A program made the position numbers and the translations under genes. Of a DNA stretch of 64,000 bases, positions 1 to 64,000 are shown one piece after another. Positions within the stretch are counted from its first letter, which is position 1. Every line of letters begins with the position of its first letter. The stretch spans positions 109,344 to 173,343 of the forward strand of contig CACHBB010000001.1 in the NCBI GenBank assembly GCA_902577945.1. Direction: 5' to 3'. Source of the stretch: an uncultured Alphaproteobacteria bacterium. Its GTDB lineage: Bacteria; Pseudomonadota; Alphaproteobacteria; HIMB59; GCA-002718135. A model generated the notes under the pieces. The model had not been told where the DNA came from and did not search any database. It saw only the letters and a program-made list of their open reading frames with translations.

Positions 1-1
1 A

Positions 2-559
2 AAAAATGATATTATTTTAGATGTTGGTTCTGGCTCAGGTGATATAGCTAATGAAATATTAAAATATAAATTATCAAACCAATTATATTTATTAGATCTA
101 AATAAAGAAATGTTGGATCAAGGTAAAAAGAGGTTAGAAAAACACAAAAATATTAAATTTATTTTAAACAACGCTGAAAAGTTAAATTTTAAAAAAAATT
201 TTTTTGATAAATATTTAATATCATTTTGTTTAAGAAATATTACTAATTACGAAAAATCAATTAAAGAAGCTTATCGTGTTTTAAAAAGTGGTGGTCAATA
301 TTATTGTTTAGAGTTTAGCACTCCCAAATCACCTCTAATTAGTGATACTTATAAGATTTATAAATCAAAAATTTTACCATTATTAGGTGAAATTATCGCA
401 AACGATATTAACGCTTACAAATATTTAAGTGAAAGTATTGACCTTTTTCCTTCTCAAGAAGAATTATCGCACATATTAACTAATTGTGGTTTTGAATATG
501 TAAAATCTATAAATTTATTTAATGGTATAGTTGCAATTCATTCTGGTTATAAAATATAA
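2..559 (+). CDS. ubiE: Ubiquinone/menaquinone C-methyltransferase (5'-truncated by window edge)
   Basis: Frame open from base 2 (KNDIILDVGSGSGDIA, SAM motif I); FCLRN, LEFS, AYKYLSESI and GIVAIHSGYK motifs. Confidence 0.9.
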   Translation, partial: KNDIILDVGSGSGDIANEILKYKLSNQLYLLDLNKEMLDQGKKRLEKHKNIKFILNNAEKLNFKKNFFDKYLISFCLRNITNYEKSIKEAYRVLKSGGQYYCLEFSTPKSPLISDTYKIYKSKILPLLGEIIANDINAYKYLSESIDLFPSQEELSHILTNCGFEYVKSINLFNGIVAIHSGYKI

Positions 560-1740
560 TGAATAAAATTTTATTTGTTATTACAGGTTCTATTGCTGCT
601 TCAAAATGCAAAGATATTATGGCATCACTTAATTTAAATAAATATCAAATTAGCTGTGTCTTAACTGAAGAAGCCAAAAAATATATTAAGATTAATGAAT
701 TAAAAAAATACTTAGGGAACAGATTATTTACAGATAAATCAGAAAAAAAAAATAAAATGCTACATATTAATCTCTCAAGAAATAATGATTTGATATTAGT
801 CTGTCCTGCAACAGCTAATTCAATAGCAAAGATTGCAAATGGATATGGTGATAATTTAGCATCTAATATATTGCTGGCTGCAAACAAAAAAATAATCTTT
901 GTTCCTGCTATGAATAGTCATATGTGGAGCAACAAAGCTAATCAAAAAAATGTAAAAATTTTAAAAAATAGAGGATTTGAGTTCGTTGGACCAATAATAG
1001 GTAATCTAAAATGTGGTGAATTTGGTTTAGGAAGAATAAGTAGTAGTAAACAAATCTCAAATATAATTAAGCGGAATTTCGAAAATTTAAATATATTTAA
1101 AAATAAAAAATGTCTAGTTACAGCCGGACCAACTATTGAGATGATTGACCCCGTAAGGTATATTTCAAATCAATCATCTGGAAGGCAAGGATATGAGTTA
1201 GCTTACCAACTATCTTTATATGGGGCAAAAGTAACTTTAATTTCAGGGCCAACTAATTTAGACCCACCTCCAAATCTGAATTTTATTAAAATAAAGTCTG
1301 CACAAGAAATGTATAAAAAAATCAAAAGTATTTCAAATATTGATATCGGATTTTTTGCTGCAGCTGTATCTGATTTTAAAAATAAAAAGATCAATAATAA
1401 TAAAATTAAAAAAAATAAATATTTGGATTTAAAGCTAACTAAAAATATTGATATTTTGGAGAAAATAGGAAAAGATAAAAAACAAAGACCAAAGTTTTTA
1501 GTAGGATTTGCCGCTGAAACAGGAAATATATCAAATGCAAAGCAAAAACTAATTAATAAAAATTGTGACATGGTAATTTATAATAAAATAAATAAGGAAA
1601 ATAAAATTTTTGGTTCTGAATATAATAAAATATCAATAGTAACAAAATTTCAAATTAAGAATTTTAAAAAAATGACAAAGTCTAATTGTGCAAAAGAAAT
1701 AATAAATTATATTTATAAAAATAATTTAATTAATGAGTAA
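559..1740 (+). CDS. coaBC: Phosphopantothenoylcysteine decarboxylase/ligase
   Basis: ITGSIAA, PATAN, PAMN, VTAGPTIEMIDPVRYISNQSSG, AAVSDF, VGFAAET. Confidence 0.95.
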   Translation: MNKILFVITGSIAASKCKDIMASLNLNKYQISCVLTEEAKKYIKINELKKYLGNRLFTDKSEKKNKMLHINLSRNNDLILVCPATANSIAKIANGYGDNLASNILLAANKKIIFVPAMNSHMWSNKANQKNVKILKNRGFEFVGPIIGNLKCGEFGLGRISSSKQISNIIKRNFENLNIFKNKKCLVTAGPTIEMIDPVRYISNQSSGRQGYELAYQLSLYGAKVTLISGPTNLDPPPNLNFIKIKSAQEMYKKIKSISNIDIGFFAAAVSDFKNKKINNNKIKKNKYLDLKLTKNIDILEKIGKDKKQRPKFLVGFAAETGNISNAKQKLINKNCDMVIYNKINKENKIFGSEYNKISIVTKFQIKNFKKMTKSNCAKEIINYIYKNNLINE

Positions 1741-2479
1741 TTATTCAGATAAAGAATATGAAATTTTTAGTAGATTATTTATTTTAAAAGAATTTACTGA
1801 AAAAAATTTAAAGAAATTATCAAATGTTAAAATTGGTATAATAGGAATGGGGGGCATAGGATGTCCACTTATTCAATATTTGGTTAGTTCTGGAATTAAA
1901 GACTTAATAATAGCAGATGGAGATATAGTCGAAAAAAGTAACTTAAACAGACAAACTCTATATAATTTAAAAGATGTTGGAAAAAAGAAAGTAGATGTTG
2001 CTAAAAAAAAATTAAATTTAATTAATAATAATTGTGCAATTAACATTATTGATGAAAGAATTAATATAAAAAATATTATTTCATTTTCTGAATGTTCAAT
2101 AATAGTTGATGCAACTGATGACTGGGAAACTTCTAAACTTGTAAATGAATTTTGTGTTAAAAAATCTATTAATTTTTTATATTCGTCTGTTATTAGGCAC
2201 GATTTGCAAATTATTTTATTTAAAAATAAAAAATATAGTCAGCATGTTTGTTTAAACTGTATTTTTCCAAATGAAACTGATATAGATCTTCCTAGATGTG
2301 ACACAGTTGGCATCTCTGGAATATCAGCAGGATTAGCTGGATTGATTTCAGCACAAAAAATAATTAATTTTACTCTTAATTTAAAGGATGAAACAAATAT
2401 AATGACAGTTTTTGACGGAAAAAAATTAGCCATTGATAATATTATTATTAAAAGTAAACATAATTGTCATTTAAATTAA
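1733..2479 (+). CDS. HesA/MoeB/ThiF family adenylyltransferase
   Basis: GMGGIG, DGDIVEKSNLNRQ, DATD, CLNC zinc motif. Confidence 0.85.
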   Translation: MSNYSDKEYEIFSRLFILKEFTEKNLKKLSNVKIGIIGMGGIGCPLIQYLVSSGIKDLIIADGDIVEKSNLNRQTLYNLKDVGKKKVDVAKKKLNLINNNCAINIIDERINIKNIISFSECSIIVDATDDWETSKLVNEFCVKKSINFLYSSVIRHDLQIILFKNKKYSQHVCLNCIFPNETDIDLPRCDTVGISGISAGLAGLISAQKIINFTLNLKDETNIMTVFDGKKLAIDNIIIKSKHNCHLN

Positions 2480-2524
2480 ATTTAAGTTAATTGATAATTA
2501 TTAAAAAAAAGTTTAATCTAAACT

Positions 2525-3031
2525 ATGAAACAAAATTCTTTTACTTATGAGCAGTTAATTGATTGTGCCAAGGGATTGCTCTTTGGAAAAGGTAATGCTC
2601 AACTTCCAATGCCTCCAATGTTAATGTTTGATAGAATTACATCTATAAATGAAACTGGTGGTATTTTTTCAAAAGGTGAAATAATTGCTGAATTAGATAT
2701 TAAGGAGGATCTTTGGTTCTTTGATTGTCATTTTAAAGGTGATCCGGTAATGCCAGGTTGTTTAGGTTTAGATGCTATGTGGCAATTACTTGGTTTTTAT
2801 TTAGGATGGCTTGGCCAACCAGGTAAGGGAAGGGCTCTTGGCGTAGGCGAAGTGAAGTTTACGGGTCAAGTATTACAAAAAGTTGAAAGAGTAACCTATC
2901 ATATATCTCTTAAACGACTCATACTAAGAAAACTTATTCTTGGTGTTGGAGATGGCGTCTTAAAAGCTGATGGTGAAATAATTTACGAAGCTAAAGACAT
3001 GAAGGTTGGTTTATTTTCACAAGAGAAATAA
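2525..3031 (+). CDS. fabA: 3-hydroxydecanoyl-ACP dehydratase/isomerase
   Basis: [36 protein letters not shown]. Confidence 0.97.
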
Positions 3032-3034
3032 TAA

Positions 3035-4252
3035 ATGAATAGAGTTGTAGTTACTGGTTTAGGTATTGTATCATGTATTGGTAATAATCAATCAGATGTC
3101 ATAGATAGCCTTAAAAATTTAAAACCTGGTATTACAAGTGCAGAAGAGTATGAAGAGTTTTCTTTTAGAAGTCTTGTGCACGGTAAACCAAATATAGATA
3201 TTAGTAACAAAATAGATAGAAGATTATTAAGGTTTATGGGTGACGGAGCAGCCTATAACTATATTGCGATGAAAGATGCAATAGAAGACTCAGGGCTAGA
3301 GGATAGTTATATTTCAAATGAAATGACTGGTATAATTGTTGGTTCAGGCGGTCCATCTACACAAAATTTATTTAAGTCTTCTGAAATTGGGAAGAGCTCA
3401 GGTTCAAAAAAAATTGGACCATTTATGGTACCTAGAGCAATGTCTAGCACAAATTCAGCAACTCTTGCGACACCTTTTAAAATTAAAGGAGTTAACTATT
3501 CAATTACCTCAGCATGTTCTACAAGTTCACATTGTATTGGTAATGCGTACGAACTAATTCAGATGGGAAAACAAAATATTGTGTTTGCTGGTGGAGGTGA
3601 AGAACTCCATTGGACTTTATCAATTTTATTTGATGCTATGGGTGCTTTGTCATCAAAATATAATTCTACTCCTGATAAATCTTCAAGGGCATATGATGCA
3701 GATAGAGATGGTTTTGTAATTGCTGGTGGAGGTGGAACTTTAGTACTTGAAGAATTAGAGCATGCAAAAGCTAGAGGTGCTAAAATATATGGCGAAATAA
3801 CAGGATATGGAGCAACCTCAGATGGATATGATATGGTACAGCCCTCTGGAGAAGGAGCAGAAAGATGTATGAAACAAGCATTAAAAAATATTGATGGTAA
3901 AATTGATTATATAAATACACATGGAACAAGTACTCCAATAGGAGATGTAAAAGAATTGGAAGCAATCAAAAATGTTTTTGGTTCAAATATTCCTAAAATG
4001 AGCTCAACAAAATCTTTGACTGGTCATTCTTTAGGGGCAACTGGTGTGCATGAAGCAATTTATAGTTTGTTGATGATGAAAAATAATTTTATTAGTGGTT
4101 CTGCTAATATTGATAAACTCGATAATAATGCCAAGGATTGTAATATACTTCTAAAAACAGAAAATGATGTTGAAATTGAGCATGTTATGTCGAATAGTTT
4201 TGGTTTTGGTGGTACAAATGCAACATTAGTATTTTCAAAATATCATGCTTAA
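3035..4252 (+). CDS. fabB: 3-oxoacyl-ACP synthase I
   Basis: [34 protein letters not shown]; follows fabA. Confidence 0.95.
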
Positions 4253-5018
4253 AAATAAAAGAGGGATAGTATTTGGTATTGCAAATAATCATTCAATTGC
4301 ATGGGGAATTGCAAAACAACTAGCAGAAAATGGTGCTGAAATAGCCATTGGTTATCAAAACGAAATATTATTGAAGAGAGTGAAACCACTTTCTGAAGAA
4401 ATTAATTCAAAAATATTAATAGAATGTGATTTTAATAATAATGACTCAATTAACAAATCTGTAGAAATTATAAAAAAAGAATGGGGTACAATTGATTTTA
4501 TAATTCATGCTGTTGCATTTGCAGATAAATCAGAGTTAAATGGTAGATATGTTGATACTACGAAGGATAATTTTATTAATTGTTTAGAAATATCATGTTT
4601 TTCATTAACTAGTCTTGCTAGAAGTTTTGAATCTATAATGAATGATGGAGGAAGTATTCTCACCCTTACTTTTTATGGATCGAATAAAGTCATACCAAAT
4701 TACAATTTAATGGGAATTGCAAAAGCTGCTTTAGAAACAAGTGTAAAATATTTGAGTGTGGATTTAGGCACAAAGAATATTCGCGTTAATGCAATATCAG
4801 CAGGACCTATGAGAACAATTGCTGGTGCAGCAATAAATAATGCTAGAGAAGTGTTTAAATTTACAGAGGAACATTCAGCATTAAAACGAAATGCACAATT
4901 AGATGAAATTGGTAAATCTGCTTTATACTTTGTTAGTGATTTATCTTCTGCAGTTACTGGTGAAGTACATTATGTTGACTGTGGTTACAATATTATTGGA
5001 ATGCCTAATAAGTTCTAA
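4245..5018 (+). CDS. fabI: Enoyl-ACP reductase
   Basis: [34 protein letters not shown]. Confidence 0.95.
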
Positions 5019-5770
5019 AATTTTCCCAATAAACCTATGGGATTATCAACAAAAATACTATCTACGCCTATGGAAAAAATATCATTTGCACTGGATAAAT
5101 TTATATTTTTATCTGAATAAACGGTAATTGAAATATTAGATTTTTTAATTTTTTTTAAAATATCAGCTGTAACAAGATTTATATTTAATCCACAAATTTT
5201 TAAGTCATTATTTGTTGATATGTTAATTAAATCATCAATATTATATTGTTTAAAATCATCTAATAAAAAACTACGCATAGATTGGGGGTAAAGTTTTGAA
5301 ATTTCTAGAATAGAAATCATATCAAATGATGAGAAAAAAATATCAATTTGATTAATATTTTTTGTAAGTTTATAAATCTGATAAGTATTTTCTTTTTCAA
5401 AATTTTTATTAGGTTTTAATTCAATATTTAAATTACCATTATTATTAGTACACAGACTTAAAACATCTTCTAACTTTGGAATAAATATATTTGTGTTTTT
5501 TTTATAAAAAAATTTTCCCGCATCAAGTTTTTTTATGTTCTCATAATCATAATCACTTGCAAGTCCACTTCCATTAGTAGTTCTATCTAAAGTGTCGTCA
5601 TGTAATAAAATTGGGACTTTATCTTTGGAAATCTTAACATCTATCTCTACGAAATTTAAACCTATTTCAAATGCGCTAGCAATTGATTCTAAAGTGTTTT
5701 CTGGACACAGGTCTTTTACACCTCTGTGCCCAATAAATTTAGGTAATTTAAGCGTTTTCTTCTGCGTCAA
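5015..5770 (-). CDS. Glycerophosphodiester phosphodiesterase (GDPD family)
   Basis: [29 protein letters not shown]. Confidence 0.9.
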
Positions 5771-7841
5771 CTGCTTTCATAGAAAGTTTTATTTTTCCTC
5801 TTGAATCGATATCCAGTACTTTTACTTTAACTATATCTCCTTCGCTAATAACATCTTCAACTTTCTCTACTCTTTCATTTTTTAATTGACTAATATGAAC
5901 TAGCCCATCTGTAGATCCCATGAAATTAACAAAAGCACCGAAGTCCATTATCTTTATAACTTTACCATCATAAATTTTTCCAATCTCTGGCTCTTCGACA
6001 ATACCTTTAATCCATTCTAATGCATCATTTCCAGATTTTTGATCCACAGCTGCAATACTAACTAAACCTTCATCATTAATTTCAATTTTAGCTCCCGTTG
6101 TTTCAGATATTTCTCTAATAACTGCTCCTCCTTTACCAATAACTTCTCTAATTTTATCTTTGTTTATTTGAAGATTAGTTATTGTTGGTGCGTATTGGGA
6201 AATTGATTGGTTAGGTTTATCAATTGCTTTAGCCATTTCACCAAGTATGTGGAATCGTCCATCTTTAGCTTGCGCTAATGCCTCTTCCATAATCTCAGCT
6301 GTAATACTAGTTATTTTAATATCCATTTGTAATGAAGTTATTCCTTCAGAAGTTCCAGCAACTTTAAAATCCATATCGCCAAGATGATCTTCATCACCAA
6401 GTATGTCTGATAATATTACATATTTATCATTCTCTTTAATTAAACCCATCGCGATACCTGCTACTGGTCTTTCTAAAGGCACTCCTGCGTCCATTAAAGA
6501 CATAGAGGTACCACAAACAGTTGCCATAGAGCTAGAGCCATTAGATTCTGTAATTTCAGATACAACTCTATAAGTGTAAGGAAACTTTTCTTTAGAAGGT
6601 AACATTGGATGAATAGCTCTCCAGGCTAATTTTCCATGTCCTATCTCTCTTCTACTGGTAGAACCTATTCTTCCAACTTCTCCAACAGAGTAAGGTGGAA
6701 AATTATAATGCAACATAAAATTCTCTGTATATTCACCATCAATTGCATCTATTCTTTGCTCGTCTTGTCCAGTTCCTAAAGTTGAGACCACAAGAGCTTG
6801 TGTTTCTCCTCTTGTAAATAATGCAGACCCATGAGTTCTTTCTAAAACTCCAGTTTCACACACAATTGGACGAACTGTTTTTGTATCTCTTCCATCAATT
6901 CTATTACCGGTATTAATTAATTCTCCTCTAACTATATCTTTTTCTACATTTTTTATTGCATCTGAAACTAATACTGGTGAGAGTGTTTCACTTACAAATT
7001 TTTCAGAAATTTCGTTTCTTAGTGAAGATAATTTTTCTGATCTTTTTTGTTTTTCAGTTATTTTGTATGCATCTATAAACTCTTTGCCAAAGTCTTGGCT
7101 GATCTTAGATGGTAGACTTTTAATTTCTTCATCTTTTTCTTTAAGATCCCAAGGTTCTTTTGCAGCTTTTTTAGCTAAGGAAATTATTGCTTCGATCACT
7201 GTTTTATAATTTTCTTGACCGAGAACTACTGCATCTAGCATTTGTTTTTCTGAAAGTTCGTGAGCTTCAGACTCAATCATTAGCACACCTTCCTTTGTCC
7301 CTGCCAATACTAATTCTAGTTTAGAATTTGATAATTGACTCTTACTCGGGTTAACAATAAACTCATCATCTATAAAACCGATCTTAATTGCTCCGAGTGG
7401 GCCTAAAAATGGCAAACCAGATAAAGTTAATGCTGCACTTGCAGCTATCATCGCTACAACATCTGAGTCATTTTCTTGATCATGTGATAATACAGTACAA
7501 GTAACCTGAGTCTCATTTTTAAAATCTTTATGAAATAAAGGTCTAACTGGTCTGTCAATTAAACGAGAAACCAATGTTTCTTTTTCAGTTGGTCTTGCTT
7601 CTCTCTTAAAAAATCCGCCTGGAATTTTTCCTACTGAATAATATTTTTCTTGATAGTTTACAGTCAAAGGAAAAAAATCCATATCTGGATTTGCTTCTTT
7701 GGCAGCTACTACATTAGCCATAACAGTTGTTCCACCATATGTAGCTATAACTGTTGAGTCTGCCTGTCTTGCTATTTTTCCTGTTTCTAATTTAAGTTTT
7801 CTACCTGCCCATTCTATTTCAATATTTTTAACATCAAACAT
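5748..7841 (-). CDS. pnp: Polyribonucleotide nucleotidyltransferase
   Basis: [32 protein letters not shown] and S1 domains. Confidence 0.98.
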
Positions 7842-7862
7842 ATTTTATTTTTTTCCTCTTTA

Positions 7863-8135
7863 CTAACCTCTGATATTTAATTTTTTAATAAGTTCTTCAT
7901 AATCAGATTTATTTTTTTTTGATAAATAATTAAGTAATTTTTTTCTTTTATTAACGAGAGCAACCAAACCTCTTTTAGAATGATTATCCTTAGTGTGAGT
8001 TTTAAAATGTTCTGTTAAACTTTTTATTCTCTCACTTAATACAGCAATTTGGATGCTGGTGGATCCAGTATCATTTGCATTTTTTGAAAATTCACTAATT
8101 AATTTTTTTTTGTTTTCTTTTGATATCGACATCAT
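7863..8135 (-). CDS. rpsO: 30S ribosomal protein S15
   Basis: DTGS..QIA, HFKTHTKDNHSKRGL; upstream of pnp; AGGAG RBS. Confidence 0.97.
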   Translation of the reverse strand: MMSISKENKKKLISEFSKNANDTGSTSIQIAVLSERIKSLTEHFKTHTKDNHSKRGLVALVNKRKKLLNYLSKKNKSDYEELIKKLNIRG

Positions 8136-8140
8136 TTCTC

Positions 8141-9046
8141 CTAAATTAATACTTTTTTTGGTTTGAACAAATTACGATTTAATTTGCCAATGGAAACAAT
8201 GTCCCCATTATGTGATAAAAAAAAATCTTTTTCTTCAGTTGTAATTAAAGAAATATTTTCTAGCTTTTTTTCATCGATTTTAATTGTTTTACCCATTGAG
8301 ATATCTTTAAGATCATTCTCATCAACAATTTCATAAGCCAAGATGTCGTCCAGCATAGAAACTGATGGTCTTACACAATTAATATCTGCAAGTCTTTTGC
8401 CTATTTTTAGAAGATCGTCCAGAAAAATCGAACTTTCTTTTGTAAATCTTCCAACCTTTAATCTTTCCAATGAAGAAATATGCCCAAAAGTACCTAAATC
8501 TCTAGCAAAATCTCTGGCTAGACTTCTAATATAAAACCCCTTACCACACTCAATTTCAAAAATTGAACTATCTTGATTATGTTTTATTAATTTTAAATTT
8601 TTAATATAAACATTTTTTGAATTAATCTCAAATTTCTTATTTTCTCTTGCAAGTTTGTAGGCTCTTTTGCCATTAATCTTAACAGCAGATACAGTTGGTG
8701 GTACTTGAGAAATAATTCCACTATAATTCTTTAAATTTGAAAGTATTTTATTTTGACTAGGAAAATTATCAGAGGTATGCAGTATGCTTCCACTTATATC
8801 ATCAGTTGAAGTTTGTGAGCCCCAAGTAATAGTAAATTTATATTTTTTTAGGTTCATTGCCACAAAAGGTATTAGTTTGGTTGTCTTTCCTAATGCCACA
8901 GGTAAAATCCCTTCTGCTAAAGGATCTAAAGTGCCGGCATGACCAATTTTTTCTATTGAAAAATTTTTTTTAATTTTTTTTATTGCTTGAAAAGAGGATA
9001 AGTTTTTTGGTTTATATAAATTAATCCAACCTTGATTATTATTCAT
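8141..9046 (-). CDS. truB: tRNA pseudouridine(55) synthase
   Basis: GHAGTLDPLAEG, SAVKINGKRAY, CGKGFYIRSL. Confidence 0.96.
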   Translation of the reverse strand: MNNNQGWINLYKPKNLSSFQAIKKIKKNFSIEKIGHAGTLDPLAEGILPVALGKTTKLIPFVAMNLKKYKFTITWGSQTSTDDISGSILHTSDNFPSQNKILSNLKNYSGIISQVPPTVSAVKINGKRAYKLARENKKFEINSKNVYIKNLKLIKHNQDSSIFEIECGKGFYIRSLARDFARDLGTFGHISSLERLKVGRFTKESSIFLDDLLKIGKRLADINCVRPSVSMLDDILAYEIVDENDLKDISMGKTIKIDEKKLENISLITTEEKDFFLSHNGDIVSIGKLNRNLFKPKKVLI

Positions 9047-9410
9047 TTTTTGTATCTCTTATTACATTTTTATTGGATAGCAATTTTTCAATTTTCTCAG
9101 CTTCATCAAATGTATCATCTAAATAAAAGGATAATCTTGGAGTAAATTTAGATTGTATCTTAGCTTTGGATAAAAATTTTTGAAAAATATATTTGTTTTC
9201 ATTAAGATTTTGTAAAATATTATTTTTATTTTTGCCTCCCAAAGGCATGAAATAGACATTAGCAATTTTTAAATCTTTTGACATTCTTACGAAAGAAACT
9301 GTTATGGAAGTTGGGTCAAAATTATCTATGTAGAAATCTTCTTTAAGCAAACAATCACTTATTATTGATCTAATTAACTCACCGAATCTAATCTGTCTTT
9401 GTGTATCCAT
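9039..9410 (-). CDS. rbfA: Ribosome-binding factor A
   Basis: MSKDLKIANVY, TPRLSFYLD; between infB and truB. Confidence 0.92.
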   Translation of the reverse strand: MDTQRQIRFGELIRSIISDCLLKEDFYIDNFDPTSITVSFVRMSKDLKIANVYFMPLGGKNKNNILQNLNENKYIFQKFLSKAKIQSKFTPRLSFYLDDTFDEAEKIEKLLSNKNVIRDTKNE

Positions 9411-9425
9411 TCTATAAAAATAGAT

Positions 9426-11666
9426 TTATAATTTTCTACTTGTTGAAACTTCCTCAAATGTTTCAATTATATCTCCAGCTTTGATGTCACTGTAATTATC
9501 TATCATAACACCACATTCAAAACCTGTTTTAACTTCAGAAACTTCCTCTTTAAATCTTTTTAAACTACTAATGCTTCCTTTATGAATAACAATGTTGTCT
9601 CTAAGAATTCTAATCTGTGACTTTCTAGAAATATAACCATCTTTTACCATACACCCAGCAATATTGCCAATTTTAGAAATATTAAATACTTCTCTTATTT
9701 CTACATTACCTGTTATTTTTTCTGATATGTCTGGTTTTAATAAGCCAGAAAGTAAATTTTTAACATCATCAATTAATTCATAAATTATAGAGTAGTATTT
9801 TATATCAACCCCATCTCTTTTCGCTATATCTCTTGCATGAGGTAGTGCTCTAACATTGAATCCAACTATAAAACCTTTTCCAGAACCAGCCAGAGTTACA
9901 TCACTCTCAGTAATTGCACCTACGCCTTTATAGATTACATTTACCTTAACTTCATCAGTTGAAAGTTTAATTATTGAATTTTCAATTGCTTCTGCTGAAC
10001 CCTGAACATCAGTTTTAATCACTACTGGAAGGCTTGTTGCTTCACCTTTATTGATTTGAGCAAACATCTCTTCAACATTTGATTTGGCAACTGTATTTCT
10101 TTGGATTTGTAGTTTGCTTGATCTAAATTCTGCAATTTTACGTGCAATTCCTTCACTTTCAACCACAATAAAATCATCACCTGCTAATGGATTAGAGTCA
10201 AATCCTAGAACTTCAACTGGTACTGATGGTTCAGCTTGCTTTATATTTTTACCCTTATCATCAATTAGAGCTTTAACTTTTCCCCATTCAGAACCAGATA
10301 CAAAAATATCACTAACTTTTAATGTTCCTTTTTGTACTAAAACTGTTGCAACTGAGCCTCTACCTTTTTCAAGTTTTGATTCAATTACTGATCCTCGTGC
10401 TTTTCTATCAGGGTTAGCTTTGAGATTAAGTAGATCTGCTTGTAAATGAATTGCTTCTTCTAATTTATCTAAATTGGTTCCTTTTGTTGCAGATACTTCT
10501 ATGTCTAGAACTTCACCACTTAGTTTTTCAACAATTACCTCATGATTAAGTAATTCATTTCTAACTTTATCAGGATCGGCTCCTGGAAGATCAATTTTGT
10601 TAATAGCAACTATTATTGGTACCTCAGCAGATTTCGCATGAGCAATTGATTCAATTGTCTGAGGTTTAATTCCGTCATCAGCTGCAACAACAAGTATAAC
10701 TATATCAGTTGTTTTAGATCCTCTAGCTCTCATATTAGAAAATGCAGCATGACCTGGTGTATCTATAAATGTAATTTTTTTATCATTACTATTAATTTGA
10801 TAAGCACCAATATGCTGTGTAATTCCACCAGCTTCACCAGAAACTACATTACTTTCTCTAAAAGCATCAAGTAGAGAAGTTTTGCCATGATCAACATGAC
10901 CCATGATTGTGACTACAGGAGCTCTTTTAATAAGACTATCTTCATGATCTTCAAAATCTTTAATATCATTTAATACATCATCATCTTTGACAACGGTTAC
11001 TTTATGTCCTAATTCTTCTGCAACTAATTGAGCTGTATCTGACTCCAAAGACTGCGTGGCATTTGCCATAACTCCCATTTTCATTAAAGCTTTCACTACA
11101 TCTGCTGTTTTTTCTGCCATTCTGTTTGCTAAGTCTTGGACAGTAATAAAATCAGGAATAGAAATTTCTCTAGAAATTTTACTTTCATCTTCTTCATTTG
11201 CCGATTTTAATCTTTCTTTTTCTCTAGCTCTTTTTATTTTAGCTAAGCTTGGAAATTTATCGAATTCTTGCTCTTCTTGTTCTAGTATTTTTTTTGCATC
11301 AGACTTGCTAAAATCATCTTCGAGTGGTCTAAGAGTTGATTTTTTTTGTTGAGTTTTTTTATCTACATTTTTTTTGTTTTTATTTTCAAAATTTCTGGTT
11401 TTGTTAGGAGAGGAAAAGTTTGGTTGTGGTGATGAATTTATACCTGGTCTAGGCGTTCTTAAACTAGATGATCCTCTAAAATTTGATTGAGCAGTTGAGG
11501 AACTTTTCTGTTGATTATTTTTATTTTTGAAAACAATTTGAATTGTTTTTTTATTGCCACTTGCACGTGGTTTGTCACCAGCAGGACCTAAATTTTTTCT
11601 TATTTGTAGCCTGCCTGTTGATGATAACTTAAGAGGTTTTTTTTTATTTCCTTTATTTTTATCCAA
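9426..11666 (-). CDS. infB: Translation initiation factor IF-2 (TTG start)
   Basis: GHVDHGKTS, GGITQHIGAY, DTPGH, NKID. Confidence 0.98.
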   Translation of the reverse strand: MDKNKGNKKKPLKLSSTGRLQIRKNLGPAGDKPRASGNKKTIQIVFKNKNNQQKSSSTAQSNFRGSSSLRTPRPGINSSPQPNFSSPNKTRNFENKNKKNVDKKTQQKKSTLRPLEDDFSKSDAKKILEQEEQEFDKFPSLAKIKRAREKERLKSANEEDESKISREISIPDFITVQDLANRMAEKTADVVKALMKMGVMANATQSLESDTAQLVAEELGHKVTVVKDDDVLNDIKDFEDHEDSLIKRAPVVTIMGHVDHGKTSLLDAFRESNVVSGEAGGITQHIGAYQINSNDKKITFIDTPGHAAFSNMRARGSKTTDIVILVVAADDGIKPQTIESIAHAKSAEVPIIVAINKIDLPGADPDKVRNELLNHEVIVEKLSGEVLDIEVSATKGTNLDKLEEAIHLQADLLNLKANPDRKARGSVIESKLEKGRGSVATVLVQKGTLKVSDIFVSGSEWGKVKALIDDKGKNIKQAEPSVPVEVLGFDSNPLAGDDFIVVESEGIARKIAEFRSSKLQIQRNTVAKSNVEEMFAQINKGEATSLPVVIKTDVQGSAEAIENSIIKLSTDEVKVNVIYKGVGAITESDVTLAGSGKGFIVGFNVRALPHARDIAKRDGVDIKYYSIIYELIDDVKNLLSGLLKPDISEKITGNVEIREVFNISKIGNIAGCMVKDGYISRKSQIRILRDNIVIHKGSISSLKRFKEEVSEVKTGFECGVMIDNYSDIKAGDIIETFEEVSTSRKL

Positions 11667-11675
11667 TTTAATTCC

Positions 11676-13208
11676 TTAATTTTGTTGATCGAACCAGTTT
11701 TCTCTAGCTTTCATTATCATATTATTTATAAAATCTTCATCAAGATCTAGGTTCTTAAGTATACCTTCCTCTTTGTCTATAAGTTCGAATGTAGCTAAAT
11801 CAGCAAAATCATCAATAGTAAGAATTTTTGCTTTAGCAAGCTCTGCTAATATGTTGTTGTTCATTCCATCTAAATTTTTTAATTTATCGTCCTTGATGTT
11901 ATCATCAATTATTTTTAAATTTTCTTCTTCCTGTTCTTTTACAAAATTTTTTGCTCTTTCTATTATCTCTTCAGCTAAATTAGAGTCAAAGCCTTCAATT
12001 TTTTCGATGTTTTCTTGTGTTTCTGATGCTATTGAATCCACAGAGGTGTAACCATCAGTGACTAATAGTTGAGCAATAACATCTTCAACATCAAGTAAAT
12101 CAGATAAAAGTATACTTTTTTCTTTAAACTCTTGCTGTCTTCTTTCAGATTCCTCTTCTTCAGTTAATATATCTATTTCTAAATTAGTTAAACTAGATGC
12201 TAATTTAACATTCTGACCTTTCCTACCTATAGCAAGACTTAACTGATCATCAGGTATAACAACCTCAACTTTATTTTTTTCTTCAAACAAGAAAATTTTG
12301 CTTACTTCAGCTGGAGCCAAAGCATTAGCAAGAAAAGTAGCTTGGCTATCTGACCAAGTTACTATATCAATTTTTTCACCCTGAAGTTCATTGACTACAG
12401 CTTGAACTCTTGAACCACGCATACCTACACATGCACCAACTGGATCAATGGTTGAGTCTTCTGTATATACACTTATCTTTGCTCTAGAACCTGGATCTCT
12501 TGCTACACTTTTAACATTTATTATACCATCATATATTTCAGGTACTTCTTGAAAAAAAAGTTTGGACAAAAATTGAGGATGAGTTCTCGAAAGAAAAACT
12601 TGATAACCTTTAATATCATTTTTGACCTCATATATATATGCTCTTACTCTGTCTCCATTTTTAAAAGTTTCTCTTGGGATTAATTCTTCTCTCTTTATTA
12701 TTGCTTCACTTTTACCAAGATCTACAATCAAATTACCAAATTCAATTCGTTTCACAATTCCAATTGCAATTTCTCCTACCTTATCTTTGTATTCATCATA
12801 TTGTTTAGATTTATCTGCTTCTCGAACTTTTTGAATTATCACACCTTTTGCATTTTGAGCTGCTACTCTACCCAAATCAATTGGGGGAAGTTCTTTAGTA
12901 ATAAATTCGCCTAAATTTATATTTTTATTAATTTTTTTTGCTTCTTCTAATAATATTTGTCTTGATTGAAACTCTTCACTAACTTCATCAACGACTTCAA
13001 AATAAGAATTTAGTTTTATATCTCCAGTATCTCTATCTATTGAAACCCTAATATCAATTTCTTGTCCATACTTAACCCTAGCAGCTTTTTCTAATGCCTG
13101 CTCCATTGCTGAAAATACCGAATTTTGATCAATATTTTTTTCTTGGGCCACATTTGATGCTACTTGTAGCATTTCTTCTCTAATTACACTTATTTTCTTC
13201 TTTGCCAT
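11676..13208 (-). CDS. nusA: Transcription termination factor NusA
   Basis: ARDPGSRAKI, GACVGMRGSRV, AIGRKGQNV; acidic C-terminal extension. Confidence 0.97.
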   Translation of the reverse strand: MAKKKISVIREEMLQVASNVAQEKNIDQNSVFSAMEQALEKAARVKYGQEIDIRVSIDRDTGDIKLNSYFEVVDEVSEEFQSRQILLEEAKKINKNINLGEFITKELPPIDLGRVAAQNAKGVIIQKVREADKSKQYDEYKDKVGEIAIGIVKRIEFGNLIVDLGKSEAIIKREELIPRETFKNGDRVRAYIYEVKNDIKGYQVFLSRTHPQFLSKLFFQEVPEIYDGIINVKSVARDPGSRAKISVYTEDSTIDPVGACVGMRGSRVQAVVNELQGEKIDIVTWSDSQATFLANALAPAEVSKIFLFEEKNKVEVVIPDDQLSLAIGRKGQNVKLASSLTNLEIDILTEEEESERRQQEFKEKSILLSDLLDVEDVIAQLLVTDGYTSVDSIASETQENIEKIEGFDSNLAEEIIERAKNFVKEQEEENLKIIDDNIKDDKLKNLDGMNNNILAELAKAKILTIDDFADLATFELIDKEEGILKNLDLDEDFINNMIMKARENWFDQQN

Positions 13209-13215
13209 ATCTTAT

Positions 13216-13240
13216 AAAAAAAAGGTGGGAAACCCACCTT
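13216..13240 (-). terminator. Intrinsic terminator/attenuator just upstream of nusA (rimP-leader-like)
   Basis: Minus strand AAGGTGGG-TTT-CCCACC followed by T8, ending 7 nt before the nusA ATG. Confidence 0.75.
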
Positions 13241-13282
13241 AATAATATGGAACCTATATTAAAATTAGATCAAATTACAAGC

Positions 13283-13942
13283 TTATAATTTTTGAAGAAC
13301 AAATAATGTGGGCTTTCTTTTAGAAATTATTGCCTTTTTATAAAATTTTGTCTCTAAATCAAAATAATCTTTAACTGAAAGATTTAGTTTTGAATAATTT
13401 AGCCATTTGAACAAATGTTTTGTTTCATATATACTATTTAAAATACTCCTCTTATATAGATCTGAATCTGTAACTATGTATATTTTTCCATTATGAGAAA
13501 CATATTCATAAATTTTTGTAAAGAATGAAAAATTTATTAGTCTTCTCTTATTGTGTTTATTTTTTGGCCAAGGATCAGGGAAAAAAATAAACACTTTATC
13601 AAAAAAATAATATTTTTCATTTTTGTCAAGAATCTCATGAACATTTCCATTATGAATTAAAATATTATTTATACTATTTTGTTTAATTTTTTTAATTAAA
13701 TTAAAATTTCCATTAATATATTTTTCACAGGCAATTATTTTATAGTTTGAATATTTATGCGCAAGATACAATGTAGTTTCACCATATCCAGATCCAATAT
13801 CTAATATATATTTTTCTTTTTTTGACAATTTATAAACTTTAAAAGGTAAAAGTAATTCACGATAATATTTTATAGAAAATTTGTTATTTGTTCTTCCTAA
13901 TGTTCTACCAAAAATTCTATAAATAGTTTCTCTTTTTTTCAT
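13283..13942 (-). CDS. trmB: tRNA (guanine-N7)-methyltransferase
   Basis: LDIGSGYGE, FFPDPWPKNKHNKRR. Confidence 0.92.
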   Translation of the reverse strand: MKKRETIYRIFGRTLGRTNNKFSIKYYRELLLPFKVYKLSKKEKYILDIGSGYGETTLYLAHKYSNYKIIACEKYINGNFNLIKKIKQNSINNILIHNGNVHEILDKNEKYYFFDKVFIFFPDPWPKNKHNKRRLINFSFFTKIYEYVSHNGKIYIVTDSDLYKRSILNSIYETKHLFKWLNYSKLNLSVKDYFDLETKFYKKAIISKRKPTLFVLQKL

Positions 13943-15389
13943 AAAGTTTTTTTAAGGCAATAAATATTATAATTAAAACAATAAAAGAAAAATACCAATT
14001 TAAATATTTGTGAGAATAATAAAAACTTTTTGTATTTCTTACATCTAAACTTGTATTAATTGATTTTTTTTCATTTAATCTTATCTTGCTAATAAGATTA
14101 CCATCTTTATCAATAATACTTGAGATGCCATTATTCGAAACTCTAATAATTGGTTTATTAAACTCAATAGCTCTTAGTTTAGTTAAATATAAATGTTGAT
14201 AAGGACCAAGAAGATCTCCAAACCATATATCATTAGTTATGTTTATAATAAAATTACTATCAAGATTTTTTTGATTAATTAATTTCCAATAAAAAATTAT
14301 TTCATAGCAAACTACAGGAATAAAATTTAAATTTTTTGAAATTTCAACTAATCTTTTTGAGTTACCACTTTTAAAATCATTTTCACCAGAAATAGGTGTA
14401 AAGAACTGTAAATATTTTCTAAAAGGTAAAAATTCACCAAAAGGAACTAAAATTTTTTTATCAAAATATTTTGTATTATACTTTGATATATAAAAAAGAG
14501 TATTATAATAACTATTGTTATCATACCTTGTCCCCCCAATAATAACAGATTGATTATTTTTTAATTTTTTTTTAATATGTTGAAAATTTATGTCCTTAAT
14601 TAAAAAAGGATAATTATTTTCTGCAAATAATAAAATATCTGCATTACTTTTAGAGATTAAATTCAATATCTCTAGAAGTAATAAGTCATTTGATTCACTA
14701 CTTAGTGCGATATTTTTATTTATTTGAAAAATTTCCAAATTCAATTTTTTTTCACCAGAAGTTACATTGTTTGATATTACGTTATTTATAAATAAAACAG
14801 TTATTAAAGGGATGACAACAATTGAAAAAAATAAATAAAGATACTTCTTATCAAAAATATTAGAAAAAAATAAAAATGGTAAGCAAAATATTTGAATAAT
14901 TAAATAGCTATTAATTAAAGTACCAAAATTTTTTAGAGAAAAACTTAAAAAACTTACATTGGATGAGATTAAGGAAAATGTAATCCAGGGAAAGCCATAA
15001 GCCAATACAGAAATTATTATTTCAAAAGACACAAATATCAGAGGGACAAGAAATATTGTTGGCAAAAAAGTATTTAAAATTATCAATATATTAAAAATAA
15101 AACTAAATATTATAGAAATTATTAAAATAAATAAGAAAGATATAAAAAAAATATTTGATGTTTCTTGTATTACAAAAAAAGGATTCTGGATCCAAAATAG
15201 TAGGCTTCCAAAAAATCCAATTCCATAAATGAAAATTTCTAACCATAAATTAATAAATTTATTTTTATAATTTTTTTCAATTATAAAACATAGAATAGGA
15301 AATACTATGAAACCAAGTGGAAAAAAGAAAAAAGGTGGAAATAATAAAGCAGTAGCAATGCCTAAAATAAAAAAAGATAAGGTTTTCAA
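13917..15389 (-). CDS. lnt: Apolipoprotein N-acyltransferase
   Basis: Multi-pass membrane; GFPW, KILVPFGEFLP, VCYE, ITNDIWFG, RVSNNGIS. Confidence 0.93.
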   Translation of the reverse strand: MKTLSFFILGIATALLFPPFFFFPLGFIVFPILCFIIEKNYKNKFINLWLEIFIYGIGFFGSLLFWIQNPFFVIQETSNIFFISFLFILIISIIFSFIFNILIILNTFLPTIFLVPLIFVSFEIIISVLAYGFPWITFSLISSNVSFLSFSLKNFGTLINSYLIIQIFCLPFLFFSNIFDKKYLYLFFSIVVIPLITVLFINNVISNNVTSGEKKLNLEIFQINKNIALSSESNDLLLLEILNLISKSNADILLFAENNYPFLIKDINFQHIKKKLKNNQSVIIGGTRYDNNSYYNTLFYISKYNTKYFDKKILVPFGEFLPFRKYLQFFTPISGENDFKSGNSKRLVEISKNLNFIPVVCYEIIFYWKLINQKNLDSNFIINITNDIWFGDLLGPYQHLYLTKLRAIEFNKPIIRVSNNGISSIIDKDGNLISKIRLNEKKSINTSLDVRNTKSFYYSHKYLNWYFSFIVLIIIFIALKKLYEKKRNYL

Positions 15390-16234
15390 TTATTTTTTTT
15401 TATTTCGAGAGTTTCAATTTTTCTATTATTAGACTTGATAATCTTGATACTCAAATCATTTTCTATATTAATTATTTCATTATTGTTAGGTATTCTATTA
15501 ATTTTGGAATATACTAAACCACCGACGGTATTTATTTCATCATCATTATTATGTGGAATTTTGATTTTAAAAAAATCCTCTAGATCTTCAACTCTATATG
15601 CCGCATCAACTGTTAAGGAATTAGTACTTTTATTAATGACTAAATCCTCTATATCATCAGCATCATGCTCATCCTCAATATCACCAACAATTTCTTCAAC
15701 TAAATCTTCAATAGTCACAAGACCATCAACACCACCAACACCATCAACAACTAAACCTAAATGAATTTTAGAAGATCTCATTGTCTTCAAAAAATCTAAA
15801 ATTGGTGATTTGGGTGCAACATACAAAACTTCACGTAATATTGAGTCTATATTAAAATTTAGATTATCTGCCTTTATAAAGTCCTTTATATGAAAAAAAC
15901 CTACAACGTTATCTAAGTTTTTTTTAAATACTGGCATTCTAGAATGACTTTCTTTCTTTATTACTTCTAAAATCTCTGAATGTGATTGTTCATAATCTAC
16001 AGCTATAATCTCACTTCTTGGAACCATAAGATCTTCAACACTTTTTTCATTTAAATTAAGTATATTTTTTATTAAACTTTTTTCATTATTATCATTAAAT
16101 TTTTCTAGATCATTTTCGTTGTCTTCATTTGCAATAAAATTTAGTATATCTTCTTTTGTAGAATTATTTGTTAATAATTTTTTTATAATCCAGTTTTTCC
16201 AACTATTAGTCTTTTCAAAATTATTTTTGGTCAT
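15386..16234 (-). CDS. corC: CBS-pair/CorC-HlyC magnesium-cobalt transport protein
   Basis: MVPR, HSRMPVF, GLVTIEDLVEEIVGDIEDEHD; between ybeY and lnt. Confidence 0.9.
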   Translation of the reverse strand: MTKNNFEKTNSWKNWIIKKLLTNNSTKEDILNFIANEDNENDLEKFNDNNEKSLIKNILNLNEKSVEDLMVPRSEIIAVDYEQSHSEILEVIKKESHSRMPVFKKNLDNVVGFFHIKDFIKADNLNFNIDSILREVLYVAPKSPILDFLKTMRSSKIHLGLVVDGVGGVDGLVTIEDLVEEIVGDIEDEHDADDIEDLVINKSTNSLTVDAAYRVEDLEDFFKIKIPHNNDDEINTVGGLVYSKINRIPNNNEIINIENDLSIKIIKSNNRKIETLEIKKNN

Positions 16235-16716
16235 TAGTTGATATACGGATTCTTAATATTAAAACTTTTTAAAATATGTATTTCTTCTTTTTTCATTTTA
16301 TTAAACTGAGTCAATTTTTTATGATCATATCCATTAATATGCAATAGGCTATGAACTAAAAGATGATTATAATGGTCATAAAAATTAATCTTGTTTTTAT
16401 CTATAAATTTTTCTATCGTATCAATAGAGAAAAAAATATCACAATATAAAGTTTTTCCAAGATTTTTATTTGAAATTTTATTAACAAAAGTTAATACATC
16501 TGTATCTAGGTGTTTATTTTTATATTTCTTATTAAGTTTTTTCATTTTTGACTTATTTGATAAGATTAGATTAATATTAAATAAATATTTATTGTTGAAG
16601 TAAATCTGCATTTTTTTTATTGTTTTATGGGTTATTTTTTTAATTTTTGGTATTCTTCTTGGCCATTTTTTTGATTCAGAGAAAATTTCAACTGTTATTG
16701 TTTTTTTCATAAGCAT
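16234..16716 (-). CDS. ybeY: Endoribonuclease YbeY
   Basis: TDVLTF, HSLLHINGYDH zinc motif; phoH-ybeY-corC-lnt order. Confidence 0.9.
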   Translation of the reverse strand: MLMKKTITVEIFSESKKWPRRIPKIKKITHKTIKKMQIYFNNKYLFNINLILSNKSKMKKLNKKYKNKHLDTDVLTFVNKISNKNLGKTLYCDIFFSIDTIEKFIDKNKINFYDHYNHLLVHSLLHINGYDHKKLTQFNKMKKEEIHILKSFNIKNPYIN

Positions 16717-17650
16717 TAATTATTTTTTTAACTAGATCGTGTCTTACAACATCTTTTTCATCTAGTTCAATAAAACCAATATCGCTAATTTTTTTTAATT
16801 TTTTTAGTGCATCTTTTAGTCCTGAATCTTTTTCACTTACTAAGTCAATTTGAGTAATATCTCCAACAATAATCATTTGACTGTTTTTACCTAATCTTGT
16901 TAAAAACATTTTCATTTGAGTTTTTGTAGTATTCTGTGCCTCATCTAAGATAATAAAACAGTCTTCTAATGTCCTCCCTCGCATAAAAGCAATTGGAGCT
17001 ATTTCTATAGTATTGTTTAGAATCTTTTTTTCTACCTGATCATATGGCATCATTGAATATAATGCATCGTAAATAGGTCTTAAAAAAGGATCTACCTTCT
17101 CCTTTAGATCACCAGGTAAATATCCTAATTTTTCTCCAGCTTCAACTGCAGGTCTTGATAATATAATCTTATTAACTTTTCCCTCCTGAAGTGCAGAAAC
17201 AGCCTTTGCAACTGCTATATAAGTTTTTCCAGTCCCTGCTGGTCCAATTGCAAAAATAATATTTTTTGATTTTAAAAGTTTAAAATAAGTATTTTGATTA
17301 TTTGTTCTAGGAACAATTTTTCTTTTTTTTGTTTCAATAAACAAATCCATTTGATTATCTTCTCTTATATTCATAGATAATATGCTTTTACTGTCTTTAA
17401 TTTTATCTTCATCAATTTCTGCGCCTTTTTTTGCTTCTTCAAATAAATCTAAAATTGTTTCTTTTGTCTCAAAAATTGATTTTTTATTTCCATAGATCTT
17501 AACTTTATTTCCTCTATATTGAATTTTAACATTATTAATTTTTTCTATTATATTAAGATTTGAATCATTTATTCCAAATAAATTTGTAAGAATAGAATTA
17601 TCATCTAACTCTAATTCAATGTTATCAATTTTTTTTGCTACACTTGACAT
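16688..17650 (-). CDS. phoH: PhoH-family ATPase (YbeZ type)
   Basis: GPAGTGKT, RPAVEAGEKLGYLPG, AFMRGRT, DEAQN. Confidence 0.95.
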   Translation of the reverse strand: MSSVAKKIDNIELELDDNSILTNLFGINDSNLNIIEKINNVKIQYRGNKVKIYGNKKSIFETKETILDLFEEAKKGAEIDEDKIKDSKSILSMNIREDNQMDLFIETKKRKIVPRTNNQNTYFKLLKSKNIIFAIGPAGTGKTYIAVAKAVSALQEGKVNKIILSRPAVEAGEKLGYLPGDLKEKVDPFLRPIYDALYSMMPYDQVEKKILNNTIEIAPIAFMRGRTLEDCFIILDEAQNTTKTQMKMFLTRLGKNSQMIIVGDITQIDLVSEKDSGLKDALKKLKKISDIGFIELDEKDVVRHDLVKKIINAYEKNNNS

Positions 17651-18939
17651 TCTAATGCAAAATTAGTTGAGTTCGTTATTTTTACTTTTAGTATTTTATT
17701 TAAAAGTTTTTCCTTTGAATTAATAAACGTACTCTGGTTGTATATAGTTCTACCAATAAATTGATTATCTTGTCTTCCTTTTTTTTCAAATAAAACCTCA
17801 ACCTTTTTATTTAAAAAAGATTTGTTGTACAAATATTGTTGGTGATTTAACAATGATTGTAAGGCACTTAATCTAGCCTTTTTAATTGGTTTTTCAATAT
17901 TATCCTTATGTTGAGCGGGTGTACCTGGTCTTGGACTGTAAATAAATGAATAAGCAATAACAAACTTGACCTTTTCAATAAACTTCATAGTATTTTCAAA
18001 GTCTTTATCTGTTTCATCTGGATAACCAACTATAAAATCTGAAGACATTGCAATATCAGGACGGACATTTCTAATCTTATCTACAATTTTTAAATAGTCT
18101 TCTACAGTATGCTTTCTATTCATTTTTTTTAATATTGTATTTGATCCAGATTGAATAGGTAAGTGTAAAAATGGCATAAGTTTAGAATTTTCTGCATGAG
18201 CATTTATTAAAGCATCTTTCATATCAATCGGGTGTGATGTCATGTACCTAATTCTTTTTACATCTTCTATTTCACTAATTTTGTTAATTAGATAAGATAA
18301 ATCTCGTGATTTTCCATCCAAACCAATTCCGTGGTATGCATTAACATTTTGTCCTAAGAGAATTATTTCTTTTACACCTTTAGATACATATTTCTTAGCT
18401 TCAATTAGAATATCTGTAACGGGGCGTGAAAACTCTGGGCCACGTGTATAGGGGACTACACAAAAAGAACAGAATTTATCACATCCCTCTTGTATTGATA
18501 AGAACTCAGAAGAAATTTTTGAAGAATTAAAAATCAAGTTTTTGAATTTTTCATTTTGCAAAAAATCACTATTTATTGGATTTTTATGATTATGTATCAT
18601 ATCTGGAAGTTTATGATACGACTGTGGACCTACCACGAAATCAACAGAGGGTGATCTCTTTTTTATTTCAATTCCTTCTGCCTGAGCTACACAACCTGCA
18701 ACAACAAGTTTCATATTTTCATTATTTTTTTTTATTTTGTTTATTCTCCCTATATCAGAGTAAACTTTTTCAACTGCTTTTTCTCTAATATGGCAAGTAT
18801 TCAAAACTGTTAAATTTGCCTTTGATATATCATCAGTTAATTTATAACCTTTATCGAAAAACAAATCTTTAATACGGTTACTATCATAAACATTCATCTG
18901 GCAGCCGTATGACTTAATATAAATAAATTTTTGAGTCAT
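17638..18939 (-). CDS. miaB: tRNA-i6A37 methylthiotransferase
   Basis: GCQMNVYDS, NTCHIREKA, GCVAQ, CDKFCSFC radical-SAM motif. Confidence 0.96.
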   Translation of the reverse strand: MTQKFIYIKSYGCQMNVYDSNRIKDLFFDKGYKLTDDISKANLTVLNTCHIREKAVEKVYSDIGRINKIKKNNENMKLVVAGCVAQAEGIEIKKRSPSVDFVVGPQSYHKLPDMIHNHKNPINSDFLQNEKFKNLIFNSSKISSEFLSIQEGCDKFCSFCVVPYTRGPEFSRPVTDILIEAKKYVSKGVKEIILLGQNVNAYHGIGLDGKSRDLSYLINKISEIEDVKRIRYMTSHPIDMKDALINAHAENSKLMPFLHLPIQSGSNTILKKMNRKHTVEDYLKIVDKIRNVRPDIAMSSDFIVGYPDETDKDFENTMKFIEKVKFVIAYSFIYSPRPGTPAQHKDNIEKPIKKARLSALQSLLNHQQYLYNKSFLNKKVEVLFEKKGRQDNQFIGRTIYNQSTFINSKEKLLNKILKVKITNSTNFALECQV

Positions 18940-19415
18940 TTAAATTTTTTTAAAAAGCATTTAGCATTAATTTTTTTATTTTTATACTTATAGTAGTTAT
19001 GTCTAAAATTAACAAAAACAAAATTATTTTTTTCATAAAATTTGATAGCTTCGATGTTATTCTCTTCTACTTCTAAGTATATCTCAGAAATATTAATTAT
19101 ATCCTTGTTTGTTTCTAGATATTGTAAAATGCTAGACCCGATATTTTTTCTTCTTTCATTTTTTACAACAAAAAAGACATATATGTCTAATATTGAGCTA
19201 TCATATGATTTTATTATATCTCCTAGTAAAAATCCCGATAATTTATTCTTATCGAAAAAACCAAGCGAAAAATTATTTTTTTTTAAAAATTGATTTTGAA
19301 TTGTTTCTATATTCCAACCAAGCTCTATAAAATTGTTAAAATCTTTTTTTTGCTCAAGTAAAAAATATTTTAATATATGACTATCTTTTTGATTTATTTG
19401 TGAGATTTTTTTCAA
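18936..19415 (-). CDS. rimI: GNAT N-acetyltransferase (RimI-like)
   Basis: RRKNIGS, LEVEENN..AIKFYEK..F, R.NYY; tsaB-rimI-miaB order. Confidence 0.75.
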   Translation of the reverse strand: MKKISQINQKDSHILKYFLLEQKKDFNNFIELGWNIETIQNQFLKKNNFSLGFFDKNKLSGFLLGDIIKSYDSSILDIYVFFVVKNERRKNIGSSILQYLETNKDIINISEIYLEVEENNIEAIKFYEKNNFVFVNFRHNYYKYKNKKINAKCFLKKFK

Positions 19416-20026
19416 TTTAATATTTTGTTGTTAGATACATATATTGGTTCTACAATAGTATTTTTAGTAAAACTTAAGTAATTTAAATTTTCTAAAACCT
19501 CATCTATAAATATAAATTTATATTGTTTAGATTTTTCATGAACTAATTTGAGCTTTTCTAAATTATAAAAGATTAATTTTATATTATCAGGTATAGTTTG
19601 TTCAATATTTTCTATTTTTAAATATTCTATTTCTCCATCACTATTTTTAAAACAAATAAATTTTTGGTTTTGAGCTGAAGAAATATAGATAGCTACACTA
19701 TTCAAATCATGGTTATTTGATTTAAAATTTAGTATGTCATTAGCGGAGATTGGACAAAACATTAATTTTCTGGATATTGCTAAACCTGATATGAAAGAAG
19801 CACCAACTCTTAAACTGGTATATGATCCAGGACCAACAGTAAGTGCAACCTTTTTTAGATTTTTTGTTAAATCTATTTCATTATCTAATTCAATATATGC
19901 TTGAATTATATTATCACTCAATTTTTCTGTCTCTTTTGATAATATTTTTCTTTTAATTATTAATTTATTATCTTCAATTACAAAAAATTCTGGTATTGTT
20001 GAAATAACATCTAAAAACAAAAACAT
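19412..20026 (-). CDS. tsaB: t6A biosynthesis protein TsaB (divergent)
   Basis: VGPGSYTSLRVG motif; position before rimI. Confidence 0.85.
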   Translation of the reverse strand: MFLFLDVISTIPEFFVIEDNKLIIKRKILSKETEKLSDNIIQAYIELDNEIDLTKNLKKVALTVGPGSYTSLRVGASFISGLAISRKLMFCPISANDILNFKSNNHDLNSVAIYISSAQNQKFICFKNSDGEIEYLKIENIEQTIPDNIKLIFYNLEKLKLVHEKSKQYKFIFIDEVLENLNYLSFTKNTIVEPIYVSNNKILN

Positions 20027-21058
20027 ATGAAGTTATATAAATATATTTTCTTACTATTTTTAAAAAGCATTTCTTTTATCTTTTTGTTTATTTCTTTATC
20101 TCAAGCTTCTAATGTGAAGAATTCTGCCACCGTATTCATGTATCACAAATTTGGTGTTTCTAAATATCCTTCAACAAGTGTTACAATAAATCAGTTAGAA
20201 GATCATATTAAGGAATTCACAACAAATAATTATAATATTGTATCATTAGATTTTATTGTTGATACTATTATTAATGATGGCGATCTAGCTGATAATACTA
20301 TTGGTATAAGTGTAGATGATGCCGATAAATCTTTCTTTGAAGTTGGTTGGCCTTTATTTAAAAAAAATAATATACCGGTTACTCTGTTTGTAACAACAGG
20401 TACAATAGCAAACAATAATAAAAGTTATTTAAATTGGAATCAAATAAGAAAACTTAAGGAAGAAGGTGTAACCATTGGTGCGCATTCACATACTCATGCA
20501 CACATGCCTGATATCAGTATAGAAGATGTAAAGAAAGAGATCGAGCTATCAAATAAAATTTTTTTAAAAGAACTTGGAGAAATCCCTACTCTATTTGCAT
20601 TTCCATATGGTGAAACTAATACCGATATAATAAATTTAATTAAAGAATATAAATTTAAAGTTGCCTTTGGACAACACTCAGGAATAATAAATGAAACTTC
20701 AAATATGTATTATTTACCCAGATTTTCATTAAATGAAAAGTATGGTGAAATAGAAAGAGTAAAATTTGCTGCATCAGCAAAAGGTCTTGGAGTTTATGAT
20801 TTTATACCTATAAATCCATCTATATCTGAAAACCCTCCTTATATAGGATTCTCTCTTTTAGATGAAAAATTATCTATATCTCTAAATTGTTTTATATTTG
20901 ATATGAATGGTCAAGTTGAAAGAGAAATTTATAAATTTAATGAAAGAATAGAAATACGTCTTTCAAGAGAGTTAGCAAAAGGAAGATCAAGAATAAATTG
21001 TACTGCTAAAGATTCAAACGGGTTTTGGCGATGGTTTGGCCATCAATTTTATAATTAA
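20027..21058 (+). CDS. Exported polysaccharide deacetylase (CE4/NodB)
   Basis: Hydrophobic N-terminus; MYH, SVDD, HSHTH, FAFPYG, LPRF. Confidence 0.88.
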   Translation: MKLYKYIFLLFLKSISFIFLFISLSQASNVKNSATVFMYHKFGVSKYPSTSVTINQLEDHIKEFTTNNYNIVSLDFIVDTIINDGDLADNTIGISVDDADKSFFEVGWPLFKKNNIPVTLFVTTGTIANNNKSYLNWNQIRKLKEEGVTIGAHSHTHAHMPDISIEDVKKEIELSNKIFLKELGEIPTLFAFPYGETNTDIINLIKEYKFKVAFGQHSGIINETSNMYYLPRFSLNEKYGEIERVKFAASAKGLGVYDFIPINPSISENPPYIGFSLLDEKLSISLNCFIFDMNGQVEREIYKFNERIEIRLSRELAKGRSRINCTAKDSNGFWRWFGHQFYN

Positions 21059-21059
21059 T

Positions 21060-22019
21060 TTAATAAGATATTACTTTTAAATCAAATTTATTAAAATTAT
21101 TTTTTTCAATAACCGCTGATAGGGTATTAATATAATTTATATCCTCTGCATAAGAATCTAAATTTTTAATTAATAAATTGATATTAGAAAAATTATTTTT
21201 ATTGCGCATAACATTTCTAACAGCTCTGAAATCTTTATACGCACTATGTGAATTTATATTTTTAAAATAAGAAGAAACACTGCCATCATAAGAACTAAAT
21301 GATTTAATTAAGTGTTTATCTCCAAATTCCCTTTCAAGAGGAACAACCCCTTGATTTTGATCATAGGTATATTCTCCAAAAAGTGCATTATATTCCATGG
21401 CAAATCGAGATTTTCCCCAGCCACTCTCAATAGCTGCTTGAGCTAAAACAATAGAGTTTGGGATAATATCAACATTTTCAAGTATTTCCTCAACTAAATC
21501 AAGTTTATGCTTATTTGAAAAATTAATGTTATATTTTAATGCAATTTTGTTAAGGCGCCGTACTTCTTCATTTTTAAGTGTTTTAAAAGTTTCTAATTTT
21601 GTCTTTAAATCAATAATGAAATTGCGAGTTATCAAAATATTTTGGTTTTCATTTATAATTATTGGTAAAACAGTTTGAACAAACTGTTTTTTGCTAGGCT
21701 CAAGATAATTAAAGTCTCTATCAGCTAAGTTTGTAAAATCATTTAGGTCGATTCTGTTTTCAATTTTTGAGATTATTTTTGGGTTAATTGGTTTGACTCT
21801 TACTTTAACAAATAACTTGTTTGTAAGCTTTTCAGAGATCGGTGGGTCTTTTAAAGTAATTTCTTTTTCAGAATACAATCTGTTTATTTGGTTTGAAGAA
21901 TTAATGTTACTATCTTGTTTATATTCAAATATGTTGATGTAATTAAGTGTTCCATTGCTTAAAGCAATTAATCCAATAATTAGAATAGGAAAGGAAAAAA
22001 AGTTTAATACTTTATTCAT
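21060..22019 (-). CDS. Glucosaminidase-domain protein (Bax-like, GH73)
   Basis: N-terminal TM; LAQAAIESGWGKSRFA, NALFG, YFKNINSHSAY, YAE; start taken at MNKVL overlapping the nfuA stop. Confidence 0.85.
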   Translation of the reverse strand: MNKVLNFFSFPILIIGLIALSNGTLNYINIFEYKQDSNINSSNQINRLYSEKEITLKDPPISEKLTNKLFVKVRVKPINPKIISKIENRIDLNDFTNLADRDFNYLEPSKKQFVQTVLPIIINENQNILITRNFIIDLKTKLETFKTLKNEEVRRLNKIALKYNINFSNKHKLDLVEEILENVDIIPNSIVLAQAAIESGWGKSRFAMEYNALFGEYTYDQNQGVVPLEREFGDKHLIKSFSSYDGSVSSYFKNINSHSAYKDFRAVRNVMRNKNNFSNINLLIKNLDSYAEDINYINTLSAVIEKNNFNKFDLKVISY

Positions 22020-22575
22020 CGATAGGTCTAACCTCTTGTACTTCAGGCACATAATGTTTTAGCATATTCTCAATACCCATCTTTAGTGTTGCTGTTGAAC
22101 TTGGACAACCAGAGCAAGCGCCTTGCATATGAAGATATACTACTCCATCTTTAAAGCTGTCATAAATAATGTCACCTCCATCCATAGCAACTGCCGGTCT
22201 AACTCTAGTATCTAATAACTCTTTAATCTGTTTTACTATATCGGTGTCATTTTCATCTGTTTGTAAAGATTTATTATGATTTTTTTGTTCTTCGGTAATG
22301 GTTTGTTCGTTGGAATTGTAATGATCCATAATAGATCCTAATATTAATGGTTTCATTACTTGCCAATCTTCAGTTTGATTTTTAGTTATTGTTATAAAAT
22401 CACTGCCAAAAAAAACGCCTTCCACTCCATCAATTTTAAAAAGTCTCTTAGCGAATGGTGAATTAGATCCCTCTTCAATATTTTGAAAAAAAGCTGTTCC
22501 ATTATCCATCACTACCTTACCTGGTAAAAATTTTAATGTTTGCGGATTTGGTGTTTGTTCAGTTTGTATAAACAT
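22012..22575 (-). CDS. nfuA: NifU/NfuA-type Fe-S carrier
   Basis: MFIQTEQTPNP, VRPAVAMDGGD, GACSGCPSS. Confidence 0.92.
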   Translation of the reverse strand: MFIQTEQTPNPQTLKFLPGKVVMDNGTAFFQNIEEGSNSPFAKRLFKIDGVEGVFFGSDFITITKNQTEDWQVMKPLILGSIMDHYNSNEQTITEEQKNHNKSLQTDENDTDIVKQIKELLDTRVRPAVAMDGGDIIYDSFKDGVVYLHMQGACSGCPSSTATLKMGIENMLKHYVPEVQEVRPIDE

Positions 22576-22647
22576 ATTGACTATATATAGTTATTAATAT
22601 GTCTTTCGTATGAATTTTGTCAAAAAAATTTAAAAATTTGGGGAATT

Positions 22648-23655
22648 TTAGCTTAAAAAACCAATAATTTCTTTGGTTTTCATTAAAACTGGCTCAGCAA
22701 CAGATCTCGCATTGTTTCTACCATCTTTAAGAATAGAATCTATGTAAGTTATATCACTCAGTAATTTGTTCATTTCTTTTGTAATTGGCTCTAACTTTGC
22801 AATTGCTAAATCTGACAATTCTTGTTTAAAAAACGAAAATTCCTTAAGTCCATATTCTTTAATTACATTTTCTACTGTATCATCTTTAAGAGATGCAAAA
22901 ATTGAGATTAAATTTTCAGCTTCTGGCCTATTTTCTAAATCCTTTTTATTATCAGGCAGTGGTTTTGGATCAGTTTTAGCTTTTTTTATTTTTTGTACAA
23001 TTTTATCTGCTGTATCAGTTAACATAATTCTAGAATAATCAGAGGGATCAGATTTACTCATTTTTTTTAATCCGTCTCTAAGACTCATAACTCTTGTTGC
23101 TTCACCAATAATTAGTGGCTCGGGTATTGGGAATAGATCAGTTTTAAAATCATTATTAAATTTTTGTGCAATATCCCTTGTTAATTCTAAGTGTTGCTTT
23201 TGATCATCACCAACTGGCACATGAGTAGCTAAATATATTAATATATCTGCTGCCATTAGTGTTGGGTAAGAAAATAAACCAACTGATACATTCTCACTAT
23301 TTTTACCAGCTTTATCTTTAAATTGTGTCATACGGTTTAACCACCCCATTCTTGCAACACAATTAAATATCCATCCAAGTTGAGCATGTTGTGGTACTTG
23401 AGATTGAACAAAAATATTATTTTTATTTGGATCAATTCCAGACGCAACAAAAGCTGCTGTTACTTCTCTAGTTTTGTCTTTTAAAACTTCTGGATCTTGC
23501 CAAACTGTTATAGCATGTAAATCAACAACACAGAAAAAACACTCATAATCTTTTTGTAGTGTTACAAAATTTTTAATTGCACCAAGATAATTCCCTAAAT
23601 GCAAGTCACCGGAGGGTTGTACGCCTGATAAGATTCTATTATTTGGTTTTTCCAT
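22648..23655 (-). CDS. trpS: Tryptophan--tRNA ligase
   Basis: [22 protein letters not shown]. Confidence 0.97.
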
Positions 23656-23656
23656 T

Positions 23657-25204
23657 CTAATTCTTTAAATATTCATTAAGCTGATTAAATGTGATTACTT
23701 TTAACATAATTACTAAACTAAGATAAATAATTATAGATAAAATAATCAAAAGAATTAAAAAAAATGAGTTTAATAATAAGGAAACAGAAGTCAGATCTAT
23801 GAATAAAAATTCCTTTATGAAATGAGTGGTTAAAACAAGAATAAAAGAACATATCAAAATCTTCAAAGTATTTGTGATTATTAAATTATCCAATTTGATA
23901 TTATTTCTTATTAATAAAAAGAAATATAACAATAATGCATTTATCCATGCACTTATGGCTGTTGCGAGTGCTATCCCCATTTCACGCATAGTCTGAATTA
24001 ATATTAATGATAAAATAATATTACTAACGACACTTATAATTGAAATGTAGAGTGGTGTTTTGGTATCTTGTCTTGCAAAAAAACATGAAACTAACACCTT
24101 AATAATAATATACGCTGGTAATCCTAAAGAAAAAAATCCAAGAACTTTTGCGGTATAATAAGTATCTTCTTTGAGAAATGCTCCTCGTTCAAAAAGAATA
24201 TAAATTATAGGCTCTGCTAAAATAAACAATCCTATTGCTGAAGGTATAGATATAAGTAATGAAAATTCAATTGATCTATTCTGAATATTATCAATTGTTG
24301 ATTGATCTGATTGCTTTATTGCTTTTGATAGACTGGGTAAAAGCACTATACCAATAGCTATTCCAAAAATTGCTAATGGTAATTGATTAAGACGATCAGC
24401 ATAATAAATATGACTAATTGCACCAGATGGTAGAAAAGAAGCAATGATTGTTCCAATAACTATATTTAATTGAATAACGCCGGATCCAATTATACCTGGT
24501 AAAAATAATTGAAAAAATTTTTTAAGTTTTTTATCATAAATTGGAATTCGTATACGAGGTCGATAGAGTTTTAGAACTGATGTATACAAAAATAAAAATT
24601 GAAAAATACCGCCAATGAGAACTCCGTATGATAAAGCGTGACCAGTGCTTGGTAAAAAAGGAGTTAAGAAAAACAATGAAAGTATAAAACTCATATTTAG
24701 AATAGCAGGTGCAAATGCGCCGGCTGCAAATTTTTCATGAACGTTGTTTACAGAAGCAAAATGTGATGCCAGAGATATAAAAATTATATATGGAAATATA
24801 ATTTTGCCAAAATGAACCGCTAGCTCATAAGCTTCTTTATTATTAGTGAAACCAGGAGCTAATATTTGAATAATGTACGGCATTCCAAAGAAAAAAATAA
24901 TAGTTAATAAAATAGTTACAAAAAATAACATTGAAGTTGTGTTTTCTATAAAATCCGCTGCCTCTGTATTATCTTTGGGATTTAAGATGACACCAGAAAA
25001 AACAGGTACAAAAGCTGCACTATAAGCTCCTTCCGCTAAAACGCGTCTAAAAAAGTTGGGAATTCGAAATGCCACAAAAAATGCATCAGCCATTACAGAT
25101 GATCCCAAATATCTTGCTATTAAGATATCACGAATAAATCCTAAAATTCTGCTTAAAAAAGTATAAAAGCTGACAGTAAAGAATGATCGAAAAAAATTCT
25201 TCAT
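23657..25204 (-). CDS. murJ: Lipid II flippase
   Basis: [45 protein letters not shown]. Confidence 0.95.
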
Positions 25205-25390
25205 AAAATTATTTTACAGTTTGATGAGTGATTTGTATAAATTAAAATATTATTTAACATTATGTTTTTTATAAAGATGAATGATGTCTATTAGTTTGAA
25301 ATAATTAGAAAATTTGATGAAATTATGGCTTATTTGAACTCTTAAGTATTTCTCTATTGATTATTTAATAAGATTAAATATAAAATTTAT

Positions 25391-25474
25391 ATGAATTCAG
25401 AAAATCCTAATCCACCAAAGTGTGGTTGTAGTTGTAGCTGCTGCTGTACTTGTGAAGGTGAAGGTTGTTGTTAA
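25391..25474 (+). CDS. Small Cys-rich peptide, metallothionein-like (MNSENPNPPKCGCSCSCCCTCEGEGCC); not in ORF track
   Basis: Translated by hand: 27 aa, 9 Cys; preceded by TTGATT-N16-TATAAA-N6-ATG; adjacent to zinc locus. Confidence 0.65.
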   Translation: MNSENPNPPKCGCSCSCCCTCEGEGCC

Positions 25475-25534
25475 TCATATATTTCGAGTAAAAAAACTTT
25501 TAGAAATTACTCAGATTAAAATCTTTTAACAAAT

Positions 25535-25945
25535 TTATTTTTTTAAATTAATAATAATATTAGACTTACTGTTAATCGCGGGGAATCTTCCCACTATATT
25601 AGATCTATAAATTTCAGGTCTATGTCTACGTCTTAAAAAACCATCTTCAGATTTGCTATAGGTTAATAAAAGTTCTTGTAATGAATTAATATAATCAGAA
25701 TTTTTAGGATCTATATCTCCAAATACATAGGTAAAACAATTTTCTGCAGTCAAAGATACAATACATGAACGTTTACAATTACTCATACAATTTACACCTC
25801 TTAAAGTTACATTTTTTTTATTTTTAAATTTATCAATTAATTTATGAGCAAGTTTTTCTCCTGCAAGTTTACTATTATTTTCATCTTCATTAAGTTTACA
25901 TGTGAGACAAACAGATAATATTATTTCTTTTTCTTTTTGTGACAT
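25535..25945 (-). CDS. DUF1636 family predicted metal-binding protein
   Basis: VCLTC ... VNCMSNCKRSCIVSL ... TYVFGD pattern. Confidence 0.8.
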   Translation of the reverse strand: MSQKEKEIILSVCLTCKLNEDENNSKLAGEKLAHKLIDKFKNKKNVTLRGVNCMSNCKRSCIVSLTAENCFTYVFGDIDPKNSDYINSLQELLLTYSKSEDGFLRRRHRPEIYRSNIVGRFPAINSKSNIIINLKK

Positions 25946-25966
25946 TTTTATTTTAAATTTAAAAAT

Positions 25967-26221
25967 CTAATGAGTGTGATTTGTTAGATTATTAATATCT
26001 GACTCCTCTATTTCTTCTATTGATTTCGCTACTCGCCAATTTTTCATTGATCCGTCTTCATTTCTTGCGGTAATAACAGTTTCAATTGGTGGACAATCGG
26101 GCTCATGACAACTGAGTTCAGCAATACTTATTAAAGTATTTTCTGATAATTTATATTTCTTGGAAATTAAATGTTTGAGATTTCTTATTTTTTCAACATT
26201 TTGATTTTTACGATTAAACAT
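25967..26221 (-). CDS. Small hypothetical protein with CxEPxCPP motif
   Basis: ELSCHEPDCPPIETVI; AGGAG RBS; HTH C-terminal tripeptide. Confidence 0.7.
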   Translation of the reverse strand: MFNRKNQNVEKIRNLKHLISKKYKLSENTLISIAELSCHEPDCPPIETVITARNEDGSMKNWRVAKSIEEIEESDINNLTNHTH

Positions 26222-26231
26222 ATTTTCTCCT

Positions 26232-27269
26232 TTAATTGTCTGCCCATAAAGATGATAAAAGAATAGAACCTTTCATATCCCCAATTAATATTTGTGAATT
26301 ATCACTAGATATCGCTATTGTTGAAACTTCCGAACCTGTTGAACTTCTAATCATAATTGGTTTTTTACTTTCATCAATTTCTGCTAATAAAACTGACCCA
26401 TCTGTAAAACCGGTGAAAACAGCTTTTTCTCCATTTAGTGCTTTAACAAATGTTGCAAGTTCTTTACCACCGTTTGCAACAACAATTGGCTTTCTCCCCA
26501 TTGGTCCTTCTGTGCCATCAAATGGCCAGCAAACTGCATCACTGGATCCAGATGTTACCAAATACGGTGTATCACCAACCCAAGTAAAACTTTTAATTTT
26601 TGATGGATAACCTCTCATTGCTAAATCAGCTTTGTCGTTTATGCGCCAACCATGAATTTGATTTTCTTGCATTGCAGTGACAATATATTTTGTATCTGGG
26701 CTAAACGTTACAGTTCCATGCGATCCTTTCCATGTAAAATTTGATGCTGTCCATTTATTATTATTAAGTTTCCACACTGTTACTCCACCGTATCTTGAGA
26801 CTGCCAGACGTTTACCTTTATTATCAAATGCTAATCCACCAACTGTACTTGGATGCTCTAAAGTTTGTGGTTTATCTTTGTTTTTTGTCCAAATATAAAC
26901 AGTCTTTCCTGATGAACAAACTTTAGTATCTTTGTGGGAAGCTACACAGTCAACCCACTTTGAACCAAAATTAAAAATTTCATCAATATTTCCATCAGAT
27001 GATATTTTTAGAAAACGTCCATCTTCTCCTCCCGTTAACACATGATCTTCATAATTTGTCATACTCAACACTACACCCTTATGTGCTTTAACAGTTTTAG
27101 GATCAGATCCAGATTGAAAAAATCTTACAGTACCGTCTCCAAATCCTACCGCTATTTGATCACGAATTGTAACCGCTTCTGTAGCTGGGGCTCCAATATT
27201 AAAAATTGAACCTCTTCTTTCAAGTTCAGTTTTATTTGATTCTTGAAGTTTTTCTAAATCAGCGTTCAT
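26232..27269 (-). CDS. WD40-repeat beta-propeller protein
   Basis: Repeated GDG.V/GEDG and W-terminated blades; 4-bp overlap with the COG0523 gene. Confidence 0.85.
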   Translation of the reverse strand: MNADLEKLQESNKTELERRGSIFNIGAPATEAVTIRDQIAVGFGDGTVRFFQSGSDPKTVKAHKGVVLSMTNYEDHVLTGGEDGRFLKISSDGNIDEIFNFGSKWVDCVASHKDTKVCSSGKTVYIWTKNKDKPQTLEHPSTVGGLAFDNKGKRLAVSRYGGVTVWKLNNNKWTASNFTWKGSHGTVTFSPDTKYIVTAMQENQIHGWRINDKADLAMRGYPSKIKSFTWVGDTPYLVTSGSSDAVCWPFDGTEGPMGRKPIVVANGGKELATFVKALNGEKAVFTGFTDGSVLLAEIDESKKPIMIRSSTGSEVSTIAISSDNSQILIGDMKGSILLSSLWADN

Positions 27270-28237
27270 GCTGATTTACAATTTTCAAAGCCTTCCTTAA
27301 GATTCATATTATCAAGATCACGACCAATAAATACTACTCGAGAACTTCTATCTTTTCCTTTAGGCCAAGGTCCCATTGGTGAAGCATCCATAAGCATATG
27401 CACTCCTTGAAATACATATCGCTCTTCTTCCCCTTTAAAGTTCAAAATTCCTTTTGATCGAAGAATGTCCTGACCTTTAGTCCTCAGTAAATTTCCAAAC
27501 CAATCTTGAAACTTATCCATATCTAATGGTGTATCAGATACAAAGGATAGACTAGTAACATCATCATCATGTTCATGATCATGATCTGATTCAAGAAAGT
27601 CAGGTTCAATATCTAATACTCTATCTAGACTAAATGCATTTAAGCCTACGATTTCATCAAGAGGTGCATCACAACGTGTTGTTTTAATAATCTTTGCAAA
27701 AGGATTAATTTTTCTAATACGATCATTAACTTTTACAATGTCATTATCTTCAACAAGTTCAACTTTATTTAACAAAATTACATCAGCAAAAGCAATTTGT
27801 TCTTCTGCTTCATGATGATCGACTAATTGAGAACTTAGATGAACAGCATCGGCAACTGTAACAATTGCATCTAATTTTGTTCTATCAGCAACATCTTGAT
27901 CAACAAAAAATGTCTGAGCAACTGGGGCTGGATCTGCTAAACCAGTTGTCTCAACTATAATTGCATCAAGCTTATCAGCACGTTTCATTAAGCCACTTAG
28001 AATTCTAATTAAATCACCTCTAACAGTGCAACAAATGCACCCGTTGTTCATTTCAAATACTTCTTCATCAGCATCAACAACAAGATCATTGTCGATACCT
28101 TGTTCACCAAATTCATTAACAATGACAGCGTATTTCCGTCCATGCTGTTCAGTTAAAATTCGATTTAAAAGAGTTGTTTTTCCAGCTCCAAGAAACCCTG
28201 TTAAAACAGTAACTGGAACCTGAGAAGTATTTTCCAT
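27266..28237 (-). CDS. COG0523/CobW-family metallochaperone GTPase
   Basis: GFLGAGKT, NEFG, GCICC, ETTG, HDHEHDD linker, CobW_C (RSKG, FQGVH, VFIG). Confidence 0.93.
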   Translation of the reverse strand: MENTSQVPVTVLTGFLGAGKTTLLNRILTEQHGRKYAVIVNEFGEQGIDNDLVVDADEEVFEMNNGCICCTVRGDLIRILSGLMKRADKLDAIIVETTGLADPAPVAQTFFVDQDVADRTKLDAIVTVADAVHLSSQLVDHHEAEEQIAFADVILLNKVELVEDNDIVKVNDRIRKINPFAKIIKTTRCDAPLDEIVGLNAFSLDRVLDIEPDFLESDHDHEHDDDVTSLSFVSDTPLDMDKFQDWFGNLLRTKGQDILRSKGILNFKGEEERYVFQGVHMLMDASPMGPWPKGKDRSSRVVFIGRDLDNMNLKEGFENCKSA

Positions 28238-28261
28238 ATCAATTTCCTTATAATTAGTTTT

Positions 28262-28294
28262 ATAAATTCCACCTTAATACAAGGTGGAATTTAT
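28262..28294. terminator. Intergenic hairpin between znuA and COG0523 gene
   Basis: ATAAATTCCACCTT-N5-AAGGTGGAATTTAT, perfect 14-bp stem. Confidence 0.7.
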
Positions 28295-28308
28295 TTAAAT
28301 ATTAAAAT

Positions 28309-29844
28309 TTAACAGCCTTTAAGCTCGTTCCCGAGATTACTAATCAACGTAAAGTAAAGTGACTTACCAGCATCAATGTTAGCACCTAAAGGATCAAAAA
28401 CTCCTGTTTTGATATTCATATCCTCAGCTATTGTTGTAATAATCTTTGGATTAAATTGAGGTTCAGAGAAAATACATTTTATTCCCTTATCCTTAATAAC
28501 ATCCTGAATATCAGCTATTTGCTTCGCACCAGGTAAAACATCAGTATTCAATGTTAATGCTCCTGCTGCTCTTACACCAAATCTTTCTTCAAAGTATTGG
28601 TAGGCGTCATGGAAGACAACAAATTTTGCATCAGAATTAATATCTGTACCAACATCACTAATAAGCTGATCTAAAGCTTTAATTGTTGCTTCAGCATTTG
28701 CTTCATATTTCTCTTTATTGGCAGGATCTAAATCACCTAACTCATGAGCTATTTCATGAACCATTTCTTTAGCATTCATTGGATCTAGCCAAATGTGAGC
28801 ATCAAATTCACCGTGTGCATGGCCGTGATGATCGTGATGATCGTGACCATCCATTTCTGGTTCTTGAGCAATTGGTTCTATGTCTGCACCAGAGGTATCT
28901 TTGAAGAAATGTTCATTTGCTTCAAACTCAAAAGGCATGTGCTCTGTGAAGAAAGCATATTTTCCATTCTCAGCTATTTCAACAGTAAACACAGTCATAT
29001 TTTGAGAATCATCAAAATTTAAAGAGTATGCAATCTCTTTAGCAACAAGAGTTCCACCATTTGTTTTTTTTGCGGAAGTTTTACTTTCTAAAAGTTCTTC
29101 AGCCGTTTCCTCAACTGCTTCAATATCATCAGCCGCTAGTAATACTAACTTCATAGCAGGGTCAGCATAATCGCCATCAACTTTAGCAGCAGACCACTTA
29201 TATGTTCCCGCTTTTAGATCAAATAATCCTGCCCATTCAAAAGCATGTGCACCGTGTGCGTGATCATCGTGGTCATCATGATCATCGTGATCATCATGGT
29301 CATCATGATCATCGTGGTCGTCGTGGTCATCATGATCGTCGTGGTCATCGTGATCATCATGGTCATCGTGATCATCATGATCGTCATGGTCATCATGATC
29401 ATCATGATCATCATGATCATCATGATCGTCATGATCGTCATGATCGTCATGGTCATCGTGATCGCCAAAAATAGACTCTTCTCTAAATTTTAATTTAGCA
29501 ATTGTTTCAACTTCCATAAACTCTACAACTTCAGCACTTTTTGCTATTGACTCAAGAGGTTCTTCTAATGATGTCTCAATACCCTCCCCAATCCAAAATA
29601 CTATATCTGCCTCTTCAAGCATTTTTGCATGAGATGGTTTCATTGTAAAACTATGTGGAGATATGCTTCCTTCAATTATAAGTCCAGGTTCACCAATTCC
29701 ACTCATAACATTAGAAATTAATGAATGAAGTGGTTTGATAGTTGTTACAACTTTTAATTCTGCTCTAGCAGATGCAGTTGCAGCAAGAATTCCTGAAAAC
29801 AAGATAATTTTAAAAACATGTAGAAAAAAATTCATTTGTTTCAT
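28309..29844 (-). CDS. znuA: Zinc ABC transporter substrate-binding protein with long His/Asp loop and inserted domain
   Basis: VVTTIKPL, SPH, DAHIWLDP, FHDAYQYFE, SEPQF; start moved to MKQMN at 29844 (AGGAAT upstream; ORF-track start lies inside the Zur box). Confidence 0.92.
   Translation of the reverse strand: MKQMNFFLHVFKIILFSGILAATASARAELKVVTTIKPLHSLISNVMSGIGEPGLIIEGSISPHSFTMKPSHAKMLEEADIVFWIGEGIETSLEEPLESIAKSAEVVEFMEVETIAKLKFREESIFGDHDDHDDHDDHDDHDDHDDHDDHDDHDDHDDHDDHDDHDDHDDHDDHDDHDDHDDHDDHDDHDDHDDHAHGAHAFEWAGLFDLKAGTYKWSAAKVDGDYADPAMKLVLLAADDIEAVEETAEELLESKTSAKKTNGGTLVAKEIAYSLNFDDSQNMTVFTVEIAENGKYAFFTEHMPFEFEANEHFFKDTSGADIEPIAQEPEMDGHDHHDHHGHAHGEFDAHIWLDPMNAKEMVHEIAHELGDLDPANKEKYEANAEATIKALDQLISDVGTDINSDAKFVVFHDAYQYFEERFGVRAAGALTLNTDVLPGAKQIADIQDVIKDKGIKCIFSEPQFNPKIITTIAEDMNIKTGVFDPLGANIDAGKSLYFTLISNLGNELKGC
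29260..29463 (-). repeat. Coding 9-bp tandem repeat, D-(HDD)x22-H
   Basis: 198 nt of CAY-GAY-GAY units (29263-29460) with synonymous variation. Confidence 0.95.
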
Positions 29845-29883
29845 AAAAGTATTCCTATTTGAATTATGTGTGTTAAATGAAGT

Positions 29884-29902
29884 AATGTTATAATATAACA
29901 TT
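29884..29902. promoter_or_regulatory. Zur box
   Basis: Perfect palindrome AATGTTATA-A-TATAACATT matching the proteobacterial Zur consensus, between divergent znuA and znuC. Confidence 0.92.
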
Positions 29903-29921
29903 TTTTATTGTAAATAATTAA

Positions 29922-30671
29922 ATGCTAGAAAATAATAATTTATTAGTCAAATTAGATAACTGTGGTGTTTACAAATCATCTAAATGGATTGTACGAGGAG
30001 TAAGTTTAGAAATTCATAAAGGGCAAATTGTTACTCTAATAGGACCTAACGGTTCCGGAAAGACAACATCAGCTAAAATGATACTTAAGATACTTCAATC
30101 TGATGAAGGGCAAGTAGAGAATTATGCTATTAAAATGTCTTATGTACCACAAAAAATTAATATTGACTGGACAATGCCTCTTCGTGTCATAGATTTTATG
30201 AAATTAACAAGTCATATTAATAATTTAGAAATTATTGACGCTTTAAAATTAACTGGGGTTGATAATCTTCTTTATAACGACATACATAATTTATCTGGTG
30301 GAGAATTTCAGAGAGTCTTAATTGCTAGGGCAATCGCAAAAAAACCAGACTTACTTGTTTTAGATGAACCAGTTCAAGGAGTTGATTTTAATGGAGAAAT
30401 CGCCCTATACAATCTTATAAAAAAAATTAGCACAACACTTAATTGTGGAATATTATTAATATCACATGATCTTCATTTTGTTATGTCAGCTACAGATCAT
30501 GTAATTTGCTTAAATGGTCATATATGTTGTTCTGGAACACCAAAATCAATTGTAAAGGATTCTGCATACATAGAATTATTTGGTGAACATAAAGCTACAA
30601 CTTTATCACTTTATCAACATGATCATGATCATTCTCATGAAACAGATGGGAGTGTTTCAAATAATGTTTGA
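29922..30671 (+). CDS. znuC: Zinc ABC transporter ATPase
   Basis: GPNGSGKT, LSGGEFQR, LDEP, HICCSG, His-rich C-terminus. Confidence 0.93.
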   Translation: MLENNNLLVKLDNCGVYKSSKWIVRGVSLEIHKGQIVTLIGPNGSGKTTSAKMILKILQSDEGQVENYAIKMSYVPQKINIDWTMPLRVIDFMKLTSHINNLEIIDALKLTGVDNLLYNDIHNLSGGEFQRVLIARAIAKKPDLLVLDEPVQGVDFNGEIALYNLIKKISTTLNCGILLISHDLHFVMSATDHVICLNGHICCSGTPKSIVKDSAYIELFGEHKATTLSLYQHDHDHSHETDGSVSNNV

Positions 30672-31467
30672 TGATTTTTTTACTAGAGCTCTAATAGCAG
30701 GTATTGGTATCGCCATAGTAGCAGGACCTCTCGGATGTCTTGTAATTTGGCGAAGGTTGTCTTATTTTGGAGACACATTATCACACTCAGCGTTACTAGG
30801 CGTCACTTTAGCATATTCTTTTAGTTTTAATATTACATTTTCAGTCTTTATAATATCAGCTGTCATTGCCTTACTTTTAATTAATTTACAAAAAAGAACA
30901 AAACTTGCAGGAGACTCCTTACTTGGTCTGCTTGCTCACTCTACACTTGCAATAGGTCTTGTATTAATTGGATTTCTTACTTCAATAAGATTTGATCTTA
31001 TGGGTTTATTATTTGGAGATATACTTGCAGTTAACATAGAAGATATTACCTTGGTTTATGTTGGTGGTGTCGCAATATTAACGATTTTATACTTTATTTG
31101 GAAATCATTGTTTTCAGCTACTGTGAATTATGATCTAGCCGCAGCAGAAGGAATGAAGCCTGAAGTTTCAAATTTTATTTTTACTCTTTTATTAGCAGGT
31201 GTCATTGCACTTTCTATAAAAATGATTGGTGCTTTATTGATTACTGGTTTACTTTTAATACCAGCAGCAATTGCAAGAAATGTTAGCAGTAGTCCCCGGC
31301 AAATGGTTATAATTGCAACTTTAGCTGGCGTGGTTTCAGTGATTGCAGGATTGTTTGTTTCGCTTGAGATTAATACTTCTTCAGGGCCTTCTATAATTGT
31401 AGTTGCATTAATATTATTTATTATTTCGCTTATTCCTTTAGAGATAAAGGGCCAGTTGCAAAAATGA
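30664..31467 (+). CDS. znuB: Zinc ABC transporter permease
   Basis: MFDDFFTRAL start, YFGDTLSHSALLG, LFGDILAV, IGALLI. Confidence 0.93.
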   Translation: MFDDFFTRALIAGIGIAIVAGPLGCLVIWRRLSYFGDTLSHSALLGVTLAYSFSFNITFSVFIISAVIALLLINLQKRTKLAGDSLLGLLAHSTLAIGLVLIGFLTSIRFDLMGLLFGDILAVNIEDITLVYVGGVAILTILYFIWKSLFSATVNYDLAAAEGMKPEVSNFIFTLLLAGVIALSIKMIGALLITGLLLIPAAIARNVSSSPRQMVIIATLAGVVSVIAGLFVSLEINTSSGPSIIVVALILFIISLIPLEIKGQLQK

Positions 31468-31474
31468 AAACAAT

Positions 31475-31894
31475 TTGATAACTAAAATTATGGAATTAGA
31501 ATCAGAAAATTTAACCAAAAACCAGAAAACAGTTCTCAGCGTTCTGGAGAAATCTTCTGAGCCAATGAAGGCATATACCATTCTTTTTGATATCCAAAAA
31601 AAGGGCATAAAATCACCACTACAAGTTTACCGTGCATTGGATAAATTAATTGAAATTGGCAAAGTACACAAAATAGAAAGTAGAAATTCTTACATTGCTT
31701 GTAAACATGAAAATTGTAATGCCAAAAACTCAACTACGTTTTTAATATGTGAAAATTGCGAGAAAGTAATAGAACTAAAAAGGGATAACTTATCGCTATA
31801 TTTTTCAAAACAAGCTGTAAAAGATAACTTTCAATACAGAAAACATAATTTAGAAATTTATGGAATTTGTAATGATTGCAAAGGAGTTAACTAG
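31475..31894 (+). CDS. zur: Fur-family zinc uptake regulator
   Basis: QVYRAL, HKIESRNSYIAC, two CxxC; in znu operon beside a Zur box. Confidence 0.9.
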   Translation: MITKIMELESENLTKNQKTVLSVLEKSSEPMKAYTILFDIQKKGIKSPLQVYRALDKLIEIGKVHKIESRNSYIACKHENCNAKNSTTFLICENCEKVIELKRDNLSLYFSKQAVKDNFQYRKHNLEIYGICNDCKGVN

Positions 31895-31911
31895 TAAAAT
31901 TTATGGCTTAA

Positions 31912-32595
31912 TTACGAGCCAAAACAATATCCTGCTGATCTCACGGTTCTTATAAAATCTTCTTTTTCGTCATTATTTATGGCCTTTCGCAGTCTTCTTA
32001 TATGAACATCAACTGTTCGAGGTTCTACATGGGCCTCATTTTTCCAAACATGATTAAGTAATTGTTCGCGGCTAAAGACACGACCAATATTTTCCATGAA
32101 GAAAGCTAATAAATTAAATTCTGTTGGACCAAGATGAAGAGTTTCTCCATCTCGTGATGCCGAGTGAGATACAAGATCAATTACTATTCCTTTATAAGTT
32201 AAAACTTCATCTACAAACATTGGTCTTATTCGTCGAAGAACAGCTTTTACTCTTGCCACTAATTCGTTAACCGAAAAAGGTTTTGTAATGTAATCATCTG
32301 CTCCAGTTTCTAAGCCACGAAGTTTATCTTCTTCTTCACCTTTCGCTGTTAACATTATGATAGGAATATTCTTATGTTGTTTATGTTTTCTAATTCTTCG
32401 ACAGAGTTCAATTCCTGATAACTCTGGTAACATCCAATCAAGAATAATTATGTCAGGTGGTTTATATAATATTTTTTCTAAAGCAGTTTCACCATCCGTT
32501 GCAGTATCTATTTTATATCCTTCTTTGTTAAAATTAAATTTTAAAAGATCTAATAATGCTTCTTCATCTTCAACGATAAGCATTTTTAGTTTCAT
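31912..32595 (-). CDS. phoB: Phosphate regulon response regulator
   Basis: LDWMLP, GADDYITKPFS, LGPTEF, RTVDVHIRRLRK, RTVRSAGY. Confidence 0.96.
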   Translation of the reverse strand: MKLKMLIVEDEEALLDLLKFNFNKEGYKIDTATDGETALEKILYKPPDIIILDWMLPELSGIELCRRIRKHKQHKNIPIIMLTAKGEEEDKLRGLETGADDYITKPFSVNELVARVKAVLRRIRPMFVDEVLTYKGIVIDLVSHSASRDGETLHLGPTEFNLLAFFMENIGRVFSREQLLNHVWKNEAHVEPRTVDVHIRRLRKAINNDEKEDFIRTVRSAGYCFGS

Positions 32596-32617
32596 GAATC
32601 TCTATTATTTAATTTTT

Positions 32618-32635
32618 GTTACAATTCTATTACAA
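32618..32635 (-). promoter_or_regulatory. Pho-box-like site upstream of phoB
   Basis: TTGTAAT-AGAA-TTGTAAC, then N10-TAATAG-N6-ATG. Confidence 0.7.
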
Positions 32636-32636
32636 T

Positions 32637-33347
32637 TTATTTCTTCTTTGGAAGAATTGCTTCCCAGGTTGGGTCTGGATTACCATCAATTAGGGGCTCA
32701 CCAGAAACTGCATAGTAAATATCTTCTGCAATATTTTGAACATAGTCACCTATTCGCTCTAGGTCTTTAACCATATATAAAAGACTTGTACATGCTGTGA
32801 TTCTCTTTGGTTCTTCCATCATGTAGGTTAATAGTTGTCTTAATATTCCAAGATATTCTTCATCAATTTGTCTATCCATTAACCAAACTTTTTTTGCGGC
32901 TTGATCTGAAAATTCTAAAAAAGCTTTTATTACTTCACTAATCATTATATTTACTTGTGCACCCATATTAATAATATCTCTCGAAGGTTTTTCTGGCAAA
33001 ACTATTTCTGCTACTGCTACTCTTTTGGCAATATTTGTTGCATGATCTCCTATTCTTTCTAGATCTTTATTGATTTTAATTGCTGAAAAAATTGTTCGTA
33101 AGTCTGCAGCCATCGGTTGTCTTTTGCCAAGTATTTCAACTAAGCTTTGATCAAGAGTATTATATGCTTTATCAATTACATCATCGTTTTCTATAATTTT
33201 TTCTGCAAATTCTGTATCTTTATCCTTTAAACATTGAAGTGAGTCTTTTAGTTGATTTTCAACTAAACTGCCCATATCAACAATATTATTTTTAATGTCT
33301 CTAATTTCTTCATCATATGATTTTACAATATGTCCTTCTTGTTTCAT
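32637..33347 (-). CDS. phoU: Phosphate signalling protein
   Basis: QPMAADLR, DLERIGDH and DLERIGDY repeats. Confidence 0.96.
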   Translation of the reverse strand: MKQEGHIVKSYDEEIRDIKNNIVDMGSLVENQLKDSLQCLKDKDTEFAEKIIENDDVIDKAYNTLDQSLVEILGKRQPMAADLRTIFSAIKINKDLERIGDHATNIAKRVAVAEIVLPEKPSRDIINMGAQVNIMISEVIKAFLEFSDQAAKKVWLMDRQIDEEYLGILRQLLTYMMEEPKRITACTSLLYMVKDLERIGDYVQNIAEDIYYAVSGEPLIDGNPDPTWEAILPKKK

Positions 33348-34108
33348 TAACCAAATCTCCCTGTAATGTAATCCTGTGTTTTTGTATTATCAGGATTTGT
33401 AAAAATTTTGTTTGTCTCACCCGTTTCTATTAATTCTCCTAAATGGAAGAAACATGTTTTCTGCGAAACCCTGGCTGCCTGTTGCATAGAATGAGTTACT
33501 ATAATAATTGTATAGTTTAATCTTAACTCATCAATTAATTCTTCTATAATAGCAGTTGCTATTGGATCTAAAGCAGAGCAAGGTTCATCCATTAGGATTA
33601 TTTCAGGATTAACAGCAATTGCTCTTGCAATACATAATCGTTGTTGTTGACCGCCTGATAAACTTGTTCCAGGTTCATTTAATCGATCTTTTACTTCATC
33701 AAATAGACCTGCCTTTTTTAATGATGAATGTACAATTTCTTCTAATTCATTTTTTGAGTCAACTAAACCATGTATAGTTGGGCCATAAGCAACATTATCA
33801 AAAATAGATTTAGGAAAAGGATTTGGTTTTTGAAATACCATTCCAATTTTAGATCTTAGACTTACAACATCGGTTTTTTCACTAATAATTTCTTCGTTAT
33901 CTACTTTTATTGATCCCGATACTTTACATATTTCAATTAAATCATTCATTCTGTTTATACATCTTAAGAAAGTTGATTTACCACATCCTGAAGGACCGAT
34001 TAATGCCGTAACTTCTTTCTCCTTGATATCCATTGAGATTCCAAAAAGAGCTTGTTTGGATCCATAATATACATCTACACCATTTGCCAATATTTTAGAG
34101 TTACTCAT
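33347..34108 (-). CDS. pstB: Phosphate ABC transporter ATPase
   Basis: [42 protein letters not shown]. Confidence 0.97.
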
Positions 34109-34111
34109 GTT

Positions 34112-35392
34112 TTACCACTTCCTTTCAAATCTATTTCTTAAGAACACTGCAATGGCATTCATCATAAACAAAAATATTAAAATTACCATTATTGCTGCGG
34201 CTGATTTTTCTTGAAAACCTCTTTCTGCACTTTCCACCCAAAGATATATTTGAACAGGTAGTGCTGCTGAAGGTTCTGTTAAACCAGTTGGAATATTAGG
34301 AATAAATGCAATCATACCAATCATTATTAGTGGTGCTGTTTCTCCTAATGCTTGTGCTAATCCAATAATAGTCCCTGTTAAAGTCCCTGGTAGTGCAAGG
34401 GGTACGACATGATGAAATACCGCTTGTGTTTTTGTTGCTCCAACTGCAAGTGCTCCTTCTTTAATTGAAGGAGGAACAGCTTTCAATGAAGCTCGACAGG
34501 CAATGATAATGGTTGGTAACGTCATTAAGGCTAATACGGACCCTCCAACTAACGGTGTACTCCTTGGAAGACCAAAAACATTAAGCAATACCCCCAACCC
34601 AAGTAGTCCAAAAACTATTGATGGGACTGCTGCTAGATTTGAAATATTTACTTCTATTAATTCAGTTATTCTATTTTTTGGAGCAAATTCCTCAAGATAA
34701 ACAGACGCTCCTATAGCAATTGGAAAAGATAAAATAAAAACAGTAAAAAGAGTAAATAATGATCCCATAAATGAACCAGCTACACCAGCAATTTCAGGAT
34801 GCCTTGAATCTGCTTTAGTAAAAAAGAAATTATTAAAAACTTGTTTAACTCTATTTTCTTCAACTAATTGATCAACATAACTTAATTGAATATCATTTAA
34901 TTTTCTTCTATCTTCTGGCACATCTCTTCTTGAATTACCTTTTAATAGTTGATCCACATCACTATGGGCAGTTACCCAAATTTGTTGCTTTGTATTAATG
35001 ACTTCAGGATTTTCTAAGAAGTAGTCTTTAATTTCGTTATCTACATTTATAGAAAATAATTTTTTTATTAATTTAATATCTGATTTTGAGAGATCTGGGA
35101 AAAAATTTTCAATAGCCTGTTTTTTAACTCTAAAAAATTTTCCTTTTTCCATCTCTTCATCTGAAGATTCAGGTGTTAGTTTTAAGACCTCTTGATTATA
35201 ATCAACTTCTAGGAGAACAATTGTTTTTTGAAAAGCAGTGTATCCTTTTGAAAATATTGTATACAAAAGGAAAACTAAAACTGCTAAAGATAAACACATA
35301 GCTGTAAAGCCATAATACTTAAATCGTATATCTTCTAAACTTCTCTTTTTTCTCAAAGAAACAATTTTTTCTTTAGCAATAGAATTATTCAT
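34112..35392 (-). CDS. pstA: Phosphate ABC transporter permease
   Basis: YLEEFA, LAAVPSIVFG, GETAPL. Confidence 0.95.
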   Translation of the reverse strand: MNNSIAKEKIVSLRKKRSLEDIRFKYYGFTAMCLSLAVLVFLLYTIFSKGYTAFQKTIVLLEVDYNQEVLKLTPESSDEEMEKGKFFRVKKQAIENFFPDLSKSDIKLIKKLFSINVDNEIKDYFLENPEVINTKQQIWVTAHSDVDQLLKGNSRRDVPEDRRKLNDIQLSYVDQLVEENRVKQVFNNFFFTKADSRHPEIAGVAGSFMGSLFTLFTVFILSFPIAIGASVYLEEFAPKNRITELIEVNISNLAAVPSIVFGLLGLGVLLNVFGLPRSTPLVGGSVLALMTLPTIIIACRASLKAVPPSIKEGALAVGATKTQAVFHHVVPLALPGTLTGTIIGLAQALGETAPLIMIGMIAFIPNIPTGLTEPSAALPVQIYLWVESAERGFQEKSAAAIMVILIFLFMMNAIAVFLRNRFERKW

Positions 35393-36758
35393 AACGCTCC
35401 CTGTATCTCTTTACTATTTGTAGAGCTATAATGTTAAGAAATAATGTAATAACAAATAAAACTAATCCTAAAGCAAATGCTGATAATGTTCTTGGGTTAT
35501 CAAATTCTTGATCACCTATTAAGGCCACAACAATTTGAACTGTAACTGTTGTTACATTTTCAAAAGGATTACCTGTAAGATTGGGAGCTGTACCTGCTGC
35601 AACTACAACAATCATAGTCTCCCCTATCGCTCTGGATATTGCTAACAAAAATGCTCCTACAATTCCAGGTAAAGCTGCTGGTAAAATTACTTTTTTAATA
35701 GTTTCTGCTTTATTAGCGCCAATACCAAGAGATGCTTCCCTTAGACTTTGCGGGACAGAGTTTATTACATCATCAGATAAAGAAGAAATAAAAGGAATAA
35801 TCATAACCCCCATTACCATACCAGCTGCAAGGGCGCTTGTTGGTGAAGCATCAATTCCAATTGATTGTCCAAATGCTTTTACGAAAGGCGCAACACTAAC
35901 AAAGGCAAAGAACCCATAAACTATTGTTGGTATCCCTGCTAAAATTTCAAGAAGAGGTTTAACTGTTTTTCTAACTCTTTGACTTGCGTATTCTGCTAAA
36001 TAAATTGCTGTTAATAATCCAAGAGGTGCCGCAACACACATGGCTACTACCATTACTAAAAATGTTCCAGCAAATATTGGTACTGCACCAAAGGATCCCT
36101 CTGCAGCTGTTTGACCTTCTCTAATTGGAATAAAAGGGTACCACTCGGTACTGAATAAAAATTCAGATATTGATACCTCTGCAAAAAAGCGAAGGCTTTC
36201 AAATATTAGTGAAAAAACTATTCCTAATGTAGTAAAAATAGCAACAGATGAACAAAATATAAGTATATATTGAATATATTTTTCAATTGTATGTTGAGCA
36301 TGAAATTCTGGTTTTAATTTTTGTGAAGCGTATAAGGCTCCAAGTAACATCATAATGATTATTGAGGTATAAAAAGATATTTGACTTATTTGTTTTAAGG
36401 AAGAATAATGAGATGCAGCATTAATTATTTCTATAGATTTACCATCAGCAAAAGAGGGGTTATTAGCAACATTTCTAATCTCTGCTAACAATAATCCTTC
36501 GTTGTAGACCGCACCCTCAATAAATTCAAAGTTACTAATAACTATGTTTTGAATAATCTGCTCTTGAAAAATAGCCCATGAAAAATAAACAATTAGTGCA
36601 GGAAACAAACACCACATTAAAACGTATTGTGCGTAATAATTGGGAAGAGATTTGCTTTTCGTACCTTGTTTTTTAGAGTTTAATTTAATTCTTGATCTTC
36701 CGTATATAAAGGATGAGAAAATTCCGACTGCAATTAAAACTAAAGACCAAAAAAACAT
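35385..36758 (-). CDS. pstC: Phosphate ABC transporter permease
   Basis: YLAEYA, LAGIPTIVYG, SRAIGETMIV. Confidence 0.95.
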   Translation of the reverse strand: MFFWSLVLIAVGIFSSFIYGRSRIKLNSKKQGTKSKSLPNYYAQYVLMWCLFPALIVYFSWAIFQEQIIQNIVISNFEFIEGAVYNEGLLLAEIRNVANNPSFADGKSIEIINAASHYSSLKQISQISFYTSIIIMMLLGALYASQKLKPEFHAQHTIEKYIQYILIFCSSVAIFTTLGIVFSLIFESLRFFAEVSISEFLFSTEWYPFIPIREGQTAAEGSFGAVPIFAGTFLVMVVAMCVAAPLGLLTAIYLAEYASQRVRKTVKPLLEILAGIPTIVYGFFAFVSVAPFVKAFGQSIGIDASPTSALAAGMVMGVMIIPFISSLSDDVINSVPQSLREASLGIGANKAETIKKVILPAALPGIVGAFLLAISRAIGETMIVVVAAGTAPNLTGNPFENVTTVTVQIVVALIGDQEFDNPRTLSAFALGLVLFVITLFLNIIALQIVKRYRERYE

Positions 36759-36773
36759 TTATTACTTATTATT

Positions 36774-36799
36774 AAAAAAAAGGGGGCTTGTATGCCCCC
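36774..36799 (-). terminator. Terminator/stabilising hairpin after pstS
   Basis: GGGGGC-ATACAA-GCCCCC followed by a T run on the minus strand. Confidence 0.75.
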
Positions 36800-36821
36800 A
36801 TTTTATAAAAATTAAAGATTT

Positions 36822-37829
36822 TTATTTATAATTTGTTTGATTAGAAATAGCATCAAGAACTGCTGCTCTATCCGCAGGACTTAGTTGAACAAGTCCGGCA
36901 TCTAGTAAGTAACCTTCTGTTGCTTCTTCACTTACAAACTCATTAACATAATCCATTAAACCTGGAATAACGCCAATGTGTGCTTTTTTAATGTAGAAGA
37001 ATAAAGGTCTTGCTATTGGATATGAATAATCTTGGATACCTTCCATAGAGATTTCAACACCGTTAATCATTGATGCTTTAACTTTATCAGAGTTATTAGA
37101 TACAAAACTATAACCAAAGATACCGAATGCACCTTGTTCTTTGGTTATATGCTCAACATACAATTCATCATTTTCACCACCTTCAATAACATGGCCATCT
37201 TCACGATACGCTTTACAATCTCCGTCAGCAACTAACATATCTTTAACACAACCCTTTTTCATTACAAGTGAGTCAAATGCATCTCTTGTTCCAGAAGTTG
37301 GAGGAGGTGCCATGATAGAAATTTCAACTTTTGGTAATCTTTTATCTATTTCATACCAAGTTGTTGGAGCATTTTCATTATCTCTAGCCATTGCCTGCCA
37401 GATTTCTTCTTTAGTTAAATCAATGCCACCTTTCATTGTAGCACCGTTAGTATATTTCCATTCATAATCTGCAGCGTATGCAAAAGCTATACCATCATTA
37501 CCAACTCTAACTTCGATGATATCGGTTACACCACCATCTTGACAAAGTTTGAATTCTTTATCTTTTTGTGCTCTTGAGGAGTTAGTGATATCTGGATGCT
37601 CAACACCAACGCCAGCACAAAATAATTTGTGTCCTCCACCAGAACCAGTTGATTCAATTACGGGTGCTTTCATTCCTTGAGATGCCATTTTTTCAGCAAC
37701 TAAAGTAGCGAAAGGATAAACTGTAGAAGATCCTACAATTGAAATATAGTCTCTTGCTGAAACTGAAGTAGTTCCAAATAAAGCAAGGACAGCAATTAAT
37801 TTGATTATATTTTTCATATTAAGCCTCAT
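36822..37829 (-). CDS. pstS: Phosphate-binding protein (start possibly 37817)
   Basis: Signal peptide; GSSTVYP, TGSGGG, SSR, SGTRD, YPIARPLF. Confidence 0.95.
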   Translation of the reverse strand: MRLNMKNIIKLIAVLALFGTTSVSARDYISIVGSSTVYPFATLVAEKMASQGMKAPVIESTGSGGGHKLFCAGVGVEHPDITNSSRAQKDKEFKLCQDGGVTDIIEVRVGNDGIAFAYAADYEWKYTNGATMKGGIDLTKEEIWQAMARDNENAPTTWYEIDKRLPKVEISIMAPPPTSGTRDAFDSLVMKKGCVKDMLVADGDCKAYREDGHVIEGGENDELYVEHITKEQGAFGIFGYSFVSNNSDKVKASMINGVEISMEGIQDYSYPIARPLFFYIKKAHIGVIPGLMDYVNEFVSEEATEGYLLDAGLVQLSPADRAAVLDAISNQTNYK

Positions 37830-37858
37830 TTAAAATAAGGTTGTCCTACAGAATATAT

Positions 37859-37876
37859 ATTAAGGATTTATTACAA
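37859..37876 (-). promoter_or_regulatory. Pho-box-like site upstream of pstS, overlapping the phoR 3' end
   Basis: TTGTAAT-AAAT-CCTTAAT-N10-TAGGAC. Confidence 0.6.
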
Positions 37877-38912
37877 TTTGCTGAATTACTGGTAAAGAAA
37901 TAGTAAATGTTGAGCCCTTATCCACCTTGCTTTTTATTGATAATTTACCATTATGCTTATTAATTATATGTTTAACAATAGATAAACCCAAACCGGTACC
38001 ACCTTGATTTCGAGATCTATTTTTATCTACTCTATAAAATCTTTCAGTAAGTCTTGTTAAATGCTCTTTTGATATACCTTCTCCGTTATCTATAAAACTT
38101 ATTTGGCAAAAGGCGGTATTGTCATCAATGACTCCCTCAATCTCAATACCAATAGTAGAATTTTCTCTGCTATATTTTATTGCGTTATCAGTTAAGTTTA
38201 AAAAAACTTGAATTAGAGCATCTTTGTTTGCTGATATTGTAGACTTATCAAAATCATCCTTGATTTGAACTTCAATTTTTTTTGCCATTAATTTGTTTTG
38301 TAAATTATCTACTACACCATCAATTAATTTCCTTATATTCGCTTCTTGAAATTCTATCGGCTTATCTTCAGTCTCATATTTACTTAGTAATAATAAATCT
38401 TCGACAAGTCTAGTCATACGCCAAGCCTGATCTTCCATTGTGTCTAAAAATTTACCAACCGTTTTTTCTTTATCCTTATGTTCATTGAGTGAATTTTTAA
38501 TTGTTTCAACATAGCCTAGAATTGAGGAAAGAGGAGTTCTCAATTCATGGCTTACATTGGCCACAAAATCTGTTCGCATTTGTTCGTAGTTTTTAAGAAG
38601 ACTTTGATCATTTAGTGATATTAACAATTCTTCATAATCTTTTTCAACAAATATTAAGTCAGCAATAAAATACATATCACTGAAATTAGATGGGGTGAAT
38701 TCAAACTTAAAATCTTCTTTCTCTCTAAAGGCTTTATCAATAAATGAATTTAATTCTGCTGATCTAATAATGTTGTTGAGATCTCTTCCTTCATCGATAA
38801 ATAAAAATTTTTGTTTAGCTGCATTATTATAAAAAATTATTTCCTTATTTGTATCAATTGCAATAATAATCGAAGGTATCTTACTTAGACTTAGTCTTAG
38901 TTTTTTTTTCAT
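37860..38912 (-). CDS. phoR: Sensor histidine kinase PhoR, no transmembrane segment
   Basis: FVANVSHELRTPL, NLTDNAIKY, RLTERFYRVD, GTGLGL; in pst operon. Confidence 0.93.
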   Translation of the reverse strand: MKKKLRLSLSKIPSIIIAIDTNKEIIFYNNAAKQKFLFIDEGRDLNNIIRSAELNSFIDKAFREKEDFKFEFTPSNFSDMYFIADLIFVEKDYEELLISLNDQSLLKNYEQMRTDFVANVSHELRTPLSSILGYVETIKNSLNEHKDKEKTVGKFLDTMEDQAWRMTRLVEDLLLLSKYETEDKPIEFQEANIRKLIDGVVDNLQNKLMAKKIEVQIKDDFDKSTISANKDALIQVFLNLTDNAIKYSRENSTIGIEIEGVIDDNTAFCQISFIDNGEGISKEHLTRLTERFYRVDKNRSRNQGGTGLGLSIVKHIINKHNGKLSIKSKVDKGSTFTISLPVIQQIVINP

Positions 38913-39381
38913 ATTTTTTTAATTTCGGCCAATCATTGTCACTTAAAATATAACCTACACAATTTCTAGAACCACACTTACAAATGTGATCCATAAAATC
39001 TGTATCAAAAGGATAACCATAGTTATAGAAAAGTTCATCTCCTTTTTTTATTCTTTTAATGGAAGAAATCCAAATTTCGTTATCTATAATGTCTACTTCA
39101 CAATTAGGATTACATGAATGATTGATAAATTTTGCAAAATTATAATCAACATCACCGTCTATGTCGTATCGCTTGTTTAGCTCAAAAACATAAACCATAC
39201 CGTTATTTTTATCTTTTTTTGCTTTCCGGATTTGTTTATCAGCTCTTTTGTCACCCTCTCTTTTTGTAACTTTATCCCCTATATACTGAATAACTTTTGA
39301 GCCTTTTTTGATGTCATTTTTGGCAAACAAACCCGAACCGTGAAGAGGAGATTTTTTTTTGAACCAGAGTTTTTGTGCCAT
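38881..39381 (-). CDS. SET-domain protein-lysine methyltransferase with post-SET motif
   Basis: HGSGLFA, FINHSCNPN, ELFYNY, CKCGSRNC. Confidence 0.9.
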   Translation of the reverse strand: MAQKLWFKKKSPLHGSGLFAKNDIKKGSKVIQYIGDKVTKREGDKRADKQIRKAKKDKNNGMVYVFELNKRYDIDGDVDYNFAKFINHSCNPNCEVDIIDNEIWISSIKRIKKGDELFYNYGYPFDTDFMDHICKCGSRNCVGYILSDNDWPKLKKYEKKTKTKSK

Positions 39382-39476
39382 ATATATATAATTAATCTAT
39401 TACATTACGAAGATATGCAAATAAATTATATTATAAAATGCATCTTTTATGTATATAGACGCTTCTGTAAATTTAC

Positions 39477-40289
39477 ATGAAATTTGAAACTAACAAAAAA
39501 TATTATCGAACAATCTGGATATCAGATACACATTTAGGTACTAGTGGATGTAAAAGCTCAATGCTTTTAGAATTCTTGAGAGAGACAGATTCAGAATATT
39601 TATTCTTAGTAGGCGATATTGTTGATGGTTGGCGCATGCGTAAGAAAATGTATTGGCCTCAAGAACACAATGACGTTGTTCAAAAAGTTTTAAAGAAAGC
39701 GAAAAATGGAACTAAGGTTGTACTTATTCCAGGAAATCATGATGAGGTATTAAAAGATTTTACGAATTTTTCTTTTGGAGAAATTTCAATCAAAAATGAA
39801 GATACACATCAATTAGCTGATGGAAGGAAAGTACTGATTACACACGGAGATGAATTTGATGCTGTGATCATTAATGCGAGGTGGTTAGCCAAAGTTGGAT
39901 CAGCACTTTATGAATATTTACTAAAGTTAAATAATGTATTTAATTTTATTCGACGAAAGATGGGCTTGTCTTACTGGTCACTGTCTCAATATTTAAAAAA
40001 GAAAACAAAGCATGCAACCAACTTTATTAGTAATTTTGAGTTTGCTGTATCTGATAGAGCTAGAAGAGAAAATGCCGATGTTGTTGTATGTGGGCATATA
40101 CATAGGCCAGAAATAAAGGAATTAAATGGTGTTCTCTATTGTAATGATGGTGACTGGATTGAAAGTTGTACAGCACTTGTTGAAGATGAAATTGGCAATT
40201 TATCAATTCTTAATTGGCCCGAAGAAAGAGAAAATTTAAAATTAATTTCTTTAGAAGAAAGACGAAAAATAAAAGAGGATGCAGCCTAA
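39477..40289 (+). CDS. plcP: PlcP-type phospholipase C (metallophosphoesterase), copy 1
   Basis: ISDTHLG, GDIVDGW, PGNHD, HGD, CGHIH, NDGDW; coupled to a GT4 gene. Confidence 0.85.
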   Translation: MKFETNKKYYRTIWISDTHLGTSGCKSSMLLEFLRETDSEYLFLVGDIVDGWRMRKKMYWPQEHNDVVQKVLKKAKNGTKVVLIPGNHDEVLKDFTNFSFGEISIKNEDTHQLADGRKVLITHGDEFDAVIINARWLAKVGSALYEYLLKLNNVFNFIRRKMGLSYWSLSQYLKKKTKHATNFISNFEFAVSDRARRENADVVVCGHIHRPEIKELNGVLYCNDGDWIESCTALVEDEIGNLSILNWPEERENLKLISLEERRKIKEDAA

Positions 40290-41280
40290 AAAAATCGCAT
40301 TGATTAGTGATGCGTGGGTCCCTCAGGTAAATGGCGTAGTTACGACATTTCAGAGTATTATACCTATTCTAGAAAAAAAAGGTTTTGAAATTAAAATATT
40401 ACATCCTGCGATGTTTAATAATTTTAGTTATCCTAGGTACAAAGAAATAAAGATTTCTTACAACACTAAGAAAGTTACTGAAAAATTTTTTAAAGAATTT
40501 GATCCAGATATTGTTCATATAATGACTGAAGGTCCCGTAGGTTTTGCTGGTCGTAAGTACTGTCTTAAAAATAAACTACAATATACTTCTTCCTTTCACA
40601 CTCGTTTTCCTGATTATATTAAACAAAGAGCTTTTATCCCAAAGAGATTTACTTATTCCATATTAAGAAAACTACATAGTGATTCTGAAAGAGTTCTTGT
40701 TCCATCAGTTTCAATGCTAAATGAGTTAAAAAAATATAATTTTAAAAATTTAGTAGTTTGGAACAGAGGTGTTGATACAGAATTATTTAATCCAAATAAA
40801 AGAGATATAAACAGCAAGGATACTCAGCTGACTTATGTTGGAAGAGTAGCAATTGAAAAAAATATTGAAGAATTTTTAAAACTTAAAGGGAATTATAATA
40901 AAATAGTTGTGGGGGATGGTCCTGAATTAGAAAAATATATTAATAAGTATCCTGAAGTAAATTTTGTTGGTGTAAAAACTGGAGAAGAATTAGCGAAATA
41001 TTATGCAAACGCAGATGTGTTTGTATTTCCTTCTAAGACAGACACTTTAGGAAATGTAATACTTGAAGCATTGGCTAGTGGAACACCAGTTGCTGCATAT
41101 CCAGTAACTGGGCCTATAGATGTATTAACAGATGAGAAGATTAACACTTTAGATAATGACTTATTACAATCAATTAAAAAAGCGCTTAAAGTAAAAAGGG
41201 TTGATTGTAGAAATTTTACACTTAATTTAACATGGGATAAATGCGTGAAAGAATTTTTAGAATACATGGTAAACGTCTAG
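40279..41280 (+). CDS. agt: GT4 glycosyltransferase (Agt-like glycolipid synthase), copy 1
   Basis: DAWVPQVNGVV, TEGP, FHTRFP, GRVAIEKN, FPSKTDT..EALASG. Confidence 0.8.
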   Translation: MQPKKIALISDAWVPQVNGVVTTFQSIIPILEKKGFEIKILHPAMFNNFSYPRYKEIKISYNTKKVTEKFFKEFDPDIVHIMTEGPVGFAGRKYCLKNKLQYTSSFHTRFPDYIKQRAFIPKRFTYSILRKLHSDSERVLVPSVSMLNELKKYNFKNLVVWNRGVDTELFNPNKRDINSKDTQLTYVGRVAIEKNIEEFLKLKGNYNKIVVGDGPELEKYINKYPEVNFVGVKTGEELAKYYANADVFVFPSKTDTLGNVILEALASGTPVAAYPVTGPIDVLTDEKINTLDNDLLQSIKKALKVKRVDCRNFTLNLTWDKCVKEFLEYMVNV

Positions 41281-41300
41281 TTATTTAGGGTAATTTTGTA

Positions 41301-41957
41301 ATGACATATTCTTTAAGACAAAAAATACTAGCAGAATTTATTGGGACATATTTTCTTGTACTAACAATTGTGGGTAGTGGAATTATGGGAGAGTTAATGT
41401 CAAATGACCTTGGTATAATATTACTAGGAAACACAATTGCAACAGGTGCCATTTTATTTGTAATTATTTCTATGTTTATTAATATCTCAGGGGCATACTT
41501 TAATCCTGCTGTTGTATTAAGTGATATTATTCAAAAAAATATTCCTATTAATTATGGAATAATTTTTATTTTTACTCAGATTATTGCTGGTATATTTGGT
41601 TGTTTAACTGCAAATTGGTATTTTGAATATCCCATAATTGAATGGTCACTCAATGAAAGAGTTGGTGTATTTAAATTCTTTTCAGAAATAATTGCAACTG
41701 TTGGATTATTATTAACTATTTTTATATTAAAAGAGGTAAACAAGGAAAGAATAGCTATTGGTGTCGCTCTATTTATTACTGCAGGATATTGGTTTACATC
41801 ATCAACAAGTTTTGCAAATCCAGCAGTAACCATAGGAAGAATGTTTACAGATAGTTTTAGTGGAATAAGTCCATCAAGCGTTATAGGTTTTATTTTAGCT
41901 CAGATTATTGGTGCTCTTATTGCTACAGTTACTGTTAGATTGTTTTTTAAAAATTAA
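41301..41957 (+). CDS. MIP/aquaporin channel (AqpS-like)
   Basis: AEFIGT, FNPAV, AGYWFTSSTSFANPAVT. Confidence 0.85.
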   Translation: MTYSLRQKILAEFIGTYFLVLTIVGSGIMGELMSNDLGIILLGNTIATGAILFVIISMFINISGAYFNPAVVLSDIIQKNIPINYGIIFIFTQIIAGIFGCLTANWYFEYPIIEWSLNERVGVFKFFSEIIATVGLLLTIFILKEVNKERIAIGVALFITAGYWFTSSTSFANPAVTIGRMFTDSFSGISPSSVIGFILAQIIGALIATVTVRLFFKN

Positions 41958-42859
41958 TTCAACATATCATGTAAATAACCTTCACGAATTCCATATCTTA
42001 CAAAAATAATATTTTTAATATTATAAAATGAAGCAAGGCTAAATAAAATATATGTAGATAATTTTAATTTATCTAATCGATTGGGTTGAACAACATTCAA
42101 TTTTTTAATTTGTTTTTTATCCATAGAGTATAATTTGTGATAGAATATTTCTAACTCTGAAAATGGTATCAGGTAGCCATGTAGTTTATTTTTCTTGATG
42201 CCATTTAGATGTAAATGTAGTTTTGCAAGATTGCGCCACATGCCTCCAATAACATAAATATTTCCTACGTTTTTAGAAAATTTAAGAGATTGGTTTTTAA
42301 ATTTCGAAAATAAAAAATTATCAAATTTAATTTTAGTAGTTTTGTACATATCAGATTCACTTCTTAAGATGCCAATTTTTAAACTTTTAGTCTCAAGTAT
42401 GTTCTTATTTTTTATTGAACTAAGTTCTAAACTTCCACCTCCCAAGTCTGCAACTAAACCGATTGGATTTTTTATTGAACTAATTACACCTAGGGATCCA
42501 CATTTAGCCTCATTTTTTGGTGAGAGCACTTCTACTCTAACTGACTTTTTTTTCTTGAAGGGTTCAATAATTTCTTTTCCATTTATTGTTTCACGAATTG
42601 CGGCCGTTGCAATTATATGAATATCTGAGGACTCATAATCTTTTGCAATCTTAATATATTCTTCTAAGCATTTTATAGCTTCTTTTATTTTTATCGATGG
42701 GAGTTTACCTATTTTAATACTTTCACCTAATTTTAAGAATTCTCTTTTTTGATAAAGTATTGGAAAAGGATAAATAGCTTGCGCGTATATAACCAGTCTA
42801 AATGTATTAGAGCCTAGATCAATAACTGTTATGGGATTTTTATTTTTCTTTTTAGCCAT
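41954..42859 (-). CDS. ppx: Exopolyphosphatase/GppA family (short form)
   Basis: IDLGSNTFRL, ATAAIRE, DLGGGSLE, GIREG; near ppk1. Confidence 0.88.
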   Translation of the reverse strand: MAKKKNKNPITVIDLGSNTFRLVIYAQAIYPFPILYQKREFLKLGESIKIGKLPSIKIKEAIKCLEEYIKIAKDYESSDIHIIATAAIRETINGKEIIEPFKKKKSVRVEVLSPKNEAKCGSLGVISSIKNPIGLVADLGGGSLELSSIKNKNILETKSLKIGILRSESDMYKTTKIKFDNFLFSKFKNQSLKFSKNVGNIYVIGGMWRNLAKLHLHLNGIKKNKLHGYLIPFSELEIFYHKLYSMDKKQIKKLNVVQPNRLDKLKLSTYILFSLASFYNIKNIIFVRYGIREGYLHDMLN

Positions 42860-42891
42860 GGAAATATATACATCTAAAGTATTAAACTCGA

Positions 42892-43350
42892 ATGCTACAA
42901 GTCTATTTATTACGTCACGCCAAATCTAGTTGGGATAATTTAGAACTTGATGACATTGATAGGCCGCTGAATAAAAGAGGTATGAGAAATGCAAAACAAT
43001 TTTCTAAAATATTAGATAAAAGAAAATTTCAAATTAATCAGATAATATGTTCTCCTTCTAAAAGAACAACTAGCACATATGATATAATTTCTAACTCGTT
43101 TGATCGCTCAGTAAAATTTACAATTGATAACGATATTTATGAATGTCCACCAAATATACTTATAAGAAAAATTAAAAAATTAAAAAAAAACACACTTATC
43201 ATTGGGCACAACCCTAGTTTGATAGAGTCAATTAATATTTTATGTAATTCAAATATTGAACATTTTCCAACCTGTGCTTTTGCCATAATATCCTTTAAAA
43301 ATAGCTGGGTATTAAGTGAAATTTTAAAACCAAAAAATAAGAATTATTAA
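42892..43350 (+). CDS. sixA: SixA-like phosphohistidine phosphatase
   Basis: LRHAKS, DRPLNKRG, SPSKRT, IGHNP. Confidence 0.85.
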   Translation: MLQVYLLRHAKSSWDNLELDDIDRPLNKRGMRNAKQFSKILDKRKFQINQIICSPSKRTTSTYDIISNSFDRSVKFTIDNDIYECPPNILIRKIKKLKKNTLIIGHNPSLIESINILCNSNIEHFPTCAFAIISFKNSWVLSEILKPKNKNY

Positions 43351-43408
43351 AGAAATATGTATTTTTTATGAAAGTGTTTTTTTTTTATTAATAATATAAA
43401 CAAACATT

Positions 43409-45508
43409 ATGATTAAAAATAATAATTCTTTTAACTATATTAATAGAGAATTATCTTGGCTTAAATTTAATGAAAGAGTCTTAAGTCAGACACTTGATAA
43501 TAAAACGCCATTATTAGAAAGAGTTAGGTTTCTATCAATAGCATTCTCTAATCTTGATGAATTTTTTATGGTTAGAGTGGCAGGATTAAATGTTCAAAAA
43601 TATTCACGAAATAAAAGTTTTGATGGATTAACACCACAACAGCAACTCAAGCTGATAGATAAAGAAACATCAAAGATGATTTCAGATATAAAATCAATAT
43701 GGATAGATTTACTAAAAGAGCTTTCAGAAAATAAGATCCATATAGATGTAGAAAAAACACTGAAAACAAAAGATAAAACATTTATAAAAAATTATTTAGA
43801 AGAAAATAATTGGGGGGTTTTAACGCCAATTATTATTGATCCATCTCACCCATTTCCTTTTATACCAAATAAAGAAACAACATTAGTATGTCGGTTAATA
43901 AATAATAAAAAAACTTTTTATGGAATACTGAGAGTGCCAGAGGGATTAGAAAAATTTATTAAATTACCTGGTAAAAAAATACGTTTTGTCTCTATGGAGA
44001 CAGCCTTGCTTATTTCTTTAAAAGAAATTTTCCAGTGTGATAGAGTTTTGGATAAAGGTGTTTTTAGACCAATTAGGAATAGTGAATTAGAATTAGGGGG
44101 TGAAGGAGAAGATTTATTTTTAGTATTTCAAAAAGCTATTTTTGAGAGAAGAAGACAAGAGGTAATAAGAATTGATTTTGATGAAAACATATCTAGTCAC
44201 TTAATTAAATTCATAAATAAAAAACTTAACTATAAGGATGTAAATACATATAAACTTCCAATACCCATTAATCTTTCTAGTATAGAGTCAATTTTTTTAA
44301 AAGATTTTAAAAAATTATTTTTTCCAAAATTTAAGGTACGATTTCCTGAAAGAATTAAAGATTTTAAAAATGATTATTTTAAAGCAATAGCGAATAAAGA
44401 TATTGTTATTCATCACCCATTTGAATCTTTTGAAGTAGTGACTCAGTTTATTGATCAAGCCGCAGATGATCCAAAAGTCTTATCAATAAAACATACTTTA
44501 TACCGAACAACTGATGACTCGCCGATAGAAGCAAGTTTAGTTAGAGCAGCACAAAAAGGGAAATTAGTAACTGTCATTATAGAGCTGCAAGCACGTTTTG
44601 ATGAAGAGCGTAACTTAAAATGGGCAAAAGAATTAGAATTAGCTGGAGCGCAAGTTGTTTTTGGCAATATTGATATGAAAACTCATGCAAAAATTACACT
44701 TGTAACAAGGAAGCAAATGAATTCTGTTGTAAATTACGCACATTATGGAACAGGTAATTATCACCCGAGAAATGCAAAAGTTTATATGGATTTATCTTAC
44801 TTCACCTGTGACAAAACATTAACAAATGATGCTGCAAAAATGTTTAATTATTTAACTAGTTATTCAGAACCAACAACAATAAAAAAAATAGTATATTCTC
44901 CAATAACTGCAAGAAACAAATTAAATGAACTAATTAGAAATGAAATTACAAATGCTGGAAAAAATAAACCATCTGGAATAGTATGTAAGTGTAATTCTCT
45001 TGTTGATAAACAAATTATTGATGAATTTTATAAAGCATCTCAAAAAAATGTAAAAATTGAATTGTTGATAAGAGGAATTTGCTCTCTAATACCTGGTAAA
45101 GAAAATCTATCGGAAAATATAGTTGTTAAAAGTATAATTGGTCGTTTTTTAGAACATACGAGAATATATTGTTTTTATAACGGTCATAAATTCCCTCATA
45201 GAAAAAATATCTTGTTTATTTCTTCTGCCGATTTAATGCAAAGAAATCTAGATAGGCGTGTTGAAACATTTATTCCTATTGAAAATGAAACTGTACATGA
45301 ACAAATATTAAATCAGATCTTAATTGCCAGTATGACAGATAATACAAATTCTTGGCAAATGTTAAGTAATGGCAATTATCAGAAAAAAGAAATATCAAGC
45401 AAAGAGAAAAAGTTTTCCTCTCACAATTTTTTTATCAAAAATCCAAGCTTGTCTGGGAGGGGTTCAGCAAAACTCAAATCTAGAGCTAAGTCTAATTTAA
45501 AAATTTGA
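43409..45508 (+). CDS. ppk1: Polyphosphate kinase 1
   Basis: NRELSWLKFNERV, NLDEFFMVRVAG, HPFPF, HHPFESF, RFLEHTR, SADLMQRNLDRRVE. Confidence 0.97.
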   Translation: MIKNNNSFNYINRELSWLKFNERVLSQTLDNKTPLLERVRFLSIAFSNLDEFFMVRVAGLNVQKYSRNKSFDGLTPQQQLKLIDKETSKMISDIKSIWIDLLKELSENKIHIDVEKTLKTKDKTFIKNYLEENNWGVLTPIIIDPSHPFPFIPNKETTLVCRLINNKKTFYGILRVPEGLEKFIKLPGKKIRFVSMETALLISLKEIFQCDRVLDKGVFRPIRNSELELGGEGEDLFLVFQKAIFERRRQEVIRIDFDENISSHLIKFINKKLNYKDVNTYKLPIPINLSSIESIFLKDFKKLFFPKFKVRFPERIKDFKNDYFKAIANKDIVIHHPFESFEVVTQFIDQAADDPKVLSIKHTLYRTTDDSPIEASLVRAAQKGKLVTVIIELQARFDEERNLKWAKELELAGAQVVFGNIDMKTHAKITLVTRKQMNSVVNYAHYGTGNYHPRNAKVYMDLSYFTCDKTLTNDAAKMFNYLTSYSEPTTIKKIVYSPITARNKLNELIRNEITNAGKNKPSGIVCKCNSLVDKQIIDEFYKASQKNVKIELLIRGICSLIPGKENLSENIVVKSIIGRFLEHTRIYCFYNGHKFPHRKNILFISSADLMQRNLDRRVETFIPIENETVHEQILNQILIASMTDNTNSWQMLSNGNYQKKEISSKEKKFSSHNFFIKNPSLSGRGSAKLKSRAKSNLKI

Positions 45509-45509
45509 A
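45464..45509 (+). repeat. Direct repeat A, copy 1 (ppk1 3' end)
   Basis: TCAGCAAAACTCAAATCTAGAGCTAAGTCTAATTTAAAAATTTGAA; 45/46 identical to 47784-47829. Confidence 0.93.
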
Positions 45510-45511
45510 AA

Positions 45512-45572
45512 TAGAATATAATCCCACTCACAACAATTGGACATAGCAGGAAGAAATAATATTGTGAGTGGT
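45512..45572 (-). ncRNA. Candidate Pho-regulated sRNA, copy 1
   Basis: Stem CCACTCACAA/TTGTGAGTGG (45524-45571), loop with TTTCTTCCTG; Pho-box-like promoter places +1 at 45572; 3' end approximate. Confidence 0.5.
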
Positions 45573-45714
45573 AAAGAGTATTTAAATTTTATTTTTTACA
45601 GCCGTGTTAATAGAATATTAAATTTTTATAAATTAAACTAATTTTTAAATTTCATTAATCTCAAATAAATTTTTTAGTTCTTTCAATTTGTTAAAAATTG
45701 AATCTTTTACTTCT
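45520..45714 (+). repeat. Degenerate direct repeat B, copy 1 (~195 bp: hairpin, promoter, arsC 3' remnant)
   Basis: Aligns by eye along its length with 50302-50497. Confidence 0.9.
45657..45714 (-). pseudogene. Remnant of arsC 3' end
   Basis: Near-identical to the last ~20 codons of arsC (50437-50497). Confidence 0.75.
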
Positions 45715-45734
45715 TAGTAACTATAATTTTAAAA

Positions 45735-46730
45735 TTAATTTTTTGCATTTACAATATTAGATAGAAATTGATTTGCACATCTATCCCAAGTAAATTGCAT
45801 TGCAAATTTTCTACAATCATTTCTATCAATCTTTAAGGCTTTTTTAAGTGAGTTTTCAATATCGTTATCAAGACTGTCAATTAATGAGTTTTTTAAAATA
45901 TCTTTAGGACCTGTTACTGGGTAAGCAGCCACTGGTGTTCCAGAGGCTAAAGACTCTAAAATTACATTTCCAAATGTATCTGTTTTGGATGGGAATACCA
46001 ACGCTTCAGCATTTGCATAATAATTTGCTAAGTCTTGACCTTTTTTCATCCCAACGAAAGATACATATGGATATTTATTTTGTAGTCGTTGTTTTTCTGG
46101 ACCATCTCCAACAACAATTTTATCCATCTTAGTTCTTATTTCTAAAAACGCTTCGATGTTTTTTTCTAATGAAACTCTACCAATGTAAACAATATACTTT
46201 TTCAGTCCTTTTCTTCTTTTTAAAGGATTAAATAATTCAGTATTAACTCCCCTTGACCAAATTTTAAGATTTTGAAATTGATATTTCGTTAATTCGTCAC
46301 GCATAGATACTGTTGGGACCAATACATTGCATGCATTTTTATGAAAATTTTTTAAAAAAGAGTACCCAATTATTTTTGGTATCATTATTCTTTGCTCTAA
46401 ATATTCTGGAAATCTCGTATGAAAAGAGGTTGTATATCTCAACTTATTATTCTCACAAAATTTTTTCCCCGCTATTCCAACTGGTCCTTCAGTAGCGATA
46501 TGTATAAAATCTGGATCAAAATTATTAAAAAATTTTTCTGTTATTTTTTTTGTATTAATTGCTAGTTTTATTTCTTTATACCAGGGATAGCTAAAATTAG
46601 TAAACATCATTGGGTGAAGTATGTCTATTTCATTCTTTTCTTTTAAAAATGGATTAATATGTTGGTATGTATTTACCACACCATTAACTTGGGGAAGCCA
46701 AGCATCGGTAATGATTGCTATTTTTTTCAC
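45735..46730 (-). CDS. agt: GT4 glycosyltransferase (Agt-like), copy 2, GTG start
   Basis: DAWLPQVNGVV, HIATEGP, FHTRFPEY, GRVSLEKN, TDTFGNVILES. Confidence 0.8.
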   Translation of the reverse strand: MKKIAIITDAWLPQVNGVVNTYQHINPFLKEKNEIDILHPMMFTNFSYPWYKEIKLAINTKKITEKFFNNFDPDFIHIATEGPVGIAGKKFCENNKLRYTTSFHTRFPEYLEQRIMIPKIIGYSFLKNFHKNACNVLVPTVSMRDELTKYQFQNLKIWSRGVNTELFNPLKRRKGLKKYIVYIGRVSLEKNIEAFLEIRTKMDKIVVGDGPEKQRLQNKYPYVSFVGMKKGQDLANYYANAEALVFPSKTDTFGNVILESLASGTPVAAYPVTGPKDILKNSLIDSLDNDIENSLKKALKIDRNDCRKFAMQFTWDRCANQFLSNIVNAKN

Positions 46731-47533
46731 ACTGCTACACTTTCTGGTATTTTGTTATATTTGTTGTGAAAAATTTTTTCTCTTTCAATCGACCAGTCAA
46801 TAAGAGATAATTGTCCCTCTTTATTTTCCACTAGCGCAGAACAACTCTCAACCCAATCACCATCATTGCAATATAACACTCCGTTTAATTTTTTTATAAC
46901 GGGCTTATGAATATGGCCGCACACAACAACATCGGCATTTGCTCTTTTAGCGCTATCAGATACGGCAAACTCAAAGTTAGAAATAAAATTCGTGGCTCTT
47001 TTTGTTTGATGTTTGAGAAATTGAGATAATGACCAATAAGACAGACCTAGTTTTCTTCTGACAAAATTTAGATAGTTATTCAACTTTAATATAAATTCGT
47101 ATAGGGATGACCCAATACTTGCCAGCCATTTAGCATTTATTATAACTGCATCAAATTCATCACCATGTAAAACAAGGGCATTTCTTCCATCAGCTAGTTT
47201 GTGTGTAAACTTATTTTTTATTGATATATTCCCTAGTGAAAAACTTGTGTAATTTTTTACAAGTTCGTCATGATTACCTGGGATAAATATAACTTTTGTA
47301 CCTTTTCTTGCTTTACGCAAAATCTTCTGGATAATGTCATTATGAGTTTGATGCCAATAAATTTTTTTTTTCATTCTCCATGCATCAATAATATCGCCAA
47401 CTAAAAATAAATATTTTGAATCTGTTGATCTCAAAAATTCAAGAAGCATTTCACTCTTGCTATTTTCTGTTCCAAGATGAAGATCAGATATCCATATAGT
47501 TCTATAATATGAAACTGATTGCTGATCTTTCAT
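46727..47533 (-). CDS. plcP: PlcP-type phospholipase C, copy 2
   Basis: ISDLHLG, GDIID, PGNHD, HGD, CGHIH, NDGDWVESC; paralog of 39477-40289. Confidence 0.85.
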   Translation of the reverse strand: MKDQQSVSYYRTIWISDLHLGTENSKSEMLLEFLRSTDSKYLFLVGDIIDAWRMKKKIYWHQTHNDIIQKILRKARKGTKVIFIPGNHDELVKNYTSFSLGNISIKNKFTHKLADGRNALVLHGDEFDAVIINAKWLASIGSSLYEFILKLNNYLNFVRRKLGLSYWSLSQFLKHQTKRATNFISNFEFAVSDSAKRANADVVVCGHIHKPVIKKLNGVLYCNDGDWVESCSALVENKEGQLSLIDWSIEREKIFHNKYNKIPESVAV

Positions 47534-47557
47534 TTTAATATAAAATAATAAAAATTT

Positions 47558-47586
47558 GTTAAAATTTTATTTCAATTACATTAACT
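47558..47586 (-). promoter_or_regulatory. Pho-box-like triple repeat upstream of plcP copy 2
   Basis: AGTTAAT-GTAA-TTGAAAT-AAAA-TTTTAAC-N10-TATTTT. Confidence 0.5.
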
Positions 47587-47783
47587 AATATGTAACGGTT
47601 TTTCTGTTATTAGGCTCAATCCTATTATTTGTGAATTTCTAGGAAATTCCAAAGAAAATTCATAAAAAATTAATATTACCGTTTGAATAAAAAGATTAAA
47701 AATAAACCTAAAATAAAAAAGAAAAATGATAAAGCGCTTAATAATTGATTCACTGACAGCGCAAGAATATAAAATTTAAGGAC

Positions 47784-47829
47784 TCAGCAAAACACAAATC
47801 TAGAGCTAAGTCTAATTTAAAAATTTGAA
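47784..47829 (+). repeat. Direct repeat A, copy 2 (orphan ppk1 3' end)
   Basis: 45/46 identical to 45464-45509. Confidence 0.93.
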
Positions 47830-47851
47830 GCTGGAATATATCCAGCTTCAA
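47825..47851. terminator. Hairpin downstream of the beta-helix gene
   Basis: TTGAAGCTGGA-ATATA-TCCAGCTTCAA. Confidence 0.7.
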
Positions 47852-47862
47852 GAATTTAGCTT

Positions 47863-49275
47863 TTAATTAATCGACTCAACGCCTTCTATATCAAATCCGT
47901 CTGCAATACTTGAAGAAATAGATCTGACAATACCATAACCTGAATCTTCTTGGACAAGTTCCATTCCAGTTCCATCACTATCATCATTATTTGATGTGGT
48001 AACATCTTGTGCCATGATCATAACATTGCCTGCTTCTTCTTCTTCGAAAACAAAACCTTTTCCACCATTGTCTTCAGATGATGAATTGATAACAAAAGCA
48101 CTTACATTTCCTGGACCTTCTTCAGAATGTTTATATCCATCATCTGTATTGCTTAGTGCAATTGTATCAATGATTGTCATGTTAATTGATCCTTCTTGTT
48201 CCTCATCAAAGTCAAGACCTTCATCCCAGTTACCAATAATTGTTGATCGAGTTACTTCAGCGTAGATATCTCCAGGACCTGCTTCATCCACATCAAATCC
48301 ATCGTCAACATCAATACCAAATTCATATTCTTCAACAAAACCACTGTCATAAAGACTTACTTCTCTTTCAAAACAACCATCATCTGGAGATCCAGTAATA
48401 GCAGGTGGTACAGCTGATTCAGTCATCTGACCATCTTCAAATTCACCTTCGTCTTCTTCAGGGAGATAGGCTTCCAAAATATCTGGGTGGCAATAATAAC
48501 CATTGTTATTAAATGATGTATTTTCAATCTGTGCAATAACTGAGCCAGCTTGACCTTCATCAAGCTCTACTCCATCTGCACCGACTCTCGTAAACGAAGA
48601 GTTTAAAATAGAAGCAATTAGATCTCCATTGTCTCTTTCATCTACACGCAGACCGTCGGCATCAAACATTCCTTGACCAACATTGTCAACAACTACATTA
48701 TTTAAGGAAACAGAAATAGAAGCTGGCGAACCGCCGCCTGCTCCTCCCCCGCCTGCACCACACGTTGCACCAACATCGCAATCGGATACATGAATCCCGT
48801 GGTTAGCAACATCATAAACCTTTACATCGTTAAGAACTAATTTAACCATTCCATATTGATTGTCTCTAACATTTAACAAAATTCCTTTACCACCTACACC
48901 ATCTAAATCAGCACGGTTTTCAATATTAAAACCTCCAGGACCTCTGAAATTTATTGAGTGTATAGACATATCACCGCCATTTGTTGATTCAAGAATTGTA
49001 AAATCATCCATAGCGTGAATTGTTTGGCCCTGACCATAAATAAATAATGGTGCTGTACTAGTATAACTTAAAGATGATAAAATTTTAATATTATTTCCAC
49101 TCTTTATATAAATTACATTTGCACCAGCCGACTTATTGGCATTTTCTATAGCTGCTCTAATAGATCCATCACCGCTATCCTTTGAATTAGAAACCACATA
49201 AGAATGTGCTAAAACAACATTAGTTAGAGAAACTATAGTACAGATAAGAAAAGTAATTATTAAATTATTTTTCAT
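47863..49275 (-). CDS. Secreted acidic protein, probable right-handed beta-helix, function unknown
   Basis: Signal peptide; VSNSKDSGDGSIRAAI cap motif; repeats of DG.x.DE..G about every 26-27 aa; start at MKNNL after AAGGAG. Confidence 0.75.
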   Translation of the reverse strand: MKNNLIITFLICTIVSLTNVVLAHSYVVSNSKDSGDGSIRAAIENANKSAGANVIYIKSGNNIKILSSLSYTSTAPLFIYGQGQTIHAMDDFTILESTNGGDMSIHSINFRGPGGFNIENRADLDGVGGKGILLNVRDNQYGMVKLVLNDVKVYDVANHGIHVSDCDVGATCGAGGGGAGGGSPASISVSLNNVVVDNVGQGMFDADGLRVDERDNGDLIASILNSSFTRVGADGVELDEGQAGSVIAQIENTSFNNNGYYCHPDILEAYLPEEDEGEFEDGQMTESAVPPAITGSPDDGCFEREVSLYDSGFVEEYEFGIDVDDGFDVDEAGPGDIYAEVTRSTIIGNWDEGLDFDEEQEGSINMTIIDTIALSNTDDGYKHSEEGPGNVSAFVINSSSEDNGGKGFVFEEEEAGNVMIMAQDVTTSNNDDSDGTGMELVQEDSGYGIVRSISSSIADGFDIEGVESIN

Positions 49276-49308
49276 AAAAATCTCCTTCATCATTATTAAA
49301 TATGAAGT

Positions 49309-49326
49309 ATTAAAAAATTGTTAAAG
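49309..49326 (-). promoter_or_regulatory. Pho-box-like site upstream of the beta-helix gene
   Basis: CTTTAAC-AATT-TTTTAAT-N10-TAATAA; shares 11 bp exactly with 50264-50274. Confidence 0.5.
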
Positions 49327-49382
49327 GCATGATAAAAAAAAGGGGTAAAAATTGAAATGAAAATTGTTTTTTTACAGACGTA

Positions 49383-50225
49383 TTAATTTAATATTGAGTT
49401 TTTATTACTAGGATCTAATCTATAAGTGCTATTCCTTAAAAATTTTGTAATCTCAATAAGATTGCCAATTTCTTTTATGGTTTCAAAGGGTATTCTTTGT
49501 CCAATATGAACATCAATTTTTTTTCCCATTCTTCTTTTAAGTTCATATATCATTAAAGAATATCGAAAGACTTGCCCAATTTTATCAGCAACATGAAAAA
49601 GTTCGCTATTTTGTCCTTCAAAAAAAATTGGGAGGACAGGTGATTGAGTTTTCATTATTATTTTTGAAGTAAATTGTTTCCATTCACGATCTATTGCTTT
49701 GATTCCTTTTTTTAATTTTGGTTTCGTTGAAACTGATCCTGATGGAAAAATGATTAGTGCCCCATTATTTCTTAAGTGTTCTTCGCATTCTTTACGTGCA
49801 GCGATATTATTTATTAAAGCATTTCTATTTTTTGAAAAATCAAGAGGAATAATTTTATTCTTAATAAGATCTGCTCCTTGTAAAACTTTATGCGTAATAA
49901 TTTTGTAATCTTGTCTAATTTTACTAATTAAAGAGCATATTGTAAGACCATCAGCTATTCCAAATGCATGGTTAGCGATTACTACAAGTTTGCCATTTTT
50001 AGGAATATTACTTTTAGAATGATAATGTGTCTGAACACGGAGACCTAATCTTTCAATTGCATCATGCCAAAAATTCTCTGGAGGTAAATTTTCTCTTAAA
50101 TAATCCTCATACAACTTACGTAACTTAATTTTACCCGTTCCCAATTCGGTTAATTGAATAATAATCTTTCCAACAGGATTAACTTCGGAGTTAGAAAAGG
50201 TAAGCGCTGGTTTATTAATTTTCAT
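49383..50225 (-). CDS. Lysophospholipid acyltransferase (PlsC family)
   Basis: ANHAFGIADG (Hx5D variant), IFPSGSVS, LPIFFEGQNS. Confidence 0.8.
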   Translation of the reverse strand: MKINKPALTFSNSEVNPVGKIIIQLTELGTGKIKLRKLYEDYLRENLPPENFWHDAIERLGLRVQTHYHSKSNIPKNGKLVVIANHAFGIADGLTICSLISKIRQDYKIITHKVLQGADLIKNKIIPLDFSKNRNALINNIAARKECEEHLRNNGALIIFPSGSVSTKPKLKKGIKAIDREWKQFTSKIIMKTQSPVLPIFFEGQNSELFHVADKIGQVFRYSLMIYELKRRMGKKIDVHIGQRIPFETIKEIGNLIEITKFLRNSTYRLDPSNKNSILN

Positions 50226-50256
50226 AAAATTTACTTTAAATTCTTAATTTTATAAT

Positions 50257-50274
50257 GTTAAACAATTGTTAAAG
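50257..50274 (-). promoter_or_regulatory. Pho-box-like site upstream of the acyltransferase
   Basis: CTTTAAC-AATT-GTTTAAC-N10-TAAGAA. Confidence 0.5.
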
Positions 50275-50292
50275 TACTCGAAAAAGGAGAAA

Positions 50293-50355
50293 TAAAAAAT
50301 TAATCCCACTCACAATTATTGGTAATTAGCAGGAGGAAATAATACTGTGAGTGGT
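50293..50355 (-). ncRNA. Candidate Pho-regulated sRNA, copy 2
   Basis: Stem CCACTCACA/TGTGAGTGG (50306-50354), loop with TTTCCTCCTG anti-SD, T-rich tail; predicted +1 at 50355. Confidence 0.55.
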
Positions 50356-50497
50356 AAGAGGCATTTAAATTTTATTGTTTACAGATAGATTAATGTAATA
50401 TTAAATTTTTATAAATTTAATTAATTTTTAACTTCATTAATTCTCAAATAAATTTTTTAGTTCTTTCAATTTATCAAAAATTGAATCTCTTACTTCT
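50302..50497 (+). repeat. Degenerate direct repeat B, copy 2
   Basis: Aligns with 45520-45714; includes the intact arsC 3' end. Confidence 0.9.
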
Positions 50498-50856
50498 CTA
50501 AATTTATCTAATTGGTTTGAACTAAAATGATCTGATGCCGGATCATCAAATGGTATTGAAAATATCTGAGCTTTGGAATTTAAAACTGGACATACCTCTT
50601 CTTTACAAAGCGTAAAAACAGTATTTAATTCATCTCTGAACTTATTGTCTAAACTTTCAAAATCTTTTGAATAATGTTTTGATATATCAATATCGATCTC
50701 ACTCATAACCAAAATTGCATTAGGATTGACTTCTTTGGGTACTGATCCTGCACTTTTAATAATGCAATTAGGATATAATTTTTTTGCAATTCCTTCAGCC
50801 ATTTGACTTCTTGCTGAATTAGCAACACACATAAAAAGAATATTTTTATTTTTCAT
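50437..50856 (-). CDS. arsC: Arsenate reductase (LMW-PTP/thioredoxin type)
   Basis: CVANSARSQMAE, TLC...CP, FDDP, FREVRD. Confidence 0.88.
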   Translation of the reverse strand: MKNKNILFMCVANSARSQMAEGIAKKLYPNCIIKSAGSVPKEVNPNAILVMSEIDIDISKHYSKDFESLDNKFRDELNTVFTLCKEEVCPVLNSKAQIFSIPFDDPASDHFSSNQLDKFREVRDSIFDKLKELKNLFEN

Positions 50857-51080
50857 GTTAGCAAATAAATATATCCAAAAATAAATAGTGGGAGTTGTAA
50901 ACCAAAGTTTGTGAGCAGAGCTCTATCTTTTGTCATATAACCAACAATTGACCAACCAACAGCACCTGTACCGTGAATAATTATGTTAATTGGATAGGCA
51001 TTTAAATTTGTTAATAATATTCCTGATAATATTAACGCGGTGCTAAACCACTTTATTCTATTGATTGACAGATCTGTCAT
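50853..51080 (-). CDS. Small membrane protein (DUF6552-like)
   Basis: Three short hydrophobic segments; IKW, YP.NI, W..VG...DRAL. Confidence 0.6.
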   Translation of the reverse strand: MTDLSINRIKWFSTALILSGILLTNLNAYPINIIIHGTGAVGWSIVGYMTKDRALLTNFGLQLPLFIFGYIYLLT

Positions 51081-51118
51081 ATTTTCTCCTTACTTCTATA
51101 AATTATAAATATTACACT

Positions 51119-51643
51119 TTAATTTAATGCTCTGTAGGAAAAAATAAAATCTTCTTGGATTTTTGATTCAATAGCTCCTTTTCTTCTTGATCGCACTAAA
51201 TCAATAGCTTCTTGTTTTTCATAGTTAAATTCAATAAGTAAAATAGCAGCTATAGTGCCAGCTCTTCCTTTTCCCCCGCGGCAATGTAAAACTATATTTT
51301 TGCCATCTATTAATTCGTTTTTTAGCAAAACTTTTGTTGTCTCCCATTTATATTTAAAGTCTTTATCTGGTGCTCCCATGTCATAGATGGGTAAATGGTA
51401 CCAATGTAATTTATGTTCATAAATACTTTTGACAAATAGAGTTTTATTACACAATTTTTCAAATTCGCTATCTTCAACAAAAGAAGTAATGGAGCTACAA
51501 TTATTATCTTTAAATAATTCTAATTCCTTTTTTAAAATTTTTTCTTCAAACAAACCATTCGAATTTAGGCCTGGGAAAGAAGTTAATATAATTTTGCCTG
51601 CAAATGACTTTGAATCTATAAAATCATAGTTGCTAAATTGCAT
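51119..51643 (-). CDS. Dual-specificity/CDKN3-like cysteine phosphatase
   Basis: HLPIYDMGAP acid loop, HCRGGKGRAG (Cx5R), R.GAIE...Q. Confidence 0.88.
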   Translation of the reverse strand: MQFSNYDFIDSKSFAGKIILTSFPGLNSNGLFEEKILKKELELFKDNNCSSITSFVEDSEFEKLCNKTLFVKSIYEHKLHWYHLPIYDMGAPDKDFKYKWETTKVLLKNELIDGKNIVLHCRGGKGRAGTIAAILLIEFNYEKQEAIDLVRSRRKGAIESKIQEDFIFSYRALN

Positions 51644-52219
51644 TTATGCTTGTTTAGCTAAAAAAGATTTTCTTGCATCTTCTAAATAGGGACGAAAATG
51701 TTCAACATCGGGAGTTTTTTTATCTAAAATTTTTGCTAAATCATCAAATCTTCGAAGCTCTACTGCTTTATCCATAAAAGGTTTACTAATAAAATCATCT
51801 GCTTCTTCTTTTGTAAAAGGACCACCTTGAACTTTTAACGAAAGCTTTGATGCCTCTGATAAACTCTCATAATAACCCTCTTCTACACTTGATAAATATC
51901 TTTTTGAATCAACATGCGCTCTGATTGGTAAAATAACATCTTCACCAAAATATTTTTTTAAAAAATCCGCACCTAAATTTTCGTGATGACCATCTTTACC
52001 CTCGTGGATGGGATCGCCGTCTTCATATATGAGATGCCCTATATCATGGAGCAGGGCAGCTGCTATTGTTGGACCAGGTAATTTATGTTGTTCTGCCAAT
52101 TCAGCACATTGAAGGGCGTGCTCAAGTTGTGTCACATCCTCATTACCATATTGAATATCAGCACCTTTTGTTTTCAAAAGATCTAAGAGATAATCTACAA
52201 TATTTTCTTCCATCCTCAT
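51644..52219 (-). CDS. phnZ: Phosphonate-degrading HD-domain oxygenase (PhnZ/TmpB-like)
   Basis: EDVTQLEHALQCA, ALLHDIGH, HVDSKRYL, SLKVQGGP, LRRFDD. Confidence 0.85.
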   Translation of the reverse strand: MRMEENIVDYLLDLLKTKGADIQYGNEDVTQLEHALQCAELAEQHKLPGPTIAAALLHDIGHLIYEDGDPIHEGKDGHHENLGADFLKKYFGEDVILPIRAHVDSKRYLSSVEEGYYESLSEASKLSLKVQGGPFTKEEADDFISKPFMDKAVELRRFDDLAKILDKKTPDVEHFRPYLEDARKSFLAKQA

Positions 52220-52307
52220 TCATAATTAACTTATTAGAAAATAAATTCAATTCCAACTTTAATAAGATTGATCAAATTTATAATAATATTTATGAAGTAA
52301 ATATTTA

Positions 52308-53405
52308 ATGGATAAAAAATTATTAACCCCCGGCCCTCTCACGACATCGATGTCAACAAAAGAGGCTATGCTTCATGATTGGGGTTCGAGAGATACAAAA
52401 TTTATTAATCTCAATGCATCAATTAGAGATTCTCTTGTTAAATTAATAGACGGTGAAGATAAATATCAATGTGTTCCAATGCAGGGAAGTGGAACTTTTG
52501 CTGTAGAGTCGATGGTGAGCTCTCTTACTCAAAAAGATTCTAAAATTCTGATTCTGATCAATGGTGCTTACGGACAAAGAATGAAAAAAATGTGCACATA
52601 TTTAGGGAGAGATTTTATTGAATATGAAGTTGCTGAACATGAAGTACATGACATCAATAAAATTGAAGAGTTAATTGATAGCAACAACTTAACACACGTC
52701 TTTGCTGTATATTGTGAAACAACATCGGGTATTTTAAATCCTATTGAAGACATTGCAAAATTGGTTGAAGGGAAAAATTTATCGTTATTCATCGATGCAA
52801 TGAGTGCCTTTGGTGCATTACCCTTAAGTTCTAAAACAATTACTTTTGACGCTGTAGCCGCTTCATCAAACAAATGCTTAGAAGGTGTGCCAGGTGTTGG
52901 TTTCATTCTTGTAAAAAATGAAGTTATTCAAAATGCAAAAGGCAATAGTCACTCACTAAGTCTAGACTTGTATGATCAATGGCAAGCAATGGAAAAAAAT
53001 AAACAATGGCGATTTACACCTCCAACACACGTATTAGCTGCATTCAACCAAGCTATTGAAGAACATAAAGAACAAGGTGGGGTAGAGGGAAGAGGTAAAA
53101 GATATAAAAAAAATTGTGAAATTATTTGTAATGGAATGAAAGAGTTGGGATTTGAGCAACTACTTCCTGATAATTTACAAGCACCAATTATTATTACTTT
53201 TAAACAACCTAATGATCCTAAATTTAACTTTGAGCAATTTTATAATGCTCTTAGTGAAAAAGATTTTTTAATTTATCCAGGAAAACTAACAGTGGCAGAA
53301 ACTTTTAGAATTGGGTGTATTGGTAATTTAAATGAACAAGACATGATGGATACAATAAAAGCTGTAAAAGAAGTTGTTACTGAGTTGGGACTAACATTAA
53401 ACTAA
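52308..53405 (+). CDS. phnW: 2-aminoethylphosphonate--pyruvate transaminase
   Basis: LLTPGPLTTS, DWGSRD, QGSGTFAVE, DAMSAFG, SSNKCLEGVPG, QWRFTPPTH, IYPGKL. Confidence 0.96.
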   Translation: MDKKLLTPGPLTTSMSTKEAMLHDWGSRDTKFINLNASIRDSLVKLIDGEDKYQCVPMQGSGTFAVESMVSSLTQKDSKILILINGAYGQRMKKMCTYLGRDFIEYEVAEHEVHDINKIEELIDSNNLTHVFAVYCETTSGILNPIEDIAKLVEGKNLSLFIDAMSAFGALPLSSKTITFDAVAASSNKCLEGVPGVGFILVKNEVIQNAKGNSHSLSLDLYDQWQAMEKNKQWRFTPPTHVLAAFNQAIEEHKEQGGVEGRGKRYKKNCEIICNGMKELGFEQLLPDNLQAPIIITFKQPNDPKFNFEQFYNALSEKDFLIYPGKLTVAETFRIGCIGNLNEQDMMDTIKAVKEVVTELGLTLN

Positions 53406-53412
53406 CAAAACA

Positions 53413-54045
53413 ATGACAAAAGAAATTGAAATACCTTTAGTTAAAGCAACAAATGAAAATCTTAAAGGATATGGGTATTTAATCGATAGTTTTGAAAATA
53501 GTGATATTGAAATTGTTACTTGGCCAAAACAAGGATGGCGCGAAATAGAAGAGGGAACTGGTAATGAAGGTGGAACTACCGAAGGCTCTTTTGATACCTG
53601 GTGGCAAGGTGACGTGCTTTATGGGCAAAATAATGCTGTTCAACATAAAAGTGATTATGAAGTAGATGGAAAATATATACTGGGTTATGCCAATAATCCT
53701 GATCAAGAATTACAAAAAGATAAATATTCAGATCCAACAAAAATTTTTTTATGGCATGCAAATTATCATCCTGATGGAGGTCAGCTTTTCTTTCCTGAAG
53801 AAAATAAACCATTTATTTGTCCTTTAGCCTTACCGACAGACGACATTGAACCAGAACATTTTAAAGCATTTTATTGTGACGGATCAAAAGGTTTGTATAT
53901 TCATCCAAATATTTGGCATGAAGGGGTGTTTCCAGTTACAGAAAAACAATCTTTTCAAGGAAAACAAGGTAAAGTACATGCAAGAGTTAGTATTGATTTA
54001 AAAGAAGAGTTTTACAAATATATCTTTTTTAAAACTAGAATTTAA
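53413..54045 (+). CDS. Ureidoglycolate-lyase-like cupin protein
   Basis: AT.ENL.GYG, NYHPDGGQLFFP, YIHPNIWH. Confidence 0.65.
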   Translation: MTKEIEIPLVKATNENLKGYGYLIDSFENSDIEIVTWPKQGWREIEEGTGNEGGTTEGSFDTWWQGDVLYGQNNAVQHKSDYEVDGKYILGYANNPDQELQKDKYSDPTKIFLWHANYHPDGGQLFFPEENKPFICPLALPTDDIEPEHFKAFYCDGSKGLYIHPNIWHEGVFPVTEKQSFQGKQGKVHARVSIDLKEEFYKYIFFKTRI

Positions 54046-54056
54046 TTGGTAATAGA

Positions 54057-54866
54057 TTATTTTATACCCGAAGTTGCAAAACTCTCTACAAACTGTCTTT
54101 GAAAAATAATAAATGCAATTATTAGTGGTGCGGTTACCATTAATGTCCCTGCGCTTATAGTAGCCCACTCGATACCTGATTCCTCCATAGAAAAGATAGC
54201 TAAACCAACATTTAAAATTCTAGTTTCCTCTGAGTTAGTTATTATTAAAGGCCACAAATAATTATTCCAATGATAAGATATTGATACAAGTCCATAAGCT
54301 AAAAAAGTAGGTATAGATAATGGTATGTAAACATGCCATAAAATTCGTAATGCTCCAGCACCATCAATCCTCGCAGAATCATCTAGCTCTTTTGGAACAG
54401 TTTTGAAAGCTTGTCTTAAAACAAAAATTCCAAAAGCAGATGCAATGTAGGGAAGGCTAATTGCAGGAATGGTATCTATCAAATTTAAGAATTTAATTGT
54501 TTTATAATTTTCGATAAGAATGATTTCTGGATTAATCATTAGTTGAATTAAAACTAATCCAAAAAGTATGTTCCTAAAAGGAAACTCATATCTTGCAAAA
54601 GCAAATGCAGTCAGAGAACATAAGATAAACTGGCATGAAGTGGTCATTGTAACGTATATAAATGTGTTGAACATATATCTTGCAAAAGGAGCTTGTGACC
54701 AAGCATTTTCAAAATTGTATAAGGTCAGAGGGGCAAACAAATCAAATTTAACTTGATATTCTATTGGGTGTATCGAAGCCCAGATTGCATATAAGAGCGG
54801 TAGTAACCATAAAAATCCAAGTAACCAAGCACCAATAATATTAATATTTTTATAGAATGAATACAT
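54057..54866 (-). CDS. CUT1/UgpE-like ABC permease
   Basis: AFAFAR, LRQAFKTVPKELDDSARIDGA, WNNYLWPL. Confidence 0.9.
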   Translation of the reverse strand: MYSFYKNINIIGAWLLGFLWLLPLLYAIWASIHPIEYQVKFDLFAPLTLYNFENAWSQAPFARYMFNTFIYVTMTTSCQFILCSLTAFAFARYEFPFRNILFGLVLIQLMINPEIILIENYKTIKFLNLIDTIPAISLPYIASAFGIFVLRQAFKTVPKELDDSARIDGAGALRILWHVYIPLSIPTFLAYGLVSISYHWNNYLWPLIITNSEETRILNVGLAIFSMEESGIEWATISAGTLMVTAPLIIAFIIFQRQFVESFATSGIK

Positions 54867-54868
54867 TT

Positions 54869-55747
54869 TTATTGGTAATGGACCTTTCTATCCAATAAAA
54901 AAATTTGACCAATTCCTATTATTGACAATAATATAATTAGTAAAACCGATAATGTTATTGCGTATGCTGTATCCCAAAATTCAAAACCATTCTCATAAAT
55001 ATAATAGAGTAATAAAGCGCTGTTGTAATTTGGACCTCCACCAGTCATAGTGAATAAATGTTCTATTCGTGTAAAGGCAGTAATTACTGCATTGACTGAA
55101 ACAAATAATAAGGTTGGTGTTATCATTGGTAGTGTAATTTTGTAAAACATTTGCCAACTATTAGCCCCTTCAATAATTGCTGCCTCTTTCATTTCCCTAG
55201 GTATTCCTTGAAGAGCAGCTAGAAAAAAAATCATGTAAAAACCAGACTCTTTCCAAATACTTACAGCAATAATACCCCATAAAACTTGATCAGGGTTTCC
55301 TAAAATATTTGTATTTTGGAAACCAAATAAAGATCCAACTTGATCAATTAATCCAAAACCAGGAAGAAAAAAAAAGAGCCATATATTACCAACAGCTATT
55401 AAGGGTAAAACTACAGGTAAAAAATATGCAAAACGAAGCAATGGTCTACCGGGTAACTTGCTGTTTACCCATTGCGCCATAATTATTGCAATAATTATTG
55501 AAGATGGGATTGTAGAAATTGCATAAACAATATTGTTAGACATAACCTTCCAAAAAATGGGGTCTGAAAACATATGTTCATAATTTTCAATACCTTTAAA
55601 CTTACTTGGTTTTCTCCCTTTAGGAGTAGAAAAAAAACTCATATAAATTGTTTTAACAACAGGTATGTGAACAAAAGTTAATAATAATATGAATCCAGGC
55701 GATAAAAGTAAAATTACTGGTATATGTTTTTTAATTTTAGTTATCAT
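54869..55747 (-). CDS. CUT1/UgpA-like ABC permease
   Basis: WKESGFYM, LAALQGIP..EAA.IEGA, MTGGGP. Confidence 0.9.
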   Translation of the reverse strand: MITKIKKHIPVILLLSPGFILLLTFVHIPVVKTIYMSFFSTPKGRKPSKFKGIENYEHMFSDPIFWKVMSNNIVYAISTIPSSIIIAIIMAQWVNSKLPGRPLLRFAYFLPVVLPLIAVGNIWLFFFLPGFGLIDQVGSLFGFQNTNILGNPDQVLWGIIAVSIWKESGFYMIFFLAALQGIPREMKEAAIIEGANSWQMFYKITLPMITPTLLFVSVNAVITAFTRIEHLFTMTGGGPNYNSALLLYYIYENGFEFWDTAYAITLSVLLIILLSIIGIGQIFLLDRKVHYQ

Positions 55748-55782
55748 AAAAAAAACGGCACTATTATTAACTAGTGCCGTTT
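55748..55782 (-). terminator. Hairpin with T tail after the substrate-binding gene
   Basis: AAACGGCACTA-N8-TAGTGCCGTTT followed by T run. Confidence 0.75.
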
Positions 55783-55794
55783 GATATTTTTTCT

Positions 55795-57069
55795 TTATCT
55801 GTAATCTTTTAGTATTTTATCAATTTCGGCATGCGCCTCTAAAAGAGCAGTTTTAGGATCTTTTTCCCCAGCAACTGCTGCTTCTAACGCTCTATTAAAA
55901 ATTGAAACAGTTTTAGGTTGCTCGTAGGTCGAAAATTCTGGACCTGCATACTCCAACTGATCTCTTGCAACAGCTGGATATGGAAATTCTTTTAAAAATT
56001 CTTTCATTTCATCAGACTCCCAAGTCTCAGCTCTAGGTGCAACATAACCAGTGGCTTTTGTCCAGGCAACAGACTGTTTAGGTTCTGTTATCCATTTTAC
56101 AAAGTCTTTTGTTGCTTGCTGTTCCTCTTCTGTAGTGTCAATTGATAGATAAAAATTTCCTCCTCCAACTGGTGCTCCAAATTGTTTAATACCAGGAATG
56201 AAAGCTACACCCCAATCAAACGGAGCATTATTTCTGACGTTTGTCAGATTTCCAGTAGTAGTCCACATCATTGCAGTTTGACCCTCAAAAAATGCCTGTG
56301 GAGTAGATCCCCATTCAAGTATACCTGGTCTCATCACCCCTTCAGTAGTACTAAGAGCTACAAGTTTTTCTAATGCTTCAATGGCTTCTGGTGAGTTAAT
56401 ATATGTTTCAGTGCCATTATCGTTCATAATTTTTCCACCATTGCCATAAACAATTGCACTAAATAACCAGTATGGAAAACCAGCAGATGGAATTCTTATT
56501 CCGTATTGACTTACATTTCCATCAGAATCTTTGATTGTTAATTTTTTTGCAACTTCTAGCTGTTCATCCCAAGTCTTAGGTGGATTTTCAGGATCTAATC
56601 CCGCAGCTCTAAAAGCATCCTTATTGTAATAGAGTACTGGTGTTGATCTTTGAAATGGAATCCCATAAGTTTTACCATCAACTTGACCATTAGCCATAAA
56701 AGCAGGATAAAAACCACCTATCCAATTATCAATTTCGTCTTGAGTTAATATATCGTCCCAAGCCATTACACATTCTTCGTCTATATATTTAAAAATTGTA
56801 ACAGCAATCATAACTGATGTTGCAGGAGCTGTTCCAGATTTACATGCTGTTAGAAATTTAGTATCTGTATCTGTATAACTTCCTGTGAAAACAGCTTTCA
56901 CATTTACATCTGGATTTAATTTTGTGTAATCTTCTGCAAATTTCTCAATTGCCTGAGCAGCTCCACCACCTACAGCGACTGGAAAATAAAATTCTAGGTC
57001 AATAGCCCTTACACTTAATGATGTTATTACCACGGTTAAAGAGATAATAAGTAATTTAATTATATTCAT
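55795..57069 (-). CDS. UgpB-like ABC substrate-binding protein
   Basis: Signal peptide; YFPVAVGG, GIPFQRSTPVLYYNKDAF, GGGNFY, TGY. Confidence 0.85.
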   Translation of the reverse strand: MNIIKLLIISLTVVITSLSVRAIDLEFYFPVAVGGGAAQAIEKFAEDYTKLNPDVNVKAVFTGSYTDTDTKFLTACKSGTAPATSVMIAVTIFKYIDEECVMAWDDILTQDEIDNWIGGFYPAFMANGQVDGKTYGIPFQRSTPVLYYNKDAFRAAGLDPENPPKTWDEQLEVAKKLTIKDSDGNVSQYGIRIPSAGFPYWLFSAIVYGNGGKIMNDNGTETYINSPEAIEALEKLVALSTTEGVMRPGILEWGSTPQAFFEGQTAMMWTTTGNLTNVRNNAPFDWGVAFIPGIKQFGAPVGGGNFYLSIDTTEEEQQATKDFVKWITEPKQSVAWTKATGYVAPRAETWESDEMKEFLKEFPYPAVARDQLEYAGPEFSTYEQPKTVSIFNRALEAAVAGEKDPKTALLEAHAEIDKILKDYR

Positions 57070-57119
57070 TATAAATCTCCTATTTTTATCAATGAAAGTT
57101 TTTTGGGTAAGATATAAAT

Positions 57120-57137
57120 ATTAATATTTTGTTAAAT
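57120..57137 (-). promoter_or_regulatory. Pho-box-like site upstream of the UgpB-like gene
   Basis: ATTTAAC-AAAA-TATTAAT-N10-TACCCA. Confidence 0.45.
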
Positions 57138-57209
57138 TTTAACTAATTTATTTTAAATTTTTTAATTCTTTTTTATTATTTTTTTTTTATGTATATTTAG
57201 TAAATATTT

Positions 57210-58004
57210 ATGATGAAAATTATTCACCTCTCTGACCCCCATATTCATACAAATGAATTATTTGGCATAAACTCTGTAGAAAGATTCAAATGTGCTTTAG
57301 AACACATTGTTTTAAATCACCGTGATGCAGATATGTTTGCTATAACTGGTGATATAACAGACATTGGAGATGAAGATTCTTACAATCTGTTTAAAAAAAT
57401 AATAAAAGAATTTAATCTACCCCTAAACCTTGAACCAAAACTAATACCTGGTAATCATGACAATCGTGAAAATTTTAAAAAAACTTTAAATCATGTGCCA
57501 ACTGATAGTAATGGATTTATCCAATACTACGATGACTATAAGAATAATAGATTTATTTTTATAGATACTCTAGAGCACGGAACACACATTGGTCATTATA
57601 CGTTAAAAAGACAAGAATGGTTGATTGATCTTTTAAATAACACAGATGATAATAAAGAAATTTATATATTTATGCACCATAATCCATTGGCACTGGTTAG
57701 AGATGAAAGCGATGGTATTGGATTAAAACATAAAAAAGAATTTAAAGAAATATTGATTAGTAAAAAAAATATTAAACATATTTTTTTTGGTCATCAGCAT
57801 ATTACTAGTTCCGGATCATATCTTGGTATAAGTTTTTCCTCGCCAAGGAGCACATGGTCACCTCTAATACCAAATTTTTCATCTGAATATAGGCTTGGTT
57901 TAGCTAATACTGATCCAAATTACAATGTAGCAATTTTAAATAAAAATGGAATAGTAATTCATACTGAAGATTTTTTAAAAACAGAAGTTAATTGGTTTAA
58001 ATAA
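57210..58004 (+). CDS. Calcineurin-like phosphodiesterase (GpdQ/CpdA family)
   Basis: SDPH, TGDITD, PGNHD, MHH.P, FGHQH. Confidence 0.88.
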   Translation: MMKIIHLSDPHIHTNELFGINSVERFKCALEHIVLNHRDADMFAITGDITDIGDEDSYNLFKKIIKEFNLPLNLEPKLIPGNHDNRENFKKTLNHVPTDSNGFIQYYDDYKNNRFIFIDTLEHGTHIGHYTLKRQEWLIDLLNNTDDNKEIYIFMHHNPLALVRDESDGIGLKHKKEFKEILISKKNIKHIFFGHQHITSSGSYLGISFSSPRSTWSPLIPNFSSEYRLGLANTDPNYNVAILNKNGIVIHTEDFLKTEVNWFK

Positions 58005-58007
58005 AAA

Positions 58008-59114
58008 TTATTTTTTTTCGATTACAAATATTTCATTGTTAAAATAAAGACCTTTATTTTTAGCAACAATGTTTTGGACTACTTTTTCGTAATTTTTTGT
58101 TTTTTCTACCTTCATTACTTTTTCGTCATCCATTTGATTGACATATATGGAGGCATTCCAAGCAGAAAAAACTAATGATGTCGCTATACCTCCACTGATT
58201 TCTGTTGGTAGAGCTCTCAATTTACACTTAATAATTCTTTTTTCTCCAAAAGATAATCTACTTAATAAATCTTTATTTAAATTTTTCTTAAGATAGGAAA
58301 TGATACTATTTCCAAGAGAAGGAAAAGGGTCCTCTTTTGGCCAAATTTTACGAATTATTTCATTAGCAGGATCTTTTCCTGAAGCATGAATAGTTAATAA
58401 TTTCCCTTTTGATTTTAACGCTCGAATCATTGGTTCGATGACATATTTTGATTTCTTTTCTGCTGAAATTCTTGAACGATAAGGCTGTGAAGCAATAATA
58501 AGATCAAATTTATTATCTGATTTTTTTTTAGTTGGTATTAATTCATTAACATTAAATTCTTGATCTTCACGGTAAATAACCATGACTGAAGGCTCCTTAT
58601 AAGTATGGTTACCTGACTTTTTATTAATTTCTATATTCCATTTTTTTTCTAAAAATTCATTTTGTTTTCTTAATTGTTGGGCAAATTCAAGAGAGGTGTC
58701 ACCTTTCAATTTAATAATATTCCAATTAATTTTTTTCTGTTTAACGTCATTTTTTGATTTTAGGTTTGCGGCTTCAGCGTAGTGTAGATTTGAAATGACA
58801 AAAACAGTATTCTTATGCTCAACAAACCTATCGGGTAATTTTTCCAAACCTAATCTTACATCTTCTATGCTTATTTCTTTTGTGCAAACTAATAGAGGTA
58901 CGTTAGGCTTAGCCTCGTGGCACTGACGCATAACATTCATAAGTAAGGAACCATCACCCATACCAGCATCAAATATTTTTATACCAGGTTTTTGAGGTTT
59001 AATTTTATTTACGTGAGGGCGTATCGCATCAGCAATTTGATTTTTTTCATTTGTTGTTGTGACAAATAATAAGTATTTTTGTCTGTTATCATAAAACCTG
59101 AAATTTTTTTTCAT
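58008..59114 (-). CDS. Hypothetical protein with SAM-methyltransferase-like motifs
   Basis: IFDAGMGDG glycine loop, FDLIIASQPY. Confidence 0.55.
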   Translation of the reverse strand: MKKNFRFYDNRQKYLLFVTTTNEKNQIADAIRPHVNKIKPQKPGIKIFDAGMGDGSLLMNVMRQCHEAKPNVPLLVCTKEISIEDVRLGLEKLPDRFVEHKNTVFVISNLHYAEAANLKSKNDVKQKKINWNIIKLKGDTSLEFAQQLRKQNEFLEKKWNIEINKKSGNHTYKEPSVMVIYREDQEFNVNELIPTKKKSDNKFDLIIASQPYRSRISAEKKSKYVIEPMIRALKSKGKLLTIHASGKDPANEIIRKIWPKEDPFPSLGNSIISYLKKNLNKDLLSRLSFGEKRIIKCKLRALPTEISGGIATSLVFSAWNASIYVNQMDDEKVMKVEKTKNYEKVVQNIVAKNKGLYFNNEIFVIEKK

Positions 59115-59116
59115 TA

Positions 59117-60229
59117 CTAATAAAGTCCCATTGATTTAGCAGAAGAGATGAAGGCTTCTTTATTGCCAATAAAGTTTTTACCTCGTTCCCCTAAAAACGC
59201 ATCATCTACTATATTATTCCATTCTTGAACAGGAACTTTTATTTCATTTAAGTTTAGAGGAACCTCTAAAGAACGCATAAATTCACTCAGATGATTTGCG
59301 GCATTCTCTAGGTTATCGTTAAAAATTAATTTTAGTCTCTCCTCAGCGACACTATCAATTCCAACCATACTTTTAGTAATCATGGGTAATGTAAATGAGC
59401 AAGCAATACCATGTTGAATGCCATAATTGAGCGTCACAGGGTATGATAGATTGTGCGCAATAGCAGTTTTCGTATTGGAAAACGCTAAGCCAGCATGAAC
59501 GCATGCCAGTGCAATGTTTGAACGTAATACAACATTTCTTAAATCTTTAGCGAGAAGTGGTAAATTTTCTAATACTAATTTTGATGCTTGTATTGCATGA
59601 GAAGCAGAAATTGGGTTTGCATTAATATTCCAAATACTTTCCATTGAATGAGAGAGAGCATCTAAACCTGTTGAAATGGTCAAGCCTAAAGGCTTATCAA
59701 CCATAATTGATGTATCGATAATTGCTTTTTCTGCATAAAGAGATTTATGCGCCAAAGATAATTTATTATTTTTTTCTTTATCCCATATTGTGGCCCAACA
59801 CGTAAGCTCACTTGATGTTCCTGATGTTGTAGGTATTGCAATAATCTTAATTGGATTTTCTACTCTTGGACTTTTCTTATTGCGAACAAAATCTGTTAGA
59901 TATTCTTGTTTATCTTTAAATGCAGCAATTGCTTTAGCTGTGTCTGTAACAGAGCCACCACCTATAGCTAAAATATAATCTACCGATTCATTAATTGAAG
60001 AAAATTTATTTTGTAGCTCTAAAATATCCTTATAATCTGGATTAGGCTGAACATCGGTCATAATGGATAAAGGTGGATTTGAAGAAGATTTTAATTCATC
60101 GCTATATTTTTTAAAAATTTCTTCTGGATGAGTGATTATGATGTACTTTTTATTTTTAACAGCATCATGTACTTCTTTAAATCTATTTTCTCCAAAGATA
60201 ATTTCAACAGGGTTAAAATAATTCCACAT
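59117..60229 (-). CDS. Iron-containing alcohol dehydrogenase, phosphonate-associated (PsrA/phosphonoacetaldehyde reductase-like)
   Basis: NP, GGGS.TD.AK, PTTSGTSSE.T.WATIWD, DALSHSME, AHNLSY, HG.AC. Confidence 0.82.
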   Translation of the reverse strand: MWNYFNPVEIIFGENRFKEVHDAVKNKKYIIITHPEEIFKKYSDELKSSSNPPLSIMTDVQPNPDYKDILELQNKFSSINESVDYILAIGGGSVTDTAKAIAAFKDKQEYLTDFVRNKKSPRVENPIKIIAIPTTSGTSSELTCWATIWDKEKNNKLSLAHKSLYAEKAIIDTSIMVDKPLGLTISTGLDALSHSMESIWNINANPISASHAIQASKLVLENLPLLAKDLRNVVLRSNIALACVHAGLAFSNTKTAIAHNLSYPVTLNYGIQHGIACSFTLPMITKSMVGIDSVAEERLKLIFNDNLENAANHLSEFMRSLEVPLNLNEIKVPVQEWNNIVDDAFLGERGKNFIGNKEAFISSAKSMGLY

Positions 60230-60233
60230 TACC

Positions 60234-61313
60234 TTAAATTGATTTTGCCGCTTTAGTTAAAATTGTCATTTTCTCAATTGCTTGTTCTCGGGTAAAGAAA
60301 CCTAAACCACAATCTGGTGCAGCTATTAAACGGTGTTCATCAATATGTTCAAGTGAATCTTTGATACGAACTCTTACTTCTTCAACAGACTCCATTCTAC
60401 TTTTTGCAATATCAATAAATCCAAAAATTACTTTTGTTTTAGTAAATTTTTCTAAAAGATTTAAATCATTATGCCTATGTGAATCTTCTAAAGATACTTC
60501 ATCAATAGTTGAATCATCTACAAGTGATGCAATTCTATCATAAGCATCTAGATCAGCCTTTTTATACCCTTCTGAATCTAGTGAGTTGGGATAACCACAA
60601 CAAATATGGCAAACGCGTTGCACTTCTTTAGGAATACCATGCATCATTCTTTCTAAATTTTCCATACCATATGAATGAGCTTCATCAGGCTTTCTAGCAA
60701 ATACTGGTTCATCAATTTGAATATACTGACAACCTGCATCTACAAGTGCCTTGATTTCTTTATTGAGAGCTAATGCTAAATCAAAACCAAGTTTTTTCAT
60801 GTCATCATAGTAGTTGTTGGCAATTGAATCTGTAATTGTCATTGGTCCAGGTAGGGTAATTTTAACTGGATTTTTTGTAAATTGTTGTGCACTCTTCCAG
60901 TCTAGATGCATACGTATTTCTTTACTTGAAATCGGTGCAACAATAGTTGGAAGATCAGCTTCGAACGCGCCTTGTCTTACTGACTTATGTGTAACTTCTT
61001 TAAAACTTACTCCATTTAAAAATCGACATTGATATAATACGTAACTCTCACGTCTGACTTCTCCATCTGTTGGAACATCAATACCCGCATTTACTTGATC
61101 AGTTATAACTTCTTTAATTGCTGCTAAAAATAATTTTTCAGCATCTGCACCTGCAGACTCTAATGCTTTTTCATATGCGCCAGGTGACCAATTTGATAAT
61201 AATCCTTTTGACGCTTTTCTCTCTTCTTCTGATTTTGTCCCTAAAAACCAATCTTGAATAGGTGTTTGTTTCGGTTTTGGATAAGCACCTATTGTAGTTG
61301 TTTTAAGAGGCAT
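60234..61313 (-). CDS. Cobalamin-independent methionine synthase II-like (single-barrel MetE family) protein
   Basis: TDGEVRR, LPGPMT, QIDEP, HICCGY, SLE, PDCGL zinc ligands; no N-terminal barrel. Confidence 0.85.
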   Translation of the reverse strand: MPLKTTTIGAYPKPKQTPIQDWFLGTKSEEERKASKGLLSNWSPGAYEKALESAGADAEKLFLAAIKEVITDQVNAGIDVPTDGEVRRESYVLYQCRFLNGVSFKEVTHKSVRQGAFEADLPTIVAPISSKEIRMHLDWKSAQQFTKNPVKITLPGPMTITDSIANNYYDDMKKLGFDLALALNKEIKALVDAGCQYIQIDEPVFARKPDEAHSYGMENLERMMHGIPKEVQRVCHICCGYPNSLDSEGYKKADLDAYDRIASLVDDSTIDEVSLEDSHRHNDLNLLEKFTKTKVIFGFIDIAKSRMESVEEVRVRIKDSLEHIDEHRLIAAPDCGLGFFTREQAIEKMTILTKAAKSI

Positions 61314-61345
61314 CTATTTTTACTCCCATTTAAATTTAAAATAAA

Positions 61346-61370
61346 ACAGCGGCTTTTATAAAGCCGCTGT
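61346..61370 (-). terminator. Hairpin after second substrate-binding gene
   Basis: ACAGCGGCTTT-N3-AAAGCCGCTGT followed by T-rich tail. Confidence 0.75.
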
Positions 61371-61400
61371 AATAAAAAGTTAATAATAAATAATCTCAAA

Positions 61401-62654
61401 TTACATAAGATCGTTTATTTCTTCCATCATTTCTTCTTGGAGATCACCCATATCATCAGCGTCGCCTGTAGCAATTTCTTCTGTGTAATCATAGATTACC
61501 TGTGTAACAGCTAATCCATTTTCTCCAGGATATGCAAACCAATCTGCAAGAAGTGGAAGTTGTTCAACTGCAGTAAGTTTATTAGGGTTTTTACTATAGA
61601 AATCACCTAATAATTCATTCGCTGCTTTGTTTGGTGGAACATATCCAGTTGTTTCAGCAACTAATGCAGCACCGATACCTGATGTTATGAACTTTAAGAA
61701 AGTCCATGCAGCATCAACTCTTGCTGGATCATCAGATGTAGACACTAACATTGCAGCGTTTCCACCTGCTGGTAATCTTGCAGGTGTTCCATTGTTAACT
61801 CCAGCCATTCCAGGGAATGGTGCAGTCTTTAAAACAAAGTCTGCCTTTGCAGCATTAACTGAACCCAAGCTTGAAGTAGACCAGAACATCATACCAATTG
61901 TACCTGCGTTAAACGCAGCTTGACCATCAGCAATTGAATAGTTTGGCATATTACATCCGCTCATGATTGCTTTCATTTGCTCTAACGTTGCAAGTCCTGC
62001 ATCACCACCCATATTTACAGCTCCATCTTTAACCATTGGAACATTCTGAGTGTGCATTAATGCTTGGTGGAACCAGTTACCTGTGATGTTCCAACCAAAG
62101 TATAGAGTTCCTTTACCTGCTGCTTCCAATTTATTACATGCTGCAATAACTTCGTCCCAGTTAGTTGGAATACTATTTACACCTGCTTCAGCTAATAAAT
62201 CCATGTTATAATATCCAACTGGCGTTGATACAGAAAATGGTAATCCATAAACTTCACCACCAAATGTTGAAAGACTTAACATAGCAGAATGGTAACCATC
62301 TTTTTCAAAAGCAGCTTCTTTTGCAATAAATGGCTCTAAAGACTTAGCAATACCTTTGTCAACTAGAGGTGCTTGTCTGTTAAGACCTTGCATTGTTACA
62401 TCTGGTAAATTACCTGAAGTAGACTCTCTGAAGATTGTTGCAGTTGCATCCTCATAGTTTTCATAAGTTGCTCTAAATTTAACTTGAATATCTGGATGTG
62501 CTTTTTCAAACTCTGGCATAATAGCTTGAAACGTTACATCGAATAATCCTGAATAAGGATAAGCTACTTCTATTTCTATAGACTTAGCTGAATTAACAGA
62601 ACCATAAAAACCAAAAGCTAATACGGCTGCAAATCCTGTAATTAATTTTTTCAT
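61401..62654 (-). CDS. UgpB-like ABC substrate-binding protein
   Basis: Signal peptide; GLPFSVSTPVGYYN, PAGGNA, AWTFLKF, TGYVP. Confidence 0.85.
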   Translation of the reverse strand: MKKLITGFAAVLAFGFYGSVNSAKSIEIEVAYPYSGLFDVTFQAIMPEFEKAHPDIQVKFRATYENYEDATATIFRESTSGNLPDVTMQGLNRQAPLVDKGIAKSLEPFIAKEAAFEKDGYHSAMLSLSTFGGEVYGLPFSVSTPVGYYNMDLLAEAGVNSIPTNWDEVIAACNKLEAAGKGTLYFGWNITGNWFHQALMHTQNVPMVKDGAVNMGGDAGLATLEQMKAIMSGCNMPNYSIADGQAAFNAGTIGMMFWSTSSLGSVNAAKADFVLKTAPFPGMAGVNNGTPARLPAGGNAAMLVSTSDDPARVDAAWTFLKFITSGIGAALVAETTGYVPPNKAANELLGDFYSKNPNKLTAVEQLPLLADWFAYPGENGLAVTQVIYDYTEEIATGDADDMGDLQEEMMEEINDLM

Positions 62655-62705
62655 TTAATCCCTCCGATTCAAATATAATATTAATCTAACACGTAGCTTC
62701 AAAGG

Positions 62706-62734
62706 GTTACAATTTTATTACGAAAATATTACTA
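62706..62734 (-). promoter_or_regulatory. Pho-box-like triple repeat
   Basis: TAGTAAT-ATTT-TCGTAAT-AAAA-TTGTAAC-N10-TACGTG. Confidence 0.7.
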
Positions 62735-62790
62735 AAAAATAAGCTTATTTTTTCACAGCATTAAGAAAAATTAGAGAAAAACTGGTTTAT

Positions 62791-63999
62791 TTACCAAGGT
62801 AGCGAAAAGGTTTTTACATTAGTAAAACTTTTCATTGCTTCAATAACACCCTCTTTGTAACCAAGACCTGAATCTTTAATTCCTCCAAAAGGAGACATTT
62901 CAATTCTATAACCTGGAACCTCCCAAATATTTACCGTACCAACATTTAAACCTTGAATATATTTTTTTGCTCGCATGAAGTTATTTGTACATACACCAGA
63001 TGATAATCCGAATGCGGTTGAATTAGATATTTTCATTACAGCTTCATCGTCATTAGGCACACGAATGATTGGGATAACTGGACCAAATGTTTCTTCTAAA
63101 ACTAATTCACTTTTAGGATCAACATGATCTACAACTATTGGAGGTAACAAAGCACCCTTTCTTCCAGGGTGATATAAAATTTTTGCGCCGTCTTCTTCAG
63201 CCATAGAAACTCTTTTATCAAAAAGTTCTGCAGCTTGAGCATTAACGACTGTACCTAAGTCTGTTTCCATATTCATAGGATCACCAAATTTAATTTTCTT
63301 AGCACGCTCAAGAGCCATTTCAACAAATTGATCTGCAATAGATTCTTGAACCAGTATTCTTTTAACAGCTGTACAACGTTGACCAGAATTTTTTGTTGCT
63401 CCCGTTACAGCTAGCTCAACAGCTTTTTTAAGATCATCACCATCTAAGTCATTTAAAACAATTAATGGATCATTACCACCTAGCTCAAGAACTGTTCTTT
63501 TGTATCCAGCTTGTTCAGCAATTAATTTTCCTACACCTACACTGCCTGTAAAAGTAATGAGATCAATATTTGGATTCTTGATCATTTCTGATCCGATATC
63601 TTGAGGCAATCCAGTTACAACTGAAAACATTTCTGGTGGAAGACCTGCTTCATATAAAACATCAGCGAGTACCATTGCTGTTAAAGGTGTTAATTCTGTC
63701 TGCTTACATACTGTACAATTATTAGTTGCAATTGAAGGAGCAATTTTATGCGCTACCATATTTAAAGGGTGATTAAATGGAGTGATTGCTGAAATTGCTG
63801 TTAAAGGTTCTCTTATGGTAAATATTTTTCTCGCTTTTCCATGTGGAGTTAAATCACAAGAAAATATTTCTCCATCATCAAGAATACAAAGTTGAGCCGT
63901 TAATGAAAATACATCAAAAGCTCTTCCTACTTCGTATAGAGAATCTTGTTTTGAAATACCAAGTTCTAAAGTAATAATATCAGAAATTTCTTCTTTTCT
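62791..63999 (-). CDS. phnY: Phosphonoacetaldehyde dehydrogenase (5' end beyond window)
   Basis: Frame open to window edge: [51 protein letters not shown]. Confidence 0.92.
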
Positions 64000-64000
64000 T

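Follow-up and report, generated by a model that had tools for sequence, protein, structure and literature searches.

The window, a stretch of 64,000 nucleotides from an uncultured alphaproteobacterium of the order HIMB59, carries on its plus strand a 27-aa, nine-cysteine micro-gene at 25391..25474, an ATG...TAA open reading frame whose translation is MNSENPNPPKCGCSCSCCCTCEGEGCC. On one side lies murJ (23657..25204, minus strand), which is divergent and upstream, and on the other side a convergent zinc operon on the minus strand. The last gene of this operon encodes a DUF1636 protein (25535..25945; PF07845, E 9e-26), and beyond it lie the genes for an 84-aa two-cysteine protein with no Pfam or NCBIfam match (25967..26221), a WD40 propeller protein (26232..27269), a COG0523 (CobW/CobW_C) GTPase (27266..28237), and znuA (28309..29901; PF01297). 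The micro-gene thus converges, as had been claimed from the sequence, on a minus-strand run of znuA, COG0523, WD40 and DUF1636 genes, from which the 84-aa ORF had been omitted. The 84-aa protein has a CHEPDCPP motif and always occurs together with the WD40 and COG0523 genes (13/20 loci), and the DUF1636 gene is optional, being present at 8/20 own-genus loci.

Between znuA and znuC we found a 17-bp palindrome (29885..29901) that recurs in 21 loci and that is likely to be the Zur box. The listed start of the znuA ORF overlaps this palindrome, so translation of znuA probably begins at the ATG at 29844 instead. ZnuA (28309-29901) has a long Asp/His repeat, and its complete copies range from 333 to 530 aa in 20 loci. 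The genes znuC-znuB and zur follow on the plus strand (29922..31894), the former named by sequence and position and the latter by a FUR domain, with the Zur model below its cut-off. Directly after zur is a sequence-named phoB/phoU/pst-like block (31912-36758); different genes occupy this place in other loci.

The micro-peptide has a mass of 2.76 kDa and a pI of 4.25. An Asn/Pro-rich N-terminus of 10 residues precedes its cysteines, which are arranged as CxCxCxCCCxC-x4-CC and encoded by seven TGT and two TGC codons. The sister-family form has 26 aa, with one residue fewer on either side of the core (the spacing before CC being x3/4). No signal peptide or other export signal was detected, and AlphaFold2, run with a shallow alignment of 12 rows, returned a low-confidence model with a pLDDT of 55.7 and no secondary structure. 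The micro-gene stands out by its GC content of 0.39 (22 G, 11 C), compared with 0.16 and 0.18 in its flanks. The window's genome has 4772 ORFs with lengths of 20-60 aa, and the Cys fraction of the micro-gene, 0.33, exceeds that of all others, the runner-up reaching 0.25. The sequence-only reading of this locus had described a 27-aa, nine-Cys ORF in a G-rich patch of AT-rich intergenic DNA, using both Cys codons and having a metallothionein-like anatomy (rich in CxC and CCC, no aromatic residue, no His), and our analysis bears out each of these points, with 33% Cys arranged in CxC, CC and CCC.

The micro-gene is conserved and under purifying selection

In a DNA search across 41 genomes the ORF stood out as a conserved island. 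Its ungapped identity is 76-86%, as compared to 30-51% in the flanks. Among 19 loci of relatives, 18 have the intact 84-nt ORF, and the remaining one (G015) is frameshifted near its end. In an alignment of these 18 relatives and the window, 22/30 variable columns fall on codon position 3, and pN/pS is 0.073. Similar values were obtained for 51 own-genus full-length CDS (0.076) and for 21 sister-family CDS (0.069). Both Cys conservation and synonymous variation in relatives, the check that had been suggested for this ORF, were seen in both families with pN/pS of about 0.07.

The 74 distinct CDS start with ATG (71), GTG (2) or TTG (1) and end with TAA (47), TAG (25) or TGA (2). The nine cysteines are kept in 72/74 of them, a count that is partly circular because the search pattern already prescribed the first six Cys, and a Cys-pattern scan was the source of many copies. 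Cys spacing is strict across the two families, Pro, Gly, Ser and Thr are conserved as well, and the N-terminal prolines (P-x-x-P/P-x-P) are nearly invariant. Two serines between the cysteines are encoded by AGY codons in one family and by TCN codons in the other, which suggests that selection acts on the residue. Aromatic residues are confined to a Tyr in one sister-family variant and a Trp in a broken allele.

Broken alleles make up 3/74 of the distinct CDS. The frameshift in G015 removes the last two Cys, and its 47-aa product is identical to P0034; the others are a frameshift after the sixth Cys in G046 and a metagenome locus with a stop at codon 4. The broken alleles (L028, L097 and the one metagenome locus) may be assembly errors.

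The exact window peptide is absent from a collection of 15 billion proteins, as would be the case for a chance ORF or a non-coding element. However, pN/pS is as low as about 0.07 in the coding frame only, with ratios of 0.16-5.6 in the other five frames, where internal stops occur in 2-15 of 15 sequences. Given this frame-specific selection we rejected the chance ORF, whose probability we regard as negligible. The top Cys fraction in the genome and the purifying selection together place the micro-ORF beyond chance: ORF 25391-25474 is a real, unannotated gene under purifying selection.

Contigs from metatranscriptomes were also inspected. These contigs are strandless and were chosen by small word shares, so that their coverage speaks neither for nor against transcription; those of relatives extend over the greater part of the ORF in X2, X3 and X6, and not in X1. 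On one relative's locus, strandless contigs from four runs covered the ORF partly, in X6 only.

Distribution of the micro-gene

Our set comprised 187 genomes of the order, namely the window's own, 104 genus-mates, 71 genomes of a sister-family genus and 11 genomes in seven small genera. A profile search found the micro-gene in 121/187 of these genomes, including 76/104 of the other own-genus genomes and 44/71 of the sister-family genus, with 0/11 in the seven small genera. None of 397 genomes from other orders of the class had it. The micro-gene is dispensable: it occurs in 12/22 near-complete genomes, was not detected in G025, whose genome is a single contig, and is missing from the fully assembled znuA-murJ gap of the own-genus genome G048.

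The named record AG-404-B13 carries the micro-gene as well, with neighbours that agree with the genes of the window's genus. This record is listed in family GCA-002718135, one of two HIMB59 families (PMC10734472), and HIMB59 corresponds to AEGEAN-169, formerly SAR11 subclade V (PMC10308909). The record thus points to HIMB59 as the probable order of the window.

Outside this genome set, a profile search of 1.84 billion representative proteins retrieved 7 matches, all of the own-genus type; six of them have a mis-called upstream start and one is the frameshifted allele. Of 92 pattern matches in metagenomes, 59 were members of the family, and their called neighbours agree with the genes of the order. 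In viral contigs, a loose Cys pattern gave no member among the matches listed (80 loci, consisting of poly-Cys frames and unrelated Cys-rich ORFs), and a tighter one gave 10 loci with 0 members. A GTDB-wide pattern limited to TGC at the first Cys found 17 loci with 1 member. The pattern [KD]CGCSCSC on genome contigs gave 269 stretches, 0 of which passed tblastn; since this number exceeds the 121 known copies, homologues beyond the order HIMB59 may exist.

No match to the micro-peptide family was found in Pfam, NCBIfam or PDB, and the best hit in the ESM Atlas, an unnamed cluster of 45 aa, scored 0.75, under the useful range. The micro-gene is an example of a conserved gene that annotation overlooks because of its length, which presumably falls under the limit of gene callers.

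Promoter layout differs between the two families

Upstream of the micro-gene we found a promoter-like −35/−10 pair on the plus strand, TTGATT-N16-TATAAA (25357..25384; hexamers at 25357-25362 and 25379-25384), which ends 6 nt before the ATG. No SD-like AGG/GGA precedes the window's gene, and a leaderless transcript may be inferred for this copy from the promoter-like layout. The match in itself is not above chance, as the window contains 6 such sites versus 4.2 +/- 2.0 in shuffled sequences. A weak genome-wide test for leaderless layouts gave 21/274 divergent genes versus 9.2 in shuffles, and 30/500 internal genes versus 15.2.

Leaderless expression had been proposed from the letters of the window. 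The hexamers are indeed placed as described, and the layout (TTG at −37..−33, TA at −13..−11) recurs in 17/18 sister-family copies, but the proposal does not extend to most copies in the window's own genus, where the layout is present in just 5/38; an SD-like AGG/GGA is found in 33/38.

A short ORF that is rich in one codon type and leaderless in many copies might also be a Cys-sensing attenuator, that is, a leader peptide encoded by a uORF. The next long downstream ORF, however, is antisense in 20/20 own-genus and 19/19 sister-family loci, so that there is nothing to attenuate. In addition, our scan found no terminator-like site, and residues other than Cys are conserved. We consider an attenuator highly improbable and rejected it on the grounds of the opposite-strand ORF (39/39) and the missing terminator-like site.

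The link to the zinc locus is lineage-specific

In all 20 own-genus loci examined, the micro-gene stands tail-to-tail with the znuA operon, with 0, 3 or 4 accessory genes in between. The gene on its upstream side is pirin in 16/20 and murJ in 4/20 of these loci. In another genus of the family (L239, L240, L246) pirin lies 2-3 genes from zur, on the opposite side of the zinc cassette; pirin itself therefore stays close to the zinc locus.

All 62 own-genus pairs of micro-gene and zur that share a contig lie within 2.8-6.4 kb of each other, these pairs coming from one genus and thus not representing independent events; 4 further pairs are split across contigs. In the sister family, 0/37 copies of the micro-gene share a contig with zur. 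The site of the micro-gene there (19 loci) is bounded on one side by a tRNA-Thr/methyltransferase block and on the other by a protease of the proteasome type, accompanied by a circularly permuted ATP-grasp protein. Some of these loci (L078, L082, L083, L089, L095) have a SulP transporter and a Pfam-less 306-aa protein upstream of the micro-gene. At L092:5075-5233 (minus strand) the proteasome-type protease is followed immediately by a hydrophobic ORF of 52 aa, which overlaps the micro-gene's stop in antisense.

We also searched the region from −150 to +20 of 39 micro-gene copies for a Zur-like box, and every candidate differed from the znuA/znuC palindrome at 4 or more positions. The promoter Zur box of a Zur-activated, bmtA-like module was thus not found at these copies; direct Zur control of the micro-gene is not indicated and was rejected. 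Since the sister-family copies sit elsewhere and no Zur-like box was found, the zinc link of the micro-gene is lineage-specific. The suggestion that the peptide complements Zur-controlled uptake consequently holds in part: it fits the linkage in the window's genus (62/62), but not the sister family (0/37), the absence of a Zur-like box, or the existence of zinc loci that have no micro-gene.

This neighbourhood bears on the possibility that the peptide, instead of buffering in bulk, serves one particular protein as a small metal-bridged partner, as a donor or as a regulator, with its P-x-x-P/P-x-P N-terminus as a docking site. The near-invariance of the prolines and the adjoining operon with a COG0523 metallochaperone in part of one genus would agree with such a role; on the other hand, 7/20 loci keep the micro-gene without the COG0523 trio, and no gene neighbour is common to both families. 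We therefore regard a dedicated partner as improbable.

A putative miniature metallothionein

The peptide is small, gene-encoded and Cys-rich with CxC and CC motifs, as are members of the operational metallothionein superfamily, and the window peptide also shares with them the scarcity of aromatic residues. Few or no aromatic residues is a criterion for metallothioneins. Because the family has no Pfam, NCBIfam or PDB match, the metallothionein label rests on composition. Taken together, the micro-gene represents a new small-protein family, most likely a miniature metallothionein.

We propose that the micro-peptide is probably a cytoplasmic metallothionein-like metal-thiolate buffer that would hold three Zn/Cd ions on its nine Cys, with Cu(I) as the alternative. 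In metallothionein clusters, nine Cys bind three divalent ions via three bridging thiolates (PMC7614390), and CCC is abundant in the Cd-MTs of Tetrahymena and almost absent from its Cu-MTs (PMC4862169). As nine Cys fit three divalent ions and CCC marks the Cd type of Tetrahymena, we tentatively favour a Zn(II)/Cd(II)3-Cys9 cluster, at somewhat under an even chance, over a Cu(I) cluster, which we judge unlikely.

According to this proposal the micro-gene would be translated and the product, having no signal peptide, kept in the cytoplasm. The metal-free peptide is expected to be unfolded and to fold around the metal, its thiolates wrapping one small cluster. Surplus Zn would be stored in this form, and entering Cd or Cu trapped, in cells that almost never possess efflux pumps of the P-type ATPase or CDF type.

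Indeed, a P-type ATPase (PF00122) was found in 1/187 genomes and a CDF protein (PF01545) over the cut-off in 1/187, with 0 in the two carrier genera (pump-search controls, 14/14). The sole P-type ATPase is L237 (G185, 5% contamination) and the sole CDF over the cut-off is L368 (G123). Both pump types are likewise missing from G025, which is not a carrier; this lack is order-wide and extends to non-carriers, and therefore does not single out the carriers. Synechococcus WH8102, which combines uptake with MT storage and has no known efflux (PMC9337993), provides a precedent. It is the Cys9 chemistry, the CCC motif, the rarity of pumps and this precedent that lead us to read the peptide as a small buffer for Zn/Cd, with Cu(I) in second place.

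The nine thiols per 27 residues could alternatively serve in a metal-free form, as a redox buffer or a reserve of reduced sulfur. Metallothioneins scavenge oxidants as well (PMC7558416), and no metal-related gene adjoins the sister-family copies, some of which are near the SulP transporter. Yet the strict Cys spacing and the conserved Pro, Gly, Ser and Thr in two families go beyond what a bulk store needs, and in one genus the gene is linked to the zinc cassette. A metal-free thiol peptide thus seems to us rather unlikely.

A third function to be weighed is that of a RiPP precursor of the thiazole/thiopeptide, methanobactin/bufferin-like, ranthipeptide or lanthipeptide kind, in which a leader of 10 residues would precede a core rich in Cys, Ser and Thr. 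The composition of the core resembles that of azole-type precursors, and in the sister family the circularly permuted ATP-grasp protein and the proteasome-type protease are close by. These two proteins were, however, not found by tblastn in the window's genome (G000, 82% complete). YcaO occurs in 0/187 genomes and DUF692/MNIO in 0/187 over the cut-off, with 2 weak sub-threshold matches. Typing of radical SAM proteins, applied to the four in G000, gave the housekeeping MoaA, MiaB, MtaB and LipA; G019, G021 and G022 have additional radical SAM proteins. A LanC-like cyclase was found in 0/5 genomes, in a search whose control was silent. The micro-peptide also lacks the signal peptide present in bufferins (PMC11626156). 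A RiPP precursor had been judged the lesser alternative for want of an adjacent modifying enzyme, and the genome-wide results lead us to the same view: we consider it very improbable.

Returning to the metal-thiolate buffer, few bacterial metallothioneins have been characterised, namely the SmtA/BmtA type and MymT (PMC7558416, PMC13578184). In the full texts searched, largely from outside the subscription journals, no paper joins 'metallothionein' with 'HIMB59' or contains the core motif, and nothing on the micro-gene was seen among the matches listed for SAR11, Pelagibacter or AEGEAN-169 in combination with metallothionein. More speculatively, the micro-gene may define a new bacterial metallothionein family, formed by one bare eukaryote-style cluster of three metals and nine Cys at about half the size of SmtA or MymT, and used for storage without efflux. 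If so, a member of 26-27 residues would contribute a further sequence family, along with a minimal metal-thiolate cluster whose synthesis and testing cost little. It would also hint at the way in which a streamlined marine order of cosmopolitan distribution, with P-type ATPase and CDF found in one genome each, handles metal excess, with an abundant ocean lineage dealing with Zn, Cd and Cu through storage alone.

Comparison with known metallothioneins

SmtA/BmtA proteins are about 60 aa long, of which Cys makes up about 16%; they use His ligands and adopt a GATA-like zinc-finger fold (PMC13578184, PMC10612145). As noted in the sequence-only reading, the micro-peptide is much shorter (26-27 aa) and has no His; it also differs by its 33% Cys, by the absence of a PF02069 match and by the lack of a Zur-like box. 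PF02069 returned 0 families for 12 micro-peptide members, and an SmtA-type MT was found in 0/5 genomes, the control in S. elongatus being positive. Membership in SmtA/BmtA was rejected, given the missing PF02069 match, the missing His and the half length. The setting nonetheless resembles that of BmtA in WH8102, which is Zur-activated and whose gene, likewise small and Cys-rich, belongs to an oligotrophic bacterium of the sea that has ZnuABC/Zur and no known zinc efflux pump (PMC9337993).

MymT of Mycobacterium tuberculosis, a Cu(I)-binding protein of 4.9 kDa with a role in copper resistance, likewise came from an unannotated small ORF and turned out to be a distinct type of bacterial MT (PMC7558416). 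The micro-peptide is smaller, at 2.8 kDa, and no Pfam or NCBIfam match links the two. With the Cd-MTs of Tetrahymena subfamily 7a it shares the CCC and CC clusters, although those proteins are eukaryotic, modular and 99-191 aa long (PMC4862169).

Similar in size is the Cu-metallothionein of Neurospora crassa, where six Cu(I) are held by 7 Cys in 25 residues and which the micro-peptide resembles in its single mini-domain, Cys density and CxC motifs (PMC7614390). That protein is fungal, has 7 Cys versus nine here, and gives no sequence match. The animal three-metal cluster of nine Cys is known as the beta domain, and this domain is similar in size to the micro-peptide. Although no homology was detected and the bacterial peptide stands alone with its own spacing (CxCxCxCCCxC-x3/4-CC), it shares with the animal cluster exactly nine Cys and the absence of His and aromatic residues (PMC7614390).

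Follow-up and report, generated by a model that had tools for sequence, protein, structure and literature searches.

The window analysed here is a stretch of 64,000 nucleotides from an uncultured alphaproteobacterium of the HIMB59 lineage. It carries a phosphate island, and in it a noncoding hairpin element (hereafter the element) occurs twice, at 45524-45571 and 50306-50354, exactly where the original prediction had placed the hairpins. The features referred to below are as follows, in coordinates of the window.

32596-32635, minus strand: phoB promoter with two boxes, N10, hexamer, N6 and ATG, which gives the reference geometry
43409-45508, plus strand: ppk1, the convergent neighbour of copy 1
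45509-45714: direct repeat, left copy, containing a noncoding remnant of the arsC 3' end at 45655-45714
45513-45572, minus strand: candidate small RNA, copy 1, with stem 45524-45571 and a seed of the CUUCC type at 45548-45561; its 3' end is uncertain
45579-45623, minus strand: candidate promoter of copy 1, with three Pho-like boxes of 11-bp period at 45595-45623, N10 and a -10-like hexamer at 45579-45584
45735-50225, minus strand: inserted cassette encoding a GT4 glycosyltransferase, a metallophosphoesterase that we take to be PlcP-like, a 476-aa protein without a Pfam match and an OlsF-like acyltransferase
47784-47852: remnant of the ppk1 3' end (57 bp, 93% identical), adjoining a canonical short-loop terminator at 47824-47852
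49361-49405, minus strand: the promoter array once more, in a partial third copy that matches at 83% over 46 bp, without a hairpin and overlapping the 3' end of the acyltransferase gene
50290-50497: direct repeat, right copy, containing the last 61 nt of the intact arsC
50295-50355, minus strand: candidate small RNA, copy 2, with stem 50306-50354 and a seed of the CCUCC type at 50331-50344
50362-50406, minus strand: candidate promoter of copy 2, with boxes at 50378-50406 and hexamer at 50362-50367
50437-50856, minus strand: gene of the arsC/LMW-PTP family; wherever the element occurs, it lies downstream of arsC or of what remains of it

Both copies lie inside one 209-bp direct repeat (85.6% identity) that begins in the coding end of arsC, so they are not independent elements, and a reading of their number as a sign of selection did not hold up. 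The pair is a by-product of the insertion of a gene cassette. The gap between the convergent genes at the element is ~145 nt, and such gaps are ≤30 nt in 123 of 152 convergent pairs.

Within the genus, 54 of 105 genomes carry the element on the downstream side of arsC, and among 52 close arsC loci it has been kept in 50. It is also found in five diverged loci, facing ppk1 or an aquaporin gene, in which arsC is ~66% identical or closely related to such an arsC. Matches in the sister family appear only at E > 0.01, in 4 of 71 genomes, and there are none in 150 other Alphaproteobacteria or in the four genomes behind the Pelagibacteraceae and SAR86 loci. At least one metagenome arsC locus has the element among the 80 matches listed, a list filled with unrelated arsC, and a viral pattern scan gave two weak matches (27-29 bits, L353 and L354) with 80 of 120 loci scored. 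A look-alike at G000:C4 was dropped because it is not conserved (3 weak partial matches in 186).

On the minus strand, copies 1 and 2 fold with energies of -17.2 and -15.1 kcal/mol (z of -3.6 and -3.7), and 2 of 200 and 0 of 200 shuffles, respectively, fold equally well. The fold is a single stem of 10-12 bp with an open loop of 20-27 nt, whose seed reads UAUUAUUUC(C/U)UCCU. In the stem alignment, 97.5% of the cells are paired, two pairs are altered on both sides, and there are three one-sided changes, every one of which makes a G·U on the minus strand. The homolog at locus L170 folds at -13.3 on the minus strand versus -6.9 on the other. The G·U-only variants favour the minus strand as the putative RNA strand. 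Variation in the 5' half of the loop (0.033) and in the stems (0.038 and 0.003) is lower than at arsC fourfold sites (0.073). What stands of the anti-Shine-Dalgarno small RNA first proposed is a conserved minus-strand hairpin, an anti-Shine-Dalgarno loop and a promoter-like element at a fixed distance. The T-rich tail ascribed to it fits less well: that of copy 1 is only moderately T-rich, and the majority allele is without a canonical U tract.

Each array is followed, as originally described, by N10, TAAAT(A/G), N6 and an A at 45572 or 50355, and the N10-hexamer-N6 geometry is indeed that of phoB, where it ends on the ATG. The 4-nt spacers were said to differ, which is the case for the second; the first has an ATT that all 16 of 16 homologs in the alignment share, and the most invariant upstream word, TAATATT, covers box 1 and spacer 1. 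The Pho-like box lies 23-25 nt ahead of the stem, and the seven of seven copies scored have the TA of their -10-like hexamer 12, 12, 12, 12, 12, 13 and 14 nt ahead of the stem; the distance from arsC is variable (59, 65 and 50 nt from its stop to the box). The spacing of N10 then TA from last box to -10 matches most of 27 training sites and is retained in 7 of 7 copies scored, and a strict spacing of these two parts in PhoB-activated promoters is noted in the pertinent section of PMC10294691. With a first Pho matrix, copy 1 ranked 118 of 150,434 positions, copy 2 scored less than 5 bits and diverged homologs scored 1.6-2.4 bits. With a tied three-box matrix, trained without the element and picked after the first matrix, the copies ranked 6 and 11 of 134,286, comparable to phoB, plcP2 and the acyltransferase gene, and the diverged homologs ranked only 37-172. 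Every copy of the element closes its last box with A or G, where 27 of 27 sites in the training set have C or T, and the boxes are nonconsensus for the lineage. The phoB gene is present in 49 of the 54 element-bearing genomes of the genus, which is a matter of physical linkage. The proposal of PhoB control gains from the second matrix and loses from the first, and we regard it as moderately supported by the promoter sequences.

A second hairpin RNA candidate with its own -10 box lies elsewhere in the genome, on contig C7, and is found in 70 of 79 genomes of the family. Its invariant seed is the loop seed of the element, UAUUAUUUCCUCC, and this identity is what is new here about the element. 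Copy 2 has 13 nt in common with the core RNA, where a simple model expects 0.1 occurrence genome-wide. The 13-nt core seed is identical in 51 of 51 core-RNA loci aligned, and 12 nt of it occur only three times in the genome: in copy 2, in the core RNA and, as the complement, at a DppA-type binding-protein gene's ribosome binding site (RBS). The two RNAs are far apart and their stems are unrelated; a search of 88 kb with model R3, made from the core RNA, returned copy 2 as the best match, at E = 0.63 and through the seed only, and detected no homology over stem and loop. The core RNA has nothing relevant in Rfam at E up to 5, and neither RNA is described in the literature covered, including PMC10734472, PMC10308909, PMC2704228 and PMC5069720; supplements (such as that of PMC5069720) and older lists of ocean small RNAs could contain them. 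We regard the core RNA family as new and this candidate as undescribed.

The core seed and the RBS of the DppA-type gene are exactly complementary, and the predicted pairing of the element with the RBS of the SBP_bac_5 gene is 13-14 bp. In two other genera, g3 and g4, the core seed and the DppA-type RBS covary, the helix with the own seed having 13 bp versus maxima of 10 and 9 with other seeds. The anti-Shine-Dalgarno proposal gains from a family-wide sibling that has the element's seed and whose target RBS covaries with it, a covariation seen for the sibling only: the element's own seed does not covary with the target RBS, and the core seed of genome G132 fits its own RBS no better than others. 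CUUCC, found in 46 of 80 copies, pairs with GGAGG through G·U only. The anti-Shine-Dalgarno motif is lost in three diverged loci (L167-L169) and pairing is poor in L217, these loci giving -8.5 to -9.7 kcal/mol with the RBS of the window genome. Measured against 40 shuffles of the loop, the best duplex energies are no better (20% and 27.5% of the shuffles), and with G·U permitted, 11-27% of shuffles attain a 14-bp helix. Covariation is based on about three lineages. The original prediction named rpsO as a possible target; its RBS is at 8131-8142 as given, and its pairing is unremarkable. We rejected it, since 42 and 45 of 1,157 start regions pair equally well or better, and likewise autoregulation via the RBS of the DUF6552 gene (34 for copy 2 and 197 for copy 1 of the 1,157), some of these regions being wrong because gene and start calls are crude ORF calls. 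Hfq, ProQ and CsrA were found in none of five genomes; for Hfq (PF17209), four of the five are at least 90% complete and control matches were obtained in 5 of 14. With no CsrA found there, a reading as a CsrA sponge was rejected.

The phosphate-island hairpin looks like a candidate small regulatory RNA of an abundant ocean bacterium, with the 13-nt targeting sequence of a second hairpin. Our best reading, to which we give an even chance, is a PhoB-driven sibling of a core anti-Shine-Dalgarno small RNA, AbcR-like without Hfq. The element would be the gene of a trans-acting small RNA of ~55-65 nt on the minus strand. In phosphate starvation, PhoB would act on the three boxes and transcription would start at the base of the stem, and the RNA would fold, as covariation supports, into a single 10-12-bp stem with a 24-27-nt open loop. 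The loop seed may cover the Shine-Dalgarno sequence, the spacer and the start of the AUG in mRNAs whose RBS is of the GGAGGAAAUAAU type, above all that of the DppA-type solute-binding protein gene, so blocking ribosome loading; a long, perfectly paired helix formed by an open loop would make Hfq dispensable. This island-borne sibling would have the seed and targets of the core hairpin RNA under another promoter, the second copy having arrived with the cassette insertion. A wider proposal, which we put forward tentatively and with somewhat less confidence, is that in the Hfq-less, streamlined HIMB59 order the core RNA represses translation of solute-binding proteins via a co-evolving anti-RBS seed, and the island adds a PhoB-driven sibling; because the seed is shared, phosphate starvation would lower organic-nutrient uptake proteins encoded outside the island.

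The hairpin could instead terminate or protect the 3' ends of arsC and of the convergent gene (ppk1 or aquaporin), with an incidental loop. In single-copy loci, it always adjoins the stop codon of the convergent gene, a U8 tract is present in L170 and L217 only, and two RNA contigs have an end inside the hairpin or at it, at positions 45545 and 45574, the end at 45574, from one study, coinciding with the onset of strain allele differences. These RNA data are unstranded assembled contigs from 4 of 22 runs, whose coverage gaps, most of copy 2 among them, carry no weight as evidence. One contig reads straight across copy 1 and its promoter. The element does not have the short GC-rich stem, 3-8-nt loop and adjoining U tract of an intrinsic terminator; clear terminators of the same genome have loops of 3-14 nt versus its 20-27 nt, and neither copy is called by a terminator scanner, owing to the loop limit of the scanner. 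The spacer of ~80 nt that holds the conserved box array and the 13-nt identity to the invariant seed of another RNA also argue against termination, as does genome G025, in which arsC and aquaporin are 13 bp apart with no hairpin, and we think this function unlikely though well worth reckoning with. Rather unlikely, too, is the same small RNA under another regulator, constitutive, or cut from the 3' UTR of a DUF6552-arsC mRNA. The deviation of the boxes from the Pho consensus of the lineage, the invariance of TAATATT, the constant position downstream of arsC and the contig spanning the promoter would all suit it, but the box-N10-TA geometry is fixed and common to the phoB, pstS, pstC, phoR, acyltransferase and plcP promoters, copy 1 is intact though the arsC upstream of it is not, and the element occurs only in the large phosphate island.

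On the plus strand, the loop could be an RBS-like decoy in the 3' UTR of ppk1 that sponges the core RNA in phosphate starvation and so relieves binding-protein repression. Copy 1 starts 15 nt past the ppk1 stop and copy 2, on its plus strand, complements the core seed perfectly over 13 nt, but most copies that face ppk1 have a variant with an A·C mismatch to that seed, the perfect allele mostly faces a same-direction acyltransferase gene, and the stem variants and promoter favour the minus strand; we consider a decoy improbable. Least probable is that the element serves, at the DNA level, for recombination or protein binding, or that it encodes a short plus-strand peptide. Copies of the element do bound insertions of 3, 4.8 and ~9 kb, but the G·U-only changes indicate RNA and the duplicated unit spans the coding ends of arsC and ppk1. 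A plus-strand AGGAGG stands 9 nt ahead of a GTG; its frame has 13 codons in copy 2, 3 in L217 and none in L170, and the GTG is missing in 16 of 80 copies, so the peptide was rejected.

Streamlined marine alphaproteobacteria are poor in canonical regulators, according to the relevant part of PMC10308909. If the reading as a PhoB-driven sibling is true, the trans-acting anti-RBS RNA pair would control nutrient uptake in the manner of AbcR but with no chaperone, and a flexible phosphate island would rewire core-genome transporters using 60 nucleotides. The prediction is sharp, with specified 5' ends, a seed and a target RBS with natural compensatory variants.

The Infernal comparison with Rfam that had been suggested left the window without a family at the gathering score; with E allowed up to 10, the region 45400-50600 had no relevant one. 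The island has the same gene set as fGIp-H, the flexible phosphate island of the order HIMB59 (pst, phoBR, ppk, ppx, sixA, aquaporin, phosphatase, and paralogous glycosyltransferase and LpxH-like genes; PMC10734472), in the main text of which the terms sRNA, small RNA and pho box are absent. PhoS of Bacillus, as the passages on it in PMC11522486 describe it, is a 66-nt RNA downstream of a gene, induced in phosphate starvation via the Pho regulator, that activates phoP translation. The element resembles it, by description only, as a short RNA 3' of a gene that would pair at an RBS region; PhoS differs in belonging to the Firmicute PhoP system and in activating. EsrL of E. coli is likewise reported as a PhoB-linked small RNA, but in an unrelated lineage, and PhoB binding upstream of esrL was not detected in K-12 in the experiments concerned of PMC10294691. 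The alphaproteobacterial RNAs of the cuckoo family consist of 2-4 hairpins next to one another, every one with CCUCCUCCC, in the account drawn on from PMC4615179; the element shares a C/U-rich anti-Shine-Dalgarno motif in a hairpin loop and differs in being a single hairpin without CCUCCUCCC. AbcR1 and AbcR2 (alpha-r15) of the Rhizobiales, as characterized in the corresponding parts of PMC4152367 and PMC8844928, are tandem, Hfq-bound RNAs of 114-121 nt with several hairpins and the seeds CUCCUCCC and UUCCCCUC, driven by LsrB and RpoH1, and dppA is among the AbcR1-dependent genes. Relative to that description, the element has neither those seeds nor that length or multi-hairpin form: it is one ~60-nt hairpin whose long, AU-rich seed extends to the AUG, in a genome with no Hfq and with no Rfam match, and the siblings lie far apart, have stems unrelated to each other and are split between a flexible island, which holds one of them, and the rest of the genome. 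It is like AbcR in its single-stranded anti-Shine-Dalgarno motifs, predicted to block the RBSs of mRNAs for ABC solute-binding proteins, and in having two siblings with common seeds and differing promoters.

The window is AT-rich marine alphaproteobacterial DNA carrying a phosphate-starvation island: phoB-phoU-pstBACS-phoR, ppx, sixA, ppk1, lipid-remodelling genes, arsC, and phnZ-/phnW-like and ugp-like genes, several of these names being interpretations of Pfam hits. Since its gene set and the two-family order agree with island version H (family GCA002718135, order HIMB59) as described in PMC10734472, we infer that it is that version. The window also has two diverged, inverted phosphoesterase-glycosyltransferase pairs, 70% identical (39477-41280, plus strand; 45735-47533, minus strand), and, at 28309-29901 (plus strand), a zinc-binding-protein-like gene containing a long HDD repeat. 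Absent at 51081-51118 are two genes (220 and 350 aa) that most relatives have between the phosphatase and DUF6552 genes. A 476-aa acidic protein without a Pfam hit (47863-49293, minus strand) has its own Pho-like promoter; its gene is among the best covered in the RNA contigs examined, where depth cannot rank genes, and locus L172 retains just its 3' end.

The element consists of a hairpin and an upstream array of three boxes, and on re-inspection of the sequence both copies sit where the original prediction had placed them.

45524-45571, minus strand: stem of copy 1
50306-50354, minus strand: stem of copy 2

Folding of the minus strand gives z-scores of -3.6 and -3.7, and no Rfam family matches. 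Both copies lie within a 209-bp direct repeat, 85.6% identical, whose start falls within the final 60 nt of arsC. Inside the cassette are a ppk1-end remnant of 57 bp and a partial copy, 46 bp long, of the promoter array. The simplest state would be one element between the convergently oriented arsC and ppk1 genes, the duplicate having apparently arrived with an insertion.

Locus layouts among 52 close arsC loci
arsC-element-ppk1: 18
acyltransferase inserted: 2
ABC cluster inserted: 2
two element copies flanking the lipid cassette: 28
element absent: 1
locus cut by a contig edge: 1

The exact stem pattern occurs in 50 of 105 genus genomes (control, 0). A profile from close copies recovered four diverged ones (L167-L170), downstream of arsC at 66% identity, and a model of the element (R1) found a fifth, L217, at 64.5 bits, which was outside its training set. 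In an alignment of 16 copies, 97.5% of the cells in the 10-bp stem are paired. Two pairs changed on both sides, three one-sided changes each give G·U on the minus strand (A·C if plus), and breaks occur at two pairs, in 1 and 3 rows. This covariation is modest evidence because the alignment amounts to about three lineages. The element was not found in G025 or G136, gave only hits of E > 0.01 in the sister family (4/71 genomes), and was found in none of the 150 other Alphaproteobacteria searched, nor in any of four genomes behind Pelagibacteraceae and SAR86 loci. Of 80 metagenome arsC loci listed, a set taken up by unrelated arsC, at least one has it. Two viral contigs (L353 and L354, near 1492-1558) score weakly with R1, at 27-29 bits, probably by chance after pattern pre-selection. 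Established for the element are its sequence, its duplication history, the conserved minus-strand stem and a fixed promoter-like spacing.

The lineage Pho box, taken from independent island promoters, is near TTGTAAC-N4-TTGTAAC, then N10 and TA. The element promoter has the same geometry, with the TA 12-14 nt ahead of the stem in all seven copies scored; the distance from the arsC stop to the box differs (59, 65 and 50 nt in three lineages). Its sequence fit is weaker than its geometry fit. A two-box matrix, trained on 27 sites drawn from 71 upstream regions, places copy 1 at rank 118 among 150,434 intergenic positions and gives copy 2 less than 5 bits. With a tied and smoothed three-box matrix, tried afterwards, the copies rank 6th and 11th of 134,286, beside phoB (4), plcP2 (7) and the acyltransferase (13), all three in the training set, and the diverged copies rank 37-172. 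Across the 38 different close alleles, variation is lower than at arsC fourfold sites in boxes 1 and 3, N10, the stems and the 5' half of the loop, and higher in spacer 2, the loop's 3' half and the 6 nt preceding +1, the samples being unequal (38 vs 33 alleles). Elsewhere in the island, phoB appears leaderless (32596-32635, minus strand), its predicted +1 being the A of its ATG, and the predicted leaders of several genes are only a few nt long. Beyond the stretch studied, high-scoring Pho-box-like sites at window 62690-62723 (minus strand), G000:C1:174981 and G000:C2:27154 (ranks 4, 5 and 7, two-box matrix) are candidate further regulon members. At G000:C4:40673-40790 (plus strand; L431), a Pho-like dyad (rank 9, two-box matrix), N10, TA, N6 and a hairpin with a T8 tail occupy a 169-nt convergent gap; this look-alike starts like the element and is not conserved in relatives.

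Such a hairpin might instead be a plain terminator. Convergent gene pairs in this genome mostly have gaps of at most 30 nt (123 of 152), and the loops of its clear terminators span 3-14 nt, a canonical one lying at window 47824-47852. The element loop is 20-27 nt, and about 80 nt separate the arsC stop from the hairpin. Among unstranded RNA-library contigs of four runs, which reveal neither transcript start nor strand, one spans copy 1 and its promoter (44834-45661), another ends at 45574 and a third at 45545. We judge that the element is probably a small RNA; for the full reading, a small RNA driven by PhoB, the chances look about even.

The proposed target rpsO did not hold up, its pairing being nothing special among start regions. 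The copy-2 loop holds on its 5' side a 12-mer with only two other sites in the genome. At one, on contig C9, the complement of the 12-mer forms the RBS that directly precedes the ATG of a DppA-type gene (SBP_bac_5). At the other, on contig C7, a different non-coding hairpin carries this seed with the same polarity with respect to its own promoter.

G000:C7 about 44256-44318 (L437:3256-3318), plus strand: core RNA candidate, family-wide hairpin
G000:C9:3024-3038 (L417), plus strand: DppA-type RBS and ATG, 15-bp Watson-Crick complement of the core seed

Of 300 shuffles, 1.0% reached a Watson-Crick match of 13 bp with some start region (1.3% with CCUCC fixed); with G·U allowed, this test was not significant. 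All five strong-SD genes tested, a selection made by eye out of 21, code for solute-binding proteins.

The core hairpin lies 3' of the terminator of a sugar ABC ATPase gene and has a second C/U-rich motif. DNA search found it in 89 of 115 family genomes and its model, R3, in 70 of 79, with none in 71 sister-family genomes or 150 other Alphaproteobacteria and no Rfam match. Its 13-nt seed is invariant in 51 of 51 aligned loci (our own, the 30 best and 20 chosen for divergence, out of 90 genomes matched), most of which have a TATAAT-like word, a candidate -10 box, about 6-7 nt ahead of the stem on the C/U-rich strand; three stem pairs show compensatory change. In two further genera (G129 and G130) a changed seed goes together with a changed DppA-type RBS: the own seed forms a 13-bp helix with the RBS vs at most 10 (G129) and 9 (G130) for other seeds. 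G132 has a core seed without such a fit to its own DppA-type RBS. A shared seed, complementarity and, for the core RNA, seed-target covariation are thereby established. R3 scores copy 2 at E = 0.63 and the stems are unrelated, so the two RNAs are siblings in the sense of sharing a seed. The element seed is less strict: CCUCC in 34 of 80 copies and CUUCC, which can still pair with GGAGG through G·U, in 46. Of the diverged copies, L170 keeps CCUCCU, L217 has a weak seed and L167-L169 have lost it. The target RBS is identical in G085, which has the core RNA without the element. There, an amino-acid binding-protein gene, presumably AapJ-like (L499, near 1500), has an RBS one mismatch off the seed complement and is a possible second target. 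On the minus strand at G000:C6, near 20873, an intergenic hairpin carries a UUCCUCCC loop, and a terminator-like stem comes after it; the hairpin could be a further anti-SD RNA or an RBS read in reverse.

The original interpretation, a phosphate-starvation RNA blocking ribosome-binding sites, is supported in part and, rpsO aside, extended by the core sibling and the covarying target RBS. Transcription would start from the stem base and depend on PhoB, and the RNA would repress translation, presumably requiring no chaperone; Hfq, ProQ and CsrA are absent from five of five genomes. The benefit may be that fewer abundant organic-nutrient binding proteins are made when phosphate limits growth.

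The literature searched held no description of either RNA. PhoS is a precedent for a phosphate-induced small RNA (PMC11522486), EsrL is a disputed one (PMC10294691), and comparison with the cuckoo family led us to reject the element as a cuckoo RNA. According to PMC4152367 and PMC8844928, the anti-SD modules of AbcR1/2 target solute-binding protein mRNAs, and the siblings differ by promoter. The element is unlike that family in model match, seed, architecture and Hfq, but would resemble it in its proposed mode of action, anti-SD pairing to solute-binding protein mRNAs by siblings with different promoters.

Follow-up and report, generated by a model that had tools for sequence, protein, structure and literature searches.

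In the HIMB59 clade of Alphaproteobacteria, the four genes behind phnY in a phnW-phnA-phnY cluster are three separable modules, one of which, comprising an importer and a MetE-like Zn enzyme, appears to be an undescribed module that is likely under phosphate-starvation control. From gene content, co-inheritance, folds, conserved residues and neighbourhoods, we propose, with a probability of about 40%, that the Zn enzyme is a homocysteine methyltransferase with trimethyl-AEP (M3AEP) as methyl donor. The window analysed here is a stretch of 64,000 nt from contig CACHBB010000001.1 (forward-strand positions 109,344-173,343, assembly GCA_902577945.1).

The run of four ORFs lies on the minus strand at 58008-62654 and encodes a binding protein (61401-62654, 417 aa, with SBP_bac_8/SBP_bac_1 matches), the MetE-like protein (60234-61313, 359 aa, with a Meth_synt_2 match), an Fe-ADH family protein (59117-60229, 370 aa) and a methyltransferase-fold protein (58008-59114, 368 aa, with a weak Methyltransf_31 match and no other). 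The ORF calls confirm the tight spacing noted earlier, with successive intergenic gaps of 87, 4 and 2 bp. The gene upstream of the run is phnY, encoding phosphonoacetaldehyde dehydrogenase (62791-64000, minus strand, start outside the window), which scores above the TIGR03250 cut-off and has phnA upstream of it. The cluster further holds phnW, the 2-AEP transaminase gene (52308-53405, plus strand), which scores above its cut-offs, and a gene for a PhnZ/TmpB-like HD oxygenase (51644-52219, minus strand; 203 bits vs. a cut-off of 215 for TIGR03276, and 157 vs. 300 for TmpB). No partner dioxygenase for the latter was found in the cluster; TauD-type homologues occur elsewhere in the genomes of relatives and score below the TmpA cut-off. 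A calcineurin-like metallophosphoesterase gene (57210-58004, plus strand, 264 aa), a candidate for the esterase that frees an imported head group, recurs in most island loci, whether or not they hold the importer.

The sequence-only reading had treated the four genes as one branch, a view that comparison of 80 loci does not sustain. All four genes follow phnY in 61 of these loci, the methyltransferase-fold gene directly follows phnY in 11, phnY is accompanied by the Fe-ADH and methyltransferase-fold genes alone in 3, and 5 loci are incomplete; one locus (L038) holds the other three genes and lacks the methyltransferase-fold gene. A single four-gene operon with a common pathway is ruled out by these subsets, in which the methyltransferase-fold and Fe-ADH genes are each found where the importer and MetE-like genes are missing. 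RNA-library contigs from four studies cover the module and span every gene junction, and bear neither on single-transcript status nor on expression rank.

By its profile matches, the binding protein is a predicted CUT1 (UgpB-like) solute-binding protein, with a score against UgpB (NF008211) of 65 bits, below the cut-off of 411. Identity with AepX/PhnS2 was ruled out, there being no TIGR03261 match at E 0.001. An ABC ATPase and two permeases are encoded outside the window, divergently from phnA (G000:C1:174991-177966, plus strand). Of the 101 genomes of the family, 59 carry the MetE-like gene of the island and 58 the binding protein (at least 93% identity); the two occur together in 57 genomes, and all 3 mismatches are at contig ends. 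The ABC genes across phnA are lost together with both. Among homologues of the binding protein in other Alphaproteobacteria, 9 of 10 loci have an adjoining metallophosphoesterase gene (the remaining one is a short contig), and a phosphonate marker was found near none of the 10, so that the cargo may be a phosphodiester, for example glycerophosphocholine. In a distant locus (L145, GC 50%), the same importer (64%) is again found together with a phosphoesterase and with a MetE-like gene of 71%.

Upstream of the binding-protein gene are Pho-box-like direct repeats with an 11-bp period (62706-62734, minus strand; TAGTAAT-attt-TCGTAAT-aaaa-TTGTAAC). This triple site, which confirms the one noted earlier, matches a Pho consensus at 16/21 positions, a top score shared with 3 others of 346 upstream regions; the upstream region of pstS reaches 13/21 in the same scoring. 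The sole match with at most 2 mismatches to an 18-mer from upstream of phoB in the 1.2-Mb genome is formed by the two proximal repeats of the triple site. Its core is retained in most relatives; in a concordance set of five genomes (62-75% complete), the site is decayed in the 3 in which PhoB was not found and partly retained in the 2 with PhoB. Pho-type control of the importer module is likely, as judged from sequence likeness and this concordance, and PhoB would bind at the repeats. A scan for sigma-70 promoters gave a result at chance level. Between the binding-protein and MetE-like genes is an 11-bp hairpin with U-rich flanks (61346-61370, minus strand; z -4.0), a candidate terminator or mRNA stabiliser, whose stem core is present in all listed intergenic variants of relatives. 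This hairpin and the outlying ABC genes are two features absent from the sequence-only reading.

The MetE-like protein is a core Zn barrel without a folate domain and belongs to an HxCCGYP family. Its best fold match is MesD (3rpd, TM 0.83, 30% identity), and it shares with core methionine synthases the MetE catalytic barrel lacking the folate-binding domain. The Zn ligands H236, C238, E276 and C335 (H641/C643/E665/C726 in the reference) are present in 73-74 of 74 aligned members, and the residues that bind the amino group of homocysteine, E85 and D201, in 74/74; the equivalent of the carboxylate-binding Ser433 is Ala10 here and Ala in 58/74 (reference positions S433/E484/D599; for the roles of the homocysteine- and Zn-binding residues, see PMC7857596). 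Retention of the Zn ligands and the amino-binding residues upholds the earlier assignment as a Zn-thiol enzyme; an additional Cys239 lies beside a Zn ligand. The score against PRK09121, which we take to be the MesD-type model, is 193.8 bits, short of the cut-off of 392. MesX (PF08908) was found neither in the 5 relatives that are at least 90% complete nor in the window genome (the same search was positive in 3 of 81 other genomes), and a B12-binding protein (PF02310) was found in none of the same number of relatives at that completeness (controls positive in 12/14). The low PRK09121 score and the absence of MesX rule out membership in MesD, and the absence of the corrinoid protein from the 5 relatives rules out MesA, MesB and MesC. 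Since neither partner occurs in near-complete relatives, the methyl donor is likely to be a small molecule. That the HxCCGYP proteins form a fifth family of core methionine synthases, working without folate, B12 or a partner protein and with M3AEP as donor, is a tentative extension that we regard as somewhat doubtful.

We searched for the MetE-like family in a class sample of 400 genomes and found it in 16 of 401 class genomes, and in 0 of 300 other genomes of a phylum sample. For 8 of the 17 non-self matches in the class sample, a phosphonate marker is found no more than 8 kb away; the other 9 lack one. Four of the 8 (L025, L029, L031 and L032) are one-strand runs of tmpA-like, tmpB-like and metE-like genes, with less than 70 bp before the metE-like match, and the same gene order recurs in L188. 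The NCBIfam cut-off for TmpA is exceeded in L030 and L031; among the tmp-like genes, several of which are fragmented, only two TmpA and one TmpB pass the cut-offs. In a metagenome scan, phosphonate markers occur at 17 of 58 distant loci (phnW, phnA or phnY in 14 of these) and are missing from 41; many of the marker-less loci, class and metagenome alike, are short. The marker-bearing loci are spread over several distinct subclades, whose active-site columns are almost invariant, in a quick tree from which partial or short proteins were excluded and in which kin are not independent. In two loci (L153 and L160) the metE-like gene lies with phnW, a phnS2 importer and a gene resembling DMG dehydrogenase, in two others (L186 and L189) with a HAD hydrolase and an oxidase of TIGR03329-like type, and in L162 and L164-L169 it adjoins phnW or phnWAY, with neither a tmp gene nor an esterase visible. 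The family thus recurs next to phosphonate genes in several lineages. Of the nearest outside relatives (67-72%, L138-L151), 0 of 14 have phosphonate markers nearby and most adjoin a gabD-like gene.

These last relatives, together with a member behind metK (L144) and the match of fold and residues to core synthases, would suit a general core methionine synthase with a protein or cofactor donor, carried on the island as a passenger without a role in phosphorus metabolism. We consider this quite unlikely, given the strict co-inheritance with one importer, the Pho-like site, the tmp and phn neighbourhoods repeated in separate subclades and the lack of MesX and a corrinoid protein in five relatives; moreover, a PF02574 enzyme (51 of 61 family genomes) and a core paralogue (roughly 50%; a hand count puts it away from phn genes in about 80 of the 101 family genomes) are usually also present.

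M3AEP is proposed as the donor because it is the only compound that fits the tmpAB and phnWAY contexts alike. The homocysteine S-methyltransferase of genome G039, described below, also counts in its favour, though as a single case. Against M3AEP count the nearest outside relatives and the many other loci that lack phosphonate markers, the small number of tmp-like genes above their cut-offs, the marker-less surroundings of the binding protein's homologues, the paralogue away from phn genes and the Ala in place of Ser433. The main rival donor is glycine betaine, with the protein acting as a MetE-fold glycine betaine:homocysteine methyltransferase and the importer and phosphoesterase delivering choline from glycerophosphocholine or phosphocholine; the choline source would yield phosphorus and, after oxidation to betaine, methyl groups. 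Betaine is the product of TmpAB, so that tmpAB immediately upstream fits it as well as M3AEP, and the tmpAB, betAB, choline sulfatase and carnitine genes near members in L029-L032 all give betaine. DMG-dehydrogenase-like genes adjoining members in L023 and L025, the BCCT carrier and metF near the MetE-like gene in L145, the betA- and betB-like genes of the window genome and a UgpB-like binding protein with a phosphoesterase partner point the same way, as does a single genome without the MetE-like gene (G039, locus L249), in which an unrelated BHMT-fold homocysteine S-methyltransferase lies within the cluster, adjoining an importer that bears a glycerophosphodiesterase. However, betaine leaves the adjacency to phnW or phnWAY in L162 and L164-L169 unexplained, the family is rare for such a common substrate, and most family genomes already carry the PF02574 enzyme; we judge betaine unlikely.

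With M3AEP as donor, the ABC system would import a quaternary-amine phosphonate, esterified or free, and the nearby metallophosphoesterase would release the head group. The MetE-like barrel would then make a Zn-thiolate of homocysteine, and this thiolate would attack an N-methyl group in the manner of BHMT; one methyl group would thereby pass from M3AEP to homocysteine, with methionine and dimethyl-AEP as the products. Dimethyl-AEP could next be converted by a flavin oxidase or a DMG-dehydrogenase-like enzyme to phosphonoacetaldehyde or AEP, which would enter PhnW, PhnY and PhnA; no oxidase for dimethyl-AEP was found in the window cluster, and the gene for this step would lie outside it. Of the feeder for a methylated or esterified phosphonate suggested earlier, the contexts favour the N-trimethyl donor and not an ester of 2-hydroxyethylphosphonate (HEP).

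The Fe-ADH is a putative PhpC-type HEP dehydrogenase. Its best family is TIGR03405 (363 bits vs. a cut-off of 424; next family 159), it is a PF00465 enzyme encoded beside phnY-phnA, as in the PhpC-type context, and its D190, H194, H259, H273, K156, T255, Y263 and R349 match PhpC residues (D191/H195/H260/H274, K157, T256, Y264 and R349; offset -1, and 0 for R349) by spacing rather than by alignment with the P. fungorum protein itself. The presence of these residues is consistent with the earlier proposal that the enzyme acts on HEP; that HEP can be oxidised to the substrate of PhnY has already been reported (PMC13576164). In the chain proposed earlier, the Zn enzyme would remove the amine or the alkyl group of an ester to give HEP, which the dehydrogenase would pass to PhnY. 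Of the 59 genomes that carry the MetE-like gene, 58 also have the Fe-ADH gene, the exception being at a contig end; in the window, the Fe-ADH gene lies 4 bp downstream. PehA-like esterases or metallophosphoesterases are frequent nearby, and Cys239 might signal a different chemistry. Against this chain, no Fe-ADH match was found near the MetE-like family in the 17 class-level and 72 metagenome loci, and 6 genomes, one at a contig end, have the Fe-ADH gene without the MetE-like gene, there directly after phnY. Anionic esters are poor alkyl donors, which further counts against it. The MetE-like loci without Fe-ADH indicate that HEP is probably not the product of the MetE-like enzyme, and we consider the chain very unlikely. 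Independently of the importer module, the PhpC-type enzyme likely makes phosphonoacetaldehyde from HEP, the activity shown for its homologues.

The 58008-59114 product is, by its predicted model, a class I SAM-methyltransferase-fold protein outside the importer module. Its glycine-rich motif I is DAGMGDG, and Foldseek on the model (mean pLDDT 79) returned a Rossmann-like methyltransferase fold (E 1e-9), with histamine N-methyltransferase as the best structural match (TM 0.44-0.50). A PDB sequence search gave nothing useful, an Atlas search gave generic names only, and the 946 relatives in a profile search are all nameless. The gene is single-copy in 85 of 101 family genomes and lies away from any phn context in 8 genomes of other genera. 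A scan of 1.5 kb on either side of the gene at 27 class-level loci, which covered 95 of the 141 candidate frames (genome G339 excluded and counted only in the tally of 29/301), found metF nearby in 10 and metK in 2, and no phn gene. A role as a phosphonate enzyme is unsupported by these contexts; this is a conserved family gene, probably of the methionine/SAM cycle, that lies here by chance.

Literature searches on MetE-like genes in phosphonate clusters returned nothing relevant (most subscription papers fell outside their scope), and methyl transfer from trimethyl-AEP to make methionine by a MetE relative was not found in the literature searched, in which M3AEP breakdown requires two iron oxygenases. 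The role of core-MetE homologues in aerobic marine bacteria has been called questionable (PMC12478193). If true, M3AEP use by the module would give these homologues a function, and would yield phosphorus, carbon and a methyl group from one molecule without oxygenases, an entry to PhnW-PhnY-PhnA that would tie marine phosphonate mineralisation to methionine synthesis in abundant, streamlined bacteria. Of 101 genomes sampled from the bacterial family, which is abundant in the open ocean, 59 carry the module.

UgpBAEC-GlpQ, a glycerophosphodiester uptake system, is a Pho-controlled CUT1 importer with a phosphodiesterase partner. The module resembles it in its CUT1 importer, likely Pho-type control and phosphodiesterase-type partner, but the UgpB score is far under the cut-off and the genes are split around phnA-phnY. 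With the core methionine synthase MesD (Price et al. 2021, PMC7857596; PDB 3rpd) the MetE-like protein shares the lone catalytic barrel without folate domain, the His-Cys-Glu-Cys Zn set and the homocysteine amino-binding Glu and Asp, whereas it differs in its identity of about 30%, its HxCCGYP motif, a Ser433 equivalent that is mostly Ala, the failure to find MesX, and its linkage to an importer and phosphonate genes. As proposed, its Zn-homocysteine thiolate would accept an N-methyl group of a quaternary amine as in BHMT and SAR11 BhmT (PF02574; PMC12478193), from which it differs in protein family and in the phosphonate as proposed donor. The oxygenases TmpA and TmpB convert M3AEP to betaine and phosphate (reviewed in PMC10574752) and are, according to PMC10590968, the sole known M3AEP route; in that study PbfD1 oxidises dimethyl-AEP and none of its oxidases accepts M3AEP. 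The proposed route shares M3AEP with that pathway, and some members of the MetE-like family immediately follow tmpA- and tmpB-like genes, whereas the window cluster lacks TmpA. The Fe-ADH resembles the catabolic HEP dehydrogenase PhpC (Piazza et al. 2026, PMC13576164; TIGR03405) in family, in its place beside phnY-phnA and in metal- and phosphonate-binding residues matched by spacing, and differs in its TIGR03405 score (363 vs. 424) and in having phnW in the same cluster, which is uncommon according to PMC13576164. Finally, the module is like PbfA-PbfG of the hydrolytic AEP pathways, accessory genes that broaden the substrate range of PhnW-PhnY-PhnA; in contrast, none of those described in the available parts of PMC10590968 and PMC12366243 has a MetE fold or is a quaternary-amine enzyme.

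The four-gene region is a real feature that is partly explained, and the positions that the sequence-only reading had given for its minus-strand genes were borne out: a binding protein (61401-62654), a MetE-like protein (60234-61313), an Fe-ADH (59117-60229) and a methyltransferase-fold protein (58008-59114), separated by gaps of 87, 4 and 2 bp. Family scans identified the first as a CUT1 binding protein, the second as a Meth_synt_2 barrel and the third as an Fe-ADH, the fourth having only a weak methyltransferase match. On the 5' side of the four genes lies phnY and, beyond the window, phnA followed by a divergent ABC ATPase and two permeases; on the 3' side are a metallophosphoesterase, a second Ugp-type importer without ATPase, a ureidoglycolate-lyase-like gene, phnW and a phnZ-like gene, with a pst/phoBR/ppk island farther left. 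Near-identical loci come from marine Alphaproteobacteria (AG-337-I02 among them), which we place in the HIMB59/AEGEAN-169 clade, in part from the likeness of their phosphate island to a published one. That island in the window (pst/phoU/phoBR/ppk with duplicated LpxH-like and glycosyltransferase genes, 31912-47533) is similar to fGIp versions in the available text of PMC10734472, and PMC11366302 describes the 2-AEP pathway as widespread and expressed in one AEGEAN-169 clade.

Among 101 sampled family genomes, 59 have the island MetE-like gene and 58 the binding protein; 64 carry the Fe-ADH and 85 the methyltransferase-fold gene. The binding protein and the MetE-like gene occurred together in 57 genomes, all three mismatches being at contig ends, and genomes without both genes also lacked the ABC genes beyond phnA. 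This co-presence and joint loss mark the importer and the MetE-like gene as a single unit that flanks phnA-phnY on both sides and comes or goes as a whole; where the pair is missing, phnY is directly joined to the Fe-ADH or to the methyltransferase-fold gene.

The closest fold to the MetE-like model was MesD (TM 0.83, 30% identity). By the residues that the available text of PMC7857596 defines for core synthases, the protein keeps the Zn ligands and the Glu and Asp that bind the homocysteine amino group; the carboxylate-binding Ser is mostly Ala in the family, and 118 of the 120 best homologues carry the HxCCGYP motif. Five near-complete relatives yielded neither MesX nor a B12-binding protein, in searches whose controls worked. 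The family is rare (16/401 class genomes and 0/300 others in the phylum sample), and PMC12478193 and PMC12366255 describe aerobic marine bacteria with core-MetE homologues whose role is unclear. Because a PF02574 homocysteine methyltransferase is present in 51 of 61 family genomes, the island gene is not required for ordinary methionine supply; the PF02574 enzyme was not found in the 82%-complete window genome. In G039, a relative without the MetE-like gene, a PF02574 homocysteine S-methyltransferase gene lies within the phn cluster (L249:7265-8170), adjoining a Ugp-type importer with glycerophosphodiesterase, and in this single case it is possibly a functional replacement. In all four relatives examined for it (loci L026, L035, L036 and L037), a paralogue of about 50% identity with the same motif is convergent with genes for alanine dehydrogenase and an omega-aminotransferase; upstream of it lies a PehA-like esterase or a polyamine-type importer.

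In the class sample, 8 of 17 non-self matches to the MetE-like gene had a phosphonate marker within 8 kb, the markers TmpA, TmpB and phnS2 having been chosen from these very loci and their naming by NCBIfam being independent. The eight comprise four same-strand runs of tmpA-like, tmpB-like and metE-like genes, one with tmpAB nearby, two with a phnS2 importer and one with phnA; cut-offs were passed only by TmpA of L030 and L031 and TmpB of L030, several other tmp genes being in pieces. A metagenome scan with a 71% homologue as query found markers in 17 of 58 distant loci (14 of them with phnW, phnA or phnY), but in none of the 14 closest. Further recurring neighbours were DMG-dehydrogenase-like genes, betA, betB, choline sulfatase, a BCCT carrier, PehA-like esterases and TIGR03329-like oxidases. 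In a quick tree, phosphonate-linked members were scattered over several subclades, with nearly invariant active-site columns.

TmpAB converts M3AEP (N,N,N-trimethyl-aminoethylphosphonate) to betaine and phosphate (PMC10574752, available text). As far as the accessible text of PMC10590968 goes, TmpAB is the sole described M3AEP route, PbfD1 oxidises dimethyl-AEP and none of that paper's enzymes takes M3AEP. Because the MetE-like family occurs both behind tmpAB and beside phnWAY, the simplest reading of the Zn-homocysteine enzyme is that M3AEP is its substrate. We infer every catalytic step, whereby M3AEP would yield methionine and dimethyl-AEP. Glycine betaine as methyl donor fits the tmpAB and bet neighbourhoods equally well, but does not explain the bare phnW contexts. 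For the step that would follow M3AEP demethylation, an oxidase was not found in the window cluster; DMG-dehydrogenase-like and DAO-family genes are present elsewhere in the genome. Import may be of an ester, since other homologues of the binding protein adjoin phosphoesterases, not phn genes.

PhpC homologues adjoining phnY-phnA oxidise HEP (2-hydroxyethylphosphonate) to phosphonoacetaldehyde (PMC13576164, available text), and the residues named there agree by spacing with the window Fe-ADH, whose best family is TIGR03405 (363 bits vs. a cut-off of 424). On sequence criteria, the Fe-ADH is of this already described kind; the accessible text mentions neither methionine nor methyltransferases. 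The sequence-only reading had the MetE-like enzyme deliver HEP to the Fe-ADH and thence to PhnY, a chain that is doubtful because no Fe-ADH was seen near MetE-like family members outside this clade in the loci scanned.

The fourth protein is predicted to have a class I SAM-methyltransferase fold. In eight genomes from other genera its gene is not in a phn context, metF or metK lies within 1.5 kb in 12 of 27 loci of homologues from other Alphaproteobacteria, and gene presence and neighbourhoods revealed no tie to the importer. An additional N-terminal domain is found in many of these homologues; it matched the phage family phrog_7669 in 4/4 tested (the N-terminal 60 aa of L213, L218, L219 and L220, fused to the methyltransferase fold) and may be a helix-turn-helix. 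The protein may be a SAM-cycle enzyme or a SAM sensor; possibly the homologues are SAM-sensing regulators, the N-terminal domain having been lost in this clade.

The triple repeat at 62706-62734 had the joint best score among 346 upstream regions, a weak test against a Pho consensus, in which pstS scored lower. In a better test with the repeat from the genome's own phoB promoter, it was the sole match with at most two mismatches on both strands of 1.2 Mb, nine sites matching with three. Among five incomplete genomes, PhoB was not found in G061, G063 and G013, and in these the site has degenerated; G073 and G091, in which PhoB was found, retain part of the site. A hairpin (z -4.0) lies between the binding-protein and MetE-like genes. 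All four genes and every junction between them are covered by contigs of four RNA libraries, from which neither a single transcript nor relative levels can be deduced.

In nearly all of the genus's island loci, phnW is followed by the ureidoglycolate-lyase-like gene (53413-54045). The second Ugp-type importer (a binding protein and permeases, no ATPase), with its own metallophosphoesterase variant (54057-58004), occurs in a minority of loci; a different importer with glycerophosphodiesterase at the same spot in others suggests a swappable cassette. A PhnZ/TmpB-like oxygenase (51644-52219) is conserved, with no partner dioxygenase in the cluster, and TauD-type homologues scoring under the TmpA cut-off occur elsewhere in five relatives. 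A relative without the MetE-like module has a TIGR03329-like aminophosphonate oxidase (L250:10677-12098) and an ABC importer after phnW, and ORFs of comparable length occupy the oxidase position in L118, L125 and L135. In a ZnuA-like protein (28309-29901), a very long DDH repeat is accompanied by a second His-rich segment, and a 476-aa acidic secreted-type protein (47863-49293), found in only some relatives, had no match in Pfam or NCBIfam. Two alike intergenic stretches (45500-45740 and 50225-50437), past the ends of minus-strand genes, each contain an inverted repeat around CCACTCACA.

No published link between phosphonate genes and methionine synthase, or between TmpAB and a MetE-like protein, was found in the open-access papers searched, and the available parts of PMC12366243, PMC13712998 and PMC10308909 held nothing further on it. 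On the M3AEP reading, two loci of the family (L153 and L160) would encode the complete counterpart of the betaine, DMG (dimethylglycine) and sarcosine ladder. The MetE-like family linked to the importer represents a variant of the core methionine synthases that has not been described before, and its proposed substrate can be tested.
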